A stretch of 64,000 bases of DNA from Ginglymostoma cirratum. Taxonomy: Eukaryota. The translations under genes and the position numbers were made by a program. Each line of letters begins with the position of its first letter. Position 1 is the stretch's first letter. A model generated the notes under the pieces. The model did not search any database, was not told the DNA's origin, and worked only from the letters and a program-made list of their open reading frames with translations. The stretch spans positions 19,402,846-19,466,845 of the forward strand of contig JAHRHZ010000035.1 in assembly GCA_024137785.1 (NCBI GenBank). Direction: 5' to 3'. Shown one piece after another: positions 1 to 64,000 of this stretch.

Positions 1-211
1 TGGGAGTCTATGAGCTATGATCTATAATTATTTTGTAATTTTGTAAAATGAGGATACAGTAGGATACCACACCTTCAAGCTACTTTGTAAAGGCAGCTAT
101 TCAGATATGTGAAGTTTGCATAACTCATTGCATTGAACAGTTTTACTTTAGCACAGAACTATTGTGTAATGAAATGATAACATATAGTTTTCATTAAGTT
201 TGATTTGTTAT

Positions 212-1458
212 AAAGTCATAGAGCTGTACAGCATGGAAACAGATGCTACGGTCCAACTTGTCCATACCTACCAGATATCCTAAACAAACCTAGTCCCATT
301 TGTCAGCATTTGGCCCATATCCCTCTAAACCTTTCCTATTCATATACCCATCCAGGTGCCTTATAAATGTAGTAATTGTACCAGCCTCCACAACTTCCTA
401 TGGCAGCTCATTCCATACATGTACCATCCTCTGCGTGAAAATGTTGCCCCCTTTTAAATTTTTCCTCTCTTACCTTACCTATGCCCTCAAGTTGTAGATG
501 CCCCCAGCCCAGGGAAAAGACCTGGGATATTCAACCTAACCATGCCTCACATGATTTTATAAACCTCTATATGGTCACCCCTCAGCCTCCAATGCTCCAG
601 GGAAAATAGCCCCAGCCTATTCAGCCTCTCCCTGTAGCTCAAACCCTCCAACCCTGGCAGCACGCTTGTAAATCTTTTCTGAACCATTTCAAGATTCATA
701 ACATCATTCCTATAGCAGGGAGACCAGAATTGCACGCAGATTTCCAAAAGTGGCCTAACCAATATCCTGTACAGTCACAACATGACCTCTCAACTCCTGT
801 ATTCAATGCACTGACCAATAAAGGCAAGCAAACCAAATGCCTTCTTCACTATCCTGTCTACCTACGACTCCATTTTCAAGGAACTTAGAATCTGCACTCC
901 AAGGTCTGTTTGTTTAGCAATGCTCCCCAGGACCTTACTATTAAGTGCATAAGTCCTACCCCAATTGCCTTTCCAAAATTTAGCACCTTACGTTTATCTA
1001 AACTTCATCTACCACTCCTCGGCCCACTGGCCCATCCGATCCAGATTCCGCTGTAGTCTGAGGTAACCTTCTTCGCTGTCCACTACACCTCCAATTTTAC
1101 TGTCACCTGAAAACTTACTAACCATACCTCCTATGTTCACATCCAAATCATTTATATAAATGACAAAAAGCTGCGGACCCAGCACCAATTCTTGTGGCAC
1201 ACAGCTGGTCACAGGCCTCCAGTCTGAAAAGCAACCCTGCACCACCACCTTCTACCTTCGAGCTAGTTCTGTATCCAAATGGCTCGTTCTCTCTGTATTC
1301 CATGTGATCTAACCTTGCTAACCAGTCTATCATGAAGAACCTTGTCAAACGCCTTACTGAAGTCCATATAGATCATGTCCACCACTCTGCCCTCATCAAT
1401 CCTCTCCATTATTTCTTCAAAAAACTCAATCAAGTTAGTGAGACAAGATTTCCCACTA
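212..1458 (-). mobile_element. CR1-clade LINE, 5'-truncated 3' part (RT plus tail)
   Basis: Minus-strand peptides GKSCLTNLIEFFEE, DFSKAFDKV, WRPVTSCVPQELVLGPQLFVIYINDLD and VRPLLEICVQFWSP...RLRGDHIEVYKIM; CR1-type tail near 212-300. Confidence 0.93.
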
Positions 1459-1694
1459 TAACATTTTAAACTACAATACATTTTCAAAGAAGCTTGCTTG
1501 AATAACTTTTGCTTAATATATAACTGACAAAAAGACATATAAATGTAAAGATCAAAGAGTTTGGATTCATCTTTAAAGCAGTTGCTTGCACAGAAACACT
1601 GCTTTCTGATATAAAAATGTACAGCACTTCTCTAATATATGTAGAGTGCTGCATTCTATTGGGTGAATTTGACCTCAGGAGGGAAAACAGTAAG

Positions 1695-2085
1695 TATTCA
1701 CCAGAATGAAGATAGGGCTAAAGGTCTTAAATTATTAGGATAAGTTGAGTAAACTAGTCTAGTATTCTCTTGAATACAGAAAAATTAAGGCATGATCTAA
1801 TTGAGATGCTTAAGATGATTAAAGGGTTTTATGGCAGACTTAGAGAAATTATTTCCTCTGATGGGAGAGGCCAGAACAAGGGATATAATTTTAAAATTAC
1901 AGCAAGGCTGTTCAGGGGTGATGTCAGGAAACACTTCTTCAGACAAAGGGTAGTGGAAGTCAGGAACTGCCTCCTTTAAAAAACCTGTTGCATCAGGTCA
2001 GTTGAGAATATCAAAACTGAGTTTTTTTTTTACAAGGCAAGTGATAGAGAACACGCTAGAAATATTTAGTCATGGTACAGATAAA
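1695..2085 (+). mobile_element. Old CR1 3' fragment
   Basis: LRHDLIEMLKMIKG and FRGDVRKHFFRQRVVEVRN match the CR1 ORF2 C-terminus. Confidence 0.75.
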
Positions 2086-2086
2086 T

Positions 2087-3412
2087 TGTTACAATCCCAG
2101 ACCAGGTTGACAATTTTTTATTATGAACTTTCTAGAGCCCAGCAACCTTTTTTTGAAAAGTAGACAAAGTTTAAGATCAAAGATAAAAGGTACTGCAGAT
2201 GCTGGATGCTTGTTATCTCGGATTCCTATGATGCTGCTTGACCTGCTGTGTTCATCCAGCCCCATGCTTGTTATCTCAAAGTTTAAGATCAAGGTGTGTA
2301 CCAAGAGAATGAAATGACAAGATTCCACAGGTATGAACAAACAAAACTAAGTTTTACAAAGTTAGAATGGCAAGACAATCAAGATAAACAATTTATATTC
2401 TAATCTCCAGAATTAGGTTGACGTACGTATGAGTAACAGACAAACTGTGATCGAACACTCCACAGAGCACAGTAAATCACAAATCCAGTTTCGACAGATA
2501 CTATAGATTTCTCAGCAAACCCATAGACATTAGTAAATTTGTGGTTCATCAAATCTTATTAAAGATTCACAACTTTGAAATTCCTTCAAATGCCATGATG
2601 TCGTGGACAGTCACAATGACTGCTGACTTCTTTGTAGTTCCTTCTCCTTTCCTGGGACTGTACTCCCCTCAATCCCGGAAATTGTATGTCAGCACCTGCT
2701 CACAGGTAGAACTCCAGCTATTCCACAGACAGCTGGTTTCAACAAGCTAGTACCGTCTCGGGTCTCTCTGATCTCTAATCTTGGTCAGCTGTAAGAAGGA
2801 AATACTCTTTGTATTTTTCTTTCACCCACTGTCTGCTGCAATGAAGTGCAAATGGCTTATTCCAAGTCCCGCCAACATTACAATCGCACCTCCCCCTGCC
2901 CATGGCCAAGACCTTTTGTGAGCCTTACTCCCAATAGTTAACTGTACCTACAGTCTCCAAGGATGTTTTTGAATCCTTACTGTATAGAACTATCAAACAG
3001 CTCCTGAAACCTCAACCTGAGCTTTAACTGTACAATGCCTTCAGTCTTCTTCTCAGCAACCCAGATAACAACTGCATTTTTCCTGACTTGAGCTTCATCC
3101 TTTTCTTCACACTGCTGCTCTCTTTCTTTCTCTCTCTAACTGTCTTACAAACTCCAACTAACCCTAACTCTGGAACTGCCCTACAGTGACCCATGAAATT
3201 TTTGTGTGACCTACTGAAACTTCTACCACAAGCCCTGAATGTAAATAATATTAGAAAACCAAATTTCCTCAATGTTAGCATTTTCACAGCTTGCTGGCTT
3301 ACACAGTACAAATGAATATGAGAGGAAAACAGATTTCATCACATTTTCCCCTTGGGGAAGAAAAGCTTCACAATAGTGAATGTTTCTTTACAATGGCTTA
3401 GAAAATGTAACA
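2087..3412 (-). mobile_element. Putative long LTR (Gypsy-type)
   Basis: Termini tgttaca (2087-2093) and tgtaaca (3406-3412) form a perfect 7-bp inverted TG...CA pair; it starts where the CR1 tail breaks off; no clean TSD; strand inferred. Confidence 0.4.
2181..2276. mobile_element. Penelope-derived mini-element with the hammerhead core deleted
   Basis: Its segments match the arms of the 58912-59619 element; exact 16-bp TSD caaagtttaagatcaa at 2165-2180 and 2277-2292. Confidence 0.8.
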
Positions 3413-3431
3413 AATTTGTCTAATCACAAAC

Positions 3432-3722
3432 TTATAACAAATTGTCTATGACATAACATATGGATAATGGGTGCTTTAAGTTTGCTGTGGAACAAAATTC
3501 CTTAAAATTTTCCTTAGCTGCTTTTAAAGTCTGGATCTGGTCTTCCATATGACCTATCTCAGCTTGCTTGTTTTCCAGATTGCTGTTCAAACTCTCATTA
3601 CTCTTTTTAAGACCAAGTTCCATTGGATCATTAGCGTCAGCTTTTAATTCTGCATTCAACCAACTGTTTTGATTCATCAGTAATTCATTCTCCTGTACAA
3701 GGCATTTTTGACAATAGTTCAT
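3432..3722 (-). pseudogene. Coiled-coil ORF remnant, possibly gag-like and belonging to the adjacent LTR element
   Basis: Heptad-like E/K/N/L/Q-rich peptide (LKKSNESLNSNLENKQAEIGHMEDQIQTLKAAKENF) next to the putative LTR; no diagnostic motif. Confidence 0.25.
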
Positions 3723-4489
3723 TGAGACTTCTAATATTTGAAGTCCATTGAGGCTTTTGAGCCATGTCTACAGTAAGCCCTAGTTTTAAGTCAACCCTCT
3801 TTGTTTTAAAGTTGTTTATACTACATGGTCTTTCTTACCAGTTTACATTGCAATTTCTAATATCCTCACATGCTATGAGCAAGACCCCTGATGGATTGAT
3901 GTCTCCCATGGTATCCTGACTGATTTCTGACATTGTTTTTCAGATATCTCCCATTGGACTGTGAGAACTTCATGATGGTTAAGTTCATTGTGAACAGGAA
4001 CAGGTTATGTGACTTTGTTACAATATAGGACACGCTAGCCATATCCTAGATCCGGAGGAACTTGCTGAACCAGGAGAATGGGGGAATGTAGAAGAGTTGG
4101 TGAAGCTGCAGGGTGGAAACAGGCTGCTGAATGATTTAATTCAGCACACTTTCAGCAAGACTGGAACCCTCAGCCACATCAGGACTCAAAAGATCTGGCT
4201 CGAGGCAGGGAAGGCACTGTGGATATACTGTGTGATATGCTGCTGAAGATTCTGCAGCCAATGCACCGGGATCATGTCACTGGTCTCCAGAGCTATTGCT
4301 TAAAGATGCAGCCTTTGGAATTGAGAAGTGAGGCTTCCCCTTGTACCATCTGATGGTGCAGGATAATGGCAGCAGGAGCATTTCTGTGTTATTGGCCTTT
4401 GTGTGGGGCCTGACAGCTGACATGTTGCATGAGACTGCAGGGGTTTCTTGTGGACTTCATGGACTCTGTGCTGCCAGCCAGCTCTGGAG

Positions 4490-4810
4490 ACATAGGTTCA
4501 GATCCAGTCACAGCAGATGGAAGTTCAATTCAATTCATAAATGTCGAATTGAAACCTGTTCTGTTGGTAAGCATGAAACCATTGTCAACTGTCATAAAAA
4601 CCCATTCAGCTCACTAATGTCCTTTAGGGAAAAGAAATCTGTCGTCCTACATATGACTCCAGACCCACTGCAATCTTAAAATGAGACTTCACATGTCATT
4701 TGAAATAGCCCAATGAACCATTCAGTTGTATTAAACCATTACAAATTCTAAGGAAAAGAATGAAACTGACCAAATGGTATTGACCTCTGTACTGGAAATG
4801 ACAACAGCAG
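4490..4810 (+). mobile_element. tRNA-derived SINE, degraded copy of the 38777 family
   Basis: Contains tcactaatgtcctttagggaa and atatgactccagaccca, shared with 16530, 24833 and 38777. Confidence 0.7.
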
Positions 4811-5904
4811 ACACATGACCATCAGCTGGGCTCACAGTGTGATGCATTGTGCCTGCTCAAAGCTGCATATATAAATATAGCAGATCCTGTTTTATGTCAG
4901 CAAAAGGAATTTGTACACGCATTGCACATTCCTCATAAAAAGGGATGATGGAGACAGCAAGAGCCAGCTGCATTCCCATGGCAACACCCTGACTAATCAG
5001 AATCTGCCTGCCTGGTTCTGAGAGTTAAGATTGACAGTTAACTGTTCTTGCTGTATCTCCATGATAATGATGGCCCAACCAATCAGCACCCTCTTCTTAT
5101 GCTGTTTAAATGGGGTCCACTTTTCACAAGCCTGTCTCTTACGTCCTAGTGCAAGACAAAAAGCTTCAACCTTTTATCTCATTTTATCAATATTTAAATT
5201 ATGTACCGCAAAACAATTATTTAAAACATAAGAACCAATGAGGCCACCTTTATGATGGGGTGAGCATTAGGGTCTTTCTACAGAGCAGCCTTTGGCTGCA
5301 CCCCCATCCTCAGCAATAGAAAGGGCCTGTAGACTTTACCTGCAGCACTACCAGCATGGTCTCCCTCTGAAGGGTTCACCTCCAAGAAATTGAGTTGTCT
5401 ACTGTAGCATCACAAACTGGAAAGTCCACGTTGGCTTAAACTTACCTTTAAGGAGCTTATTTCTTAAAGCTTACCTCTTAACCTCACAGGGGCAAACAGT
5501 CTTCCCAGGCCCCCAACATATGTTTATTAAAATGGCTGGCATCTGGAAACGGGTTGGCCAACAGCCCTGTTATTCCGTGGGGCCCATTCCCAAAGTTGGC
5601 TGGGTCTGAAGATTTAGCCTACCCACCCAGGCCTTATGAAGAAGCTTCTTGTGTTTCCGTAGCTGTGTCAGGGCTTATGGTGAGGCCACTCAAGGTGTTT
5701 GTTTCTGCTAATCATCTTGGCAAGCCTTCTTTAAAGCACAGCTAACAAAAATATGTTGTAATGATTGAAGTGTGTCCAATGAACATTTAAATTAACCAGG
5801 AAGTGGAATTTATTGTGTATTGGTTATGAATTTATCATGCCTTTGGGGCTTCACTAATTATCTGGCGTAGACAGGTATATCCACGCAGTCTATTTAAATA
5901 GATT

Positions 5905-6015
5905 GGGGACTTACTTGGTATAGTCCCTACCTCTGAGCCAGGAGGCCTGGGATCAAGTCCCACCTGCACCAGATGTGTGTAATAACATCTCTGAACAGAT
6001 TAATAAGGAAAATGT
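5905..6015 (+). mobile_element. Short tRNA-derived SINE head
   Basis: tRNA-like cctacctctgagccaggaggcctgggatcaagtccc with a B-box-like motif. Confidence 0.5.
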
Positions 6016-8544
6016 CTGCACGGATAGATTGAAGGATACAGACAAATGAGCTCACACTATCTCTCAGGTAGCTCTGCCTGTACAGCATCTCCTCATTGCT
6101 TCTCCATTTCAGTGGCATTATTTTCATGTAAAGTACCTAGTTGTCAGTAATGGCGCTGATCCAAAAGTCATTTGTTCTTAAACAAACAACTTATGAGGCT
6201 AAGTTCTAGCAGATAGTTTTAAGATGGCCTTAAGCTATTGTACTCTTGAAACAAAATGGAACTTGTCAGCAACCAGCAATGCCGAGTGCCCTGCACATTT
6301 CTCTGGACATTCTGATTGTAGTAACATCAGGCTATTGTTTGCAGGATAGCCCTGCCCTTAATTCTGTGTTCAGACAAAGCTTTGATCTGTTGCAGATAGG
6401 AGTTTTAACTGACTCGTGTCCAAATGACTGATCCCTGCTTTCTGTTTGGGTGGATTTTTATTTGTCCATGAGCAGTGGATTAAGAGGAACATTTTTCTCA
6501 GCATACAACCCAGCAGTCCGTTCAACACAAGTGGGTATAAAGATGTCTGAGCACAGTGAGTGTGCACCTCGTGGTAAAGAGTGCATAACAAAAGCAGATT
6601 AGGAAGGACACTTGTACATCATTATATTTCGATCCAAACAAGTGGAACGCTGTAAAAGTTCTATGTCTACAGCTCCCTGCCACAGATCTGTTGCTGGCGA
6701 GTTTTAGAACGGCATAATTAAAAATCTGAGTAAGGGGCTCCCTGTGGAAGCCTCCACAGGGCTGCCCCCTGGCACAAGTGACCTTACTCACCCCATCCCC
6801 CAAACCAGCACCCCAGCCTCCACACCAGCCCAGAGCAGCTTTCCTTCCCTCTCTTGGCACCCTAAAATTCTTGATTTCGACTTCATTTCTGTGTGGTTTC
6901 CTGCCTGGCCAACCCCTCCCACTGGCACTGATGAGGATTTAGAGCTGCCAACCTGCTAATTGCGCCATATCGGGAAGCTGAGGTTGGCAGGCCTGCGTGC
7001 TGTCAATATGGAGGCCACCTGTAGTAAAATCATTGAGCCAGTCCAACTGCTAGCAAATATAAGCTCAGGACCCATACTCCACCCTGAGAGTGGGATTCCA
7101 AAGCCCTGTTGTAAAATAAATGGAGCCCTTAATAAAATATTGCCCTCATCTGCATCTGTACCAACCTCTGAGGCACAATGTCTGCAGAAGGTTAAGGTTA
7201 ATCTAATTGGGACCTATCCTTATGTTCTGTATAAAACAATGCTCGGTGTTTATGTTTCAATAATACGAGTATATTGAAAATTTAGAACTCTGCAGTTCAC
7301 ACCAGGATTGCTTGGAGCTTTATCCTGACATAGAACTGTAAAATAATCACTCGAAACTGAGCTCCTTGGGGCAAATGAACTAATAGTGGGATTTTAGCAT
7401 TATCATTCTCCCATTGTGTGCAGACATTATTGTTAGGGATAAGTGAAGTAAACCTTATTACATGTTCAGGATGTCATTCTTCACAGTAAAGATTCAGGTT
7501 ATTAAGTTTCAGATTAAAGGGCAATTGTAATGGGTCTGGAACCAAAGAAAACGTTTGTTTTGGAGAAGGGCTCATAATGACCATAGATTTCCAATAATGG
7601 TGGATTGAAACTCTATGTTCTAAACGTTTGTGCAAAAGATGTCATAGATAGCTCTCAATAAACAAACCAAAGTCTTAACAATGAAACATTAGAAGAACTA
7701 CTGTTCCAACAAATAATAGTCGTATTAAGTCGCACAATTTGAGCCAAGAAGCATAAGGACTTGTTCAGACTTGTAGAAAAAATGGCGCACTGAGTAGTAT
7801 TTGATTTCTGATAATTAAACATGAGAATAACTAACATTCAAATAAGATATCCGGTGGCGTACATACGTGTGATCAGGGAGGTTTCGATAAGATTCCTGTT
7901 AGAATTACTAATTCCACACACTCCTGCAGAGACAGCCTGGTTTCAGTGCCATTAATTTGGCCAGGCATTTTGTGATTGACTGTAAACTGCTGGAGGCATG
8001 TCCCATAGGAATTGGGAATGGATTCCTCTGCACAAACACATGCTGGAACTCCTTGGGCAGACAGGCCAATGCATTGAACAGATGCCTGTGCAAGCAAAGC
8101 TCCTCTCATTCAAAAGTTGGGTCCCTAGATTATGTGTCTCTGTCCTTTTCAGAAGAAGTGGAAAATTACTAGCTGGTCTTCTGGGGAGCCATTCCGCCAA
8201 CAGTTCCTTCTCAAAAACACATGGTGGTTCAAACTTTGTGAGTTAGAAGAAGGGTTCTGACCTTCAACTGGTGCAACAGCAAGGCCTGAACCATCTGATG
8301 GCAAAAGGAACAAAAGGGTAATGTTCCCCATGTAAAGGTGAGTCAACAGTGAGATGAACAAGCAGCACAGCATACTATTAAGGTGTCATGCCAAGTGTAT
8401 GAGTGACAGGGTGGTTACAACCAGTCAGTAATGCAACATTCCCAAACTTATTTCAATTCCAGATGGGATATCCAATTATCAAGATTCCAAACGTGGAGGG
8501 ACAAACTGGCTCCTCTTTTAGGTCAACCCCTGCCCTCCCCTTCA

Positions 8545-8626
8545 CCCCGGTTAATCTCTCCACAGCTGCTGCCAGACCTGCTGCGTCTCTCGAGTACTTT
8601 CCACTTTTATTTCAGATTTCCAGAAC
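8545..8626 (+). mobile_element. Old Penelope terminal remnant
   Basis: ctgctgccagacctgctg...ttttatttcagatttccag resembles the arms at 21985-22039 and 22270-22350. Confidence 0.5.
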
Positions 8627-8639
8627 TTCGCTTTTGTTA

Positions 8640-9310
8640 AAGAATTCACCTGCCTCTGCCTTAAAAATATCTGAGAACACTACTTCTACCATTTTTTCAA
8701 GCAGAGAATTCCAAACATTCAACACTCTAAGGGAGAATAATTTCTCTAATCTTTGTTTTAAATGGACCACCCCTGGTTTCTAAACAGGGACCCCTTGTTC
8801 TAGATTCTCCCATATGAGGAAACATTCTATCCACATTTACCTTGTCAAAATTCCCTCAGGATTTTATATGTTTTGATCAAGTTACCTGTTACCGTTCTAA
8901 ATCTCACTGGATAGGGCTAGTCCATCTAATCATTCCTCGTAAAACAACATGCCTATTCTAGGTATTCATCTTCTCTGAACTGCTTCCATTTACATCCCTC
9001 CTTAAATAAGATGACCAATACTGTGCGCATAATCCAGATGCAGTCTCACTAATCCCTTGTATAATTGAAGCAATTGAAGCATCTCCTCTCTACTTACATA
9101 TTCAATTCCCCTTGCAATAAATGATAATATTCTATCAGCTTTCCTAATTACTTGCTGTACTTGCATCCTAACATTTTGTGGTTCATACACAAGGACTCCC
9201 AAAACACTTGGGTGTCAGAGCTCTGAAATTTCGCAATGTTTTGATAATGTGCTTCTTTTTTATTCTTCCTGCTGAAATGGACAACACATTTTCTCACAAT
9301 CTTTCTGCTG
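8640..9310 (-). mobile_element. Old CR1 3' fragment
   Basis: MQVQQVIRKADRILSFIARGIEYVSREEML..LYKGLVRLHLDYA and KCVVHFSRKNK. Confidence 0.85.
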
Positions 9311-9599
9311 TGTCCCCATTCCCCTGCAACGAGTGGAAGTGTGTTGGGATGTGTCTTGTCAGTTTCCAAGACAGCAAAATGACAGGAAGAAGAAGCAAGT
9401 GTCCTCACTAGGAGGCAGTAACTATAAGAAGAACAGGAGTGTGAGAATGGGAGTGCAAATGGAAGGCAGAGAATGAAGTGTTTTGTGCTGATTTTGGGGT
9501 AAGAAGGATTATCAGTGCTGGAGTTAAACTTAGACTGTGCAATGCTGAGTATAGAATAGTGGAGATGTGGAGGGCTGTCACACCTTGGAAGGTAAGTAA

Positions 9600-11928
9600 G
9601 ACTATTGTTTTCCTGCATTGTAGCACCAGAACAAATGGTTATAGAATTTGTTAGTTTCATTCAAAAGGAAAAAAGAGCCATATGAAAGGTTTAGGAAACT
9701 GAATTCAGACAAGGCTCTTGAGGAATACAAAGGAGGCAGGAAAAAACTTAAACAAGGAATTAGGAGGGCTCCATGAAATGTCCTTGGCAAGTAGGATTAA
9801 GGAGGATCTCAAGACATTTTGTATGTATATCAGGAGAAAGACAGTAGCAAGGGAAAGTGTAAGTCTGCTCAAGGACAAAGGAAGGAATTTTAAGGAGCCA
9901 GAGAAAGTGGGTGAGGTCCTTAACAAGTACTTTGCATCAGTACTCACCGAGGAGAGGAATATCGATGGTGGTAACAGGGAAGGGGTATAATAATGTTCTG
10001 GGGCATGTCGATATTAGCAAGGGGGAGGTGTTGGGTATCTTGAAAACCATTAAGGTAGCTAGGTCTCCAGGACTTGATGGGCTCTGTAGAAGGAAGTAAG
10101 GGAGGAGATTGCTGGGGCTCTGGCACGGATCTTTATACCCTCTTCAGCCACAGGCATGGTCCCAGAAGACTGGAGAATATCTTGTACCTTTGTTTAAGAA
10201 GGGTAACAGGGATAATCCAGGAAATTTTAGGCCAGTGAGCCTTACATCAATGATGGGGGAATTATTAGACAAGATTCTTAGGTACAGGATTTAGTCAAAT
10301 TTAGAAAAGAATGGATTTATTAGGCATAGTCAGCAAGGCTTTGCTCTCAAATTTGGAGTTTCAGGGCTAGGTCAGAGAGGAGCTTAGAGGAAGATAGAAC
10401 TAATGGGCTAATGGAAGAAACAAAGACAACAGAATCAGATGATTGGGTGGTGGTGACCTTAGTCCTTCCCATATATTGTTGGTAATGAGGCTCTAGGGAT
10501 GGGGATGTGGATGGGGATGGGGACGGGGATGGGGACAAGGATGAGGGTGGGTTTCCCTGATCAACTACTGGTGCGGCTACCTTAGAAAACACAGCCAAAG
10601 TGATTGGGTAGCAAATTGTTTTTAGAAGCTGGGTTGAGCTTTGCTGACACAGTATAAATGCAGATATAAGTTGTCATTTAACTGTTGTAATGTTAAATTG
10701 TACGCTACAATTAATAGTCATGATGCACTCAGACAGTAATGGCGTAAACAGCTGGGTTGAAATGCACCCTTGAGTTACAAAACACTGCAGGCTGATATCT
10801 TTCATGGGTGGTGGTACAGCATTCCTATGCCCTAGTCTCTCAAATTTGTGGAGTTTTTTGAGGAAGTGACAAAGATGATTGATGAGAGTAGGGCAGTGGA
10901 TGTTATCTACATAGACTTTCACCAAAGCATTTGACAAGGTCCTTCATGGTAGACTGGTCCAGAGGATTAGGTCATATGTATCAACGATGAGTTGCTAAGT
11001 TGGACACAAAATTGGCTTGGCCATCAAAAACAGAGGGTAGTTTTGGAGGGACGTTTTTCTGACCAGAGGTCTGTGATCAGTGGTGTTCTGCAAGAATCAA
11101 TGTTGTTTGTAATGTATAGAAACATTTTGGATGAAAATGTCGGCTGTCAGATAAGTAAGTTTGCAGATGATATGAAAGTTGGTGAAGTTGTGGATCATGT
11201 GGAAGGATGTCAAAGGATGTAGCAGGATATAGACCACTTGGAAAGTTGGGCAGAGAAATGGCAGATGGAGTTTAATCTGAGCAAGTGTGAGTCGATGTAT
11301 TTTTGGAGGTCAAATGCAAGAGGAAAGTATACAATAATGGCAGGACCCTTAGAAGCATTAATGCACAGAGGAAAATACTAAATAAAGAACTGCAGATGCT
11401 GTAAAAATACAAAGATATCTTGGTGTGCAAGCCCATAGTTCCATGGAAGTGGCAACACAAGTGGATAAGCTGGCAAAGAAGGTGTGTGCTTGCCTTCATT
11501 GGTCAGGGCATTGAGTATGAAAGTTGGCAGGTCATGCTGCAGCTGTATAAAGCTTTAGTTAGGCCACATCTGGAATATTGTCTCCAGTTCCAGTTGCCAT
11601 ATTATAGGAACGATGTGGAGGGTGGTCAAAGGATTTACCAAGATGTTGCCTGGATTGGAATGTATTAGCTATAAGGAGAGGTTGGACAAACTGGGAATGT
11701 TTTCACTGGAGCATCGGAGACTGAGGGGTGACCTAACAGAAATATATAAAATTATGAGAAGTATGGATAGGGTGAATAGTCGGAGTCTTTTTGTCATGGT
11801 GGAAATAGGGTGGGAAGTTTCAAAGAGATGTACAAAGAAGAGGGTGGTGGTGCCTGGAACGCCATACTAAGGGGAAGTGGTAGAAGAAGATATGATGGCA
11901 ATGTTTAAGAAGCATTTAGACAGACACA
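9600..11928 (+). mobile_element. CR1 ORF2 (tether plus RT), interrupted at 10361-10828 and ending before its normal tail
   Basis: EVLNKYFASV, VPLFKKGNRDNPGNFRPVSLTS, ISKFADDMKVG, LYKALVRPHLEYC and RRLRGDLTEIYKIM. Confidence 0.93.
10361..10828 (-). repeat. 468-bp inverted duplicate of 12202-12669
   Basis: Reverse-complement match at both ends (coordinates sum to 23030); the peptide MAVFSKVAAPVVDQG... is identical in ORFs 10347-10598(-) and 12432-12761(+). Confidence 0.95.
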
Positions 11929-12201
11929 GGGGTGGGGCTGTGGAATTGAACGTTCAAGTCACTCGGGATGTTGCTGCTCCACATCTTTATTGGAATTAAA
12001 TCTTTCCATTGATCAGAAGTTAGTTTTGAGGTAAAGCATTATTCCTGTAGGTAAAATTCAGATTTATTGTTTTATTTATTTATTTATCTGCCATCTTTAA
12101 TGTCATAGTTTTTTAAAGTAAAAGAAGACCATTTATCACGCTGTTCAATCCAAACAATTGTACTAAGTACCTCCCTGCATTGGCCTCATTGCCTGTGGTA
12201 A

Positions 12202-12669
12202 ATAGGAATGCTGTACCACCACCCATGAAAGATATCAGCCTGCAGTGTTTTGTAACTCAAGGGTGCATTTCAACCCAGCTGTTTACGCCATTACTGTCTG
12301 AGTGCATCATGACTATTAATTGTAGCGTACAATTTAACATTACAACAGTTAAATGACAACTTATATCTGCATTTATACTGTGTCAGCAAAGCTCAACCCA
12401 GCTTCTAAAAACAATTTGCTACCCAATCACTTTGGCTGTGTTTTCTAAGGTAGCCGCACCAGTAGTTGATCAGGGAAACCCACCCTCATCCTTGTCCCCA
12501 TCCCCGTCCCCATCCCCATCCACATCCCCATCCCTAGAGCCTCATTACCAACAATATATGGGAAGGACTAAGGTCACCACCACCCAATCATCTGATTCTG
12601 TTGTCTTTGTTTCTTCCATTAGCCCATTAGTTCTATCTTCCTCTAAGCTCCTCTCTGACCTAGCCCTGA
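12202..12669 (+). repeat. Likely donor copy of the 468-bp inverted duplication
   Basis: Flanked on both sides by non-CR1 sequence, whereas the other copy interrupts a CR1. Confidence 0.9.
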
Positions 12670-12834
12670 CTTCTTACCGATTAGTGATTTCTCTCCCTTC
12701 AGCCCTCATCTCCTCTCCAAGCTACTCTTGTGAAATCCAACTCTTTCTGCGTTGGCCTTAACACCACTGTATTACTGTTCCCTCAACCGAGTCTTAGTGG
12801 TGTGCAGTATTCGGGAGAGAGTTGGAGGGCCTAG

Positions 12835-13800
12835 GGTTAAATGTGGGAGTTAGACGTGTGGGTGCATTTGGGGGAGTTGGTGGTGTGGGGTAAATGGAGA
12901 GATAGCAGGTGTGGGCATAAATGGGGGAATTTGGGGTGTGTGGGTAAATGGGTGAGATATGGGTGTGGGGGTAAATCGTGGGTGTTAGAAGGATCTGGGG
13001 GTAAATGAGGGTGTTAGAGGATTTGGGGGGCAAATGAGGGCTGTTACAGAGAGTGTGGGAGTAAATGGAAGGGAGATAGAGGAGGTGTGGGGTAAATGGG
13101 GGAATTTGGGGTATGGGTGTAAATGAGGGGTTAGGAGGATGTGGGATAAATGGGTGTGCTAGGACGGTGTGGGGGTAAATTGGGGGAGTTAGGTGGTGTG
13201 GGGGTGAATGGAGGTGTTAGGAGAGTGTGGTGGTAAATGGCAGATTGAGGGTGTAGGGGTAAATGGGGTCATTAGGAGATGTGGGGTAAATATGGTGGGG
13301 TTGGGGGTGTGGGAGTGAGCGAGTGTGGGGGTAAATGTGGGCATTGGAGAGTGTGGGGGTAAATGAGGTGAGGTTGGGGGTGTTGGGGGAAATGTGGGCA
13401 TTAGGGGGTGTGGGGGTAAATGGGGTGAGGGTAGGGGTGTGAGGGGAAATGTGGGTGTTAGGGGTTGTGGGGGGTAATGTGGGCATTAGGGGTAAATGGG
13501 GTGATGTTGGGGGTGTGGGGGGAAATGTGGGCATTAGGGGGTGTGGGGTTAAAAGGGGTGGGTTGGGGGTGTGGGGGAAATGTGGGCATTAGGGGGTTTG
13601 GGGGTAAATGGAGTGAGGTTAGGGGTGTGGGGGGAAATGTGGGCATTAGGGGTTGTGGAGGGAAATGTGGGCATTAGGGGTAAATGGGGTGATGTTGGGG
13701 GTGTGGGGGGAAATGGGGTGAGGTTAGGGGTGTGGGGGAAATGTGGGCATTAGGGGATGTGGTGTTGAGGGTGTGGGGGGAAATGGGGTAGAGTTAGGCT
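12835..13800 (+). repeat. G-rich satellite of ~28-bp subunits forming a ~56-bp dimer; G-quadruplex-prone
   Basis: Repeated ggggaaatgtgggcattagggggtgtgggggtaaatggggtgagg; dense G3-G6 runs. Confidence 0.9.
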
Positions 13801-13939
13801 GATGGTAAGGTTAAGATGTGATACTGAAAATGGCTGCCTGGAACTTGGGGTTCTCATGAACTGCACATTCCATTTAATGAATGTGAAAATTTGCATCAAT
13901 TCATGTAAATCTAGCAGCTGTCATGATGTGTTAATGTTA

Positions 13940-14360
13940 AGCGTGGTAGAGGTAGAAACCGTCATGACATTTAAGAAATATTTAGAAGTGCACTTGCACT
14001 GCCAAGGCTTACTAGGCTATGGGCGAAGTGCTGGAAAATGGATCGAAATAGTTAGGTGGTTGTTTTTGACCAAAGAAATAACTGCACAGAAGCCAGTGTT
14101 CCATCACCAAGTCAACCTTTATTTACTGACCACATGTGCACATTACATGGTCTGTGACCAGCCAGCTCAAAGCCAGTCCCTAGAATAAGAAGACTTTCCG
14201 AATGTCCTGTTTATATGTGTCAGCCGTGATTCCCTGATTGGCCCAGCTTAACAACCCCAAATGAAAGATCTCATAGTCAATGGCCTTCGTTCCAATCACT
14301 CCAACCGACATGAATGTGATGGGCCGAGGGGCATTTCTCTGTGAAGATCTCTATGACTCT
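13940..14360 (+). mobile_element. CR1 3' tail split by a solo LTR
   Basis: VVEVETVMTFKKYLEVHL..QGLLGYGRSAGKW; the tail resumes at 14304 with gatgggccgagggg...ctatgactct. Confidence 0.75.
14072..14303 (-). mobile_element. Solo LTR, same family as 53684-53908
   Basis: Shares tcaccaagtca.cctttatttac, tttatat.tgtcagcc and ctcata with the 53684 LTR; AATAAA on the minus strand. Confidence 0.7.
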
Positions 14361-14834
14361 GAATTTATCAGATCTAGATTTTTTTGAGAGTCTAATGTAC
14401 CTTATGCAGTGATGCTGTATTCCACCCTTAACAATGTCCTTTGTACTGACTCAAATTCCACAACTGCTGTTTTATATCATTTGATGATTCTTCACTTGCT
14501 TCCACAATAAATATCTCTCCTCAAAGTTCATCATATGAAGTATGAAGTTAGTTCCTTAAATAGAATTCAGATGATGCGGGAAGTAGTCAGCAGTTCTGAT
14601 AACGTCTGTGGACATTAAAATAGATATTCATTCAGATTCATGCTTCCTAATCAGATCAAAGGCAACTTAAGGACTGAGTAAAAGGTGGAAAGAACAGAGT
14701 GGGAGGACTTGCATAGTATAAACTAAAGCAAAAGATTAAGTCACTGAAAGGATTGTTGTACAGTGTAAAAGGAAACATAAATTTGTGCTCAAGGGAAGTG
14801 GAAAGGACGAAACAGAGGAGATCACTGGAGAGAT

Positions 14835-15160
14835 CCCTGAAAATGTTTAAAGCATTTCCCATATCATGTAAGTGCCCTCTTGTCAGAGACAGATGTAGAT
14901 GATGGAACTCATCATTGCCTCCAATGTGCCAGCTCAGGTTTCAGCTGACTCAGGAGAAGAGTATTTGAAGATCAGGACCTCAAACCTGAAACAAAGGTCA
15001 CGGTTGAGTGGGCAGCAGAGATCTCAAGCTGCTATATGTTTCAGAGACTTGGATGACCTAGACATACTGGAAAAGTATGACAGAGCTCCCTTTACAAGAT
15101 CCTCCACATCCAGTGCCAAGAAAAAGGGTAACAACAGTGTCCTCTCACAAATAGAACTAT
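14835..15160 (+). mobile_element. RTE-clade LINE fragment
   Basis: HFPY..ETDVDDGTHHCLQCASSGFS*LRRRVFEDQDLKPETK...SETW...YKILHIQ...NNSVLSQ. Confidence 0.8.
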
Positions 15161-15164
15161 TGCT

Positions 15165-15430
15165 TTGGGAGTCTGGTGTCAGACGCACTAATGTCATGTC
15201 CTGTGGAGTTGGTTTTAAGTAATTCATATCTCGATGCTGGGCATGATGGCTTGAGTGAGTCACGTGGGGACCATTGTCAACTGGTATACTGCGACCTTAA
15301 CCTTGGGTTTGAAACTCCGATCCTCACAAACCACTATCCTCAGTCAGCTGATAGCTGAGTGGAACATTGGAGGCAGTGTTGAATTTCATTGTCTATGTCT
15401 GCTTTTGTCAGCAGGAAAGTGCTCGCCTCC
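15165..15430 (-). mobile_element. RTE-clade LINE fragment
   Basis: Reverse strand reads LLTKADIDNEIQHCLQC...EDRSFKPKVKVAVYQ. Confidence 0.7.
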
Positions 15431-15594
15431 ATGGTGGGGAGGACCAACCTGAACTGGATGATGGCTTTGCAGAATATCTGTATTCAGTTTGCAGATTTAT
15501 CTCTGAGCTCCCAGTTACTTGTCATTGTCATTGTTTACTGCAGGTGCACTCTGTCCACTGCCTCCTACACTGTTTGAATTCACCTTCTTTTGTC

Positions 15595-15935
15595 ATTCAT
15601 GAAATATGGGTGTTGCTGACTGGGCCAGCATTTATTCCCCTTCCATTAACAGTGAGCAGCCTTTTTGAAGTGATACACCTACAGAGATGTTTGAAACGGA
15701 GTTCCAGGATTTTAACTCAGAGACTTTGAAGGAATGGTCATTTATTTCTATGAGTTGTTTGGAGGGGGATATGTAAGCAGTGGTGTTCCTAAAGAACAGC
15801 TGCCCTTGTCGTTCTAGATGGTAGTGTTCTTGGTGAACCTTGGTGAGTTACTGAAGTGCACTTTGTATATGGTACTCACTGCTGACCCTGTGAATGTTGA
15901 AGGTGGTGGATGGGGCATTAATCAATTGGGCTCCT
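15595..15935 (-). mobile_element. 3' end of a LINE (CR1/L2 group) whose tail is shared with the 38777-type SINE
   Basis: Reverse strand has ccatccaccaccttcaacattc...aaaatcctggaactcc...aataaatgctggcccag; the SINE copies end in the same tail. Confidence 0.65.
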
Positions 15936-15941
15936 TGAAGA

Positions 15942-15981
15942 AGGGTTCTGAAGAAGGGTCTAGGCCCGAAACGTCAGCCTT
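15942..15981 (+). ncRNA. Minimal type-I hammerhead ribozyme motif
   Basis: CUGAAGA 15948-15954, extra A, stem II GGGU/GCCC with CUAG loop, GAAA, CG, UC (GUC triplet, predicted cut after 15975); 6-bp stem I AGGGUU/AGCCUU. Confidence 0.6.
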
Positions 15982-16074
15982 CCTGCTCCTCTGATGCTGC
16001 TTGGCCTGCTGTGTTCATCCAGCTCTACACCTTGTTATCTCAGATTCTCCAGCATCTGCAGTTCCTGCTATCTC
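15942..16074 (+). mobile_element. Penelope terminal repeat (single arm plus 34-nt tail)
   Basis: ctgaagaagggtctaggcccgaaacgtcag...gttatct followed by cagattctccagcatctgcagttcctgctatctc. Confidence 0.85.
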
Positions 16075-16075
16075 T

Positions 16076-16445
16076 AACACACCTTTCATTGAGTCACTTG
16101 ACAGCTTTGTGAACTCAATTCTGAATTCAACAATTTCCAATCATGGCCTTTCATTTTAGAGTACACACATCTCTTTCTTTATTTTATCCTGTTACCAACT
16201 GTTGCCAAATCTCTCTTACCTGCCACCTATCAACAGATCTCACATTTTATTCTGTCCTGCAAACTTAGCACCTTTCCCTCCCCTGTTTAAGAGTTGTTGC
16301 ATCTTATGCGAGGCCAGTTGCAACAAACAGTCATTCACCTGAAATTTTAACACTTCCCTCTGGCCACAGCTGCTGTCAGAGTTGTAATATACTTCCTGCA
16401 TTCTGGTTTTAACATTTCAAATTTCCAGCATCCACACAACTTCTG
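16076..16445 (+). mobile_element. Old Penelope 3' end (endonuclease C-terminus, 3' UTR, terminal arm)
   Basis: ctcaattctgaattcaacaatttc encodes LNSEFNNF, like the Penelope C-terminal LNIEFNNF; arm remnant at 16330-16440. Confidence 0.6.
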
Positions 16446-16502
16446 TCAACTGAAAATTTACTGGAGATGCTGAGCTCAGGGCCATTGCTGTGGGGGAATT
16501 TT

Positions 16503-16970
16503 CATGGAATCATAGAATCCTTTCAGTGCATAGTGGTTTTATGACTGGTCTATTAATTCAGAAAGCCAGATAATGTGCTGGTTCGAATCCTGCCATGGCA
16601 GATGGTAGAATTAGAACTCAATTTTAAAAATCTGGGATTAAGAGTCGAATGATGACCATGAATCCTTTGTCAATTATCAGGAAAAACCCATCTGGTTCAC
16701 TAATGTCCTTTAGGGAAGGAAACTGCCATCCTTTCCTGGTCTGGCCTACATGTGACTCCAGATCTGCTGCAATGTGGTTGAATCCGAACTGCCATTGGGC
16801 AATAATTGGTGGCCTAGCCAATGATGCCCTCGTCCCGTGAATGAATAAATAAGATTAGAGGCCATTTGGCCTATCGTGTCATCTCAGATGCTCCAAACAG
16901 CATCCTATTCCATCCCCACAACTCCACATTTACCACAGCTAACCCACCTATCCTGCACACTATGTAATTA
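16503..16970 (-). mobile_element. HE1-type SINE 3' part, split by the 16530-16850 SINE
   Basis: atcatagaatcc tail at ~16508; ggccatttggcc...ctaacccacctatcctgcacact resumes after 16850. Confidence 0.55.
16530..16850 (+). mobile_element. tRNA-derived SINE (38777 family)
   Basis: B box ggttcgaatcc, body aaaacccatctggttcactaatgtcctttagggaaggaaa, tail gaatgaataaa. Confidence 0.85.
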
Positions 16971-18087
16971 GCAGGTGGCTCTGGAGTTGTCACACACTGA
17001 CTACTGAACTATAATTCCATTAAAAGAGAAAGGTAATGGGAAGTGTAGTTTTCCAAAACCAGCATATTTTGAATGTTTTGCACACTTTCAAATTGTTGCA
17101 AAGACTACTCATGCTCAGGTAGCAGCATTCATTTCTGTGCAGTACCTGTGAAATCAGTTGGTGAGGAATGATACAAGTAACAGTTTGTTGGAGTGGCCCA
17201 TTGCCACCTCCTTCATTTGTCAGGTGCTGTGTTTCACCAGTGTGCAATCTTCAAACTGACTGACTACGTTGTCTAGGGTGGACATACAGTAAATGGAATC
17301 AGTCATGTAAGGCATTGTGTGGCATTAGGTTCTTCAGCGGAATGGGCAGCTGCTCAAGTTTTTGGGATTGGGAGGGAAGGCGCCATATCTCGAATAATGG
17401 AAACACCTTTCAAGCACAGGCTACTCAGTGATAAACTCTGGCCTAGGAATCTCAATTCCTCTGATCATCCTGCCCCTTCTCCCAAAGGTACAGGCCTGAT
17501 CTGCCCATTACATTGTCACCAGGGAGGGGAAAAGCACCAGTCCTACCAGCGATTAGTCCACTAGCTGTACCTTCAACCCTGCCTTGTTCCGTTATGTTAG
17601 TGGCCTGTTCTCCATTGTGGAGGCTTCTGCCACAAATAAAGGCTACCCTCATTCTGGGTCCACTTCCTGTGTGAATAAGCAGCAGGGGTTTTCACACCCT
17701 TGTGTCATTTTTGTCAACAAGCTTTCTCCCAGTATTGTGTGTGAATAAAATCTTCGCTTGAAATCAAGTCTTTTAGACATGCTGCTGTATAAGAAATCCT
17801 ACTCTCCCTCAGCAGTGAGTGTCTGCCAGGCAGCAGTCCAGTTTCAGGCTGGGAGAAGGCCAGAGATAAATTATTGGTGTGACCCTGGAATGTCAAGAGG
17901 GGTCGAAAGCTATTCTTTTGTGCAAGCCATAGATCTGTAAAGCGTAATGTGATGCCTTGGATTATCCAATTAACTCTTGCAAGTGCCCCTTATGTTTTAC
18001 CTTTGTTTCAAAGTTTCGATCTTGAATCGTGAACAGACTGGAAAATGCAAACTGCTAACCATAATGACAGATTGCATGGAGAAACAA

Positions 18088-18103
18088 CAGCACCCTCTGG
18101 AGG
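18088..18103 (-). promoter_or_regulatory. CTCF-like motif
   Basis: Minus strand CCTCCAGAGGGTGCTG resembles the CTCF core CCASYAGRKGGCRS; lies in non-repetitive DNA; motif match only. Confidence 0.25.
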
Positions 18104-18189
18104 TTAAACTATTCAATGTTGCCCACAGCCGTTATAAACACGGCTGCAGAGAATATATTACGGACGAGTTAAGTTTATAATTTCTTTTT

Positions 18190-18480
18190 CTTTTAATGGA
18201 TGTGGGTTTCACTGGCATTTATTGCCCATTCCTAATTGCCCTTGAGGAGTCGGTGGTGAGTTGCCTTCCTGAACCATCATCGTCCATTTGTTGTAGGCAT
18301 TTCCTGTTAGGAAGGGATAGTAAGAACTGCCAATGCTGGAGTCAGAGATAACACAGTGTGGAGCTGGAGGAACACAGCAAGCCAGGCAGTATCAGAGGAG
18401 CAGGAAAGCTGATGTTTTGGGTTGGGACCCTTCTTCAGAAAGGTCCTGTTAAGAAGGGACTTTCAGGATTTTGAACCCCT
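18190..18480 (-). mobile_element. LINE tail (same family as 15595) carrying a Penelope insertion
   Basis: ggcatttattgcccattcctaattgcccttgag...caggattttga. Confidence 0.65.
18318..18443 (-). mobile_element. Penelope terminal arm with decayed hammerhead core
   Basis: TSD tcctgtta(g/a)gaaggga at 18302-18317 and 18444-18459 (15/16); minus strand CTGAAGAAGGGTCCCAACCCAAAACATC. Confidence 0.85.
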
Positions 18481-18589
18481 CACGATGAAGGCCTAGGCTG
18501 ATGCTAGGGGAGGTTACATTGGTTTTCATTCCTTATTGACTTTTCTGCAGCTGTTTGACAAAATTAAGTGGTTTCCTCAGCTACATGTA

Positions 18590-18840
18590 GGCAGGTAGGA
18601 GTGAACTACATTGCTGTGGGTCTGGAGTCACATCCAGGCCAGACCAGGTAATGAGGGCAGATTTCCTTCCTTAAAAGAACGACACCGGTGATGCAGATGT
18701 CATTTTTTATGACACTCAACAAGTTTCACGTTGGGACTGGCTTTTAATTCAGACATTTCAATTAGTTAAATATAAATTCCACAAGTGGCTAACATGGATG
18801 ATCTCACCAGATTTAAGGATTACCAGCCAGCAATGAGAAT
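18590..18840 (-). mobile_element. tRNA-derived SINE (38777 family), degraded
   Basis: cattgctgtgggtctggagtcacat...ccagaccaggtaa...ttccttcctta. Confidence 0.7.
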
Positions 18841-19409
18841 CCATCACTTGCTACGAATTGATCTATTGAGCTACTTAGAAATATTTAGTATAATGCTATG
18901 CCTCCTTACAGTTGCTTGCATTTAAGTCTATTCAGAATTCAATAAGTTGCTTCAAGTTTATAGTAACCTGAACTCCTGCCTACTGCTGCCATTCTGTACT
19001 GAGCTTTACAGCTCTTGGCTTTACTCTCTTGCTTTAATAGCTTCCTGATTGAAATATGCTTTGTCTTGGGCAACCATCCAGTTAATATTTTTGCCTTATG
19101 TAGGATTTTCTGTGACCAACACATTCATCACCACTTTTCATCTTGACTGAGCAGCCTCTATTCTCATACCTGTTCTGCATCAATCAGCTGACTCATTTGC
19201 ACCTCTGCTCCTAGCTTTTAATTCCATGATAATTCTTTGGATCCCATCTTGTTCTGGACTCTGTTCCATTCTAGCTGAATGACCTTTGCCTTCCTGCTTT
19301 CCACAAACATCCTTCAGAATCTACCAAAACCCCCTTTTCTCCAAAATCAATCAGATCCTGCCTTCCCTGTTTATTGTGCCTCCAAGAAGCAGGGAGAGGA
19401 TGTCCCTTG

Positions 19410-20000
19410 CACCCAAGATCCCTCTGTATATCAATGTTCCTGAGGGCCCTGCCATTTGCTGTTTACTTTCCTCTTGCATTAGACCTCCTAAAATGCATCA
19501 TCTCACACTTATCCAGATTAAACTCCATCTGCCATTTCTCTACCCAACTTTCCAATTGACCTGTATTCTGCTGTATCCTTCGATAACCTTCCTCACTATC
19601 CGCAATGCCACCAATTTTGATGTTGATTGCAAACTTACTAATAAGACCACCTATGTTTTCATCAAATCCAAATATATATTAGGTAGATTAGGTGGGTTAT
19701 AGGGGGATGGGTTTGCGTGAGTGCTCTGAGGGTCGGTGTGGACTTGTTGGGCCGAAGGGCCTGTTTCCACCCTGTAGGGATTCTATGATTAATTCTATGA
19801 TATTACAATATATAGTACAAGCAACAGGGGTCCCAGCACTGATCCTTGTGGACCCCCCACTAGTCATAGACCTCCAGTCAGAAAAACATCCCTCCACTAC
19901 TACCCTCTGTCTTCTATGACCAAGCCAATTTTGTATCCAACTTGTTACTCACCATGGATCCCATGCAACTCAATTTCCAGGACCAGCCTACCATGAGGGA
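19410..20000 (-). mobile_element. CR1 RT fragment with an HE1 3' fragment inserted at ~19680-19800
   Basis: [13 protein letters not shown] and related RT motifs; plus-strand HE1 tail gggtcggtgtggacttgttgggccgaagggcctgtttccac...ggattctatg. Confidence 0.85.
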
Positions 20001-20513
20001 CATCTTTGTTGCTGATTGTGTTCATTGATTCCTTTGCTTCTCTTTCTTCCATCCAGTCCCAGCTAGTTTCTTTTTTCTCCTTTTTTTTCTCATTATTCAC
20101 AGCAAGCCCTCTTTCACTTCATTCTGAAATGAAATCTGTGTGCTGTTTCCCTGACCACATATCCACTGCACTTCACAATGCCAGCTGAAATCCTGAGTAA
20201 TTCTCTTTCTGTAAGTACTCACCCCTTTCCAAACTGCTGTCCTCACTCCCCCCACCCCCACCCTACCTTATATCACCAACCCTTGATCCCCCTGATGTTG
20301 CAAACTGCTTGTTACTATTTGTCCAAGGGCAGTGGGTGTCACTGGCTGGGCCAGCATGTAATGCCCTGGAGAAGGTGGTACTGACCTGCCTCATTGAAAC
20401 CACTGCAGTCCTTAAGATGTGGGACACCCAAAGATTCTATCACAGCCTGTTGCAAATGTATGGCTTACTAGGCCATTCTAGAGGGCATTTAAGAGTCAAC
20501 CACATTATTGTAG

Positions 20514-20639
20514 GAACAAAAACAAAGATGCTGGAAAAACTCAGCAGGTCTGGCAGCATCTGTAGAGGAGAAAACAGAGTTAACGTTTCGGGTCCGGTGA
20601 TCCTTCCTCAGAACTGATGGTGGCTGGGAAAACATCAGT
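20514..20639 (-). mobile_element. Penelope terminal arm (second subfamily)
   Basis: 9-bp TSD ttattgtag at 20505-20513 and 20640-20648; arm closely similar to the 21845 element. Confidence 0.8.
20578..20615 (-). ncRNA. Minimal hammerhead ribozyme motif
   Basis: AGUU-CUGAGGA-A-GGAUC-ACCG-GACCC-GAAA-CG-UU-AACU: intact core, 4-bp stem I, one mismatch in stem II. Confidence 0.55.
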
Positions 20640-21844
20640 TTATTGTAGTCCTGGAGTTACATGTAAGTCAGACCAGTTAAGGATGACAGATATCCTTCCC
20701 TAAAGGACATTAGTGTATCTGATGGGCTTTTATGATAGTTGACTTTGAACTGAATCTTAGCATATTTTGTCAAAGTTTCATGTTCAGTGAGTTGCATGGA
20801 GGGTTTCTCTCTGCAAGGTTTAGCTAGTTCTTGTTCTACCCTCCTAACTGACCTTATTAACTACCCACCACACCCCTAGGGTACCCCTCACATCCAGTAC
20901 TAGTCCAATTCTCCCAATCGCTGTAACTAGACGTACTCTCCATTGTATGGTAACACGTCCACCCCCTTGACGATCACTGCTGACAACCAGGACTAACTGT
21001 TTGGCTTTGTGCCTACATTACAAGGCAAGTCAAGACAGATGGATGAAACTTTGAGCTAACAGGGCAAAGTGCAGAAAGTTAAGGCAAGACTGGGATCCTG
21101 TGATCATCCCGGACAGTGAGCACTAAGTGAGCAGCCCTGAGCTGCTGCCTGGTCCAAAGCATGAGCTACGTGCATGACCTTGCATACAAAATGTCCCTGC
21201 AGCAGCTTTCCAATGACAACTCCTGGTGTGCTCCAGAGTGCACTATTGAAGTGCAGAAGGATACTGTAAATGGATCGGAATTGTGTCACGAGAGTTTCGT
21301 GTTACATATCAGACGCCACTGTCCTTGGACAAAGAGTGGCCTGTAACCATGCAGTGCATCCTGAGGCATTGGTACTGGGTGTCCAAGATGGAAGTGTAAA
21401 AACACAAAGGGCACATTGGAGACGATGCAAAAAGTAGTAAAACAGGAGAGCAGATATTAATGAAGTGAGATTAAGCCATAATGAGGGTGATCATGAGCAA
21501 TGATCCATTTTAATAGACATCTCACTGCTCACTCATGAGAATCTCATCTCAACTTCTGGAATTTAGTTGGGAAGAGAGATATATTGCCTTTACTGTTTGG
21601 AAAGACCTCACTTGACTTCTCACATGATGTTTCCAATTTTTGTCTCCACTGTCCTTGTCTTTCATTATTGTAGAATTGATGTTAGATCAACCATGATGGT
21701 ATTGAATGGCAGAGCAGGCTCAAAGGACTGGGGGGCCTGCTGTTGTTTCAACTATTAGGTTAGCTTTTAATTCCAGATATTTATTGAATTGGAATTTCAC
21801 CGTCTGCCCAGGTGGGATTCAAACCCATATCCCCTCGAACATTA

Positions 21845-22363
21845 CAACAACAAAAACAAAGTTGCTGGAAAAGCCCAACAGGTCTGGCAGGATCTGTGAA
21901 GGGGAAAACAGAGTTAACATTTCGGGTTCGGTGACCCTTCCTCAGAATTCAGAAGTTCTGAGGAAGGGTCACCGGACCCAAAACATTAACTCTGTTTTCC
22001 CCTTCACAGATCCTGCCAGACCTGCTGAGCTTTTCCAGCNNNNNNNNNNNNNNNNNNNNNNNNNNNNNNNNNNNNNNNNNNNNNNNNNNNNNNNNNNNNN
22101 NNNNNNNNNNNNNNNNNNNNNNNNNNNNNNNNNNNNNNNGCTGGAAAAGCTCAGCAGGTCTGGCAGGATCTGTGAAGGGGAAAACAGAGTTAATGTTTTG
22201 GGTCCGGTGACCCTTCCTCAGAACTTCTGAATTCTGAGGAAGGGTCACCGAACCCGAAATGTTAACTCTGTTTTCCCCTTCACAGATCCTGCCAGACCTG
22301 TTGGGCTTTTCCAGCAACTTTGTTTTTGTTCCTGATTTACAGCATCCATAGTTCTTTTGGTTT
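21845..22363. mobile_element. Palindromic Penelope-derived element, probably assembled twice across a gap, inserted in a SINE head
   Basis: TSD tcccct(c/a)gaacatta at 21830-21844 and 22364-22378 (14/15); ~100-bp inverted arms; 21851-22039 is the reverse complement of 22140-22328. Confidence 0.85.
22040..22139. other. Assembly gap (100 N)
   Basis: Run of n. Confidence 1.
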
Positions 22364-23376
22364 TCCCCTAGAACATTAGCCTGGGATTTCTGGATTACTC
22401 GTCCAGTGACAATATCACCACAGTGTCTGCTGCCTTATTGCTAAATTCCTTTCCTTTCTGAAAGTGTTATCCAATTGGCTATCAGGATTATAACACATGG
22501 TGTAATATAAGATTTAAGCTGTCGATGGCCTAAATATCATGCAACAAGGATTCTTTATTCCACTGGCTTCAGGTCTTCATAAATGTGAAAGGAAGCTAAG
22601 GTTTAGCTCAGAAAATTGGGTATTTACATGGTACTAAGCCTGTAGTTCACATCCAGTTGAGGAATTCCTTTACCAGAAAGAGGTCTCCTGGAGAGAGGAA
22701 GAGACAGACAAAGATACCCTAGAGAGGATGCAGGACAGCTCAAGTTCCCCTGCTCAGTATCCTCCCTCACCATCATCATCTGCTGGAGACACAGGAAACA
22801 ATATTTACAGCTGGTTGACATGGCTCAAAATATGCTCAATATTGAGGCTTTTGTTTGTGCTTCATTATCATTCAGCTGACAAGATATACACGGCAGTAAT
22901 TTTAGCTTCTGCACAATTCTGCAGACTAAACTATTATTGAGGTAATCAAGAATATCCATCATCAAACATTTTAATATCAACCAATGCTTTAGTCTAAAGA
23001 CTGTCATTTAAAAATGTATCTCTATCTCTTCAGTCAATAGTGTGCAAAATCATCACATAAACATGGATAAGTTGTAACCCATTCACACATTTACCCTGCA
23101 ATTTATGAAAGTAAAACAGTTACAATGAATTTACACTTTCTTAAGTTTCCATCATGTTGTGCAAGTAGACATATGCTTAAAATATAAATATTGCTTTAAT
23201 CTGATGCAAGAACCAATTTTAATAAAATTAATTGTTTAACCTATGGCTCCAGTCAGCTGAGTGGGTGTGTCTCATTTTCATGAGGTGTGGTGCTGTCCCA
23301 TGTTGTACAGCTGATAAATGTTTATCTACCACAAATAATGAAAAAACACTGACTCAAAAATGAACACCATGCCAGA

Positions 23377-23630
23377 TGGCACAGTGGCTCAGTGGTTAGC
23401 ACTGCTGCCTCACTGTGCTAGGGACCTGAGTTTGAATCCACCTTTGGGTGTCTGTGTGGGTTTCCACCGGGTGCTCCGGTTTCCTCCCACAGTCCAAAGT
23501 TGTGCAGGTCAGGTGGATTGGCCATGATAAACCCAGGGTTGCAGGGATTGGATGGGTTTGGGTGGGATGCTCTTCGGAGGGTTCAATGGGCCAAATGGCC
23601 TGTTTCCACACTGTAGGGATTCTATGATTT
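23377..23630 (+). mobile_element. HE1 (V-SINE) copy
   Basis: ggcacagtggctcagtggttagcactgctgcctcac...gggtgctccggtttcctcccacagtccaaag...ctgtagggattctatg. Confidence 0.9.
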
Positions 23631-24154
23631 TAAAGAATTCTGGCCCTTGAATGAGGAAAAACTGTATAGTTATTTCATAATGACCAGGCTCTTATAATTA
23701 TGTTGTTGCGCTTGGTGTGGGCATATTTGCCAAACCCTTGGGTGATTTCTTTGTTCTGTGTCTGAACATGCTTCCTTACAAAATCTCTGCTTTGTTGACA
23801 TATAACATTGAAATGTCTTTCAAAATATACTTGAGTATTTTGTCCCGGCATGATTGCCTTGGCAGTTGTTTGCATATTAACATGATAAATATCGTTAGGA
23901 GTGTAGACTGATTCCTTTCCCTACCCCATTCCTCTACAAACCACAACAAAATCTGAATATGAAGGGGAAGGTGCTATTGTCAGTTTGGACACATTAGACT
24001 GCATGTAGCTCAGGATCACAAACAAGTCATCTAGGTTCTCTTAGTTAACAAATAAAGAACAAGTTTAATACAAAAAGAAATCATTCATGCAAAGATTATT
24101 CACAGAATGATTAAAACATGCAAATACATCCAAATACCCTTCTTGATAAAAAAA

Positions 24155-24366
24155 ACACACACGCACGCACAAACATACACACACATACACGCATAACCAC
24201 ACACACACAAATACACACAAACAATATGCACACACATAATCACACCCACATATGCACGCACATAACCACTCCCACATGTACAGACAAACATACACACACA
24301 CACTTACATACACACAAATGCACAGACACACATGTACATAACACATACATGCACACATATACACAT
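24155..24366 (+). repeat. Degenerate (CA)n/(CATA)n microsatellite
   Basis: About 210 bp of alternating purine-pyrimidine CA-rich sequence. Confidence 0.95.
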
Positions 24367-24832
24367 AAAAGGTAGTAAATTACATAACAATGTATGATAG
24401 AGGAGAAGATTTAGGCCAGTCTGCCCTTTTACTTTGTTCCTACATTACTAAAATCCTGATTGATCTTCTATCTGAACTCCATTTCTGGCCCTGTCCCAAA
24501 ATCTCATTCGGAATTTGGGTCTGGTTATAATGACAACTGATGGTACTCCAAGATAAGTGACATCTCGGAGTGAAACTTTATTCGCAAGATTATACATTTT
24601 AGTTCTGCAGTTGGTTATAGTGGTGCCAGTCACTGAACATAATTGTATGAGGGTTCCAACGTTCTTATAACAAATGAACACATCTTTATTACACAAAAGA
24701 AAAGGTCAAAGTTATATGTATAAGACAATTTAGAAAACTCTTAGCAAAAACAGGAAAACAATTAAAAATTTTCACAGCAATATCCTCTACAGTCACACAA
24801 TGCCAATGATGCACAATTCTTACCTTAACTAG

Positions 24833-25170
24833 AGACAAGACAGCTTAGTGATAGTATCACTGGACTGTTACTCCAGAGATCCAGCTAATGTAATGGGGAC
24901 CCGGGTATATATCCTGTCAAGGCAGATGATAGGATCTGGAATTAAGAGTCTAATGATGACCATAAGTCTGCTGTTGATTTTTAGGAGAAATCCATCTTGT
25001 TCACTAATGTCCTTTAGAGAAAGAAAGTGCCGTCCTTACCTGGTCTTGCTTACATGTGACTCCAGATCCATAGCATTATGGTTGGCTCTTATCAGTCTGC
25101 TGAGCATTTAGGGATGGGCATTGAATGCTGGCCTAGCCAGCAAAGCCCTCCTCCTGTGCATGAATTAAAA
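24833..25170 (+). mobile_element. tRNA-derived SINE (38777 family)
   Basis: tagtgatagtatcactggactgtta.tccagaga head, ttcactaatgtccttta body, gggatgggcattgaatgctggcctagccag tail. Confidence 0.85.
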
Positions 25171-25724
25171 CAAAGCTCTTTAATTACTTACTGAAATGCC
25201 TCTTTCCAGCCCTTCTCCTTGGCCTGTTGAAGCAGCTTATGACTTCTTCCCAGCTTTGATGGTCTGGATTCTTCTTCCCAATTCTAACAGTCAAGGGATT
25301 TCTACCTACTTTCACAGCGATAACTCCGAGAAAGTAATAATCCCTTCACAGTATAGAGACTTCTATAAACACAAAAAACGCTGTACTTCTGTTCGAATAA
25401 CATCCTCTGAAAACGATCTACTCGTGAACCCTGATCATTTGTTTCCATATCATGAAACTCAACTTTGTAAATATTTAGCAATCAACTGCCCAGCTAAGTA
25501 AATGAGTCATTTAACTTAAGTCATGTGATTTCTTGCAAAAACTGTCTTTAGTCTGCTACCCAAAATTACTTTCTGATCTTTGTTAAAAAATGAGACTTTT
25601 ACAGCACCAAAAGCTGAAATCTGTTTTTCCTCCACTTTAACATCCAAGTTGCCAAATAACAACAATATCCTACAAATGAATGTCACAGAGATGGTCAGGG
25701 TATTAAATCGTACAAACTTACAAG

Positions 25725-26600
25725 ATAGGCAGGAAGTAACCCATTCGGTTTCTCAACCCTGTTCTGCCATTCAGTAATATCATGGCTGATCTGTTTGTGT
25801 TTAAAATTCCACCTTCACATCTACCCCAATCAATTTTGATTTACTTGCCTAACAAGAATCCATCTACCTCTGTCTTAGAATCACCAATGACCCCATTTCC
25901 ATTGCCTTCTGAGCGAGAGTGTCGCACAGCCTTCTGAGAGAGAACATTTCTCTTCATCTCTGTCTTAAATGGTCAACACTTAAATATTTTTTAAGTGTCT
26001 CTTGTTCTGAACTCACCCACAACAGTGAACAGCTAATCGACATTCACCATGGAAAGAGCATTCAGGAATTTATAAATTTAAACCCCTCAGTCTTCTAACT
26101 TCGGCTGAAAACAAGCACAGCCTGTCCAAACTATCCTCATAAGACAACCCCACATTCCAGGTATCAATTCAGTAAATGTCCTCTCAACTGCTTCCAATGT
26201 ATTTACTTCTTTGAACAAGGAGACCAAAGCTGCGCACAGTATTCAATTTATGATTTCACCAACGTTTAACTGAAGCATTGTGTCCTTGTATGGTCAATTC
26301 TCCTCATAATATAAAGGATTGCATCCCATTAGCCTCCTTGATTACTTGATATAACTGCACACTAACTTTTTGTGACCCATGCACTAGATCCCTCTGCACC
26401 TCAAGATTCAGCAGTTGTTCTCCATTAAGGTGACCCTCTGTTTTCTCATTCTTCTTGCCAAAGTGAATAAATTCACATTTTCCCACATTATGCCTATCTA
26501 TCAGATATTTGTTCACTTGCTCAACCTATCTATATCCTTCTGCAAACTGTTTATGTTTTATTTACAAGGCATTTTCCTACCTATCATTTAGATATGAAGC
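25725..26600 (-). mobile_element. Old CR1 3' fragment
   Basis: NVGKCEFIHFGKKNEK..LNGEQLLNLEVQRDL; tail tcatggctgatct. Confidence 0.8.
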
Positions 26601-26769
26601 GCAACATAATCTTAAATAATTTCAGTTCATCTGACTTAAAGCACATTTATTTTAACAGTTTCTTTTAGTCAAAGGAAAGCAGGCTCAATCACACGACCGC
26701 GATGTCACAATCTGTCATTTTGAATCCTTGAAAAGGTATAATTGTTCGTTTTGCAAAATTTAGTCCCTC

Positions 26770-27230
26770 AGGCTGACACTTCAGTGGATCACTGTCAGAA
26801 GCGCCTACTTTTATACTGAGCCTTGCCCATCTTTCCTCTCAGGTTGATGTTCTTCTCCAGGGCAATTGGAGACAATCAACATGTTGGTTTTATGTTGGCC
26901 ATTTGTGTATGATAATGTTGGCTTTTCTAACATCTCTCATATCCTGTGAAATAGTTTTTAAAGCACATAAAAGAAAGAAATCCCATGGCATTAATCAAGG
27001 AACAGCATGAGAGCTCTTCCAGTGTTCCCTGGTTGCCATATATTCCAGATTCAACATCATTGAAATAGAGTATCCATGTATAAAACCATTGCTATTTGCG
27101 GGACCCTTCTGTGCACAAATTGGATACTGCATTTCATACACTACAATGGAGACCATAATTCCAAAAATATTTTATTTTCTGTAAAACACCTTAGGCCCAA
27201 CCCAAGAATGGGAAAAGTACTTTGTAATCT
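26770..27230 (+). mobile_element. Deu-domain SINE (SacSINE1/AmnSINE-like), degraded and interrupted
   Basis: aaatcccatggcatt...cattgctatttgcgggacccttctgtgcacaaattgg, recognised from memory of the Deu domain. Confidence 0.55.
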
Positions 27231-29203
27231 CCCAGAGGAACTAAGAAGTAAGATCATTCTCTGTGTGAGATTTAATGTAGAATTAGGACCTTTGCCTTTT
27301 ATGGTCAAAACTGTCCCCAGTCTAATCCACTAAGACTGAACACAAACCCATGATTGAGATTATCAGATGTGTTCACATTTCAGGAGCAGGGAGAATATTA
27401 ACCTCTACTTACCTGGATGGCAGCTAATCAGAGTCAAAACCATTGGCTTTCAGGTTCAAGCAGTCTGTTTTCCATGCTGTAATATTCGATAATGCTTGAC
27501 AGGTCTCTTGTTTTTTAGACTGAAACAAATGGGATAATCTGTAAGAAATGACCAATGAAATTGGTTTATAAGAGAACACAAAAATATTTTACAAGGCAGT
27601 TTTAAATAAAGCTATGAATGTTTGGTATTTGCAGCTGGAACTACATAGCAGGTTTGTCAATGACTATAAAACCACCAATCCAGAAGTACTGGGTTGAAAT
27701 CGATCTTTCGTGAGGTGTTTAATTAAATTTAAGTTGCTGTATGTTTTTCTGGCAATAGATGAAAATAATGACCCATGGAAGACTACTATCAAAACCCAAC
27801 AGATTGATAAAGTTTCTTCAAGGAACGGAACCTGACACCGTAGCTGCTCTTATTTCATCGTGGATCTTGTTCCAAACCACATACTTGATTCATAATGCAC
27901 TTTGATGTTCTAAACAAAAATCACTAAGAAGGTGTATCAGCACCACCTTAGGCTACTAGAGATGAATGGTAACTGACAGGAATCTGCCACATTCCAGAAG
28001 AGAAATATTTTTAAAGTCTCAGAGAAAATACAAGTGAATATTTCAGGTAGTATTTCTTCACTCGTTAGGAATGTGATCGTTATCCAGAATGCTAACCTAA
28101 GTTTTCTTTCACAAATCATGACAGAAATGCTAGCATTTCTTTTTGAATGTTCAAGTAGTTCCTCTTTGCGAAAGACACAGCAAGAGGATTTGTGTTCTCA
28201 GGGGAATGCTGCAAAAGCCAATTCCCTGGTACCAAGAGTGGTTCCATTGTAATGGGGTGGGGGGCAGGGTGGCTGGTGCGATGGTGCAGGAGGCAGTGAT
28301 TTAGATTCTTGAGGCATTGGGACCAATTCCATGGAAGATGGGATTTGTCCAGGCTGGGAAGTTGTACTCCAGCAGGACTGGGACTAATGTCTTCACAGGG
28401 CATTCGCTAGTAAAATGGGAGAGGCTTTAAACTGGAATGGCAGCAGTCATGAATCTGAGAAGAGAGATAAAATATTATGGAAATGAAGATGAAAATGATA
28501 TTTAAAAGAAGTAGCAAGCAAAAGTGGAAGACAGAGGAAAAAAGACCTAGCTGCAAATAGGGCTGGAGTACAAAAATACCTCTAAAATGTCAAAAGACAG
28601 GTCTGATGATATTATATCTGAATGCATGCAACACTCGCTATAAGATAAACAAATTAAACAATTAAGATAAACAAGATAAACAAATTGCAAATTGTTGTAA
28701 AGGGTACAATATGATCACGATGATGGAGACAAGGCTGTGAGGTGACTAAGGCTCGGAGCTGAACATCTGATGGTGTTCATTTCTTTAGGAAGGACAGGTA
28801 AAACAGTAAGGAAATGCAACAGTGAGAAAGGATATTGGTGGAGAAATAGAATGGAAAATAGAATGCCAAATAATGGTGAGATGAGTGATAGCATTAAACA
28901 AGAAATTTGATATGCATGCAACCAGGGTGCTACACTAGTCATGAGTGATTTTAATCCCCATTGAGACTAGGCAAACAACATTTGCAATAACATTGTGGCA
29001 GGTGAATTCCTGGGTGTGTACAAGATGGAGTTTTGGATCAGTACATTAAGGAACTAGCTTGGGGCAAGCTGTCCTAGATTTGATTTCGTGCATGGAAATG
29101 GAGTTAATTAATAGCCTTGTTGTGAAAGATCCTTTAGGAAAAAGAGACCATAGCATGATAGAATTCTTCACTGGAGTAGAAAGCGAAGTAGTCAAATCTG
29201 AAA

Positions 29204-29422
29204 GAACACAGTATGGAGCTGGAGGAACGCAGCAGGCCAGGCAGCATTAGAGGAGCAGGAAAGTTGATGTTGGGGTCAGGAGCCTTCTTCATTTTCTGAA
29301 GAAGGGTCCTGACCCAAAACGTCAACTTTCCTGCTCCTCTGATGCTACCTGGCTTGCTGTGTTCCTCTAGCTCCCACACTGTGTTGTCTCTGGCTCCAGC
29401 ATTTGCAGTTCTTGCTATCTCA
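29204..29422. mobile_element. Palindromic Penelope-derived element
   Basis: Exact 14-bp TSD agtcaaatctgaaa at 29190-29203 and 29423-29436; inverted arms meet near 29292; plus-strand core CTGAAGAAGGGTCCTGACCCAAAACGTC. Confidence 0.9.
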
Positions 29423-29889
29423 AGTCAAATCTGAAACTAGGGTCCTAAACCTAATTTAAGGAAACTATGAAGGTATGAGGGGTCAGTTGGCTACAATAGG
29501 CTGATAACTTCATTAAAAGACATGACAGTGGATATGCAGGCAACAAGTGACTGCTTTGCAACAGTTATCTTTGGATGAAAGAACACAGCAGAAAAGGTGG
29601 CCCGACCATGGCTAACATCCAAAGAGAAGTAACATAAAGTTGCTACAAAAGCTAGCAAGCCTGAGGACTGAGCACAGATTAAAATTTGGCAAAGGAAGAC
29701 CAAGTGGTTGATTAAGAAGGGAGAAAATAGAGCATGGGAGTAAACTTGCAAAGAAAATAAAAGCAGTCTGTGAAAGCTTATTTTAGCACGTAAAAATAAA
29801 AAGATTAGTGACAACAAATGTAGTGCTGTTACAATCTGAAATGGGAGAATTGGTAATACAGAACAAGAAACTGACAGAACAATTGTACA

Positions 29890-30581
29890 GAGATAGCAGG
29901 AACTGCAGATGCTGAAGAATCTGAGATAACAAGGTATAGAGATGGATGAACACAGCAGGCCAAGCAGCATCAGAGGAGCAGGAAAGCTGACGTTTCGGGC
30001 CAAGAACCTTCTTCAGAAAATGACCCTTCAGAGCTTGGTCTGCTGTGTTCATCCAGCTTGACATCTTGTGATCAAACATTTTACTTGCTCTGTGTTTGGG
30101 AAGGGATTCACTCGGCCCTCNNNNNNNNNNNNNNNNNNNNNNNNNNNNNNNNNNNNNNNNNNNNNNNNNNNNNNNNNNNNNNNNNNNNNNNNNNNNNNNN
30201 NNNNNNNNNNNNNNNNNNNNNNNNNNNNNNNNNNNNNNNNNNNNNNNNNNNNNNNNNNNNNNNNNNNNNNNNNNNNNNNNNNNNNNNNNNNNNNNNNNNN
30301 NNNNNNNNNNNNNNNNNNNNNNNNNNNNNNNNNNNNNNNNNNNNNNNNNNNNNNNNNNNNNNNNNNNNNNNNNNNNNNNNNNNNNNNNNNNNNNNNNNNN
30401 NNNNNNNNNNNNNNNNNNNNNNNNNNNNNNNNNNNNNNNNNNNNNNNNNNNNNNNNNNNNNNNNNNNNNNNNNNNNNNNNNNNNNNNNNNNNNNNNNNNN
30501 NNNNNNNNNNNNNNNNNNNNTTCCTGCTCCTCTGATGCTGCTTGGCCTGCTGTGTTCATCCAGCTCCACACCTTTTATCTT
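29890..30581. mobile_element. Penelope-derived element with inverted arms spanning a gap
   Basis: Exact 14-bp TSD agaacaattgtaca at 29876-29889 and 30582-30595; minus-strand core CTGAAGAAGGTTCTTGGCCCGAAACGTC at ~29988-30016. Confidence 0.85.
30121..30520. other. Assembly gap (400 N)
   Basis: Run of n. Confidence 1.
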
Positions 30582-30629
30582 AGAACAATTGTACATCTAT
30601 TTTTGTTTCGTCTTCATAAAAGATGACAC

Positions 30630-31205
30630 AAAACTGGTGAGGTCACTTTTAGAATACTGTATACAATTGTGATTGTCCTTCTATAAGAAGGATATTGTTA
30701 AACTTGAGAGATTGCAGAAAAGATTTACAAAGAAGTTGCTGGGGTTGGAAGGTTTGAGTTATAAGGAGAGGCTGAATAGCCTGGGGCTTTTTTTCCCTGG
30801 AGCATTGAAAGTTCAGAGGTGACCTTATAGAGGCTTATAAAATCATGAGGGGCACGGATAAGGTGATTATTTTTTTCCTAGCTCTTTTTCCTAGGGTGGG
30901 AGAGTCCAGAACTAGAGCACATAGGTTTAAGGTGAGAGGGGAAAGATTTAAAAAGGACCTCAGGGGTAGTGTTTTCATACAGAGGGTGGTGTGTATGTGG
31001 AATGAGCTGCCAGAGGAAGTGTTGGAGGTGGGTACAATTACAATGTTTAAAAGACATCTGGATGGATACATGAATAGGAAGGGTTTAGAGGGATATGGGC
31101 CAAATGCTGGCAATAGGACTAGGTCAGATTGGGATGTCTGGTCAGCGTGAAAGAGTTGAACCAGAGGGTCTGTTTCTGGGCTGAATGACTCTATAAGTCT
31201 ATGAC
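30630..31205 (+). mobile_element. Younger CR1 3' fragment nested in the old CR1
   Basis: LVRSLLEYCIQL and LFPRVGESRTRAHRFKVRGERFKKDLRGSVFIQRVVCMWNELPEEV; tail gactctataagtctatgac. Confidence 0.92.
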
Positions 31206-33209
31206 AAGGGTTTTGGGGAAGGAGCTATTGAAGGAAATTAGTATTGGTAAAAAATGGTGCTGGAAAAATTGTAATGGTAATTAAAGTTGATTAGTCTCCA
31301 AGGCCTGCTAATCTACATCCCAATGATGTGGGAATGGTATTGGTTGTTATCTTCTGAAATTCTTAGATTCTGGAACATTCTTGCTGATAGGAGGGATGAA
31401 GAAAAGTAAAGAATTTCAGACTGGTTAGCCTAAAATCAGGAGCTGGGAGAATCCTGGAGCTTATTGCAAAAGATATGATAACAGGACAGTTAAAAACTTC
31501 CAACAGTATTACACAAAGTCAACGTGGATTTATGAAAGGAAAATCATGCCTGGCAAAGCTATGGGTGTTTTTTGAGGACATAACCAGTAAAACAAGGAAA
31601 ACCAGTGGATGTGGTGCTATTGGACTATCAGAAAACTTTTGAAAAAGCCCCACGTAAGAAATAATTCTGCCAAACCAAAGCCCTTGAAATCTGTGGTAAT
31701 ATATTGACATGGATTGAGAATTAGTTGTCAGATGGGAAACTGAGAGTAGGAATGAATGGACTGATGGAGAATGATTTAAATGGTGATAATTTGGGAAATG
31801 TTGAAGTGCAAATGGATATGGGTGCAACATTCATTCTAGTTTTGTTTAATACTGCACAGACAACTGAGGTCCGTGCACAGCAGCGACATTCAGAATCAGA
31901 GGAATGTTGCCTCCCGCCAATCATACTGTGTGGAATGTCAGAGTGACCACACGCACAGCCACACAGCTTAGATGGAATGTTGCCTGGATGTCCTCTTACA
32001 CCAGTCACTGAAAGCAAATGTGCAGGTACAGCAAAATATTAGGAATGCACATGGTATACTGGTCTTCATTGCAAGAATTTTTGAGTTAAGATGCAAGGGA
32101 ATTTTACTCCAGTTGTAAAGGGCCTTGGTGAGATCACACCTGGAGTACTGTGCGCAGTTTTAGTCTCCTCACCAAAGAAAATATGTATTTGCCAAAGAAC
32201 GAGCGCAGTGAAGATTCACCAGATTGATTCCTGGGAATGTCAGGCTTGTCATCAGAGATTGGATGAATTAGGCTTGTATTCACTGGAGTTCAGGAGAATG
32301 AGATGGATTTCATTGTAATATAAAATTCTAACAGGGCTAGACAGGCTGAATGTGGGAATGATGTTTCCTCTAACCTTGGGGGGTGCAGCTAGAACAAGGG
32401 GTCACAGTTTCAGGATACACTGTGGGCCCATTTGTACTATGACGAGGAGAAATTTCTTCAAGCCTACAGTGTTGAACCTGTGGAATTCTTTATCTGTGAA
32501 GGCTGTAGATGCAAAGCCACTGAATATTTAAGAAAAACATAGGTTTCTCAAAGAAAGAAGTGTTATAGAGTTTGGAGAGAGAGTGACTTTTGGCATTGAG
32601 ATAGATGATCAGCCATGGTCATGTTGAATGGCAGAGTGAACTCAAAGGGCCAAATAGCCTCCTGTTGCTCCTATTTTCTATGTTTCTGTGGCCTAACTTG
32701 CTCAACATTTTAAACATTTTCTATTCCTTTTTTAGCCAAGCAGATTATTTGTTCCATTGCAGTTTGTGGTCCTTGCTCTGTGCAAATATGCTGTCATGTT
32801 TCCCAACATTATCGCAGTCTCTACTATGTAAATTAGTGTGTAAATGCAAATTATTTTGTTTACTCTTCTTTCTGATTTACATACAGTTTAATTAACATCA
32901 CCTGCAGGTATGGAGTCCACTTCTGCATTTACACTAATGGTATCCAGAACTGTATATTCACCATTTACTATGCCCTTTCTTGAGCCTCTGTGTCAGATTA
33001 CTTTAAGCTCTGAATGAGGCATGACTCTCTTCAACTGAACATCAAGAAGTTTCAGGGTATCGTGTGACGTACAAGTAATAAATCACCTTCTTCATACCTG
33101 CCTCGTCAATTTTTGTCATTTTCTTTTCTCATCAGGAATGCTATAGTTCTCTCCTCAATAATTCACTTCAAAAGATTTCAGTGGAGCCCTTTTGCATTAT
33201 TCTGTTATA

Positions 33210-33560
33210 CCTTGCATCCTCAAAGCATTTCAGAAGAGGTCAAACATCTCCACCAACTGATGGTAGCCCTGTCATGTGACCAACCCAAATGGAGAAGGTT
33301 CATCAGTGAAAGTACCAACCACATTGACAGATCATTAGGAAATTCAGAGGTGAGGTCAGGCATCAGAGGCAGTATGCAGAAGACCAAAAAAACCCACCTA
33401 CCCAATTCTTCAAACACTACCTGGCCCGTATGGGGCAAAGTCTGCCAATTGCAAATTGGACTAATCAGCCAGGTCAGAGGCTTTGAAAGCAGAATGGACA
33501 TATGTCTTCCTGAATCCTGCGGAATTGCCTGCGACTTGCGTGAAATAGTTTGGCCAGACT
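33210..33560 (+). mobile_element. RTE-clade LINE 3' end
   Basis: DQPKWRRFISE...WPVWGKVCQLQIGLISQVR resembles a decayed RTE C-terminal CxxC..SRIGLISH zinc finger. Confidence 0.65.
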
Positions 33561-34079
33561 TCTCTTACTCTTAACTCCCTAAGGCAACTAAGACAGTAAA
33601 ATATTTTCAATTGATGCATTGCGCTAAAACCTGGTAAGAATGTACCTCAGACAACAATAGAAAAGGCGTCTGTTAATCCCTGGCAGCGTTACTAAATCAG
33701 CTCTAAAGGGAGGTAGGATATAACTTGCATTAACAGCCAGGATAGTTAATTGATTTCTCTCCTTTCCCTTGAGCTTCTTTTTATTTACTATATCCATTGC
33801 CGTTCACATTACCAGATGTGTTGTCCTTAAAAGCAGTAGCTTGCATCAAGATAACATCAGCACTGCAATTTTTTAACTGTCCTGGAATATTAACTTGTTT
33901 ACTTTCTCAACCAGTGTAGACTGACCTGAAGGTTGTTTTGCACATTTCTCTCTCTGAATATTTTGAGCCTGTTTATTTGAATTTTATTGTGGTTCTTGAC
34001 ATCTTTATTCTTTTAATAGTTTTACCTCCACTGAAATTAGGAGGTGCTTTGCTTATGTTTTCAAGAATGTCTCAGCTCC

Positions 34080-34400
34080 AGGAATGCAGAAAGAATGTTC
34101 GTGATGATCAGGGAGCACAAGCTGAGGGTTCACAGTCTAAGGAGGTAGGCAATTTAGGGCCAAAATCAGGAGAAATTTCCTCACCCAGAGAATGGTTAGC
34201 CTATGGTAATTTCTGACATAGAAAGTAGTTGAGGCCAAAACTTTGAAACTTTTCAAGAAGGAGTTAAATATAGTACTTAGGAACAAAGGGATCAAAGAGT
34301 GTAGGGAGAAAGCAGGAACAGGCTACTGAGTTGAAGGATCAACCATGAATAGGTTGAGTGTGAGACCTGAATGGTCTACGCCTGCTCCTTTGTTTCCAGT
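34080..34400 (+). mobile_element. Old CR1 3' end
   Basis: aggagaaatttcctcacccagagaatggttagcc...ttcaagaaggagttaaata...gatcaaccatga. Confidence 0.7.
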
Positions 34401-34501
34401 AGCTTTCATTATTGCTTCCTACTAAGTGAAACTCACCACCATTGAGATGATTAGCACAGAAGCATTTAAGGGTTAGCATGAGGAGGAAACAAATTGAATG
34501 T

Positions 34502-34935
34502 ATAAAAACAGAAAATGAGGGAAATACTCAATAAGTCAGGCAGCAACTGTGGTCAGAGGAACAGAATTAACATTTCAGATCAATGATCTTTCATCAGTAC
34601 TGGAAAATGTTCCAGTTTTTAAGCAAGTACAGAGGCAGGAAAATATGGGGATAGGGAGAAAGGATAAAACGGAATGTAGAATCAAAGGCAGGAATGATTG
34701 AATGATGAAAGGGATGATATTGTCAGGGAAGGCACAAACAAGGAAGTGGGAGGCAGCTCTTGAGGAGGTGAAAATGGCTCCAAAAATATGCAAGTATTGG
34801 TTATTATTTGAAATTGTTGGACTCAATACTGAGTTGGAAATGGCTGCAATATGCTTCATCAAAATATGAGATGTTGCTCCTTGAGCTTCCGCTGAGCTGG
34901 TTAGAAAAGAGTGGGAGGCTGAGGACAGAGAGATC
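34502..34935 (-). mobile_element. Penelope 3' end: GIY-YIG C-terminus, 3' UTR, hammerhead motif and terminal arm
   Basis: Reverse strand encodes AQRKLKEQHLIF...LQP..LSIESNNF (Penelope RKLEEQHLIF..LQP.GLNIEFNNF), followed by CTGATGAAAGATCATTGATCTGAAATGTT. Confidence 0.8.
34565..34600 (-). ncRNA. Minimal hammerhead motif (older subfamily)
   Basis: CUGAUGA-A-AGAUC-AUU-GAUCU-GAAA-UG-UU; perfect 5-bp stem II whose sequence differs from the other copies. Confidence 0.5.
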
Positions 34936-35095
34936 AGCGTGTTAGAACTTATTCCCACATTTAACTCATTCTCCTTTAACCTGTCTCATTTTCAATTAGA
35001 ATTAAGAGTCTTAAAGTTGAAGCAATCTTAAATGTTTCCATGTAACTGTTTGTAAATGGAGAAAACACAGACACAGCAAAACAGTTTTACAGCTA

Positions 35096-35445
35096 GGGCA
35101 GCACAGTGGCTCAGTGGTTAATGCTGCTGCCTCACAGCACCAGGGACCTAGGTTTGGTTCCACCCTCAGGTGACTGCATGTGTGAAGTTTGCAAGTTCTC
35201 CCTGTGTCTGCGTCGGTTTCCTCTGGGTCCCCAGTTTCCTCCCATGGTCCAAAGTTGTGCAGGTTAGGTGGATTGGGCATGCTACATTGCCCATAGTGTG
35301 CAGGCTAGGTGGATTAACCATGGGAAATGCAGGCTTACAGGGATAGGGTGGGGGGTGAGTCTGGGTTGGATACTCTTCAAGGGTCGGTGTGGACTCGATG
35401 GGCTGAATGGCCTGCTTTCACACTGTAGGGGTTCTATGAACTATA
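35096..35445 (+). mobile_element. HE1 (V-SINE), near full length
   Basis: gggcagcacagtggctcagtggtta head, V-domain-like gttctccctgtgtctgcgt.ggtttcc, CR1-derived tail. Confidence 0.92.
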
Positions 35446-35559
35446 AATACCCCTGACCAGTACAGACTGTTTCCCACACCATTAAAACATTTTTTAGAAA
35501 CAGTTCAGTTTTCATTGCGTAGTAATCTGACCATTTCTCTGTCTAAATTTTCTTGAAAT

Positions 35560-35950
35560 GTGAACAGGAATAGACCAAGCTGCCCTTGAGCTTCTTTCTG
35601 ATATTTGACATGATCATGGTGACATTTTCCTCAACTCAATCTTTCTGCTCACTCCAATACCTCTGAATTCTCTGAGTGACCAAAAATTTAGTCAATGATG
35701 AAGCATCAAAAACTCACTGGGTTGTAGGGAATTGTAAAACTTCATTTAGTCTCAGTCCCAAATCACTGAGCCTTTATCTCGTGACTAATCCCACGTTCTA
35801 GATTCCCCAGAAAGGAGAAACACCTTTCAGTGTCTACGCTGGCCAGTTCCCCTAGAATCTTGCATGGTTCAGTGAGATCAACTGTTATTCTCCTAAACCC
35901 TTTACTCAGTTTCCTCATCATGGGACAACAATAGATTGCCAACAATCTGC
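35560..35950 (-). mobile_element. Old CR1 3' fragment
   Basis: FRRITVDLTEPCKILGELASVDTERCF. Confidence 0.6.
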
Positions 35951-36304
35951 TGCTAAAGAGGCTGAGATTTCATTTGATTCAAAGACTGTCTGCTTTGACA
36001 CAGCACTTCTTTAGGTTTAATTTCTTTAATTAGTTACACCGTACACTTATTGACGTCTGCTTTAGTGAAACACATCTATATACTACAGCATATTGATTAT
36101 TTCTCTGAAATAGAACAAACCTCAAAGGAATTAAAATGCACAATGCCCCAAGGGAAGAAATAAGTAGGGGAATAATTGTAAGGATTGGCTTGTGAATACA
36201 AGGAAAGAAAATAAGCTAAGAAAACAATTTTACCTGAAACATTCCTCTCTGGTCTCTTAGGTGGGAAAAAACAAAACAAATTCTGTTCTTTTTTTCCCAA
36301 TTAT

Positions 36305-36585
36305 CTGCTAAATATCACATTGCTGTTTGTAGGGGCTTGTTGTGTGCAAATTGGCTGACATGTATTTATGTGACAACAATAGCTAGATTTTTTAAAAATG
36401 CTAAAAACAGAAATTGCTAGGGAAACTGCTGGCTTTGTCAGTCAGCATTAGATGCTGCCAGACTTGTTAAGTTTCTCCAGCAATTTCTGTTGTTTCAAAT
36501 CTTTGGCACTTGCAATTCTTGGTTTTATCAAAAAAACATGATTACATCCTGTGGTAATAAAGGTGCTAGATAAATGCAAGTTGGT
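36305..36585 (+). mobile_element. Deu-domain SINE 3' part containing a collapsed Penelope palindrome (~36400-36530)
   Basis: atcacattgctgtttgtaggggcttgttgtgtgcaaattggctg...aggtgctagataaatgcaag; internal inverted pair cagaaattgct / agcaatttctg. Confidence 0.6.
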
Positions 36586-37487
36586 CTTTTATTTTGCAGA
36601 TGAACTTCATGTTTGAACTGTTTGATGAACCTTTACTGCTTGTTTTGGATTCTGTCTGCAATAAATTACAGATGAATGTGCTGTACCACATGCGACACAC
36701 CCCAGGAAGATATTATGTCATTGTTGATGGCTTAACAAGAGAGATAATTAATGTTGGCTCAAAATGAACTTTCTTTCAACAGTTTTAATAGAGTGATGAA
36801 AGTTGATAATATGTTGTTACTATTTTGAGAACATGTACTTTAAAGTTGAGCTAAATGGGTTTTTGGTTTTCACAAATTTGACTTTCTTTTAAGAAAGGTT
36901 CAAAAAGTCATTGAAACAGTGAGCGCGAAACAGCCTTTCTGAAGAATCATGTGACTTAAGCTAAATGAATCAACAGATAACCTGGTGAAATAGTTACTGC
37001 TTATTATTGACTTGAGTATTGATGTCTGAAAAGGGGAGCCCAGTGGCCACAAGCAGGTAGAGTTCAGAAGAAAAGTTACTGACCAGTAGAAGGGCAGCTC
37101 AATTTCTGGCAGCCTCCGGGCCAACAGAGCTGGATGGAAGTTACGTACTGTTATAGCAGAGTCGATATAGTCAAAATCAGAAAAAAGTCTGTGAATTAGT
37201 CTGTCTGTCTATCGAGAATCACATCTGTTGACTGTATATCTAGTTCTAAATATACAGAAAAGAAATCCATGGCATCAGGATCACAGCAAATCTTTTTAAA
37301 TAATTGCAGATTATTAGCAACCTTTGTACCTAAGAAATGGTAAATGTGAGAATTGTCGTAAGAGATATTCCCAAGCTGATATCTGATTCTGCCAAGATCA
37401 ACTCTGAGTGAATATGCTGCCCACAACCTTTCTTGAGATGCTATTTATTATGAATATTAAGTGATGAAGGATTAATCACTACTAAGT

Positions 37488-37831
37488 TGTCAAAAGAAGA
37501 GGCACGTATTTGAGTGACAAGAAGTAGTTTATTACAAAATGATAACAGGTCATATTATCTTGAATCTGGTTAACTTCATTAATACTAGATAAAAGGTTAT
37601 ATCATCTTGACATTGATTAATTACATTAATACTAGATGAGAGACGTTCTTATCTCCGAAGAGGTGGTAGCTAAGTCTCTGCTAAGTGTTGTAGACTGTAG
37701 AACGTAGAACTAACAACTGTGGCACTCCTCCCAGAGATTGTCGTTCATATATAAGTAGGTGGAGTTATTCCAAAGCTCCAAGTTAACCCCTTCGGGCCAA
37801 CCCCTTGAGTTCTTGGTAACCTATCTTCACA
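37488..37831 (-). mobile_element. Putative solo LTR
   Basis: Minus strand runs TGTGAAGA...TATATA...AATAAA...TTTTGACA in LTR order; no TSD seen. Confidence 0.5.
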
Positions 37832-38776
37832 CAGCACGTCTAAAATGCCCACAGAACAGTGAAGGCAAAGCGTTTTTTGTCAAGTAACTTTACAGATCTG
37901 AGGATCATAAATAGCAGCAGGGGAAAAGGGGAAAGTCCTTGTACATTAACAAACACTGAATCACAGATTGTTGCAGTGCCGAAGGAAGTCATTCAGCCCA
38001 CGTCTACACTTGCTCTCTAAATTAGCATCTCACTGAGGTGTCAGATGCTGCCTTCTCCACATAACCTCGTATATTGTTCTCTTTACAAATAACACATGCA
38101 GGTCTTGCCAAGAGGCTTCGACATTTAATCCCAGGTCTGAAATGATCTCACTGATCTCTACTAGGAAGGCAATCATGGTATTATAGCTGACTTCAAAATT
38201 CTTAAGTAAGGCAGGGCAAAATCAATACTAGGATCAATGTGCCCAACACATTCACTAACAAGTGTTCAATCTTTACCATGGTGTGAGGAAGAGCCCTGAG
38301 CACAGGCTTGTCTGTATAGACAATACTTACAGGACAAAATGGAGTTCATAAAAATGCAGACAAACCAGGCACCACACTCATGTCTTTTGGAATAGCACTC
38401 AGACCTGTAATAACAGTGCTACGGTTTTAATTACACGGGATGTAGGTACCTGACAATGAACTATGGCAAAGAAAGTTAAAATTAACCTTTCCATTCTGCG
38501 CCTGTAAAAAAGGGAGCTATTCTCATTAGCACAGCTCTCACATTACGCTGTGGTGCTTTAACACAATGACTCTAATGTATCATTTTTTTGTTCCATATTT
38601 ACTGTTGAATGGATTTTGCAAATAAATTCATAATGTAGAGAATAAGCTGCAAAAGTATCATTAAAATAACTGGATTGCAAAACAGAAAATGGCTACAGTT
38701 TTTTTGCATGTTACTTTATAGGGTCACAAGTGCAATGGTGCATAGCATCCGAAAGGCATTGCCTTCGAATCAAGTT

Positions 38777-39112
38777 GGGGAGGCAATGGCCTAGTGGTAT
38801 TATCACTGGACTGTTAATCCAGAGACCCAGATAATGTTCTGGGGACCCAGGTTCCAATCCCACCCCAGCAGATGGTGGAATTTGAATTCAATAAATATCG
38901 GGAATTAACAGTCTAATGATGACCATGAATCCATTGCTGATTGTTGGGGGAAAACCCATCTGGTTCACTCATGTCCTTTAGGGAAGGAAACTGCCATCCT
39001 TACCTAAGTCTGCTTACGTGTGACTCCAGACCCACAGTAATGTGGTTGACTCTTAACTGCCCTCTGGACAATAAATGCAGCCTAGCTAGTGACATCCCAT
39101 GAATGAATAAAG
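38777..39112 (+). mobile_element. Full-length tRNA-derived SINE with LINE-type tail
   Basis: A box tggcctagtggta, B box ggttccaatcc, tail catcccatgaatgaataaa; TSD aagtt at 38772-38776 and 39113-39117. Confidence 0.9.
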
Positions 39113-39709
39113 AAGTTATTCAAACTGCTTTTTTCTCAGTTTCTAAACATGTTTTTCTCACACTGTAGCACTGATCTACGTTGGGGTCAGTTTGATCTTG
39201 TCATGATTACAAATTCTCAAAAAGAATGTTAACTTAGGACCTTTGAAAGCACCAAATTAATTTATCTCTATAGAATAGGATACACATATATTTCACTCAG
39301 TTCTGCAAGGCCAACGGTTATATGCTTTCAGACATTTGGAGCCTTATGCAATCCCAAACTAGAATAGCCCCAAGTGAGCAAGGACAAAGGAGTCAGGCTT
39401 GATATGTTGCATACCTGTTTATCTAGAGGAACCAAATTTAACAATCAGATGTGGACTTACATTGCCAAGTAAAGAATTATACATTGGATCTCTAAATATA
39501 CATATAGTTAAAGAAAATTAATGTAGTCAGGTACAGTTTGCAAAACAGTAATAACAGATCAAACATGGATACAAAGCAATCCAAGTGTCAAAACCTGTTC
39601 CAGATTGGATTCACATTATTTTGAAACGACGCTGCAACAAATCTCACATACAATATAAAAACCAAAAGAACAGCGGAAGTTGGAAATCAGATATACACTC
39701 ATATACACT

Positions 39710-40140
39710 TCAGGCTGTCCCTGGGATGCACTCTGAGACAAAGATTGACTGCACTTGGAAGACAATCAACTCAGTGAAAGGTGCATTTTGGTCTGCTTGA
39801 AACTTGTTGGGTCTTCTGATGCACCTCAACTACACATTCCAAGGTCCAGGACTGTGTGCTGAGGGTCGCACTAAAGCTTCAGGCAGCTGCTGCCAAGGCA
39901 CAGTGGGGAAAGACCACCGTCTAAGGTCTATCTGCAAAAGTACAACAAGGGTCTGTTAAGACTGAGACCTCCTTCATTTCCTGAAAGAAATGTAAGGAGT
40001 TTCCTTGCATAATTAGGAACTGCCCTTGTTTGTAACTAACGAGGAATGTCAAAATGCCATTGGTTTTCTGTAAAGTCTGTACAGACTTGTGTTATACTTT
40101 TTTTATTTGAGATCATTTAAGAATGAAGTATAATCGTGAA
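39710..40140 (+). mobile_element. Tx1/L1-group LINE 3' end
   Basis: PGMHSETKIDCTWKTINSVKGAFWSA*NLL...HSKVQDCVLRVALKLQAAAAKAQWGKTTV*. Confidence 0.8.
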
Positions 40141-40569
40141 ATGAAAAACATATCCACCCATATTATCTGGTCTTGAGTGTCATTCATATTTTATTTGATT
40201 TATATACATACTTATAATAGTCATACCATTGAGCACTTAAAATGAAGATGCTCTTTCGGGGATTTTAAGGAGCTTTGAGACACCCCTAATCCCTAAACAT
40301 TTGTTTCCACATTCACTATTTTTTCAGCTGGCAGCAGAATGGATCCTGCAGGATTGCAAATGTCCATTACTGTACTTATGGTGTGTGCATGTGTGTGTGT
40401 CCGCACTTGGGCAGAAGTAGTGCTTAACCCATTCATGGGAACATCTTCTGTCATTATGAAATAACCATTAACATTCCCTAGATGGCAATGTTTCCTGTTA
40501 TTGTGTACTTCTGTTTACAAACAAGCCAAATATTTATTTGGGAACAATGTCACTTCATAAATTGGAATT

Positions 40570-40910
40570 TTTTTTACCCATGGGTTGAGGGCATCACTGG
40601 CTGGGCCAGCATTTATTGCCCACCCAAAGGGTAGTTAAAAGTCAACCACATTGTGGAGGGTCTGGAGTCACATGTAGTCCAGACCAGGTAAGGATGGTAG
40701 TTTCCTTCCTTCCCTAAAGGACACTAATGAACCAGATAGGTTTTTCCTGTCAATCAGCAATGGTGATCATTAAACTCTTATTTCCAGGCTGATATTGATT
40801 CAAATTCCACCAAATCGGCTATGGTAGGATTCAAACCCAGGTCCCTAGAGTGTTACCTGGGCCTCTGGATTATTAGTCTAACAATAATACCACGAGGCCA
40901 TTACCTACCC
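40570..40910 (-). mobile_element. tRNA-derived SINE (38777 family)
   Basis: Reverse-complement match over tail, body and head (ggattcaaaccc B box). Confidence 0.88.
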
Positions 40911-41829
40911 CTAATCAAATTGTCATCAACAACAACTTCGATAAGGCACATATACACGAAGCCAATATGTTCAACAGAAATTTTTACTGTCCTCAGGCAT
41001 GCAAGTTTTAGTAATTCAGGTGAAATGTTAGTAAATTGCCAATGAGAATACAGCAGTCTTATATGAGAATTAGATTAATTAACATCGCCTTCCTGTTGGC
41101 TCACCAGTTCTGAGAATTCCTATTTCAACCCATACTCTCTTCATGTCTGAACACTGGTGAAAAAGGTATCAGTGCAAGTTCAGCTCAGTCCAAGCGCTGG
41201 TTGTCAGTGTTGATGGTAGTAAGGTGGTTCCAGACTAACCGAAGGCAGGAAGCATTCATGTGGCCTCATTATGGAGAGCTCAGCTGCTGTTTTGTTGGCA
41301 TTGCATCTGTTTTTGTCAGGTGACTGATATATGACTTTATCTCCAAAATTAAAGAACACGCATGTGAAAGGAATGGCAGAGACTGGAGGGTCTGGAGGTG
41401 ATTCTGGAGGTTATGCATGTCCTGTTTGACACAGTAGAGCAGTGAACGCAGACTATGAAAACTGCTGTGACTTTGAATGTTATTATTATGAAGATGGCAA
41501 AGTGGGTCATTTGTACAAAGCAGTGTCCCACAAGTGCAAAGGAGACAACAGACCAGATAGTTCCTACTGTCTCTGAAACAGACCAGCTCTTCTATTTTGC
41601 TGGTATTCGTTGTGAGAGAAACATAGCCAAGAAACAGCAGAATTAAAGTATTTCTTCACATAGTAACAGAGATTCTTTTATGTCTATGCAAATGCAGAGG
41701 CGAAGTCTCAGTTTAAAGTCCTATCTAAAATAATGGAACTCTCGATGATGCAGCAATTACGCTACAAACAGCACCAGTCCACATTGTGTGAACAGGTCCT
41801 ACAGTTGGACTTGACTCTTAGCGTGACCA

Positions 41830-42240
41830 TGGAATCAGGGACTCCCGGTTATTGGTGATGTGGTGGTGGCAGTGGAGCCGGGGGCGAGTGTGGGTTCGGC
41901 ACGGGAGCTGGCATTACTGGCAACATCAGCGAAGTGGGCCCAGCGGCAAAGAGGTGGTACCTGAAGAGTGGCAACTTCCACATTGATGGGTCCAGTGCAG
42001 GCAGCGACAAGGCGGCAGAGGAAGGCTGGTGGCATAGCGCTATTGGTGTGCCAACTCAGGGCTCGGGACTCATGGCAGAAGTGGCAGAATGAATTAAGAT
42101 ACTCTTTCAGTTATATCTTTTTACTCTTTTTATTCTTGAACTACTAAAAATGCTGCTGGGTTGTGGCGATGGTTGAAGCTGTATTTTACTGTATTGTTCA
42201 CTGTAAAATTTAAGTGACAATAAATCATTCAATTGAATTT
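41830..42240 (+). mobile_element. GC-rich non-autonomous retroposon with Rex1/Babar-like tail
   Basis: GC-rich body ending in ttcactgta...gtgacaataaatcattcaatt. Confidence 0.4.
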
Positions 42241-42786
42241 AGTTGAGCTTAAGATCTTTCACCCACCTGTCAAAGTGGTCCTAGTTGCAAAGCTTTTCAT
42301 GATCCGGCATGATGTTATCAAATAATTCTTTATAGCAAAGATAAGCATTGAGTCATGATTACAAAATAAATACTAGTAGCGTGAATTGAACTTTGAACTG
42401 GACATTTTCCTTCAATGTTGTAAATACATCTCAGTTTGAGATCTTCTTCTCAATGGTTGTTAGTGTTGTTTAAAACGTGGCATCCTTGGTAAATAACTCC
42501 TTTGTTGATTTGCCCTTAACTGACTACTGGCTTCCATTGATAAGAGAGTCTGATTAAACAATTAACTTTCCTCCAAATTCCACAAACCTGACCAACAACT
42601 GGCATTTTATACTGAAAACGGACTAATTTATTAGTATTTGAAATTTCACAAAACCTTAAGTTCAGTGGTACAGCACAAATGTGCATAATAGAAGGTAGCT
42701 GACTGGATGGATGGACACAGATCATTTACATTGGATCCTGACTCATATTTCAGAAGTGGACATTGCCAGTTGATACTTTAGCAGAT

Positions 42787-43944
42787 ATGGGTAGCTTCTG
42801 AGATGGAGATAGCCAATTATCGAGATCACAAATGGCGTCCAGTGTGACAATAAACATGGAGAACTATCCCTCCTCATCCTTCTTGGCTACCTACAGCCTT
42901 TGAGACAGTTGACGACAGTGACATGGTGCCATGTTTCAAGTAACACCAGAACATGCATCAGTGAATGAGACGAGTAGACACAGAGGGGAAGACAGGAGTG
43001 CGGAGGACAGGCATCCTACAACTGCATTCTCTAATATTTCAATGAAGTCATTCGCAAAATCTTGTAAGCTGCCTGTTAGTACAGGGGTAGGCGTGCCTCT
43101 TGTTATATGCTCCCTGATCAAAGATAGAGTGCTCAGGTAGCCAGAAGCAATAGTCCTGGTCAACATGCTGCCCATTTACAAAGACATGGATAAAGCTTAC
43201 ATTAAAGGTTTTGCCCTCGGTGTTAAGGTCTTTAGGGATAAGCATGATGGAATCCTTTTAGAGGAAACAGCTGCTGCAAAACGCAAAGTGCTGCGTACCA
43301 TGCAGTCATGGAAAGCATTCAGTACAACATAACGCTCATATAATCGGCACAATAATGTCAGGTTGCTAATGGGTCTCCTGCCTTGCTGCACACAAATGGA
43401 GTGAAGACCTTAAGTAGAATCCTATGGAGGTCATTGACTTTCTTTCAGCACTGCTGACTACTTCTCTGTATCATTGAGATGGCACTGACTTGGACCAGGC
43501 TACCAGGCTTTGCTGACATGCACTTGGACTTGTTTGTCGGGAAGAGGACACCCCTCTTTTGCATCACTTCTCCCAACATGTTCAGATTGTGCCGTTGACT
43601 TTGGAATGCTAGTGCTGGCCTGGGTGCACAATGGCTTTATAAAGATGCCACGGGCACCAGAAATGCTGGTCTTTCAGCGGATATCCTATGAGTGGTACGT
43701 TGTTCCCGGAACAACAGCTGGTAAGATAAGGATGGAATCAGCCATGAAGGACGCAACTGGGCTGGTTGTTAATGAGGAGGGTTTGGTAAAATATGACGGA
43801 AATGTTATTGGGCATCATAATGTGAGTGCCTCCAAACAATGCGATGCACCTCATGATGAAGAGGGAAGATTCAGCACTGAGTGTTTGCCTTCAAGTGATG
43901 CAGGACTAACTGCAGAGGATCATTGGGCCAGGATGTGCAGTTAA
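42787..43944 (+). pseudogene. Intronless disrupted ORF (~385 codons) of unknown origin; candidate endogenous viral element or retrocopy
   Basis: ORFs 42931-43140 and 43510-43944 share a frame; the reading is open again over 43141-43329 (PEAIVLVNMLPIYKDMDKAYIKGFALGVKVFRDK...); compensating frameshifts near 43328 and 43600; the stops read through are one C>T change from Gln/Arg codons. Confidence 0.55.
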
Positions 43945-44529
43945 AGCTTTTGCAGTTCCCTTGTCACCTTGCAGTGGAAACTCTGATTCGGGAGATAACG
44001 CTTGGCTGTTAGCTCCCCAAGAGGGGCCATCAGTGTCTGAAATGCCTGTCCTTGTCAAATGACTGAAATTTAATTGTGTTTAATTGTTTACTTATATGAT
44101 TCTGGGAGTCTAAGTCAGTTGCTGTTTGACCTGCAGAGGGAAAGTTAGTTTCCAGGCTAAGCTTGCAGCCTGCATTGGCTCCTCCATTTCTGTCGCTATG
44201 TTGTGGGCTGGAGAGAAACCTTCCTTTTGCATGTGAGGAGGATAGCGACTGAGCCCAGCTCACCGAAGAAATTATTAGCGTACACTGACCTTCAAGAAGT
44301 TTAAATTCACTGACCCAATTTTTATTTAATGGAGTAATTGGCCTGAGAGCAAAGATGGCCATCAAAATGACTGCCTGCAAATGTCCAAATAAGCTTAGTG
44401 ATGTTAGTTCCTGGAAACAGATGACACTAAGCCAGAACGTGTCAGTGTGTGGGCCAGTGACATCACTGCACTCCGTGTGTAAGAACGTCACTAACGGCAC
44501 ATGAGCAAAAGGACTTCTGAGGCTGATGT

Positions 44530-44925
44530 TCAGCAATGGCCTTCCTAACTGCCAACTGAACCTGCATGTTAACTTTAAGAAATCCTGAAGTAGAACTGAC
44601 GAGTCCATTTGTGCTTCAGATTTCCAAAGCCTTTCCCCTTTTAGAAAATATTCTATGCCTCTATTCTTCCTACCAAAATGCATAAGCGCACACTTTCCCA
44701 CATTGTATTGCAACCGCCACTTCTTTGCCCATTCTCCTAGACTGTCCAAGTCCTTCTGCAACCTCCCCGATTCCTCAACGCTACCAGTTCCTCCCCCTAT
44801 CTTTGTGTCAAACTTAGCAGCAGTGCCCTTAGTTCCTTTGTCTAGGTTGTCAATATATAATATGAACAGTTGTGGTCCCAACACGGACCCCTGCAGAACT
44901 CCACTAGTCACTGGCTGCCATTAAA
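44530..44925 (-). mobile_element. CR1 RT fragment
   Basis: TSGVLQGSVLGPQLFILYIDNLD...RLQKDLDSLGEWAKKWRLQYNVGKC. Confidence 0.9.
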
Positions 44926-45494
44926 ACACGAGTTTAAACACAAGTTTCCACATCTACAAGACAGTTCTAGTAATTATTTTAATAAATGTCTTTTGCTTAG
45001 AAGTAACAAACTTGCCTTTTCAACAAGATATGTTGTTAAACACTGTTTTTGGCACAGTTTAACAAATTTGCATACAAACAGGTGTCAGCTGCCAGAAAAT
45101 GTGTTTGTGGCCAGACAGCAAGTTCTCACACAGGAGATGTGCCCCACCCAATCTTGATTGTCTAACACAGGGAAATGATTTATGTCCAGTGTCAGTCAAT
45201 GCCCAGAAAACTCAATCCTGGCACTTAAGTAAACAACATAGAAAACAGAATTGCATAGCAATGACTCTACAAACTTTCTCGCAATTACTGTGTCAAACTC
45301 ACATCAGCAATAATCCAACAGCTTCAGTCTGGCTGAATGAGAACTCCAATTTTACCCAAAAAGTCATTGGGGGAACTTGAAATATTAACTCTATTTCCCT
45401 CTCCATGGATGCTGCCAGATTTTCTGAATTTCTCCACCTCTTTAATTCATCAATTATATTGTGTCATGGAAAATAAAGCCATTGAAAAATTAAG

Positions 45495-45830
45495 AGACGC
45501 GATGGTAGTGTAGTGATAAGCCAGAAGACTGGGTTCAAATCTCACCATGGCAGCTGTGGAATTGAACTTTAATCAATAAATATGGAACAGCTTTAATCTC
45601 AATTATTGGGCCATGAACGTGCCATTGATTGTTGTAAAACGCCATCTGGTTCACTAATGCCCTCCCGGAAAGGAAACCCATTGTCCTGAGCAGACTTTTG
45701 ACTCCAGATCCATAGCTACATTGTTGCCTCTTACTGCCCTCAAAAATGGTCCAAGCATGTCACTTGTTTCAATGGCAGTTAGGGATTGGCAACATATTCT
45801 GGCTTTGCCCACATCCCATGAAAGTTTATA
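45495..45830 (+). mobile_element. tRNA-derived SINE (38777 family, older)
   Basis: gggttcaaatctcaccatggcag, catctggttcactaatg, gactccagatcc, cccacatcccatga. Confidence 0.75.
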
Positions 45831-45919
45831 TATATTTAAAACTACCCACAAAAATTATATCTCATACTGCTCCAGTATCAAATGTATCATTTGTGTTTTG
45901 TAATACATTATAAAACAAG

Positions 45920-46140
45920 GATCAGCATTGGTTGGATGGCTGGTTTGCATAGTGTGATGCTGAAAGCATGGGTTCAATTCCCACACTGGCTGAGGTTACC
46001 ATGAAGAATTCTCCTTCTCAACCTCCCCCTTTTGCCTGAGGCATGATGACCCTCAGATTAAATCACCACCAGTCATCTCTCTCTCTCTTTAATGAGAGAG
46101 CAATCCTCTGGTGCGGTAAGACAATGGCAACTTGACTTGG
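45920..46140 (+). mobile_element. tRNA-derived SINE, different family
   Basis: B box gggttcaattcc, body ggctgaggttacc...cctgaggcatgatgaccctcag. Confidence 0.6.
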
Positions 46141-48184
46141 TCAGCATTGGTTTCGTTATATCCTCTGTAAATTATTTCAGAAACTGCAGAATTCTGGGAG
46201 ATTCCAGCCTTCCTAGAAGAACGGCATTCTGGAGCTGTACAGACATTTAAATTGATGAGGCACAGCAACACATTCAATCTCTGTGCTTGTTAATCATTTA
46301 GTGTTTACATCAGCAGAAATAATCCTTGGAATGTAAACTAATGATAAACGCTGCAGTATTCCAACCAGTAGCAATGGCAGTCAATGAAAAATAAAGTAGG
46401 ACCAGTCACTCCCTATTTCACATTTCCTGAATTTTCAGAAATTTCTAGTTCAGACCTTTACCTTCTGCAAATAGATCATCAGCTTCATTTTGATAATCTC
46501 TGCAGAAATATGTTCCAGATTCAAGTTTATAATTCTAAAAGTTGTCAATTTTTGTGATAAATGCTGCGGATTTCTATTCTCAATGGGTCAGGACTCCTGT
46601 GGCATTTCCTGACCCGATTTCCAATAAAAGACAAAAGGAAGAGTTGTTCATGTATTAAAGATGTTAACCTATTTGTTTTAAAATAGCACAAATAGAAACT
46701 TGTTGGAAATGTATTAACTGGAGTGTTAAAACAGTACATAGAGAAAATAAAACTGTTGAAATGTTTGGATAGAAATGTTCTTAATGTGTCTGTATTTCTC
46801 CAGGGATTTTAACAAGCTCACAAATCAATAAAAAGGAATTGCTTCCTGACACCTGCCTAACTAGAGAAAGGAAATGGTTACTTTCTTTCTGTGCATTACA
46901 TTTTACGACATTTTTATTGAAAGGGACAGATTGATGTTTAATTTGTTTAAAAGTGATTTCAAAGGTATGTTGAATTAAACACAAACAATTGAAAAATATG
47001 CTTTATAATTCAAATGACAGGAAGGCTAATTTAAAATACAACATCGTCAAACAATAAACATGCTGGTGTTGGCAGACGGAAAATAGATTGTGCATAATTT
47101 ATGTTTACTATATGGGGAAGTGTTTCCATTTAACTCCATAGTGCCGGTATATCTTTCATAATGTGTGCTAACAATAGCAATGATCTTAAACTCATCTGCA
47201 TGATTATTCACGTTATTCATATTGAAGGGAATAAACATAGCAGAAGCAGTCCATTGCAATTCTGCTTGATTATGCATGCAGTATTTCCTTTGAAGCCTTC
47301 CTTATGTTCATTCATGGAAAGGTTTGGAGGGATATTGGCCAGGAGCAGGCAGGTGGGACTGGTTTGGGATTGTGTTTGGCATAGAATGGTTGGACCGAAA
47401 GGACTCTATGTTTCATACAGGAAAACAAGCTGCTGTTCATTTAAATACTGTTCATCAAAACCATTGAAATGCTACAGTGGAGAAGAAGGTCATTGAGCTC
47501 ATCAATCTTATGGCTGTTCTCCTAAAATAGTTAATTTTACTTTACTATATTATTATGCAATTAATTTAATTACAATTAATGAATAACCTAATTCTTTATA
47601 ACCTCAGTTTCTTTGATAAATTAGTCTGTATTGCCAAACCCCACATAAAATGCTTTGCATCCCTTATCTTTGATTTAAAGGCAGTGCTTAAATATAGGGC
47701 TATTCTTTCTTCCTTTCTCATTTACCTTTGCAGTAGATCCTATTGATGACAATTCACTTTCTTGTTCTTCTAACCTATTCCAGCGTACATTGTTTCAGGG
47801 AAACAAGTCATCACCCTGCAAGTATTGTCTTCCTGACACATGTGGGGATCCACCTTTCAGAACAAATACTCCCCTTTCACTGCAAAGATTTGTGCTTTTC
47901 TATCCATGTCTTTATCCAACGTCATTTTAGACTGTTATGATCTGTTACATAATCGGACAATGTGTAATTATTGCAATATTTTAAGTAGCGTTCCAAGCCT
48001 TCTTACCTGCCGTCCTCATCCTCAACTAAACTCATGTAATTTCTTCATTTCTTGCCTTCCCCCAGCATTTATCACTTCTAGCCTTTTGGTCAGCTGACTC
48101 AAGTGTTAATTTATGTTAATATACTGACCTGGTTCCAGCTAAGGCCCAGTAGCAATACTCTCGAGGCCCACTCCACAGATCTGA

Positions 48185-48680
48185 GCACTCCACAGATCTG
48201 AATACCTTCCGATACTGAGGGGCAGCTGTGCTGCTGAAGGTGCCATTTTTTCAGAAGTGACATGAAATTGATGCCAAATCTGCTCCTTAGTTGGAAACTA
48301 AAGACCCCATGACACTATTTCTAGGAAAACTAGGGGATTTCTGCAGTAATAAAACTGAATATTTTGGAAATGCTGAGTAGGGCAGCACTTGTGAAGAGAT
48401 GAACAACGTTAATGTTTTAAGTTGATGATCTGCCAGCCGAATTCTTCCAGTATTTTTGCCAATATTCAGCCCATCACCAATGTCAGATTTTGCCCTGAAC
48501 CACTATCTCTCGTCACGTAATCTCTTCCAGCCAATTGCAGATCTTCACTTGATTTCTATTCCTCTTTTCCCCCTTTCCCTGTCTCTGTACTTCCTTTAAT
48601 CCTGTCACACTTTTATCCTTCTCCAGTCCTTAAAGGATTATTGGCATGAAATGTTAAGTGGGGTTTTCCCAGGTGAAGGT
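48185..48680. mobile_element. Deu-domain SINE fragment followed by old Penelope remnants
   Basis: tactgaggggcagctgtgctgctgaaggtgcc...aaagaccccatgacactattt; arm remnant at ~48350-48430. Confidence 0.45.
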
Positions 48681-49409
48681 GACTTTAGGAATGAGCAGGT
48701 AGCAGAAAATGATATTGGATGGTGATTTTGTTCTCTTCCAGCTTTGTCAGGGAACGGTTGGGAGTGTAAGAGGAATCTCTCCTGCCTAAGGCAAGAAGAA
48801 GAGCTTAAAGAGGGTCATTAGGAATGATCTTGTGCATGAAATGCCTTCATTCCCAACACAGAGTTATTCAAATGGGCATGGGAGGCATTTGCAAGAGGAG
48901 GAATGAGTGGAGCTGCAAGGTGTTTTTGTCAATGCTACAAAAGAATGTTGAACAAGTCAAATACTAGGGCTTGGCACCTGGAAGTGGGCCATCACTCAGC
49001 TGTCATGCCACTTGAGGTCACGATCCTTTCAGTGCACTGTGACCAGGTTGAAGGGCACACATTCTCTCGAGTGACTTCCTTGGTCAAGTGAGATCAAGCA
49101 CCCTCACCGTTTAGAGAAATTCCTGTGTGAGTTATTAAATACAACACTTGGATACGCTCACCATTAAATTCTTCACACATACCTTGTTGGTTGGAGAGCG
49201 GTCTGTTCTTGGTGTGGGAGCCAGGAGTGTAATGTTGGCCCCAGGCTAGTGACATAACAACTGTACTTACAGAACAGAAGCTGCCGGACCAGCTGAGCAT
49301 TTCCAACGTTTTCTGTTTTTGTTTCAAATTTCCAGCATCTGTAGTATTTTGCTCTTTTTATCCTGTTTCCCTGACACTTCAAAAGTGAGAAGGCATTTGT
49401 CTAAAAAAT

Positions 49410-50021
49410 TGTTGTGACCATATACAGTTCTGCCGAATCAAAGTGGGAATCGCTGCAGTTGAAGCTTCCCAAGCCATTGCAAGAAACACAAAATAGTTTC
49501 TCTTCTGGAAAAGAGTATAGGACAGTTCAGAGAGTAAGTTACTTTAGCAAAGAAAGTTCCTTTGTGGAATCTCAGGATTATTTGGTTTCAAATTGGCAGA
49601 TTATTAAAAGGCTGAGAGAACCCAAGCTTGTAGTTTTATGGGTATTCGTGTAAGAAAACAGTTCACAGGAATGACCTGGACAGGAAGAGTCAGTTGAGTC
49701 AAACTTAAAGATTTGAGATGGAGGGTTACTTTCGCTGGATGTGAAACTGTAGCATGATGGTACAAGGAGTAGATGAGACATTGTTTTGTTGTGTGTTTTA
49801 ACAATTTTCAAACAGTGTTCTATGTTTAGAAGCTTGGTTTTTATATAATTCCTTTTTTTTGGTAACGAGGTTTTGTTTATTGTTGGGGAGAAGCTGCAGC
49901 CTCATGTGCTTACCACACATGTGAATGACCACCATGTTAAACTTAAAGAAATAGTCTATCAAGCCAGATTTCATTATCCAAAGTGATTTGTCCAGGAGGA
50001 ACATTAGTTGGAATCATAACA
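49410..50021 (+). mobile_element. Putative solo LTR
   Basis: Termini tgttgtga...tcataaca (7/8 inverted, TG...CA); no TSD; strand uncertain. Confidence 0.45.
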
Positions 50022-50064
50022 ATCATCTGCAGTTGGTTAGTTTCAGAAGTTAGTTTATATAAAA

Positions 50065-51755
50065 TAGAGTCAAAGAATCATAGAGATATATAGCACGGAA
50101 ACAGCCCCTGCAATCCAGCTTGTCCATGCCAACCAGATATCCTAAATAAATCTAGATCCATTTGTCAACATTTGGGTCATATCCCTCTAAACCCAACCCT
50201 CTAAACCTATTCATATCCCCATCCAGATGCCTTTTAAATGTTGTAACTGTACCAGCCTCCACCACTTCCACTGGCAGCTCATTCCATACACACATCACCC
50301 TCTGTGTGAAAAAGTTGCCCCTTATGTTCCTTTTAAATCTTTCCCCTCTCACCTTAAACCTATGCCCTCTAGTTTTGGACTCCCTCATGTGGAGGAAAAG
50401 ACCTTGGCTATTTAGTCTATCCATGCCCCTCATGATTTTATAGACATCTATAATGTCACTCTTGAGCTTCCAACACTAGTTCCAGCCCCAGTCTATTCAA
50501 CTTCTCCCGATAGCTCTAACGCTCCAATCCTGGCAAAATCCTTGTAAATCTTTCCTGAACCCTTTCAAGTTTCACAACATCTTTCCTATAGAAGGGAGAC
50601 CAGAATTGCACACAATATTCCAATTGTGGCCTAACTAAGGTCCTGTACAGTCACAACATGACCTCCCAACTCCTATACTCAATGCACTGACCAATAAAGG
50701 CAAGTATACCAAATGCCTTCTTCACTATCCTGTCCACCTGTGACTCCACTTTCAAGGAAGTATGAACCTGCATTCCAATGCCTCTTTGTTCAGTAACACT
50801 CCCCAGGACCTTACCATTAAGTGCATAAGTCCTGCCCTGATTTGCCTTTCCAAAATGCAGCAGCTCACATTTATCTAAAATAAACTCCATCTGCCACTCC
50901 TCAGCCGATTGGTCCATCTGTTCAAGGTTCTGTTGTACTCTGAGTAACCTTCTTTGCTGTCCACTACACCTCCAATTTTGATGTCGTCTGCAAACATACT
51001 GACCATACTTCCAATGTTCACATCCAAATCATTTATATAAATGATGAAAAACAATGGACCCAGCATCAATCCTTGTGGCACACCGCTGGTCACAGGCCTC
51101 CAGTCTGAAAAGCAACCCTCCACTACTACCCTCTACCTTCGAGCCAGTTCTATATCCAATTGACTAGTTGTCCCTGTGTTCCACGTAATCTAACTTTGCT
51201 AACCAGTCTACCATGAGGAACCTTGTCGAACGCCTTACTGAAGTCCACATAGATAATGTCCACCGCTCTGCCCTCATCAATCCTCTTCATTACATCTTCA
51301 AAAAACTCAATCAAGTTGGCAGCACAGTGGCTCAGTGGTTAGCATTGCTGCCCCACAGCACCAGGGACCCAGGTTCAATTCCAACCTCAGGCGACTGTCT
51401 GGGTAGAGTTTGCACATTCTCCCCATGTCTGCGTGGGTTTCCTTCAGGTGCTCTGGTTTCCTCCCAAAGTCCAAAGATATGCAGGCTAGATGAATTATCC
51501 ATACTAAATTACCCATAATGTCCAGGGATATGTAGATTAGGTAGGTTAGCCATGTGAACAGCAGGGATAGGATGAAGTTGTGAGTCTGCATGGAATGCTC
51601 TTCAGAGAGTTGGTGTGGATGTGTTGGGCCGAATGGCCTGTTTCCACACTGTAGGAATTCTATAATTCTATGACCTAAGTTAGTGAGACATGATTTCCCA
51701 CTCACAAAGCCAAGTTGACTATCCCTAATTAGTCCGTGCTTTCCAAATACATGTG
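50065..51755 (-). mobile_element. CR1 3' part (same family as 212-1458) with an HE1 insertion
   Basis: [50 protein letters not shown] and RGHRFKVRGERFK. Confidence 0.94.
51318..51676 (+). mobile_element. HE1 (V-SINE), full length
   Basis: Head, V domain and tail present; TSD aagtt at 51313-51317 and 51677-51681. Confidence 0.93.
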
Positions 51756-52149
51756 GTAAACTAGATAACATGTTGTGAAGCAGACATTACAGCAAAGCAA
51801 CCAATTTCCACATGTGCAGCATGCAAACCCATAGCAAACTAACAGAACAGGCACAGTCACAACATTGTATATACACACCACACAGAGTCCCAAAAAATAA
51901 ACACTCTCAAAGGTGTATATGACATATCTGTGCAATGTTAGTGCCACATCCTTCCAGGTTTGCTGGCATGGACAGCAGCAATCTCCAAGTCATGATGTCA
52001 GGTTTCTTGAAGGGCATTTATAGGTGAAACTTCATGCCTGGATGCCATGCCCTCCTCCCACCTGACTATGTGTTCAAGCTGCTTCTGTAATAGTCAGTAA
52101 ACTTTCCTTAAAAGCATTAGGGAAACATTGCTGTGAAATGCAATGAAGT

Positions 52150-52790
52150 TAATGACAGTCTCTCTCACTTAGGCAGTCTGTGGGTTCGAAGATGGCTTGA
52201 TTCTACTCATGTTTGACGCTTTCTGATATGGTTAATAAATCCAACATGTGACCTTCAGATTCTTCCAAATTCAGGTAAGACAGTGCTTGAAACGGTTGAG
52301 TCAATAGTTCGTTGGAGGTTTGTGCACTGCCTCCAAAATCTTTGCCTTTACATGTTCCCGACAAAGGGTTCTCAACGTGTTTGATGCTTTCCCTATCAGC
52401 CTTCTACATTTTGCTTCGTGTCAAGCAAAGGTGTAGTCTCAAACATTCCCATGAATTAGCAGGAATGTTTGACCTCTTCATTTGATGACATCTCTAAAAT
52501 ATTTCCACAGTCCTGTGAGTATCCTGCTGCCCTCGAATCACTTCAGCAGTCTGGTGTCAGGCATGTGAACTGCATGCGCTGACCAAAGGTAGTTTTGAGG
52601 GATTAGCATATAGATGCTGGGCTAATTGTCTTCTGAGTTGGCACTGATGTGAAGGATCTTGCAAAGTCACCTCTGGTGATATCTCCCCAGTACTTTGAGG
52701 TGTCTGTTGTATGTTGTCCAAGTCTCTAAAGCATATAGGAACATGAAGATATCTACTGCCCAGTAAACTGTAAACTTAGGATGGGTGTTC
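52150..52790 (-). mobile_element. RTE-clade LINE 3' fragment
   Basis: Reverse strand reads VYWAVDIFMFLYALETWTTYNRHLKVLGRYHQR*LCKILHI. Confidence 0.75.
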
Positions 52791-53683
52791 CCCTCTCTGA
52801 GGTGGCAAGAATGATACAAGTGAGATGACTTAATTAGCCTGGAGTCAAAAGATCAAATATATTTTCACAATAGGCTTTTTGGCGGGATTGCGCAAGTGAG
52901 TTATATTTTTGTCTTACATTAAATAAAATATTTGTTTATTTGCACACATTCCACCTTGACAAAATGACACATTCACCTCAAAGTGCAATCCAAATACAAA
53001 CCATTAACTGTCCATTAGGAATGGAATCTAATTCCTCCCAGAGCTTGATATAATTCGGGGCAGGTCTCTGGAAAACCTTTAATGGAGAATAACACAAGGT
53101 GAAGCTCCAGAGACTGCAAGTATTAAGAAGAATTCAACTAACGCAGTCAAGCATTCAGATCATTGTGTGAGTTGGAAGACAATTAAACATTTGGCAGGAT
53201 GAACTGATTTTAGTTGACTCGGCAGCCATCAATAGATCTCACTGTCAGCAGACTTGCATTCAAATTATTATCTCAGCTGCATAGAATCAGAACTCATATA
53301 CATCCACCCCAAACTAATTTAATCATGCCATTTAACCATGATTCATATATTTTCTGAGAACGACACTAAAATGCCCAATAAACATTATCTATAAAATTAA
53401 ACAATTAAAATCTACAATTACATCAGGTCATACTTTGCTGAATTTCATGTTTCTGGGGAGAACAGACGAAACAATTTGGTCAGGGTAGACACCCTTAATT
53501 ACTAATGAACAACAGTGTTCAATATAGCATTTAGCTATATTAATGGCAATGCAAAAATGAGTCTGTGCCAGCCCACAGTTCAGTTGTACCAGGGACTCAG
53601 AGGGTAGAACTTGCCAAATTTTAAACAGTAGCTCTTACCTCTAATTTGATAGATTTACTAGCACGTGAAACTAGAACACGGTC

Positions 53684-53908
53684 TGTGAAATAATTCCACA
53701 GAAACCAGTATCACGTCACCAAGTCACCCTTTATTTACACATAGACAGTCCTTGACACTAATCCAGCTCTCTCAGAGTGAACAGGATGTCTGATAATCCC
53801 GTTTATATCTGTCAGCCAGTGCTCCCTGACTGGGGCTGTTAACCTGGTCCAATCAGAGAACTCATATTCTATGAGGTCCAACTGGCTGACCTCATTACAA
53901 CCACTACA
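53684..53908 (-). mobile_element. Gypsy-type LTR, possibly with adjacent 3' internal remnant to ~54200
   Basis: tgtgaaataa...ccactaca with TG...CA termini; TATA-like and AATAAA motifs in order on the minus strand; homologous to 14072-14303. Confidence 0.75.
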
Positions 53909-56900
53909 ATTTGAGCTTGGGCTGGTGAGTGTGAAAACCTAGTGATCCTGCATCTCTTGACACGCCACAGCCCATGGTTGAAGATGGCAGAGATGAGTAA
54001 TTCTGGACAATGTAGGATGGACGTGTAGGTAAGTCTACGACTTTTAATGTCGAAGGGTTGGAGGTACTTCTTTTAAAAGTGCAGTAAAGCAATGTGACCT
54101 TGGGATGGGGCAGAAGACCACCCTGGAATGAAAGCATTGCCGACATGGAGTAAAGTTGTAGACCAGTAATGAGTCAGCCAGGACCCTTGTACACGGCAGC
54201 AATGCCTCATGCCTCAGAATGAAGTCATGCTGATTGCTCCCTGAGTAATGACCACTGACATGCATACTGATGTTTCTGTGATTAGAAACCGGCTGCTGAT
54301 TAAAGAGCTGAGAATTCATATGAACAGTCCCGATACCCACATGGGTATCAGCTTTGAAGCTTTGCATTTTTACAATGCCTTTGAAATGGGAAAAGCCTCG
54401 CCCCTGCAAAGTGTTTCTGTCTTACTCATTGGTCTCCTCTTAACTCCAGTTGCTCTTCCAAACCAGCTATCCCATGCTTTTCACGATTAGATCTCCATTA
54501 AACACGTTAGAACACTGTTGTATGAAAGGAGCTACATTACTTCAAGTTGTTGTTGAATAGTATATTTAGCAGTAAAACTTGAATTTGAAAGGATGAGCTT
54601 TAAGAAAATGTCTATTGCACCATCCATATAATTAAAACTGCATTTTTCTATGAATGCCAGAAGATAAATCACGATAGTCTTCAGTTCATTTTGGTGGTAT
54701 AAATCCGGTTCCATACTAAATAGATTAAATTTTGGATTGGAAAGCAATTGGAAGACATTTTATATTGATCTTTTTGTCTCGCTACTCCTACCTGATGCAA
54801 GGGGCTGCCAGGTTTTATATTTTCCACTCAGCTGACAAGATACCCCTCTCAGGAGTTAATGAGATGAAGCAAGTTTGAAAAATTTCGGTAATTTCTCCAG
54901 GACAACATATGTTGGCCTAGCTAATGAAGCCCACATCTTAGAACAAATAAAATAAAGTTTAGGATTCTGCATCTCCCCACCCACCTACCCACCTACCCAC
55001 CTTGCAATAGTACAAAACCTATCATATTTCATCTCGCTTCAGCCCCACAGAAACTTGACTCAAAACATTAAGTCTCTTTCTCTCTTCTTTCAGCACCTGC
55101 AGTATTTTGCCTTTTTATCAGGGTTTAAATTGTTCATTATCAAAAGCAAAAAGGGTTAATACCAGTGATTAAGCAGCTGGTTAATTACTCCCTAGTTTAC
55201 AGGATGTGATGACACCCAATAAAAATGTCAGAGATAAGCTGGATGAAAATCAGATTCTATTTGCAGCAATTATACACTAATTCATAGGAAGAGACATCAC
55301 TGGTCTTTGTTGATATCTAATTGTTCAGACATGTTTCAAAACTAAATGACAATCCTGCCATGAATTATATAAATGAGGTTGGAGATTTAAAAAGACCCTT
55401 GCACCTTACTATATCTCTTAGGACTAAAGACTTGCGATTAATTATTTAGACAAGTGCAACAAGCAATTTGCACAAGGCACAGTCATACAAACAGCAAAGA
55501 GATGAACTGTCAGATTATTTATGGTTGGGAGTAATACTGGCAGGGATTCCCATTAATCTTTTTCATATACTACCAAAATATTAATATCCACTTAACAAGA
55601 ACAAGATGACAGGCAGGACTTTGATTGACATTTCAACCAAAGAATGGGATATCTAACAAAGCTATACTTGCTCAGAACTGTAATGAGCACTATATGCTCA
55701 AGCCTGGATGGAATTGTCAGATTAAGTAGAGCGGAGTTTAGAGAGATTATTAGATAGCAACATCAAGTAATACATATCCAATTGGCACAACTAACAATAA
55801 AAGCAACTGAAATTTATGTAAAACAGAAAAACCTACTGGATTTCTGTTTCCTGTGGTAAATAGACTTTTGATTCCTGAATGGAATCTTTTAGCTGCATGG
55901 TCTAGTAAATTGAGTATTTATTACATACATTGTAACTGAAGCTACATTAAAAATATTTATATTTTGTCAATGGCCTACAACAATCTTAAAACCTTTTGAA
56001 TTATCTTTGGAGTCCAGTACTTATTATTATGTAGGCTAACATAGCTGCTTTTATGAACTGGTGACACCAGAGTCACAACAATAAGATGAATGTTTTAAAC
56101 TGTCTCTCAGTAATATATGTTAAAAGAGTAATGTTGTTACATACATCATGGAAATACCATCTTTCTTCAAATATTATCTTACACTATCCTGAAAAAGCAG
56201 GACTTCACTTTGACGATGCGACTTTGGACACTAAGCACAGCGCCATTATTTCAATGTAGTTTCAACTGAGGACCACACTCTGATCTCATTGCGGAGCTTG
56301 CATCAGCCATTTGTTTATTAAGGCAAAGCTGCTGCCAGATCCAAGATGACATCATTTACAAGATTAGCAGATTCCAAATTTTAAACTCGATTCCCAGTGC
56401 GTGACAAAGACACTTTCTGATTCATCTCTTTAAAGTCAGACCTGGTAAATAAAGGAGTATCTGGCTCTAAGTAATATGCCAACAAGTTTAAACAAAAACA
56501 TTTAAAGCAAATACAGCTTCAAGTTATGAAATAAGCACATTGGTGAATTAATCAATGCAGACAATTCAAGAGGCATGAACTATGCCATACCTGAGACTTT
56601 TGAAGTTGTTGGTATTGTCTCATTTTACCACACACCAACAGGTGGATCTTACAGTTTCTGACAAGTTGAGGAACGTAGAATTGAAAGTATGTGCTCCACT
56701 GGGTCCCACTCCTGTTAGCTCTACACAGCAAATCGCATGTCAGACAATCAATTAGGAGATACCCTGCAGGTCGGTGTCAAATTGCTGTGAGGAAGAGGAT
56801 ATCTGTAGCCAAATGGGGAGCAGGGGGAATATCAGCTAGGAGCATTATTCAGCCATGAACCATAAGTCAGTCCTTACCACCAGGTCTCTTCCATCTCACT

Positions 56901-57329
56901 CTCTCCTTATTTGTTAGAAGAACTAAAGAAATAAAGTCTACTACCAGCCAAACATTGACACCTTCACAAGCCAACTCTGCTGCTACACTCAGTCATGTTC
57001 CTGATTGCAGTCCTTTTTGACCTCCTCACATCTACACAAGTAGTACCTAAACTTTGTCCCGTACAACCGCAGAAATATAAAATCGAATTCAATTTCCTCT
57101 GTAACAAACTCAGTTGATTGTTCATTGTTCTTTTCTAAATGTTGGACAGGTTTCCAATTCTAGTGCCCACTTGCCTTCTGTAATGTCGGAAACTGATGGA
57201 ATGACACTGGATTTGCGATCAGACAGTACCATGCCGTATTATACATAAGCAAGAGACAGCAATCTGTCCAAATTTCTGCTATAGAATCAAACCCAACATT
57301 TCTGTTGTTATTTCTAAGCTCCAGCGGCA

Positions 57330-57575
57330 GTCTTGGTGCCATAGAGACTTCAGCATTGTAGGGTAGGAGTGCACTGTAGGAGGCACCATCTCACATGTGA
57401 TTTAAAAGACCTCGTGGTACTATTCAAAAAGGACAACGGAGCACTCACAGTGACCCAGCCAATATTTATGCCTCAACGAATACCTCTAAAACATTACCCG
57501 GTTATTTACCTCATTACTGTTTGTGGGGTACTGTTGTGTGGAAAATGGTGGCTGTGTTTTTCCATATTACAAAGA
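57330..57575 (+). mobile_element. Deu-domain SINE
   Basis: taaaagacctcgtggtactattc...gccaatatttatgcctcaac...cattactgtttgtggggtactgttgtgtggaaaatgg. Confidence 0.65.
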
Positions 57576-59022
57576 AAATCCCACAGATCATGTTGTACGT
57601 GCCAAATTGGGGCATAAAAGGACTCCTGATTTTGGTGGCAAACCTGAATTTGCGTCTATCCTCTGTGTACTTTCCGCTAAGAAATTCTACACTAGCAAAA
57701 GCGACAGGCATTTTTGTAACCTCAAAAATTCATTTTTTAGCCACCTTACAATTCGCTGCATGGGATCAACAGGTGATTCAGTTGGTGTTGCTGGGAGTGT
57801 AAGAAATGCCCACACAGACCAGACTGTACCTGAACAATGAACATAAATCAGTTCCCGTGCAAAGGATTGAAGTACAATGTTGGCTTAAGTTTAAAAGTGC
57901 CATCCTATCAAATGACTGAGCTGCAGAGAAGGAATTTGTACTAGTGAAAAGTTGGTATGAGAATGGTAGAAAGAGGATTGCACTGTAAAGAGGACACCCA
58001 AGATCAACTGCACCCACAGAACGGTGACCAGCACTGGCTTCACCTTGAGAAACATGTATTGAAGTAGATCCTTAACAATACCAGAATTGTTACATTGTCA
58101 CCAGTCATGCAAACACTTAATTGGGCAAAATCAAACCATGGGTCCAGCAGAGATTTCAGAGAAATAGCTAATTGGTTTAGAGTCTTGTATTTTGAATGTT
58201 GGGTTACTGTCTACGTGTCACTTTGTACAATTAATCAATCCAACAATATATGCAATAATGATTTAATTTGAGTTACTAGTGCTGTTTTGTTCTCATTTCA
58301 AAATAGTGATCATTTACATCATAGGTTCATGGTTTATACTCAGTGCATCAGTCATTTTTTTTTAAACCCTGTTTCCTAAAGGATTTTTTTAAGGCTCCAA
58401 AGCTCAACGTATACATCACAATCTATCGTATCTTTTGGATGTGAAGCCCAGATAGGGTTTCTCAAAATCATGAAAAGTGCACTATAAATGCAAGTAATTG
58501 GTTTATTTTTATGTAACTAAATTTCACTGTTTTATTTCTTTGCCAAACTTTAGTCAACATAGTTTTGTACCTCTGGCATACAATTGTATGGAATTTCTCA
58601 AAAACAACAAAATGGCATCTTGATCTTCTGTATTAACTGGGATTAGATCCTTTTAACAGCTTTAGAAAGTGATCCCAATTATTAAATTGATCAATCGTTT
58701 GGGGAAGTTGGCATGATTATTCTATTTGAATCTGTTTAATCGGTTTATCATAGAATTAAATGGCAAAGTAGCCACATGGATTCTCCAATTTAATGTTGCG
58801 TGTCAATGACTGATTCCTACTGGCTGATTTGAGGAAATCAAATTCATTGAAGGCATACAATAAAACAAATATTTTTGGTTCCTTTGCAAAACGATATGAA
58901 ATGTAATGAGAGATAAAAGGTACTGCAGATGCTGGAGAATCCGAGATAACAAGCATGGGGCTGGATGAACACAGCAGGTCAAGCAGCATCATAGGAGCAG
59001 GAAAACTTGACGTTTCGGGCCT

Positions 59023-59422
59023 NNNNNNNNNNNNNNNNNNNNNNNNNNNNNNNNNNNNNNNNNNNNNNNNNNNNNNNNNNNNNNNNNNNNNNNNNNNNNN
59101 NNNNNNNNNNNNNNNNNNNNNNNNNNNNNNNNNNNNNNNNNNNNNNNNNNNNNNNNNNNNNNNNNNNNNNNNNNNNNNNNNNNNNNNNNNNNNNNNNNNN
59201 NNNNNNNNNNNNNNNNNNNNNNNNNNNNNNNNNNNNNNNNNNNNNNNNNNNNNNNNNNNNNNNNNNNNNNNNNNNNNNNNNNNNNNNNNNNNNNNNNNNN
59301 NNNNNNNNNNNNNNNNNNNNNNNNNNNNNNNNNNNNNNNNNNNNNNNNNNNNNNNNNNNNNNNNNNNNNNNNNNNNNNNNNNNNNNNNNNNNNNNNNNNN
59401 NNNNNNNNNNNNNNNNNNNNNN
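59023..59422. other. Assembly gap (400 N)
   Basis: Run of n. Confidence 1.
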
Positions 59423-59522
59423 AGACTTGTCTGCCTCCTCTCCACCTATCCTCTCCTCTATCCATCCTCTATCCGCCTCCCCCTCTCTCCCTATTTATTT
59501 CAGAACCCTCTTCCCCTCCCCC

Positions 59523-59558
59523 ATTTCTGATGAAGGGTTTAGGCCTGAAACGTCAAGT
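59523..59558 (+). ncRNA. Minimal hammerhead ribozyme motif with canonical CUGAUGA core
   Basis: AUUU-CUGAUGA-AGGGUUUAGGCCU-GAAA-CG-UC-AAGU; stem I AUUU/AAGU; GUC triplet, predicted cut after 59554. Confidence 0.6.
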
Positions 59559-59659
59559 TTTCCTGCTCCTATGATGCTGCTTGACCTGCTGTGTTCATCC
59601 AGCCCCATGCTTGTTATCTTGAAATGTAATGAGATCTGCTTACTTCCAAACATCATTAT

Positions 59660-60035
59660 TCCCATTTTCTGAGTACAGTGTAGATTTCCCCAGATTCTAC
59701 TTGTAAAGTTTGCATATTGGACAGTGTTTTCCCTAGAGTAGGGAGTTCAAATCTAGTGGGCATACTTTTAAGGTGAGAGTGGGAAGATTTAAAAGGGAGC
59801 TGAGTGGCAAATTTTTCATATACAGGGTGGTTTGATGTGGAATGAACTGCCAGAGGAAGGGTAGATACAGGTACATTTCCAACATTTAAAATACATTTGG
59901 ACAGGTACATGAATAGGAAAGGTTTACAGGGATATGGATCAAATGCAGGCAAATGAGACTAGTTTAATTTGGGAAACGTGGTCAGCATGGACGAGTCGGA
60001 CTGAAGGGTCTGTTTCTGCGCTGTATGACCCTATA
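59660..60035 (+). mobile_element. CR1 3' fragment
   Basis: ttccctagagtagggagttcaaatctagtgggcatacttttaaggtgagag...gggtctgtttctgcgctgtatgac. Confidence 0.88.
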
Positions 60036-61699
60036 CAGTCTGCACAGAAATATCTTAAGGTGACAAATTCAATCTGATTAAACAATTTACGTGAGCTGAG
60101 ATAAATATTTCAATCCTGGAAACTGAGTTACACAAACAAGGAAAATCTTACATTTAATCTCTAGTCTGAGTTATTCAATTATGCATGGTAGGACTGCTAC
60201 ATTTGACTTTAATATCTTTTTGAATATGAGAGGTAATTCAAACATTGTTTCCACCATCCATCACTCTCCACCAAGCCCAGCTGAAATTACACATGGGCGG
60301 ATTTCGGGTTAAGTCAAGATCAGACTTGATTGTAGTGATTCCAGTTGAATGAACTGCCAACAATCATTGGCTAACCTTACATGTAAATGATGCCTTCGTA
60401 CGTCATCATGCACACAATGCCTTCAGCAGGGAGGGAAGGAAATTTAAAAGAAAAATTAGCACGGAACAGCAATAACATGCCAGGCAGAAGCAACTATGCC
60501 AAGATACTTATTGCAAACCTGTTTCTCATAGTTTTAATAACAACTCCGAAGTCTGCTTGCCTGTAATTATTTACACAGCAATTTCAAAGACAAAGCCTAC
60601 AATCACACCTATTCAATGAGGTACATAATTTCATGTTATTGCATATATTTCTTTGATCCCATAGGTGCTGGCAAAAGTTTATGATTGATATTTCTGGCAG
60701 CAAGTTGATAGATGCTTCAGGTTAAACACAAACATCTTCACACTGCACATTTGACAAATTTATTCCTGCAAACATCAATATTATTCCTGCCAGCATTAAG
60801 TTACTTGAACCTAGGTTTGATAGTATTCATTTGTACATGATATGCCTCAGGGCTTTATTCAAAAAAACAAAGATACGTTGTTTTCTCAGTTACCTAAAAT
60901 TAATTGAAATCTCGCTAATAAAGAGTGTATCCATTTCACAAAGAGAAGTTGAAAAGAATAATCTCATATATCACAACCACCCAAAACTATGGTCCAATAT
61001 TGTATTCAAACTTGCATTTTTTTTGTTTCATTCCATGATACTCAGACTGCAGGTAGACAATATTGTCTGGCCCCAGCTATTTTGTAAAGTCCACAATCAT
61101 TCTTTACCACTTTCATATCTGTTAACTGATTCGCCTTCAAACCAAATGTTTCTCTCACTTAAAATATTTTCACAGCGTTGGAATGCATGTGTTCATATTT
61201 ATGGTCTTTAATTGTAATTAAGCTTTCCTAAAATAACATAATTAGTGTTTGAACTAAAATCCGGGATTTATGAACAAAAAAGGCAAGACTTTGAAGTTTC
61301 AGAGTCAGGTTGGTGTGATGTTCCAAAAAAAATGATTCCTAATCACTCATTTGTGCTGGTTTCATACTCACTTATCAACAGGTATGGTAGTATTTTTGCA
61401 TGATGGAATAAACAGAAAAACTGATTCTGAATGCAATGGAAGATTTTTTTTTTAAAATGTTACTCTATTAGAAGTTGGTAAAGGGTACAATGAATTAACC
61501 TTAAATAATATGTGAAGACCAAGTCCAACACTAGTGACTTGTTACAGTCACAAGTGTACAATTTTCTCCTTGGTGCAATGAGTACCATATGTGTTCACAG
61601 AAAGTTATATTTCAAGTGGTCCAAAGTACAAGTCAGTAGATTTTGAGCTTGCCTGTTTCAAGACTTGAAAAATTTGAGACTGTCATCCTTGAAAACAAA

Positions 61700-62110
61700 A
61701 TAGCAGGCAAGGAAAGAGATGTAGAGTGGTAAATTTAAGACCATTAGCAGGAAATTGTTCTTCACACAAAAGGCAATCAACAAATGGATTATACTTGCAA
61801 GTAGAAAGTCAGACATTCTGGTTGCCATATTATGAAAGGATATGGAGGTGACGGAGAGGATACAGAGAAAACTTAGAAGGATGATACGAGAAATAAATAG
61901 GTGAACATGTGAGGAAAGGATTAATAGACTGGATATCCTTTCTTGAGAAAAGAAGGTTCAGGAGCAACCTAATAAAAATATTCAAATTCTGAATGTTTGG
62001 ACAAAATGAATATGGAGAAAATGGTTCTTCATGTGGGGAACAGCAAAGCTATTAATACAAGCGAGTTACTCAGAAATTCGAGAATTTAAAATAAACTTCT
62101 TTACTCTGTT
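61700..62110 (+). mobile_element. Highly decayed CR1 fragments
   Basis: gaaattgttcttcacacaaaaggc, gaaaggatatggaggtgacggagaggatacagagaaaa and gagaaaagaaggttcaggagcaacctaata. Confidence 0.5.
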
Positions 62111-63346
62111 ACGATAACGATAAAAGGGGACTATCAATGTTCAACTTTTGACTTGAATATTGAGACTTTAATGAACTAAATATAATCTTGAAAAGGACAC
62201 GACTGGCCTAAGATGGTTTTGTGGATGCGGGAGGTAAGTGCGTTTTTCCCTCAACTTTAAAATCTATAATTGTCTTTTTTTATGATCAATATCAAGCTCT
62301 TCTTCAAACATTGCCAAATTCCTCTATATATCCATGCATTGTACACTCGAGTGATGGAGACAAGATAAAGCTCTGGGTTAATCTCCAGTCTGTATTGAAC
62401 CATTTGCTTTAGGTCATTGGTAGTACAGCTGCTACAACTCACCTTTAAATCTCCTTTGATTACAAATATAAATTCAATCAGGGTTCCCATGTCCATCACT
62501 TCCCAGTGGCCCCAACTAAATTACGTGAGTGGACTTAAGGTGAATTCAGTTTTTTTATTAGCTGCATTGCATTTGAACTGAAATCTGAACAAAGGGCAAT
62601 TATACCAGATTTCAATAAATTTAGTGTAACAACAAGCAAGGTGTTGGAATTTCAGAGTATGGTCAAGTAGATTTCACATTGAATCACAAGACCAGTTGTG
62701 CACCAGATGAATTCAGATGTGTGGCCCTTGCATTAAAAAGCGCAAAGATTGAGAATATATTATAAAATTCCATCCTTAAACCTTTCTATCTTACTCTCCT
62801 CCTTTAATACATTCATGCAAGTCTACCTGTTTGGCCAAGCCTTTGGTAATTTCCTCAACATCTTTTTACATAGCATGTGATCAGATAGGTAATGATATAA
62901 ATGAGCAATACTTTTACAAATGTGAACTTGTATTTGTAAAGCAGTGTAAGCTGTGCCATCAATGTGCCCTTAGGAGCATTTCTTTCTCATTACCCTTGTA
63001 TTACATGCACTGTGAAGTGCAGCTCCTAGCCGACAGTGCCTCGCCTGGTGCAAGGCTGGTTTGAAAATTATCCCATGCAGCGAATCTAAGGAATGTGAGC
63101 ACTCTGCCATTACTGAGCACAGAATAGTGTGAGCAGTTTTCCATTGAGATGTGCTGTGTACATCATGAGATGAGCTGTGGAAAATAATGTCACAAAACTC
63201 ACAGAGAGAAATGCCCCATGAATCTCCCCAAAATCGGCAGTAAGCCAATTTATGGTAAAATGCAGCACGTAATATTTTTAACAAAACCAATTGTGGTTGA
63301 ATTAAGGTTGTGTGATCCTTGTAAAATAGTTTCCTAGATATAATAG

Positions 63347-63571
63347 AGATAGCAAGAACTGAAGATGCTGGAGTCAGAGATAACACAGTATGGAGCTGGA
63401 GGAACACAGCAGGCCAGGCAGCATCAGAGGAGCAGGAAAGCTAACATTTCGGGTGGGGACCCATCTTCAGAAATGTGCTTTCTAAAGAAGGGTCCTGACC
63501 TGAAACGTCAGCTTTCCTGTTCCTCTGATGCTGCCTGGCCAGCTGTGTTCCTCCAGCTCCACACTGTGTTA
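63347..63571. mobile_element. Complete palindromic Penelope-derived element, gap-free
   Basis: TSD tccta(g/c)atata(a/c)tag at 63332-63346 and 63572-63586 (13/15); ~95-bp inverted arms around tgtgc; hammerhead-like core on each strand. Confidence 0.9.
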
Positions 63572-64000
63572 TCCTACATATACTAGCATGCTTTGTTGGA
63601 ATACGTATCTGAATCAGTTCTGATGAGACTGTAACAGCGTGTACTTACATAGCACAGTCAGTCTGTCTTTTTCCTCCCCTTTTTTCTGAGGGTTGGGCCA
63701 TGCTAATCCATTGAATCAGTCCACTCAGTGGGCAAAAGTACTGCAGTCATTTGTCATTGCTTCCTGCAGGATGACTGGCCAGAAAACTCCCACTTTTACT
63801 ACCTGCCATCAGGTATATTGGAAGAGTTTGCAATGTTAATCAACCTGTTTGGCCACATTACAAACACATGTTCTGAAGCTAACAAGTCCTAGCAAGGATC
63901 TCAAACCCAGAGCTTCTGGCCAAGAGGCAGAGATGCTACCATTGCCCAAAAAGACCTTGTTTACAGAACAGTGCATCTCGGAATATTGTCCTGAAGTACT

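Follow-up and report, generated by a model that had tools for sequence, protein, structure and literature searches.

The 64,000-nt stretch of the Ginglymostoma cirratum genome analysed here, referred to below as the window, carries on its forward strand an intronless block of 1260 nt (42772..44031) that is probably a true decayed open reading frame (ORF). We tentatively favour the explanation that the block is an old endogenous viral element (EVE), consisting of a single gene from an unrecognised RNA-virus family, the reovirus case included. Viral origin, as proposed in the initial annotation of this DNA, stands as the leading idea by exclusion, but none of the methods used revealed a viral homologue. 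Since homology is the defining test of an EVE and this test failed, we describe the block as looking like an EVE and do not call it one. What the block presents is an intronless reading the size of a single gene, with stops scattered through it and no other copy in the window, and with neither a transposon domain nor a database relative. Its parts are as follows.

42772..42786, plus strand: proposed leader starting GATAC, placed from the sequence; the edge of the element is not fixed
42787..42924, plus strand: candidate polar N-terminus of the fossil ORF, not included in the best local coding segment; ambiguous in its reading frame
42925..43327, plus strand: stretch A, in the frame of 42787, with a single stop at 43138
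43328..43600, plus strand: stretch B, in a shifted frame, with stops at 43367, 43415, 43475 and 43514; the weakest part
43600..43944, plus strand: stretch C, back in the frame of 42787, with 114 codons open up to the TAA
43945..44031, plus strand: proposed 87-nt trailer ending CCATC, placed from the sequence; the 3' edge is not fixed

Reading frame and coding signal of the block

The landmarks on which the initial annotation had built its reading are present (GATA at 42772, ATG at 42787, TAA at 43942-43944 and CATC at 44028-44031), and its lengths of 15 nt for the leader and 87 nt for the trailer are correct by sequence. The peptides that it quoted are also found, in the frame of 42787, then in the frame of 43328, and from about 43600 in the first frame again. 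The claim that a few frameshifts suffice to rebuild the protein held only in part, as the 5' 140 nt are more broken than this implies. Between 42787 and 42924 the frame of the first ATG contains four stops (42799, 42901, 42910 and 42919), a second ATG at 42803 opens another frame with stops at 42845 and 42851, and there is no codon periodicity (471 of 1000 shuffles reach the value). Ten stops interrupt the first frame between 42787 and 43941. With respect to the two frameshifts placed near 43328 and 43600, the quoted frames exist, but the stops do not force either change: the middle third (43328-43600) contains four stops in the shifted frame versus five in the first. As the shifted frame saves one stop only, the frame change rests on composition and directional periodicity. 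The best reading path shifts near 42923, 43378 and 43559, at positions that are uncertain by about 50 nt. That the stops could derive from particular sense codons is uninformative, since any stop is one change away from several of them. At the 3' end, a shifted frame stays open for 41 codons beyond the proposed stop (43937-44059, plus strand; no Pfam match), and the old ORF may therefore end beyond 43944.

The block is richer in GC and CpG than its surroundings, as had been noted, with a GC content of 0.464 and a CpG observed/expected ratio of 0.34 compared with 0.408 and 0.22 for the window; these values are reached by 2.8% and 5.0%, respectively, of 580 window tiles of the same size. A GC change-point was located at the 5' side in the interval 42639-42869, which spans the proposed leader, while that at the 3' side was insignificant (log-likelihood gain of 1.1 near 44050). 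Composition thus neither fixes nor contradicts the proposed edges, and these edges are not independent of the terminal motifs.

The proposal that the block is a decayed, intronless and unrecognised coding sequence is supported by both its protein-likeness score and its codon periodicity. Using a path score, in which the best reading path is compared with a generic amino-acid table, the block reached 15.8 bits on the forward strand and -26.4 on the reverse. Of 500 Markov shuffles, 2 and 3 reached the forward score, as did 22 of the 1093 overlapping tiles that cover the rest of the window. When shuffles were matched to the composition of the block and the better strand of each was chosen, 5-6 of 1000 reached its protein-likeness, 60-69 of 1000 the periodicity of its best path, and 1 of 1000 the two jointly. 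Scored locally, the best coding segment of the block (42925-43920) attained 23.7 bits, with nothing coding-like contiguous to it; simulations of 64-kb windows reached this value in 0 of 40, 0 of 200 and 1 of 200 cases. Seven other segments of the real window score as high, of which five have LINE reverse-transcriptase (RT) matches and two are of low complexity.

The periodicity is unevenly distributed. Stretches A and C lie in one codon phase (chi2 = 27.8, equalled by 3 of 1183 placements), and the periodicity of stretch A (42937-43326) was reached by 16 of 1000 shuffles. For stretch B the figure was 136 of 1000, with a directional score that prefers the shifted frame; the 5' end and the middle third of the reading are weak. 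Stop depletion alone was not significant (13-26 of 300 and 364-456 of 1000 shuffles). Under a harsher null, in which 64 kb were simulated with the block's own trinucleotides, 23.7 bits was reached in 114 of 200 runs, which shows that the coding score leans on composition; this null is harsh because just about 3% of the window has such a GC content.

The translated amino-acid make-up is close to that of an average protein. Stretch A has a polar first half and a basic second half with a net charge of +7, and a membrane-length hydrophobic segment is lacking (maximum 19-residue hydropathy of 1.68). The clustering of polar segments was reached by 11 of 1000 shuffles, this being one of five pattern tests on the translation of which the other four were null; amphipathic moments were not above those of shuffles (helical, 483 of 1000; strand, 917 of 1000). 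In low-confidence models, stretch B is helical (AlphaFold2, pLDDT 46.7) and stretch C is strand-rich with an acidic tail (pLDDT 40.1). Fold searches were uninformative, and a pLDDT of 40-47 is too poor for a comparison with reovirus folds. The ancestral protein would have been soluble, internal or non-structural, and about 330-385 residues long, with a polar N-terminus and no membrane segment. By eye, stretch B seems to us to resemble loosely the nucleoprotein motifs of mononegaviruses; nucleoprotein families gave no match to it in Pfam or the PDB under search filters that drop weak matches.

Searches for relatives of the block

In Pfam, the six frames of the block returned one match at E ≤ 1 (Rieske_4, E = 0.35, minus strand), and six pieces of it returned one match at E ≤ 10 (DUF3659, E = 0.1). 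None of four pieces matched PHROGs, and the best PDB sequences were unrelated proteins with E values of 0.5-1.2, a further PDB search yielding no match at all. A word-based search of 5.8 billion proteins, covering 211-674 aa only, yielded no match among 1390 candidates for the first frame and none among 651 for stretch B. When the first frame, which holds A and C in register but not B, was compared with 1.84 billion representatives by phmmer, a sole match was returned (P0001). It is spurious: the protein is an 80-residue tandem repeat in which six weak copies inflate the score, and the match falls mostly in the off-frame part. In GTDB genomes, 0 of 40 pattern matches were confirmed. No viral homologue was thus found in Pfam, PHROGs, the PDB or the protein collections. 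In mostly open-access literature we found no description of the locus or of a vertebrate reovirus EVE, and six shark genus names did not occur in any of 12 supplementary files of PMC11089739; the EVE catalogue of that paper, a separate item, and the supplements of PMC11521997 may list the locus.

As described initially, the block is devoid of RT, endonuclease, integrase and transposase domains, and tblastn with 26 RT proteins gave no match to it. RT matches elsewhere in the window, which we take to be CR1-like, were the following.

305-1457, 8906-9463, 9983-11927, 19400-20056, 26082-26495, 30577-32528, 34129-34269, 50191-51741, 59728-59947 and 61836-61955, with the fragment of the next line on both strands: LINE RT fragments (tblastn)
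44447..44920, minus strand: LINE RT fragment flanking the block downstream, a separate insertion (PF00078; tblastn with 26 RT proteins)

Split frames limit the sensitivity of these searches, and we estimate that about 25-30% identity would be needed for detection. Two decayed pieces from the same window served as positive controls. With the adjacent LINE fragment as query, 26 of 814 candidates were recovered, the most distant at about 40% identity over 80 residues, and a TPR-derived piece at 3435-3767 was matched in Pfam at E = 8e-12. Since these controls were recognised and the block was not, it is unlikely that the block was retrocopied from an annotated gene or encodes a known transposable element (TE) protein. 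Remote viral relatives, like unannotated TE ORFs, may have escaped detection. A retrocopy, the second origin considered in the initial annotation, can be largely set aside for annotated genes: no parent was found in the protein collections, though shark proteins are included in them. A self-BLAST of the 64-kb window gave no match overlapping the block, and hence no second copy there.

A possible fossil RNA-virus gene and its rivals

The preferred explanation is that a host retroelement, of a kind with the LINE RT pieces abundant in the window, reverse-transcribed the mRNA of one viral gene, and that the DNA copy would have integrated in apparently gene-poor DNA and then decayed in the germ line without selection. 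Today the block would most likely be an inert fossil that makes no protein. A crude splice-site scan around it gave no convincing neighbouring or host exons, and it seems to lie between genes or deep within an intron. An RNA-virus EVE corresponds to one transcript (PMC2987831, in excerpt), and the block likewise comprises a single coding-like segment (42925-43920) without introns.

Five stops in 335 codons correspond to approximately 0.17 substitutions per site (95% CI 0.06-0.41). At the rate of 7e-10 per site per generation given for the epaulette shark in the excerpted text of PMC10587355, this amounts to at least 10^8 generations, a figure too large to be accepted as such, and we conclude no more than that the block is very old. 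Great age would explain both the lost poly(A) and the missing relatives, and it predicts that orthologues occur in other sharks. Full-length mammalian RNA-virus EVEs typically carry a poly(A) tract and target-site duplications (TSDs), according to the same excerpt of PMC2987831. Neither was found at the block, and age could erase both: the reported absence of poly(A) was borne out, as A-runs of at least 5 and AATAAA are both missing from 43901-44700, and a search for TSDs gave just four 7-nt repeats, none of them at the proposed edges.

Compared with the non-retroviral RNA-virus EVEs of vertebrates (EBLN, filovirus, chuvirus and paramyxovirus; PMC2987831, PMC11089739 and PMC11521997, each in part), the block is likewise single-gene-sized, intronless and decayed. 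It also shares with them a low copy number, seen here locally over 64 kb, and a location in LINE-rich DNA. Those elements are, however, defined by homology to viral proteins and often have poly(A) and TSDs, none of which the block shows. The processed pseudogenes and LINE fossils of the window show the same decay by stops and frameshifts, but they are recognised and the block is not. Six families account for about 80% of the fish virus sequences in GenBank (PMC11237817, in excerpt), and given this dominance an unmatched virus gene from a shark is plausible.

The strongest rival, unlikely in our judgement but a real contender, is that an extinct or unannotated TE left an orphan ORF here (ORF1, gag-like or accessory), now apart from the pol or transposase gene of that element. 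Decayed coding DNA in the window derives most often from TEs (five of the eight best segments), and a second, weaker protein-like patch lies upstream of the block at 41340-41650. An unannotated TE ORF would be missed by our searches, because the libraries are apparently without unannotated shark genomic ORFs: the block's own open frame of 151 codons was not retrieved from them. Against this reading, no TE domain was found in the block and no same-strand RT match between 34269 and 59728. Self-BLAST showed no flanking LTR pair, terminal inverted repeats (TIRs) were not convincing, and no second copy exists in the 64 kb. Inverted matches of 11-13 nt between 42555-42571 and 44065-44150, considered as a candidate TIR, are AT-rich and were judged to be due to chance.

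A chance reading of moderately GC-rich non-coding DNA, selected as the best-looking stretch, is rather improbable. It would account for the insignificance of the stops, for the 114 of 200 block-trained null runs that reached the score, for the missing amphipathic signal and homologue, and for models with a pLDDT of only 40-47; the frame changes, moreover, were chosen after the fact. It is opposed by the rarity with which matched shuffles reach the score (just 5-6 of 1000 and 2-3 of 500), by the contrast between the strands (-26.4 versus +15.8), by the single phase of A and C, and by the near-average amino-acid make-up.

It is quite improbable that the block is a dead host gene, either a retrocopy or a large exon of a lineage-restricted gene whose parent was lost or is unannotated. 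The window does contain a host-derived decayed piece (TPR-like, 3435-3767, minus strand) and the block is intronless, but a copy diverged by about 0.17 should match a living parent strongly. None was found despite the shark proteins in the collection, and the crude splice-site scan gave no convincing neighbouring exons.

Direct integration, by DNA repair, of a piece from a DNA virus or virus-like element (adomavirus, herpes-like or polinton-like) would fit the missing poly(A) and TSD, which suit non-retrotransposed integration; adomaviruses infect elasmobranchs, and such DNA viruses carry many orphan ORFs. This origin is improbable too, as a single ORF-sized segment with no neighbouring viral genes and no homologue argues against it.

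Within the favoured RNA-virus explanation, the initial annotation had seen a specific hint in the two ends of the block, which resemble the termini of fish reovirus segments. The hint is not supported beyond chance: each motif has one mismatch, there is no significant panhandle, and no reovirus protein in the libraries searched matched. As given in an excerpt of PMC13141839, UCAUC is the common 3' end, and the 5' ends of fish orthoreoviruses are GAUAA(A/U), GACAAU and GACAU. The species-specific 5' motifs of Spinareoviridae that were compared also included GUU. The 3' end of the block, CCATC, agrees with UCAUC at four of five positions, one mismatch being compatible with decay, and TCATC is absent from 43900-44600; at the 5' end, GATAC has four of the first five bases of the PRV motif. 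Within the window, 9% of the 30-nt stretches contain GATA and 30% of the 100-nt stretches contain CATC, and the joint chance of both termini is about 0.03 before allowing for the many possible virus termini. The ends of reovirus segments base-pair with each other. For the block, the end-to-end pairing energy was unexceptional relative to controls of the same geometry (291 of 1624 at 30 nt, 297 of 1622 at 40 nt and 103 of 1620 at 60 nt). S-class proteins (sigma2, sigmaNS, sigma3 and sigma1) gave no match in Pfam, the PDB or the protein collections, all of which presumably contain these reovirus families; fast-evolving accessory proteins could, we assume, still escape.

In the excerpt of PMC13141839, AORV leaders are 10-45 nt, trailers 45-135 nt and segments from 1080 nt in length, with S2 at 1335 nt. 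Set beside the S-class segments of fish orthoreoviruses (PRV, LMBRV and AORV), the block has a size, leader and trailer within range and near-matching terminal motifs, but it differs in reading GATAC and CCATC, in the lack of significant end pairing and in having no protein match. The fit in size is circular, since the ends of the block were chosen from the motifs. A precedent for an endogenised reovirus segment in an animal is the Liao ning virus segment-5 EVE of Aedes aegypti, the one reovirus EVE reported in the excerpt of PMC2987831. That element, however, belongs to an insect, keeps its ORF open and shares about 98% identity with an extant virus, whereas the block is old, broken and unmatched. 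The excerpted text of PMC11089739 gives no Reovirales EVE among 874 vertebrate species screened, and in that of PMC11521997 the word reovirus does not occur. It is highly improbable that a shark reovirus, extinct or unsampled, left one of its small genome segments here complete with both ends. If true, the block would be the first fossil of a dsRNA virus known from any vertebrate, and it would close the dsRNA gap in the fossil record of vertebrate viruses. The broader case, a fossil gene from a virus family without a sequenced member, is the favoured explanation itself.

EVE screens depend on a known viral probe, so a fossil gene without a homologue escapes them. Few non-retroviral EVEs have been catalogued in cartilaginous fish: for Chondrichthyes, Table 3 of PMC11089739, as excerpted, gives one paramyxovirus-like EVE and no bornavirus, chuvirus or filovirus EVE. 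If viral, the locus would document a virus lineage not yet sampled from cartilaginous fish, and its orthologues would set a lower bound on its age; as a transposon orphan or a chance reading it would be of little importance.

Surroundings of the block

The window has a GC content of 41%, is CpG-poor and is rich in LINE RT fragments. For the RT piece at 44447..44920, the best named vertebrate match is from Stegostoma tigrinum (45% identity). Upstream of the block lies one further feature.

41845..42240, strand unassigned: repeat-like insertion rich in GC and CpG, its tail AT-rich, with probably no relation to the block; placed from the sequence, the repeat label being an impression

The GC content of 41845-42095 is 0.594, and the insertion (41845-42240) has no second copy in the window. 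About 1 kb upstream of the block, two frames of 41340-41852 (plus strand) are loosely protein-like, though the region is not among the segments scoring at least 14 bits. One of the frames recalls, to our eye, a helix of hAT transposases; 41200-41852 gave no informative Pfam or PDB match. At 57401-57840 (plus strand) there are two overlapping open frames of 116-133 codons without a Pfam match, one of which recalls by eye what we take to be the end of a pogo or Tigger-like element.

The match to PF25481 (Nucleoprot-TPR, E = 8e-12) at 3435-3767 on the minus strand is surrounded by stops and frame breaks and may extend a few hundred bases each way; it is probably what remains of a retrocopy, now decayed, of the TPR gene of the host. 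An Rfam search over 40000-47000 gave a sub-threshold tRNA-like match outside the block at 45938-45992 (plus strand; 22.8 bits, E = 0.32), possibly the head of a SINE. Finally, 10361-10828 and 12202-12669 form a near-identical inverted duplicate pair of 468 nt, which adjoins a G-rich low-complexity tract at 12804-13788.

What the first reader, a model, noticed from the sequence alone, without database searches (positions are those of the whole stretch)
63332..63586. Palindromic ~220-bp retro-mobilised elements with a hammerhead motif on each strand
Seen: this gap-free copy is two inverted copies of one ~100-bp arm; 29204-29422 and 21845-22363 have the same layout, and the gapped 29890-30581 and 58912-59619 also have inverted arms. 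The arms meet at their hammerhead-like cores. The minus strand reads CUGAAGA-U-GGGU-CCCC-ACCC-GAAA-UG-UU; the plus strand reads CUAAAGA-A-GGGUC-CU-GACCU-GAAA-CG-UC (core G mutated). Established: Penelope-like retroelements carry minimal hammerheads in their terminal repeats and often insert with inverted repeats. Inference: these are not DNA-transposon MITEs, as the hairpin shape suggests. They are either a non-coding, ribozyme-bearing unit mobilised by Penelope (retrozyme-like, with both polarities) or repeated independent extreme 5' truncations of Penelope. Transcription in either direction gives a ~95-bp hairpin that would mask the ribozyme and could be an ADAR or Dicer substrate.
Basis: partly seen in the sequence, partly recalled or inferred. 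Interest (0 to 1): 0.75.

Follow-up and report, generated by a model that had tools for sequence, protein, structure and literature searches.

The report
Mirror-image stubs of a Penelope retrotransposon
This DNA palindrome is one of many short, decaying insertions that are likely the ribozyme-bearing tip of a Penelope-type jumping gene, and each copy has its own centre, so the mirror image is likely built anew at each insertion rather than copied as a unit.

Summary
63345-63573 is a head-to-head palindrome (95-nt arms, 89% complementary) with a minimal-hammerhead motif on each strand, both damaged. The insertion is bounded by a ~13-15-nt target-site duplication (7 of 13 family insertions tested have one, nominally 14-16 nt, all different). 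Only one arm carries an extra ~32-nt 'tail' (6 of 6 duplication-bounded inverted pairs). Inverted end, one-sided tail and duplication are the published signature of Penelope-like elements (PLEs), not of MITEs. All 4 fully visible centres differ, single arms and hammerhead-less copies exist, and contigs of relatives give 131 joint rows; the 15 shown have at most 4 contigs per run. A residue of interest remains: 9 of 15 young arms start within -6..+1 of the hammerhead core, and one copy (2182-2277) has non-overlapping arms that abut exactly on the parent sequence, which favours two RNA-templated primings. A parent ORF is not confirmed; cleavage, editing and expression are untested. The scan reached the same reading before on another genome (e1-7858806).

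The parts
63332..63346 (+). Left copy of the target-site duplication (15 nt nominal; last 2 nt also fit the element end)
   Evidence: 15 nt, 2 mismatches; a score this high in 0.7% of 1,929 random position pairs
63345..63376 (-). Tail: ~32-nt 3' extension present on this arm only
   Evidence: sharp ends into diverse A-rich flanks at 63345/46 and 63376-78 in relatives (table 7)
63379..63475 (-). Left arm (hammerhead at its 5' end; begins 5 nt upstream of core C3)
63443..63470 (-). Minimal type I hammerhead motif, core intact, stem II 4 bp, helix III and cleavage triplet altered (AUGU, GUU) relative to sister copies
   Evidence: cleavage untested
63476..63478 (.). Copy-specific filler at the head-to-head junction
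   Evidence: differs from all other visible centres
63479..63573 (+). Right arm, no tail (begins 3 nt upstream of core C3)
63482..63509 (+). Minimal hammerhead motif with core G5 changed to A (63484); predicted inactive
   Evidence: inactivity inferred from hammerhead chemistry (recalled)
63572..63586 (+). Right copy of the target-site duplication
29204..29422 (.). Same subfamily palindrome; tail on right arm; left arm lacks C3; arms overlap by 2 nt; 14-nt perfect duplication (29190-29203 / 29423-29436)
29890..30581 (.). Gapped insertion; tail on left arm; 14-nt perfect duplication; 10-nt filler and a short hammerhead-less sense arm before the gap (possibly chimeric assembly)
58912..59619 (.). 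Gapped insertion; arms 99% alike; tail on left arm; right arm runs at least 104 nt upstream of the hammerhead into pyrimidine-rich sequence; 15-nt perfect duplication
2182..2277 (.). Hammerhead-less insertion: inverted tail-only piece, 18-nt sense piece, 52-nt sense arm; inverted and sense pieces abut exactly on the parent sequence; 16-nt nominal perfect duplication
21845..22363 (.). Second-family palindrome, duplicated across a 100-N gap by assembly; tail on the right end only; 15-nt duplication with 1 mismatch
18316..18443 (-). Single arm with tail, same subfamily as the focal copy, with its own 16-nt nominal duplication (1 mismatch)
15946..16075 (+). Single arm with tail and an intact minimal hammerhead motif, preceded by a short tandem piece; no duplication found
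20515..20650 (-). Single arm of the second family running about 35-40 nt upstream of the hammerhead
34502..34960 (-). Old related arm with hammerhead, pyrimidine-rich upstream stretch and a broken coding-like stretch at about 34800-34950 that resembles the end of a PLE endonuclease (recalled resemblance, not confirmed)
   Evidence: searches gave no confirmation

Best explanation
The palindrome is one old, decaying insertion bounded by a target-site duplication, likely the hammerhead-bearing terminal repeat of a Penelope-like retrotransposon, whose two arms were likely made at the insertion site by two separate reverse-transcription primings. Steps: (1, shown) staggered cut of about 13-15 nt, read from the duplications; flanks in relatives are A-rich. 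(2, inferred from the green-anole PLE, which nicks and extends both strands and starts at two internal RNA sites bounding the tail) each nicked strand primes cDNA on element RNA, one at the tail end and one at the no-tail site, which puts both 3' ends outward and the tail on one side only (pattern shown, 6 of 6). (3, inferred) both cDNAs stop after about 95-130 nt, most often just 5' of the hammerhead core, because the RNA begins there or the enzyme stalls at an upstream hairpin. (4, shown as sequence) the two cDNA ends are joined with copy-specific microhomology or filler. (5, shown) the copy then decays neutrally; the hammerheads are passengers, damaged, and predicted to be buried in the hairpin if transcribed.
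For: Duplications of 14-16 nt nominal, all different, in 7 of 13 insertions tested. Tail on exactly one arm in 6 of 6 duplication-bounded inverted pairs (0.5^6 = 0.016 if arms chose independently). The tail sits left in 4 and right in 2. Four of 4 fully visible centres differ. Single arms, hammerhead-less inverted copies and longer 5' extensions exist. In relatives: two sharp 3' ends with 971+740 and 391+373 loose ends into diverse flanks in X1, and 131 joint rows, the 15 best supported held by at most 4 contigs per run, including tandem 'goes back' joints. At 2182-2277 the inverted piece covers parent positions 86-111, the sense pieces 68-86 and 28-80, so neither side can be a copy of the other. 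Arms of the focal subfamily are star-like, 86-90% alike. Literature: inverted pLTR, one-sided 30-40-bp tail and 8-10-bp duplications (PMC3846280; PMC8557442); minimal hammerheads in PLE repeats, including pairs on opposite strands 100-700 bp apart (PMC4209133); both-strand extension, two start sites, hammerhead dispensable in vitro (PMC11167929).
Against: No parent PLE reading frame was confirmed by any tool. Rfam does not recognise the hammerheads. Covariation of the proposed helices is not significant against shuffles (31-105 of 500), although it beats slid controls (85% paired against at most 51%). 5' ends cluster (9 of 15), which plain random truncation does not predict. The 63k and 29a centres fit cDNA fold-back equally well. 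The two-priming step rests mainly on one copy and on the one-tail rule. PMC11167929 found no difference in start site between strands in vitro, so the strict one-tail rule is not explained by it. Six of 13 insertions gave no convincing duplication. Duplications are longer than the 8-10 bp quoted for rotifer PLEs. Of 131 joint rows 116 were not shown, and the reference's own divergent hammerhead region breaks alignments near the centre.
Confidence: 0.7

Rival explanations
1. Same Penelope origin and same per-insertion construction, but the second arm is made by the first cDNA folding back on itself and copying itself (self-priming), with the endonuclease trimming one end at the no-tail site.
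For: Proposed for head-to-head PLE junctions in PMC3846280; tail attributed to endonuclease resolution in PMC8557442. The 29a centre reads as a 2-bp stem with a 5-nt loop and the 63k centre as a 5-nt loop. The two arms of one insertion share subfamily variants (58k arms 99%, 21k arms 93%).
Against: The 2182-2277 copy has arms that share no sequence, and it is young (98% to 59R), so later deletion is a poor escape. Two RNA start sites bounding the tail were measured directly for another PLE.
Confidence: 0.2
2. The template is a dedicated ~130-nt non-coding, single-arm RNA (a SINE-like or retrozyme-monomer-like PLE derivative) that is inserted singly or as a twin-primed pair. Compatible with the best explanation for how the palindrome is built; it differs in what is copied.
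For: All 5 visible arms of the focal subfamily begin within -6..+1 of the core. RNA-guess run X23 shows loose ends into diverse sequence at 63472 and 63474 (5 contigs each). Retrozyme monomers derived from pLTRs are described (bioRxiv 10.64898/2026.07.22.740005).
Against: Sister subfamilies run further upstream (59R at least 104 nt, 20s about 35-40 nt, 34s several hundred nt), and 59R has the same letters just 5' of the core. No head-to-tail array of full arms is in the window.
Confidence: 0.25
3. The ~230-nt palindrome replicates as a whole (both-polarity retrozyme-like unit).
For: Similar overall size and layout at 63k, 29a and 21k; opposite-strand joints cluster at 63471-63474 in relatives (7 of the 15 joint rows shown are 63438-40 to 63471-74).
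Against: All visible centres differ; no left-arm or right-arm lineage; single arms and hammerhead-less forms; the hairpin buries both motifs; no editing mark in the genomic copies.
Confidence: 0.05
4. A DNA-transposon MITE.
For: Hairpin shape and high copy number.
Against: Long variable duplications, unequal ends, frequent single arms, tandem pieces, hammerhead motifs.
Confidence: 0.01

Closest known systems
EN+ Penelope-like element insertions with inverted pLTR and tail (PMC3846280; PMC8557442 Fig. 2 legend; PMC8969392)
   Same: Head-to-head inverted terminal copy, 30-40-bp tail on one end only, target-site duplication, 5' truncation, partial tandems, hammerhead in the terminal repeat.
   Different: Here the insert is reduced to two ~100-nt tips with no coding body; duplications are 14-16 nt nominal rather than 8-10; 5' ends cluster at the hammerhead; parent ORF and clade (Neptune or Poseidon) not established.
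Minimal PLE hammerheads (PMC4209133)
   Same: CUGANGA core, extra base before stem II, G-C first pair, GAAA followed directly by a palindromic 4-mer and no helix III loop; pairs on opposite strands 100-700 bp apart were already noted in Schistosoma.
   Different: The two motifs here are under 20 nt apart inside one hairpin, and both are damaged.
Green-anole Poseidon element PAc (PMC11167929)
   Same: Two internal reverse-transcription start sites bounding the tail, AT-rich targets, both strands cut and extended; matches the two sharp 3' ends seen here.
   Different: Palindromic products were not described in the parts read; no strand preference of start site in vitro; no protein is in hand here.
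Animal non-LTR retrozymes (PMC7229834; bioRxiv 10.64898/2026.07.22.740005)
   Same: Non-coding, type I hammerhead, PLE-related, long duplications when present.
   Different: Retrozymes are head-to-tail tandem repeats with active ribozymes that give circular RNA; these copies are head-to-head, decayed and differ at each centre.
LINE-1 5' inversion by twin priming (recalled, not read)
   Same: Both target nicks prime on RNA; inverted and sense pieces abut on the template, as at 2182-2277.
   Different: L1 keeps a poly(A) end and non-overlapping pieces; here most pairs copy the same ~95 nt twice and have no poly(A).

Membership tests
EN+ Penelope-like element insertion | Inverted copy joined head-to-head at the 5' end | tested here: met
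EN+ Penelope-like element insertion | 30-40-bp tail on one end only | tested here: met
   6 of 6 duplication-bounded pairs (the 22k tail resembles the others only weakly); two sharp ends in relatives
EN+ Penelope-like element insertion | Variable target-site duplication, AT-rich targets | tested here: met
   7 of 13 insertions; A-rich flank consensus
EN+ Penelope-like element insertion | Minimal hammerhead motif in the terminal repeat | tested here: met
   by pattern, not by Rfam; covariation not significant
EN+ Penelope-like element insertion | Variable 5' truncation and partial tandems | tested here: met
   with a strong cluster at the hammerhead
EN+ Penelope-like element insertion | Parent ORF with telomerase-like RT and GIY-YIG endonuclease | tested here: inconclusive
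   broken stretch near 34800-34950 resembles an endonuclease end from recall; searches gave no confirmation
Animal non-LTR retrozyme | Head-to-tail tandem units each with a hammerhead | tested here: not met
   no such array in the window; genome-wide not testable
Animal non-LTR retrozyme | Conserved replicating unit | tested here: not met
   4 of 4 visible centres differ; joints scattered
Animal non-LTR retrozyme | Self-cleavage and circular RNA | not testable with these tools
   no raw RNA reads were listed
MITE (DNA transposon) | Fixed short duplication (TA, TTAA, 8-9 bp) | tested here: not met
MITE (DNA transposon) | Symmetric terminal inverted repeats reaching both ends | tested here: not met
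   tail on one end only; single arms
MITE (DNA transposon) | Cognate transposase | not testable with these tools
   no genome held

The most novel reading that the evidence does not exclude
These stubs are run-off products of a two-headed Penelope integration: one enzyme complex primes both target strands at the two RNA start sites (always one tail arm and one tail-less arm) and copies to a defined RNA 5' end just before the hammerhead, possibly from a dedicated ~130-nt non-coding RNA. Thousands of such insertions in these genomes would then be a natural library that decides between twin priming and self-priming as the source of Penelope's head-to-head inverted ends.
Probability: 0.4. Interest if true: 0.55.

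Novelty: new member of a known kind. Interest (0 to 1): 0.3.

Why it matters
As an element it is ordinary: a minimal form of a published PLE insertion structure that automatic pipelines could mislabel as a MITE or as a microRNA-like hairpin (Rfam gives sub-threshold miRNA hits). Its value is as data. How PLEs make head-to-head inverted ends is unresolved in the papers read (self-priming was proposed in PMC3846280; later integration steps are called unvalidated in PMC11167929). These very short copies show both ends, the junction and the duplication within 250 bp, in thousands of instances, so the question can be counted directly.

Tried and rejected
No own genome is held, so no genome-wide census was possible. 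Rfam: 0 matches at gathering score; 8 sub-threshold matches on the focal copy, 7 miRNA and 1 sRNA, taken as generic hairpin or chance hits. Pattern scans found nothing in metagenome contigs, viral contigs or prokaryote genomes. Parent ORF: Pfam 0 families; PDB one chance hit; word-index search no candidate; phmmer gave 3 repetitive unrelated proteins, rejected after Pfam and tblastn checks; motif look-ups in two papers' supplements gave 0 (long cells are cut there, so unseen supplement text could bear on this). The identity of the 34.8-kb stretch stays open. Expression: no RNA holder listed. Two runs guessed to be RNA hold family contigs (7,352 and 1,434 laid), but contigs show neither level, strand nor editing, and one high-depth joint in X23 is a single contig; none of this is used as evidence. 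The depth profile was not used as copy number or truncation profile. Covariation test on 11 hammerheads was not significant. Editing signature in DNA: not seen. The 36.4-kb and 48.4-kb old inverted pairs were left out of the tail count because no convincing duplication was found. Gene conversion between arms was not tested.

Full report
Setting. The window is repeat-rich vertebrate-type DNA with three N gaps and fragments that look like CR1-type LINEs (label recalled). No own genome is held.

Observation. The focal copy is as described: arms 63379-63473 and 63479-63573, 95 nt, 89% complementary, folding into one hairpin with z about -19 on either strand. Both hammerhead readings are correct. 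A core-plus-GAAA pattern occurs 8 times in the window against 0.09 expected, always in this repeat family, and one of the 8 is an assembly duplicate. Rfam does not score them. That is no surprise for minimal variants lacking helix III, but it is not support either. On 11 aligned motifs the proposed helices are 85% paired, far above slid controls (at most 51%), but covariation is not above shuffles (31-105 of 500).

A profile built from 16 window pieces finds 29 hits at E<=1, against 1 on the reversed window; 24 of them have E<=0.01. I tested 13 insertions, with edges set by eye and 6 nt slack, for flanking direct repeats. Seven have 14-16 nt (nominal; 63k, 29a, 29b, 58k, 2k, 18k, 22k), all different in sequence. 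Scores that high occur in at most 0.7% of 1,929 random pairs. Six gave none. In the 6 duplication-bounded inverted pairs, exactly one arm carries a ~32-35-nt extension, on the left in 4 and on the right in 2. The four fully visible centres (63k, 29a, 21k, 2k) all differ; 29b has a further, partly gapped junction and 58k is hidden by a gap. Single arms occur (15946, 18316 with its own duplication, 20515), hammerhead-less inverted copies occur (2182-2277; older ones near 36.4 and 48.4 kb), and some arms run further 5' (59R at least 104 nt, 20s about 35-40 nt, 34s several hundred nt). The 21845-22363 copy belongs to another family and is doubled across a 100-N gap by a letter-perfect inverted duplicate, most likely an assembly artefact.

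Relatives. I laid contigs of 4 of the 24 listed runs on the left flank plus left arm at 80% likeness. Laid were 58,878 (X1) and 88,183 (X14) contigs; these are not copy numbers. Loose ends into diverse, A-rich flanks pile up at two places, the tail end (X1: 971+740; X14: 1,522+1,100) and the no-tail end (X1: 391+373; X14: 953+1,026). That points to thousands of separate insertions with two sharp 3' ends. There are 131 joint rows, of which the 15 best supported are shown, none with more than 4 contigs in a run. They include opposite-strand joints at several places and tandem 'goes back' joints. Seven of the 15 fall at 63438-40 to 63471-74; the letters between are not shown and the reference is divergent there, so this shows a preferred arm start, not a shared centre. 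One contig each in organisms A and B covers the left flank and continues 31 and 45 nt into the element (9 and 18 other letters), so the insertion is shared with both relatives and is old.

Decay. The five arms of the focal subfamily are 86-90% alike with a star-like tree, and 20 of 30 differences from their majority are G>A or C>T. There is no A-to-G excess such as an edited hairpin template would leave. Of 11 visible motifs, 1 has lost G5 and 3 have lost G12 at a CpG. No gap-free palindrome has two intact motifs except by partial credit: 63k has G5A on one side and an altered helix III on the other, 29a has G12A and a truncated core, and 21k has G12A. In the full hairpin, stem II forms with probability below 1e-10 on both strands (0.91 for the minus arm alone, 0.0005 for the plus arm alone). 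In either direction of transcription the antisense arm is made first, so the ribozyme would emerge onto its complement (inference).

Comparison with print. PMC3846280 (11 of 11 passages; supplement searched) describes the typical PLE insert as ending in an adjacent inverted pLTR, with a 31-bp tail optionally on one inverted pLTR, 8-10-bp duplications and head-to-head junctions, and proposes self-priming. PMC8557442 (12 of 19 passages; supplement searched and listed) says the same for all EN+ clades. PMC8969392 (8 passages) repeats it as curation advice. PMC4209133 (parts 1-2 of 4) defines the minimal hammerhead, reports pairs on opposite strands 100-700 bp apart, no monomer cleavage and low dimer cleavage. 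PMC11167929 (parts 1-2 of 4) shows a PLE protein cutting and extending both strands at AT-rich DNA, starting at two internal RNA sites that bound the tail, with the hammerhead dispensable and protein-assisted. The retrozyme papers (bioRxiv 10.64898/2026.07.22.740005, parts 1-3 of 5; PMC7229834, 12 of 18 passages) define those elements as head-to-tail tandems. PMC2377424 (5 passages) places the D. virilis start site in the terminal repeat. PMC12602865 (3 passages) added nothing. Six searches (listings only beyond the papers named) showed no paper on these mini-palindromes in sharks; Repbase and Dfam could not be searched and may already hold the families.

Mechanism. The geometry is what results if both nicks of a staggered cut prime cDNA on element RNA: both 3' ends face outward, the 5' ends meet, and the stagger becomes the duplication. 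The copy at 2182-2277 is the best single test. Its inverted piece covers parent positions 86-111, its sense pieces 68-86 and 28-80. The inverted piece shares nothing with the sense side and abuts it exactly, so it cannot be a fold-back copy. The 63k and 29a centres cannot tell twin priming from fold-back. By my count, 9 of 15 arms of the young families start within -6..+1 of core C3 (the other six: 29b short arm, three pieces of 2k, 20s, 59R). This could be the RNA's 5' end, since the letters there fit an initiator consensus (recalled), or a stall at the hairpin predicted just upstream in 20s and 34s. It could also mean the focal subfamily is a dedicated short RNA. These are not separated here.

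Parent element. Upstream of the old 34.5-kb arm, one minus frame reads AQRKLKEQHLIF**SILQP with coding-like pieces in neighbouring frames. From recall this resembles the end of a PLE GIY-YIG domain, but no search confirmed it. PLE membership therefore rests on insertion anatomy and the hammerhead, not on a protein.

Verdict. Real, retro-inserted, not a MITE and not a self-replicating palindrome: a minimal member of a known PLE insertion class. Another agent reached the same reading on another genome; I formed mine before seeing it, and it is not independent proof. Interest 0.3, kept above the floor by the one-tail rule, the 5' cluster and the non-overlapping copy, which make a mechanistic question countable.

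Noticed in passing
window 10361-10828 and 12202-12669: A 468-nt letter-perfect inverted duplicate 1.4 kb apart. The first copy sits between two copies of a 12-nt direct repeat (10344-10355, 10837-10848) inside a CR1-like RT fragment. Either a gap-filling artefact or a very recent templated insertion.
   Followed up: partly
window 21849-22330: Letter-perfect inverted duplication across a 100-N gap: short palindromes of this family appear to break this assembly, and all three N gaps in the window lie inside family insertions.
   Followed up: yes
window 34800-34950 (minus): Broken coding-like stretch upstream of an old hammerhead arm; resembles a PLE endonuclease end from recall; unconfirmed.
   Followed up: partly
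joints 63345>63379, 63345>63381, 63346>63391, 63348>63393: Relatives hold a few tail-end to tail-less-end joins on opposite strands (3'-to-3'), 1-3 contigs each: possibly insertions next to or into an earlier copy.
   Followed up: no
window 12800-13800: G-rich tandem array with a ~28-29-nt unit.
   Followed up: no
window 24150-24340: AC-rich microsatellite-like array.
   Followed up: no
window 36404-36530 and 48344-48468: Older, more diverged inverted pairs of related families, one long and one short arm each, without a full hammerhead.
   Followed up: partly
window 608-1362, 50484-51243, 44030-44920, 19725, 23564, 35376, 51602: LINE-like RT fragments and repeated 3' ends typical of CR1-related repeats (label recalled).
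   Followed up: no
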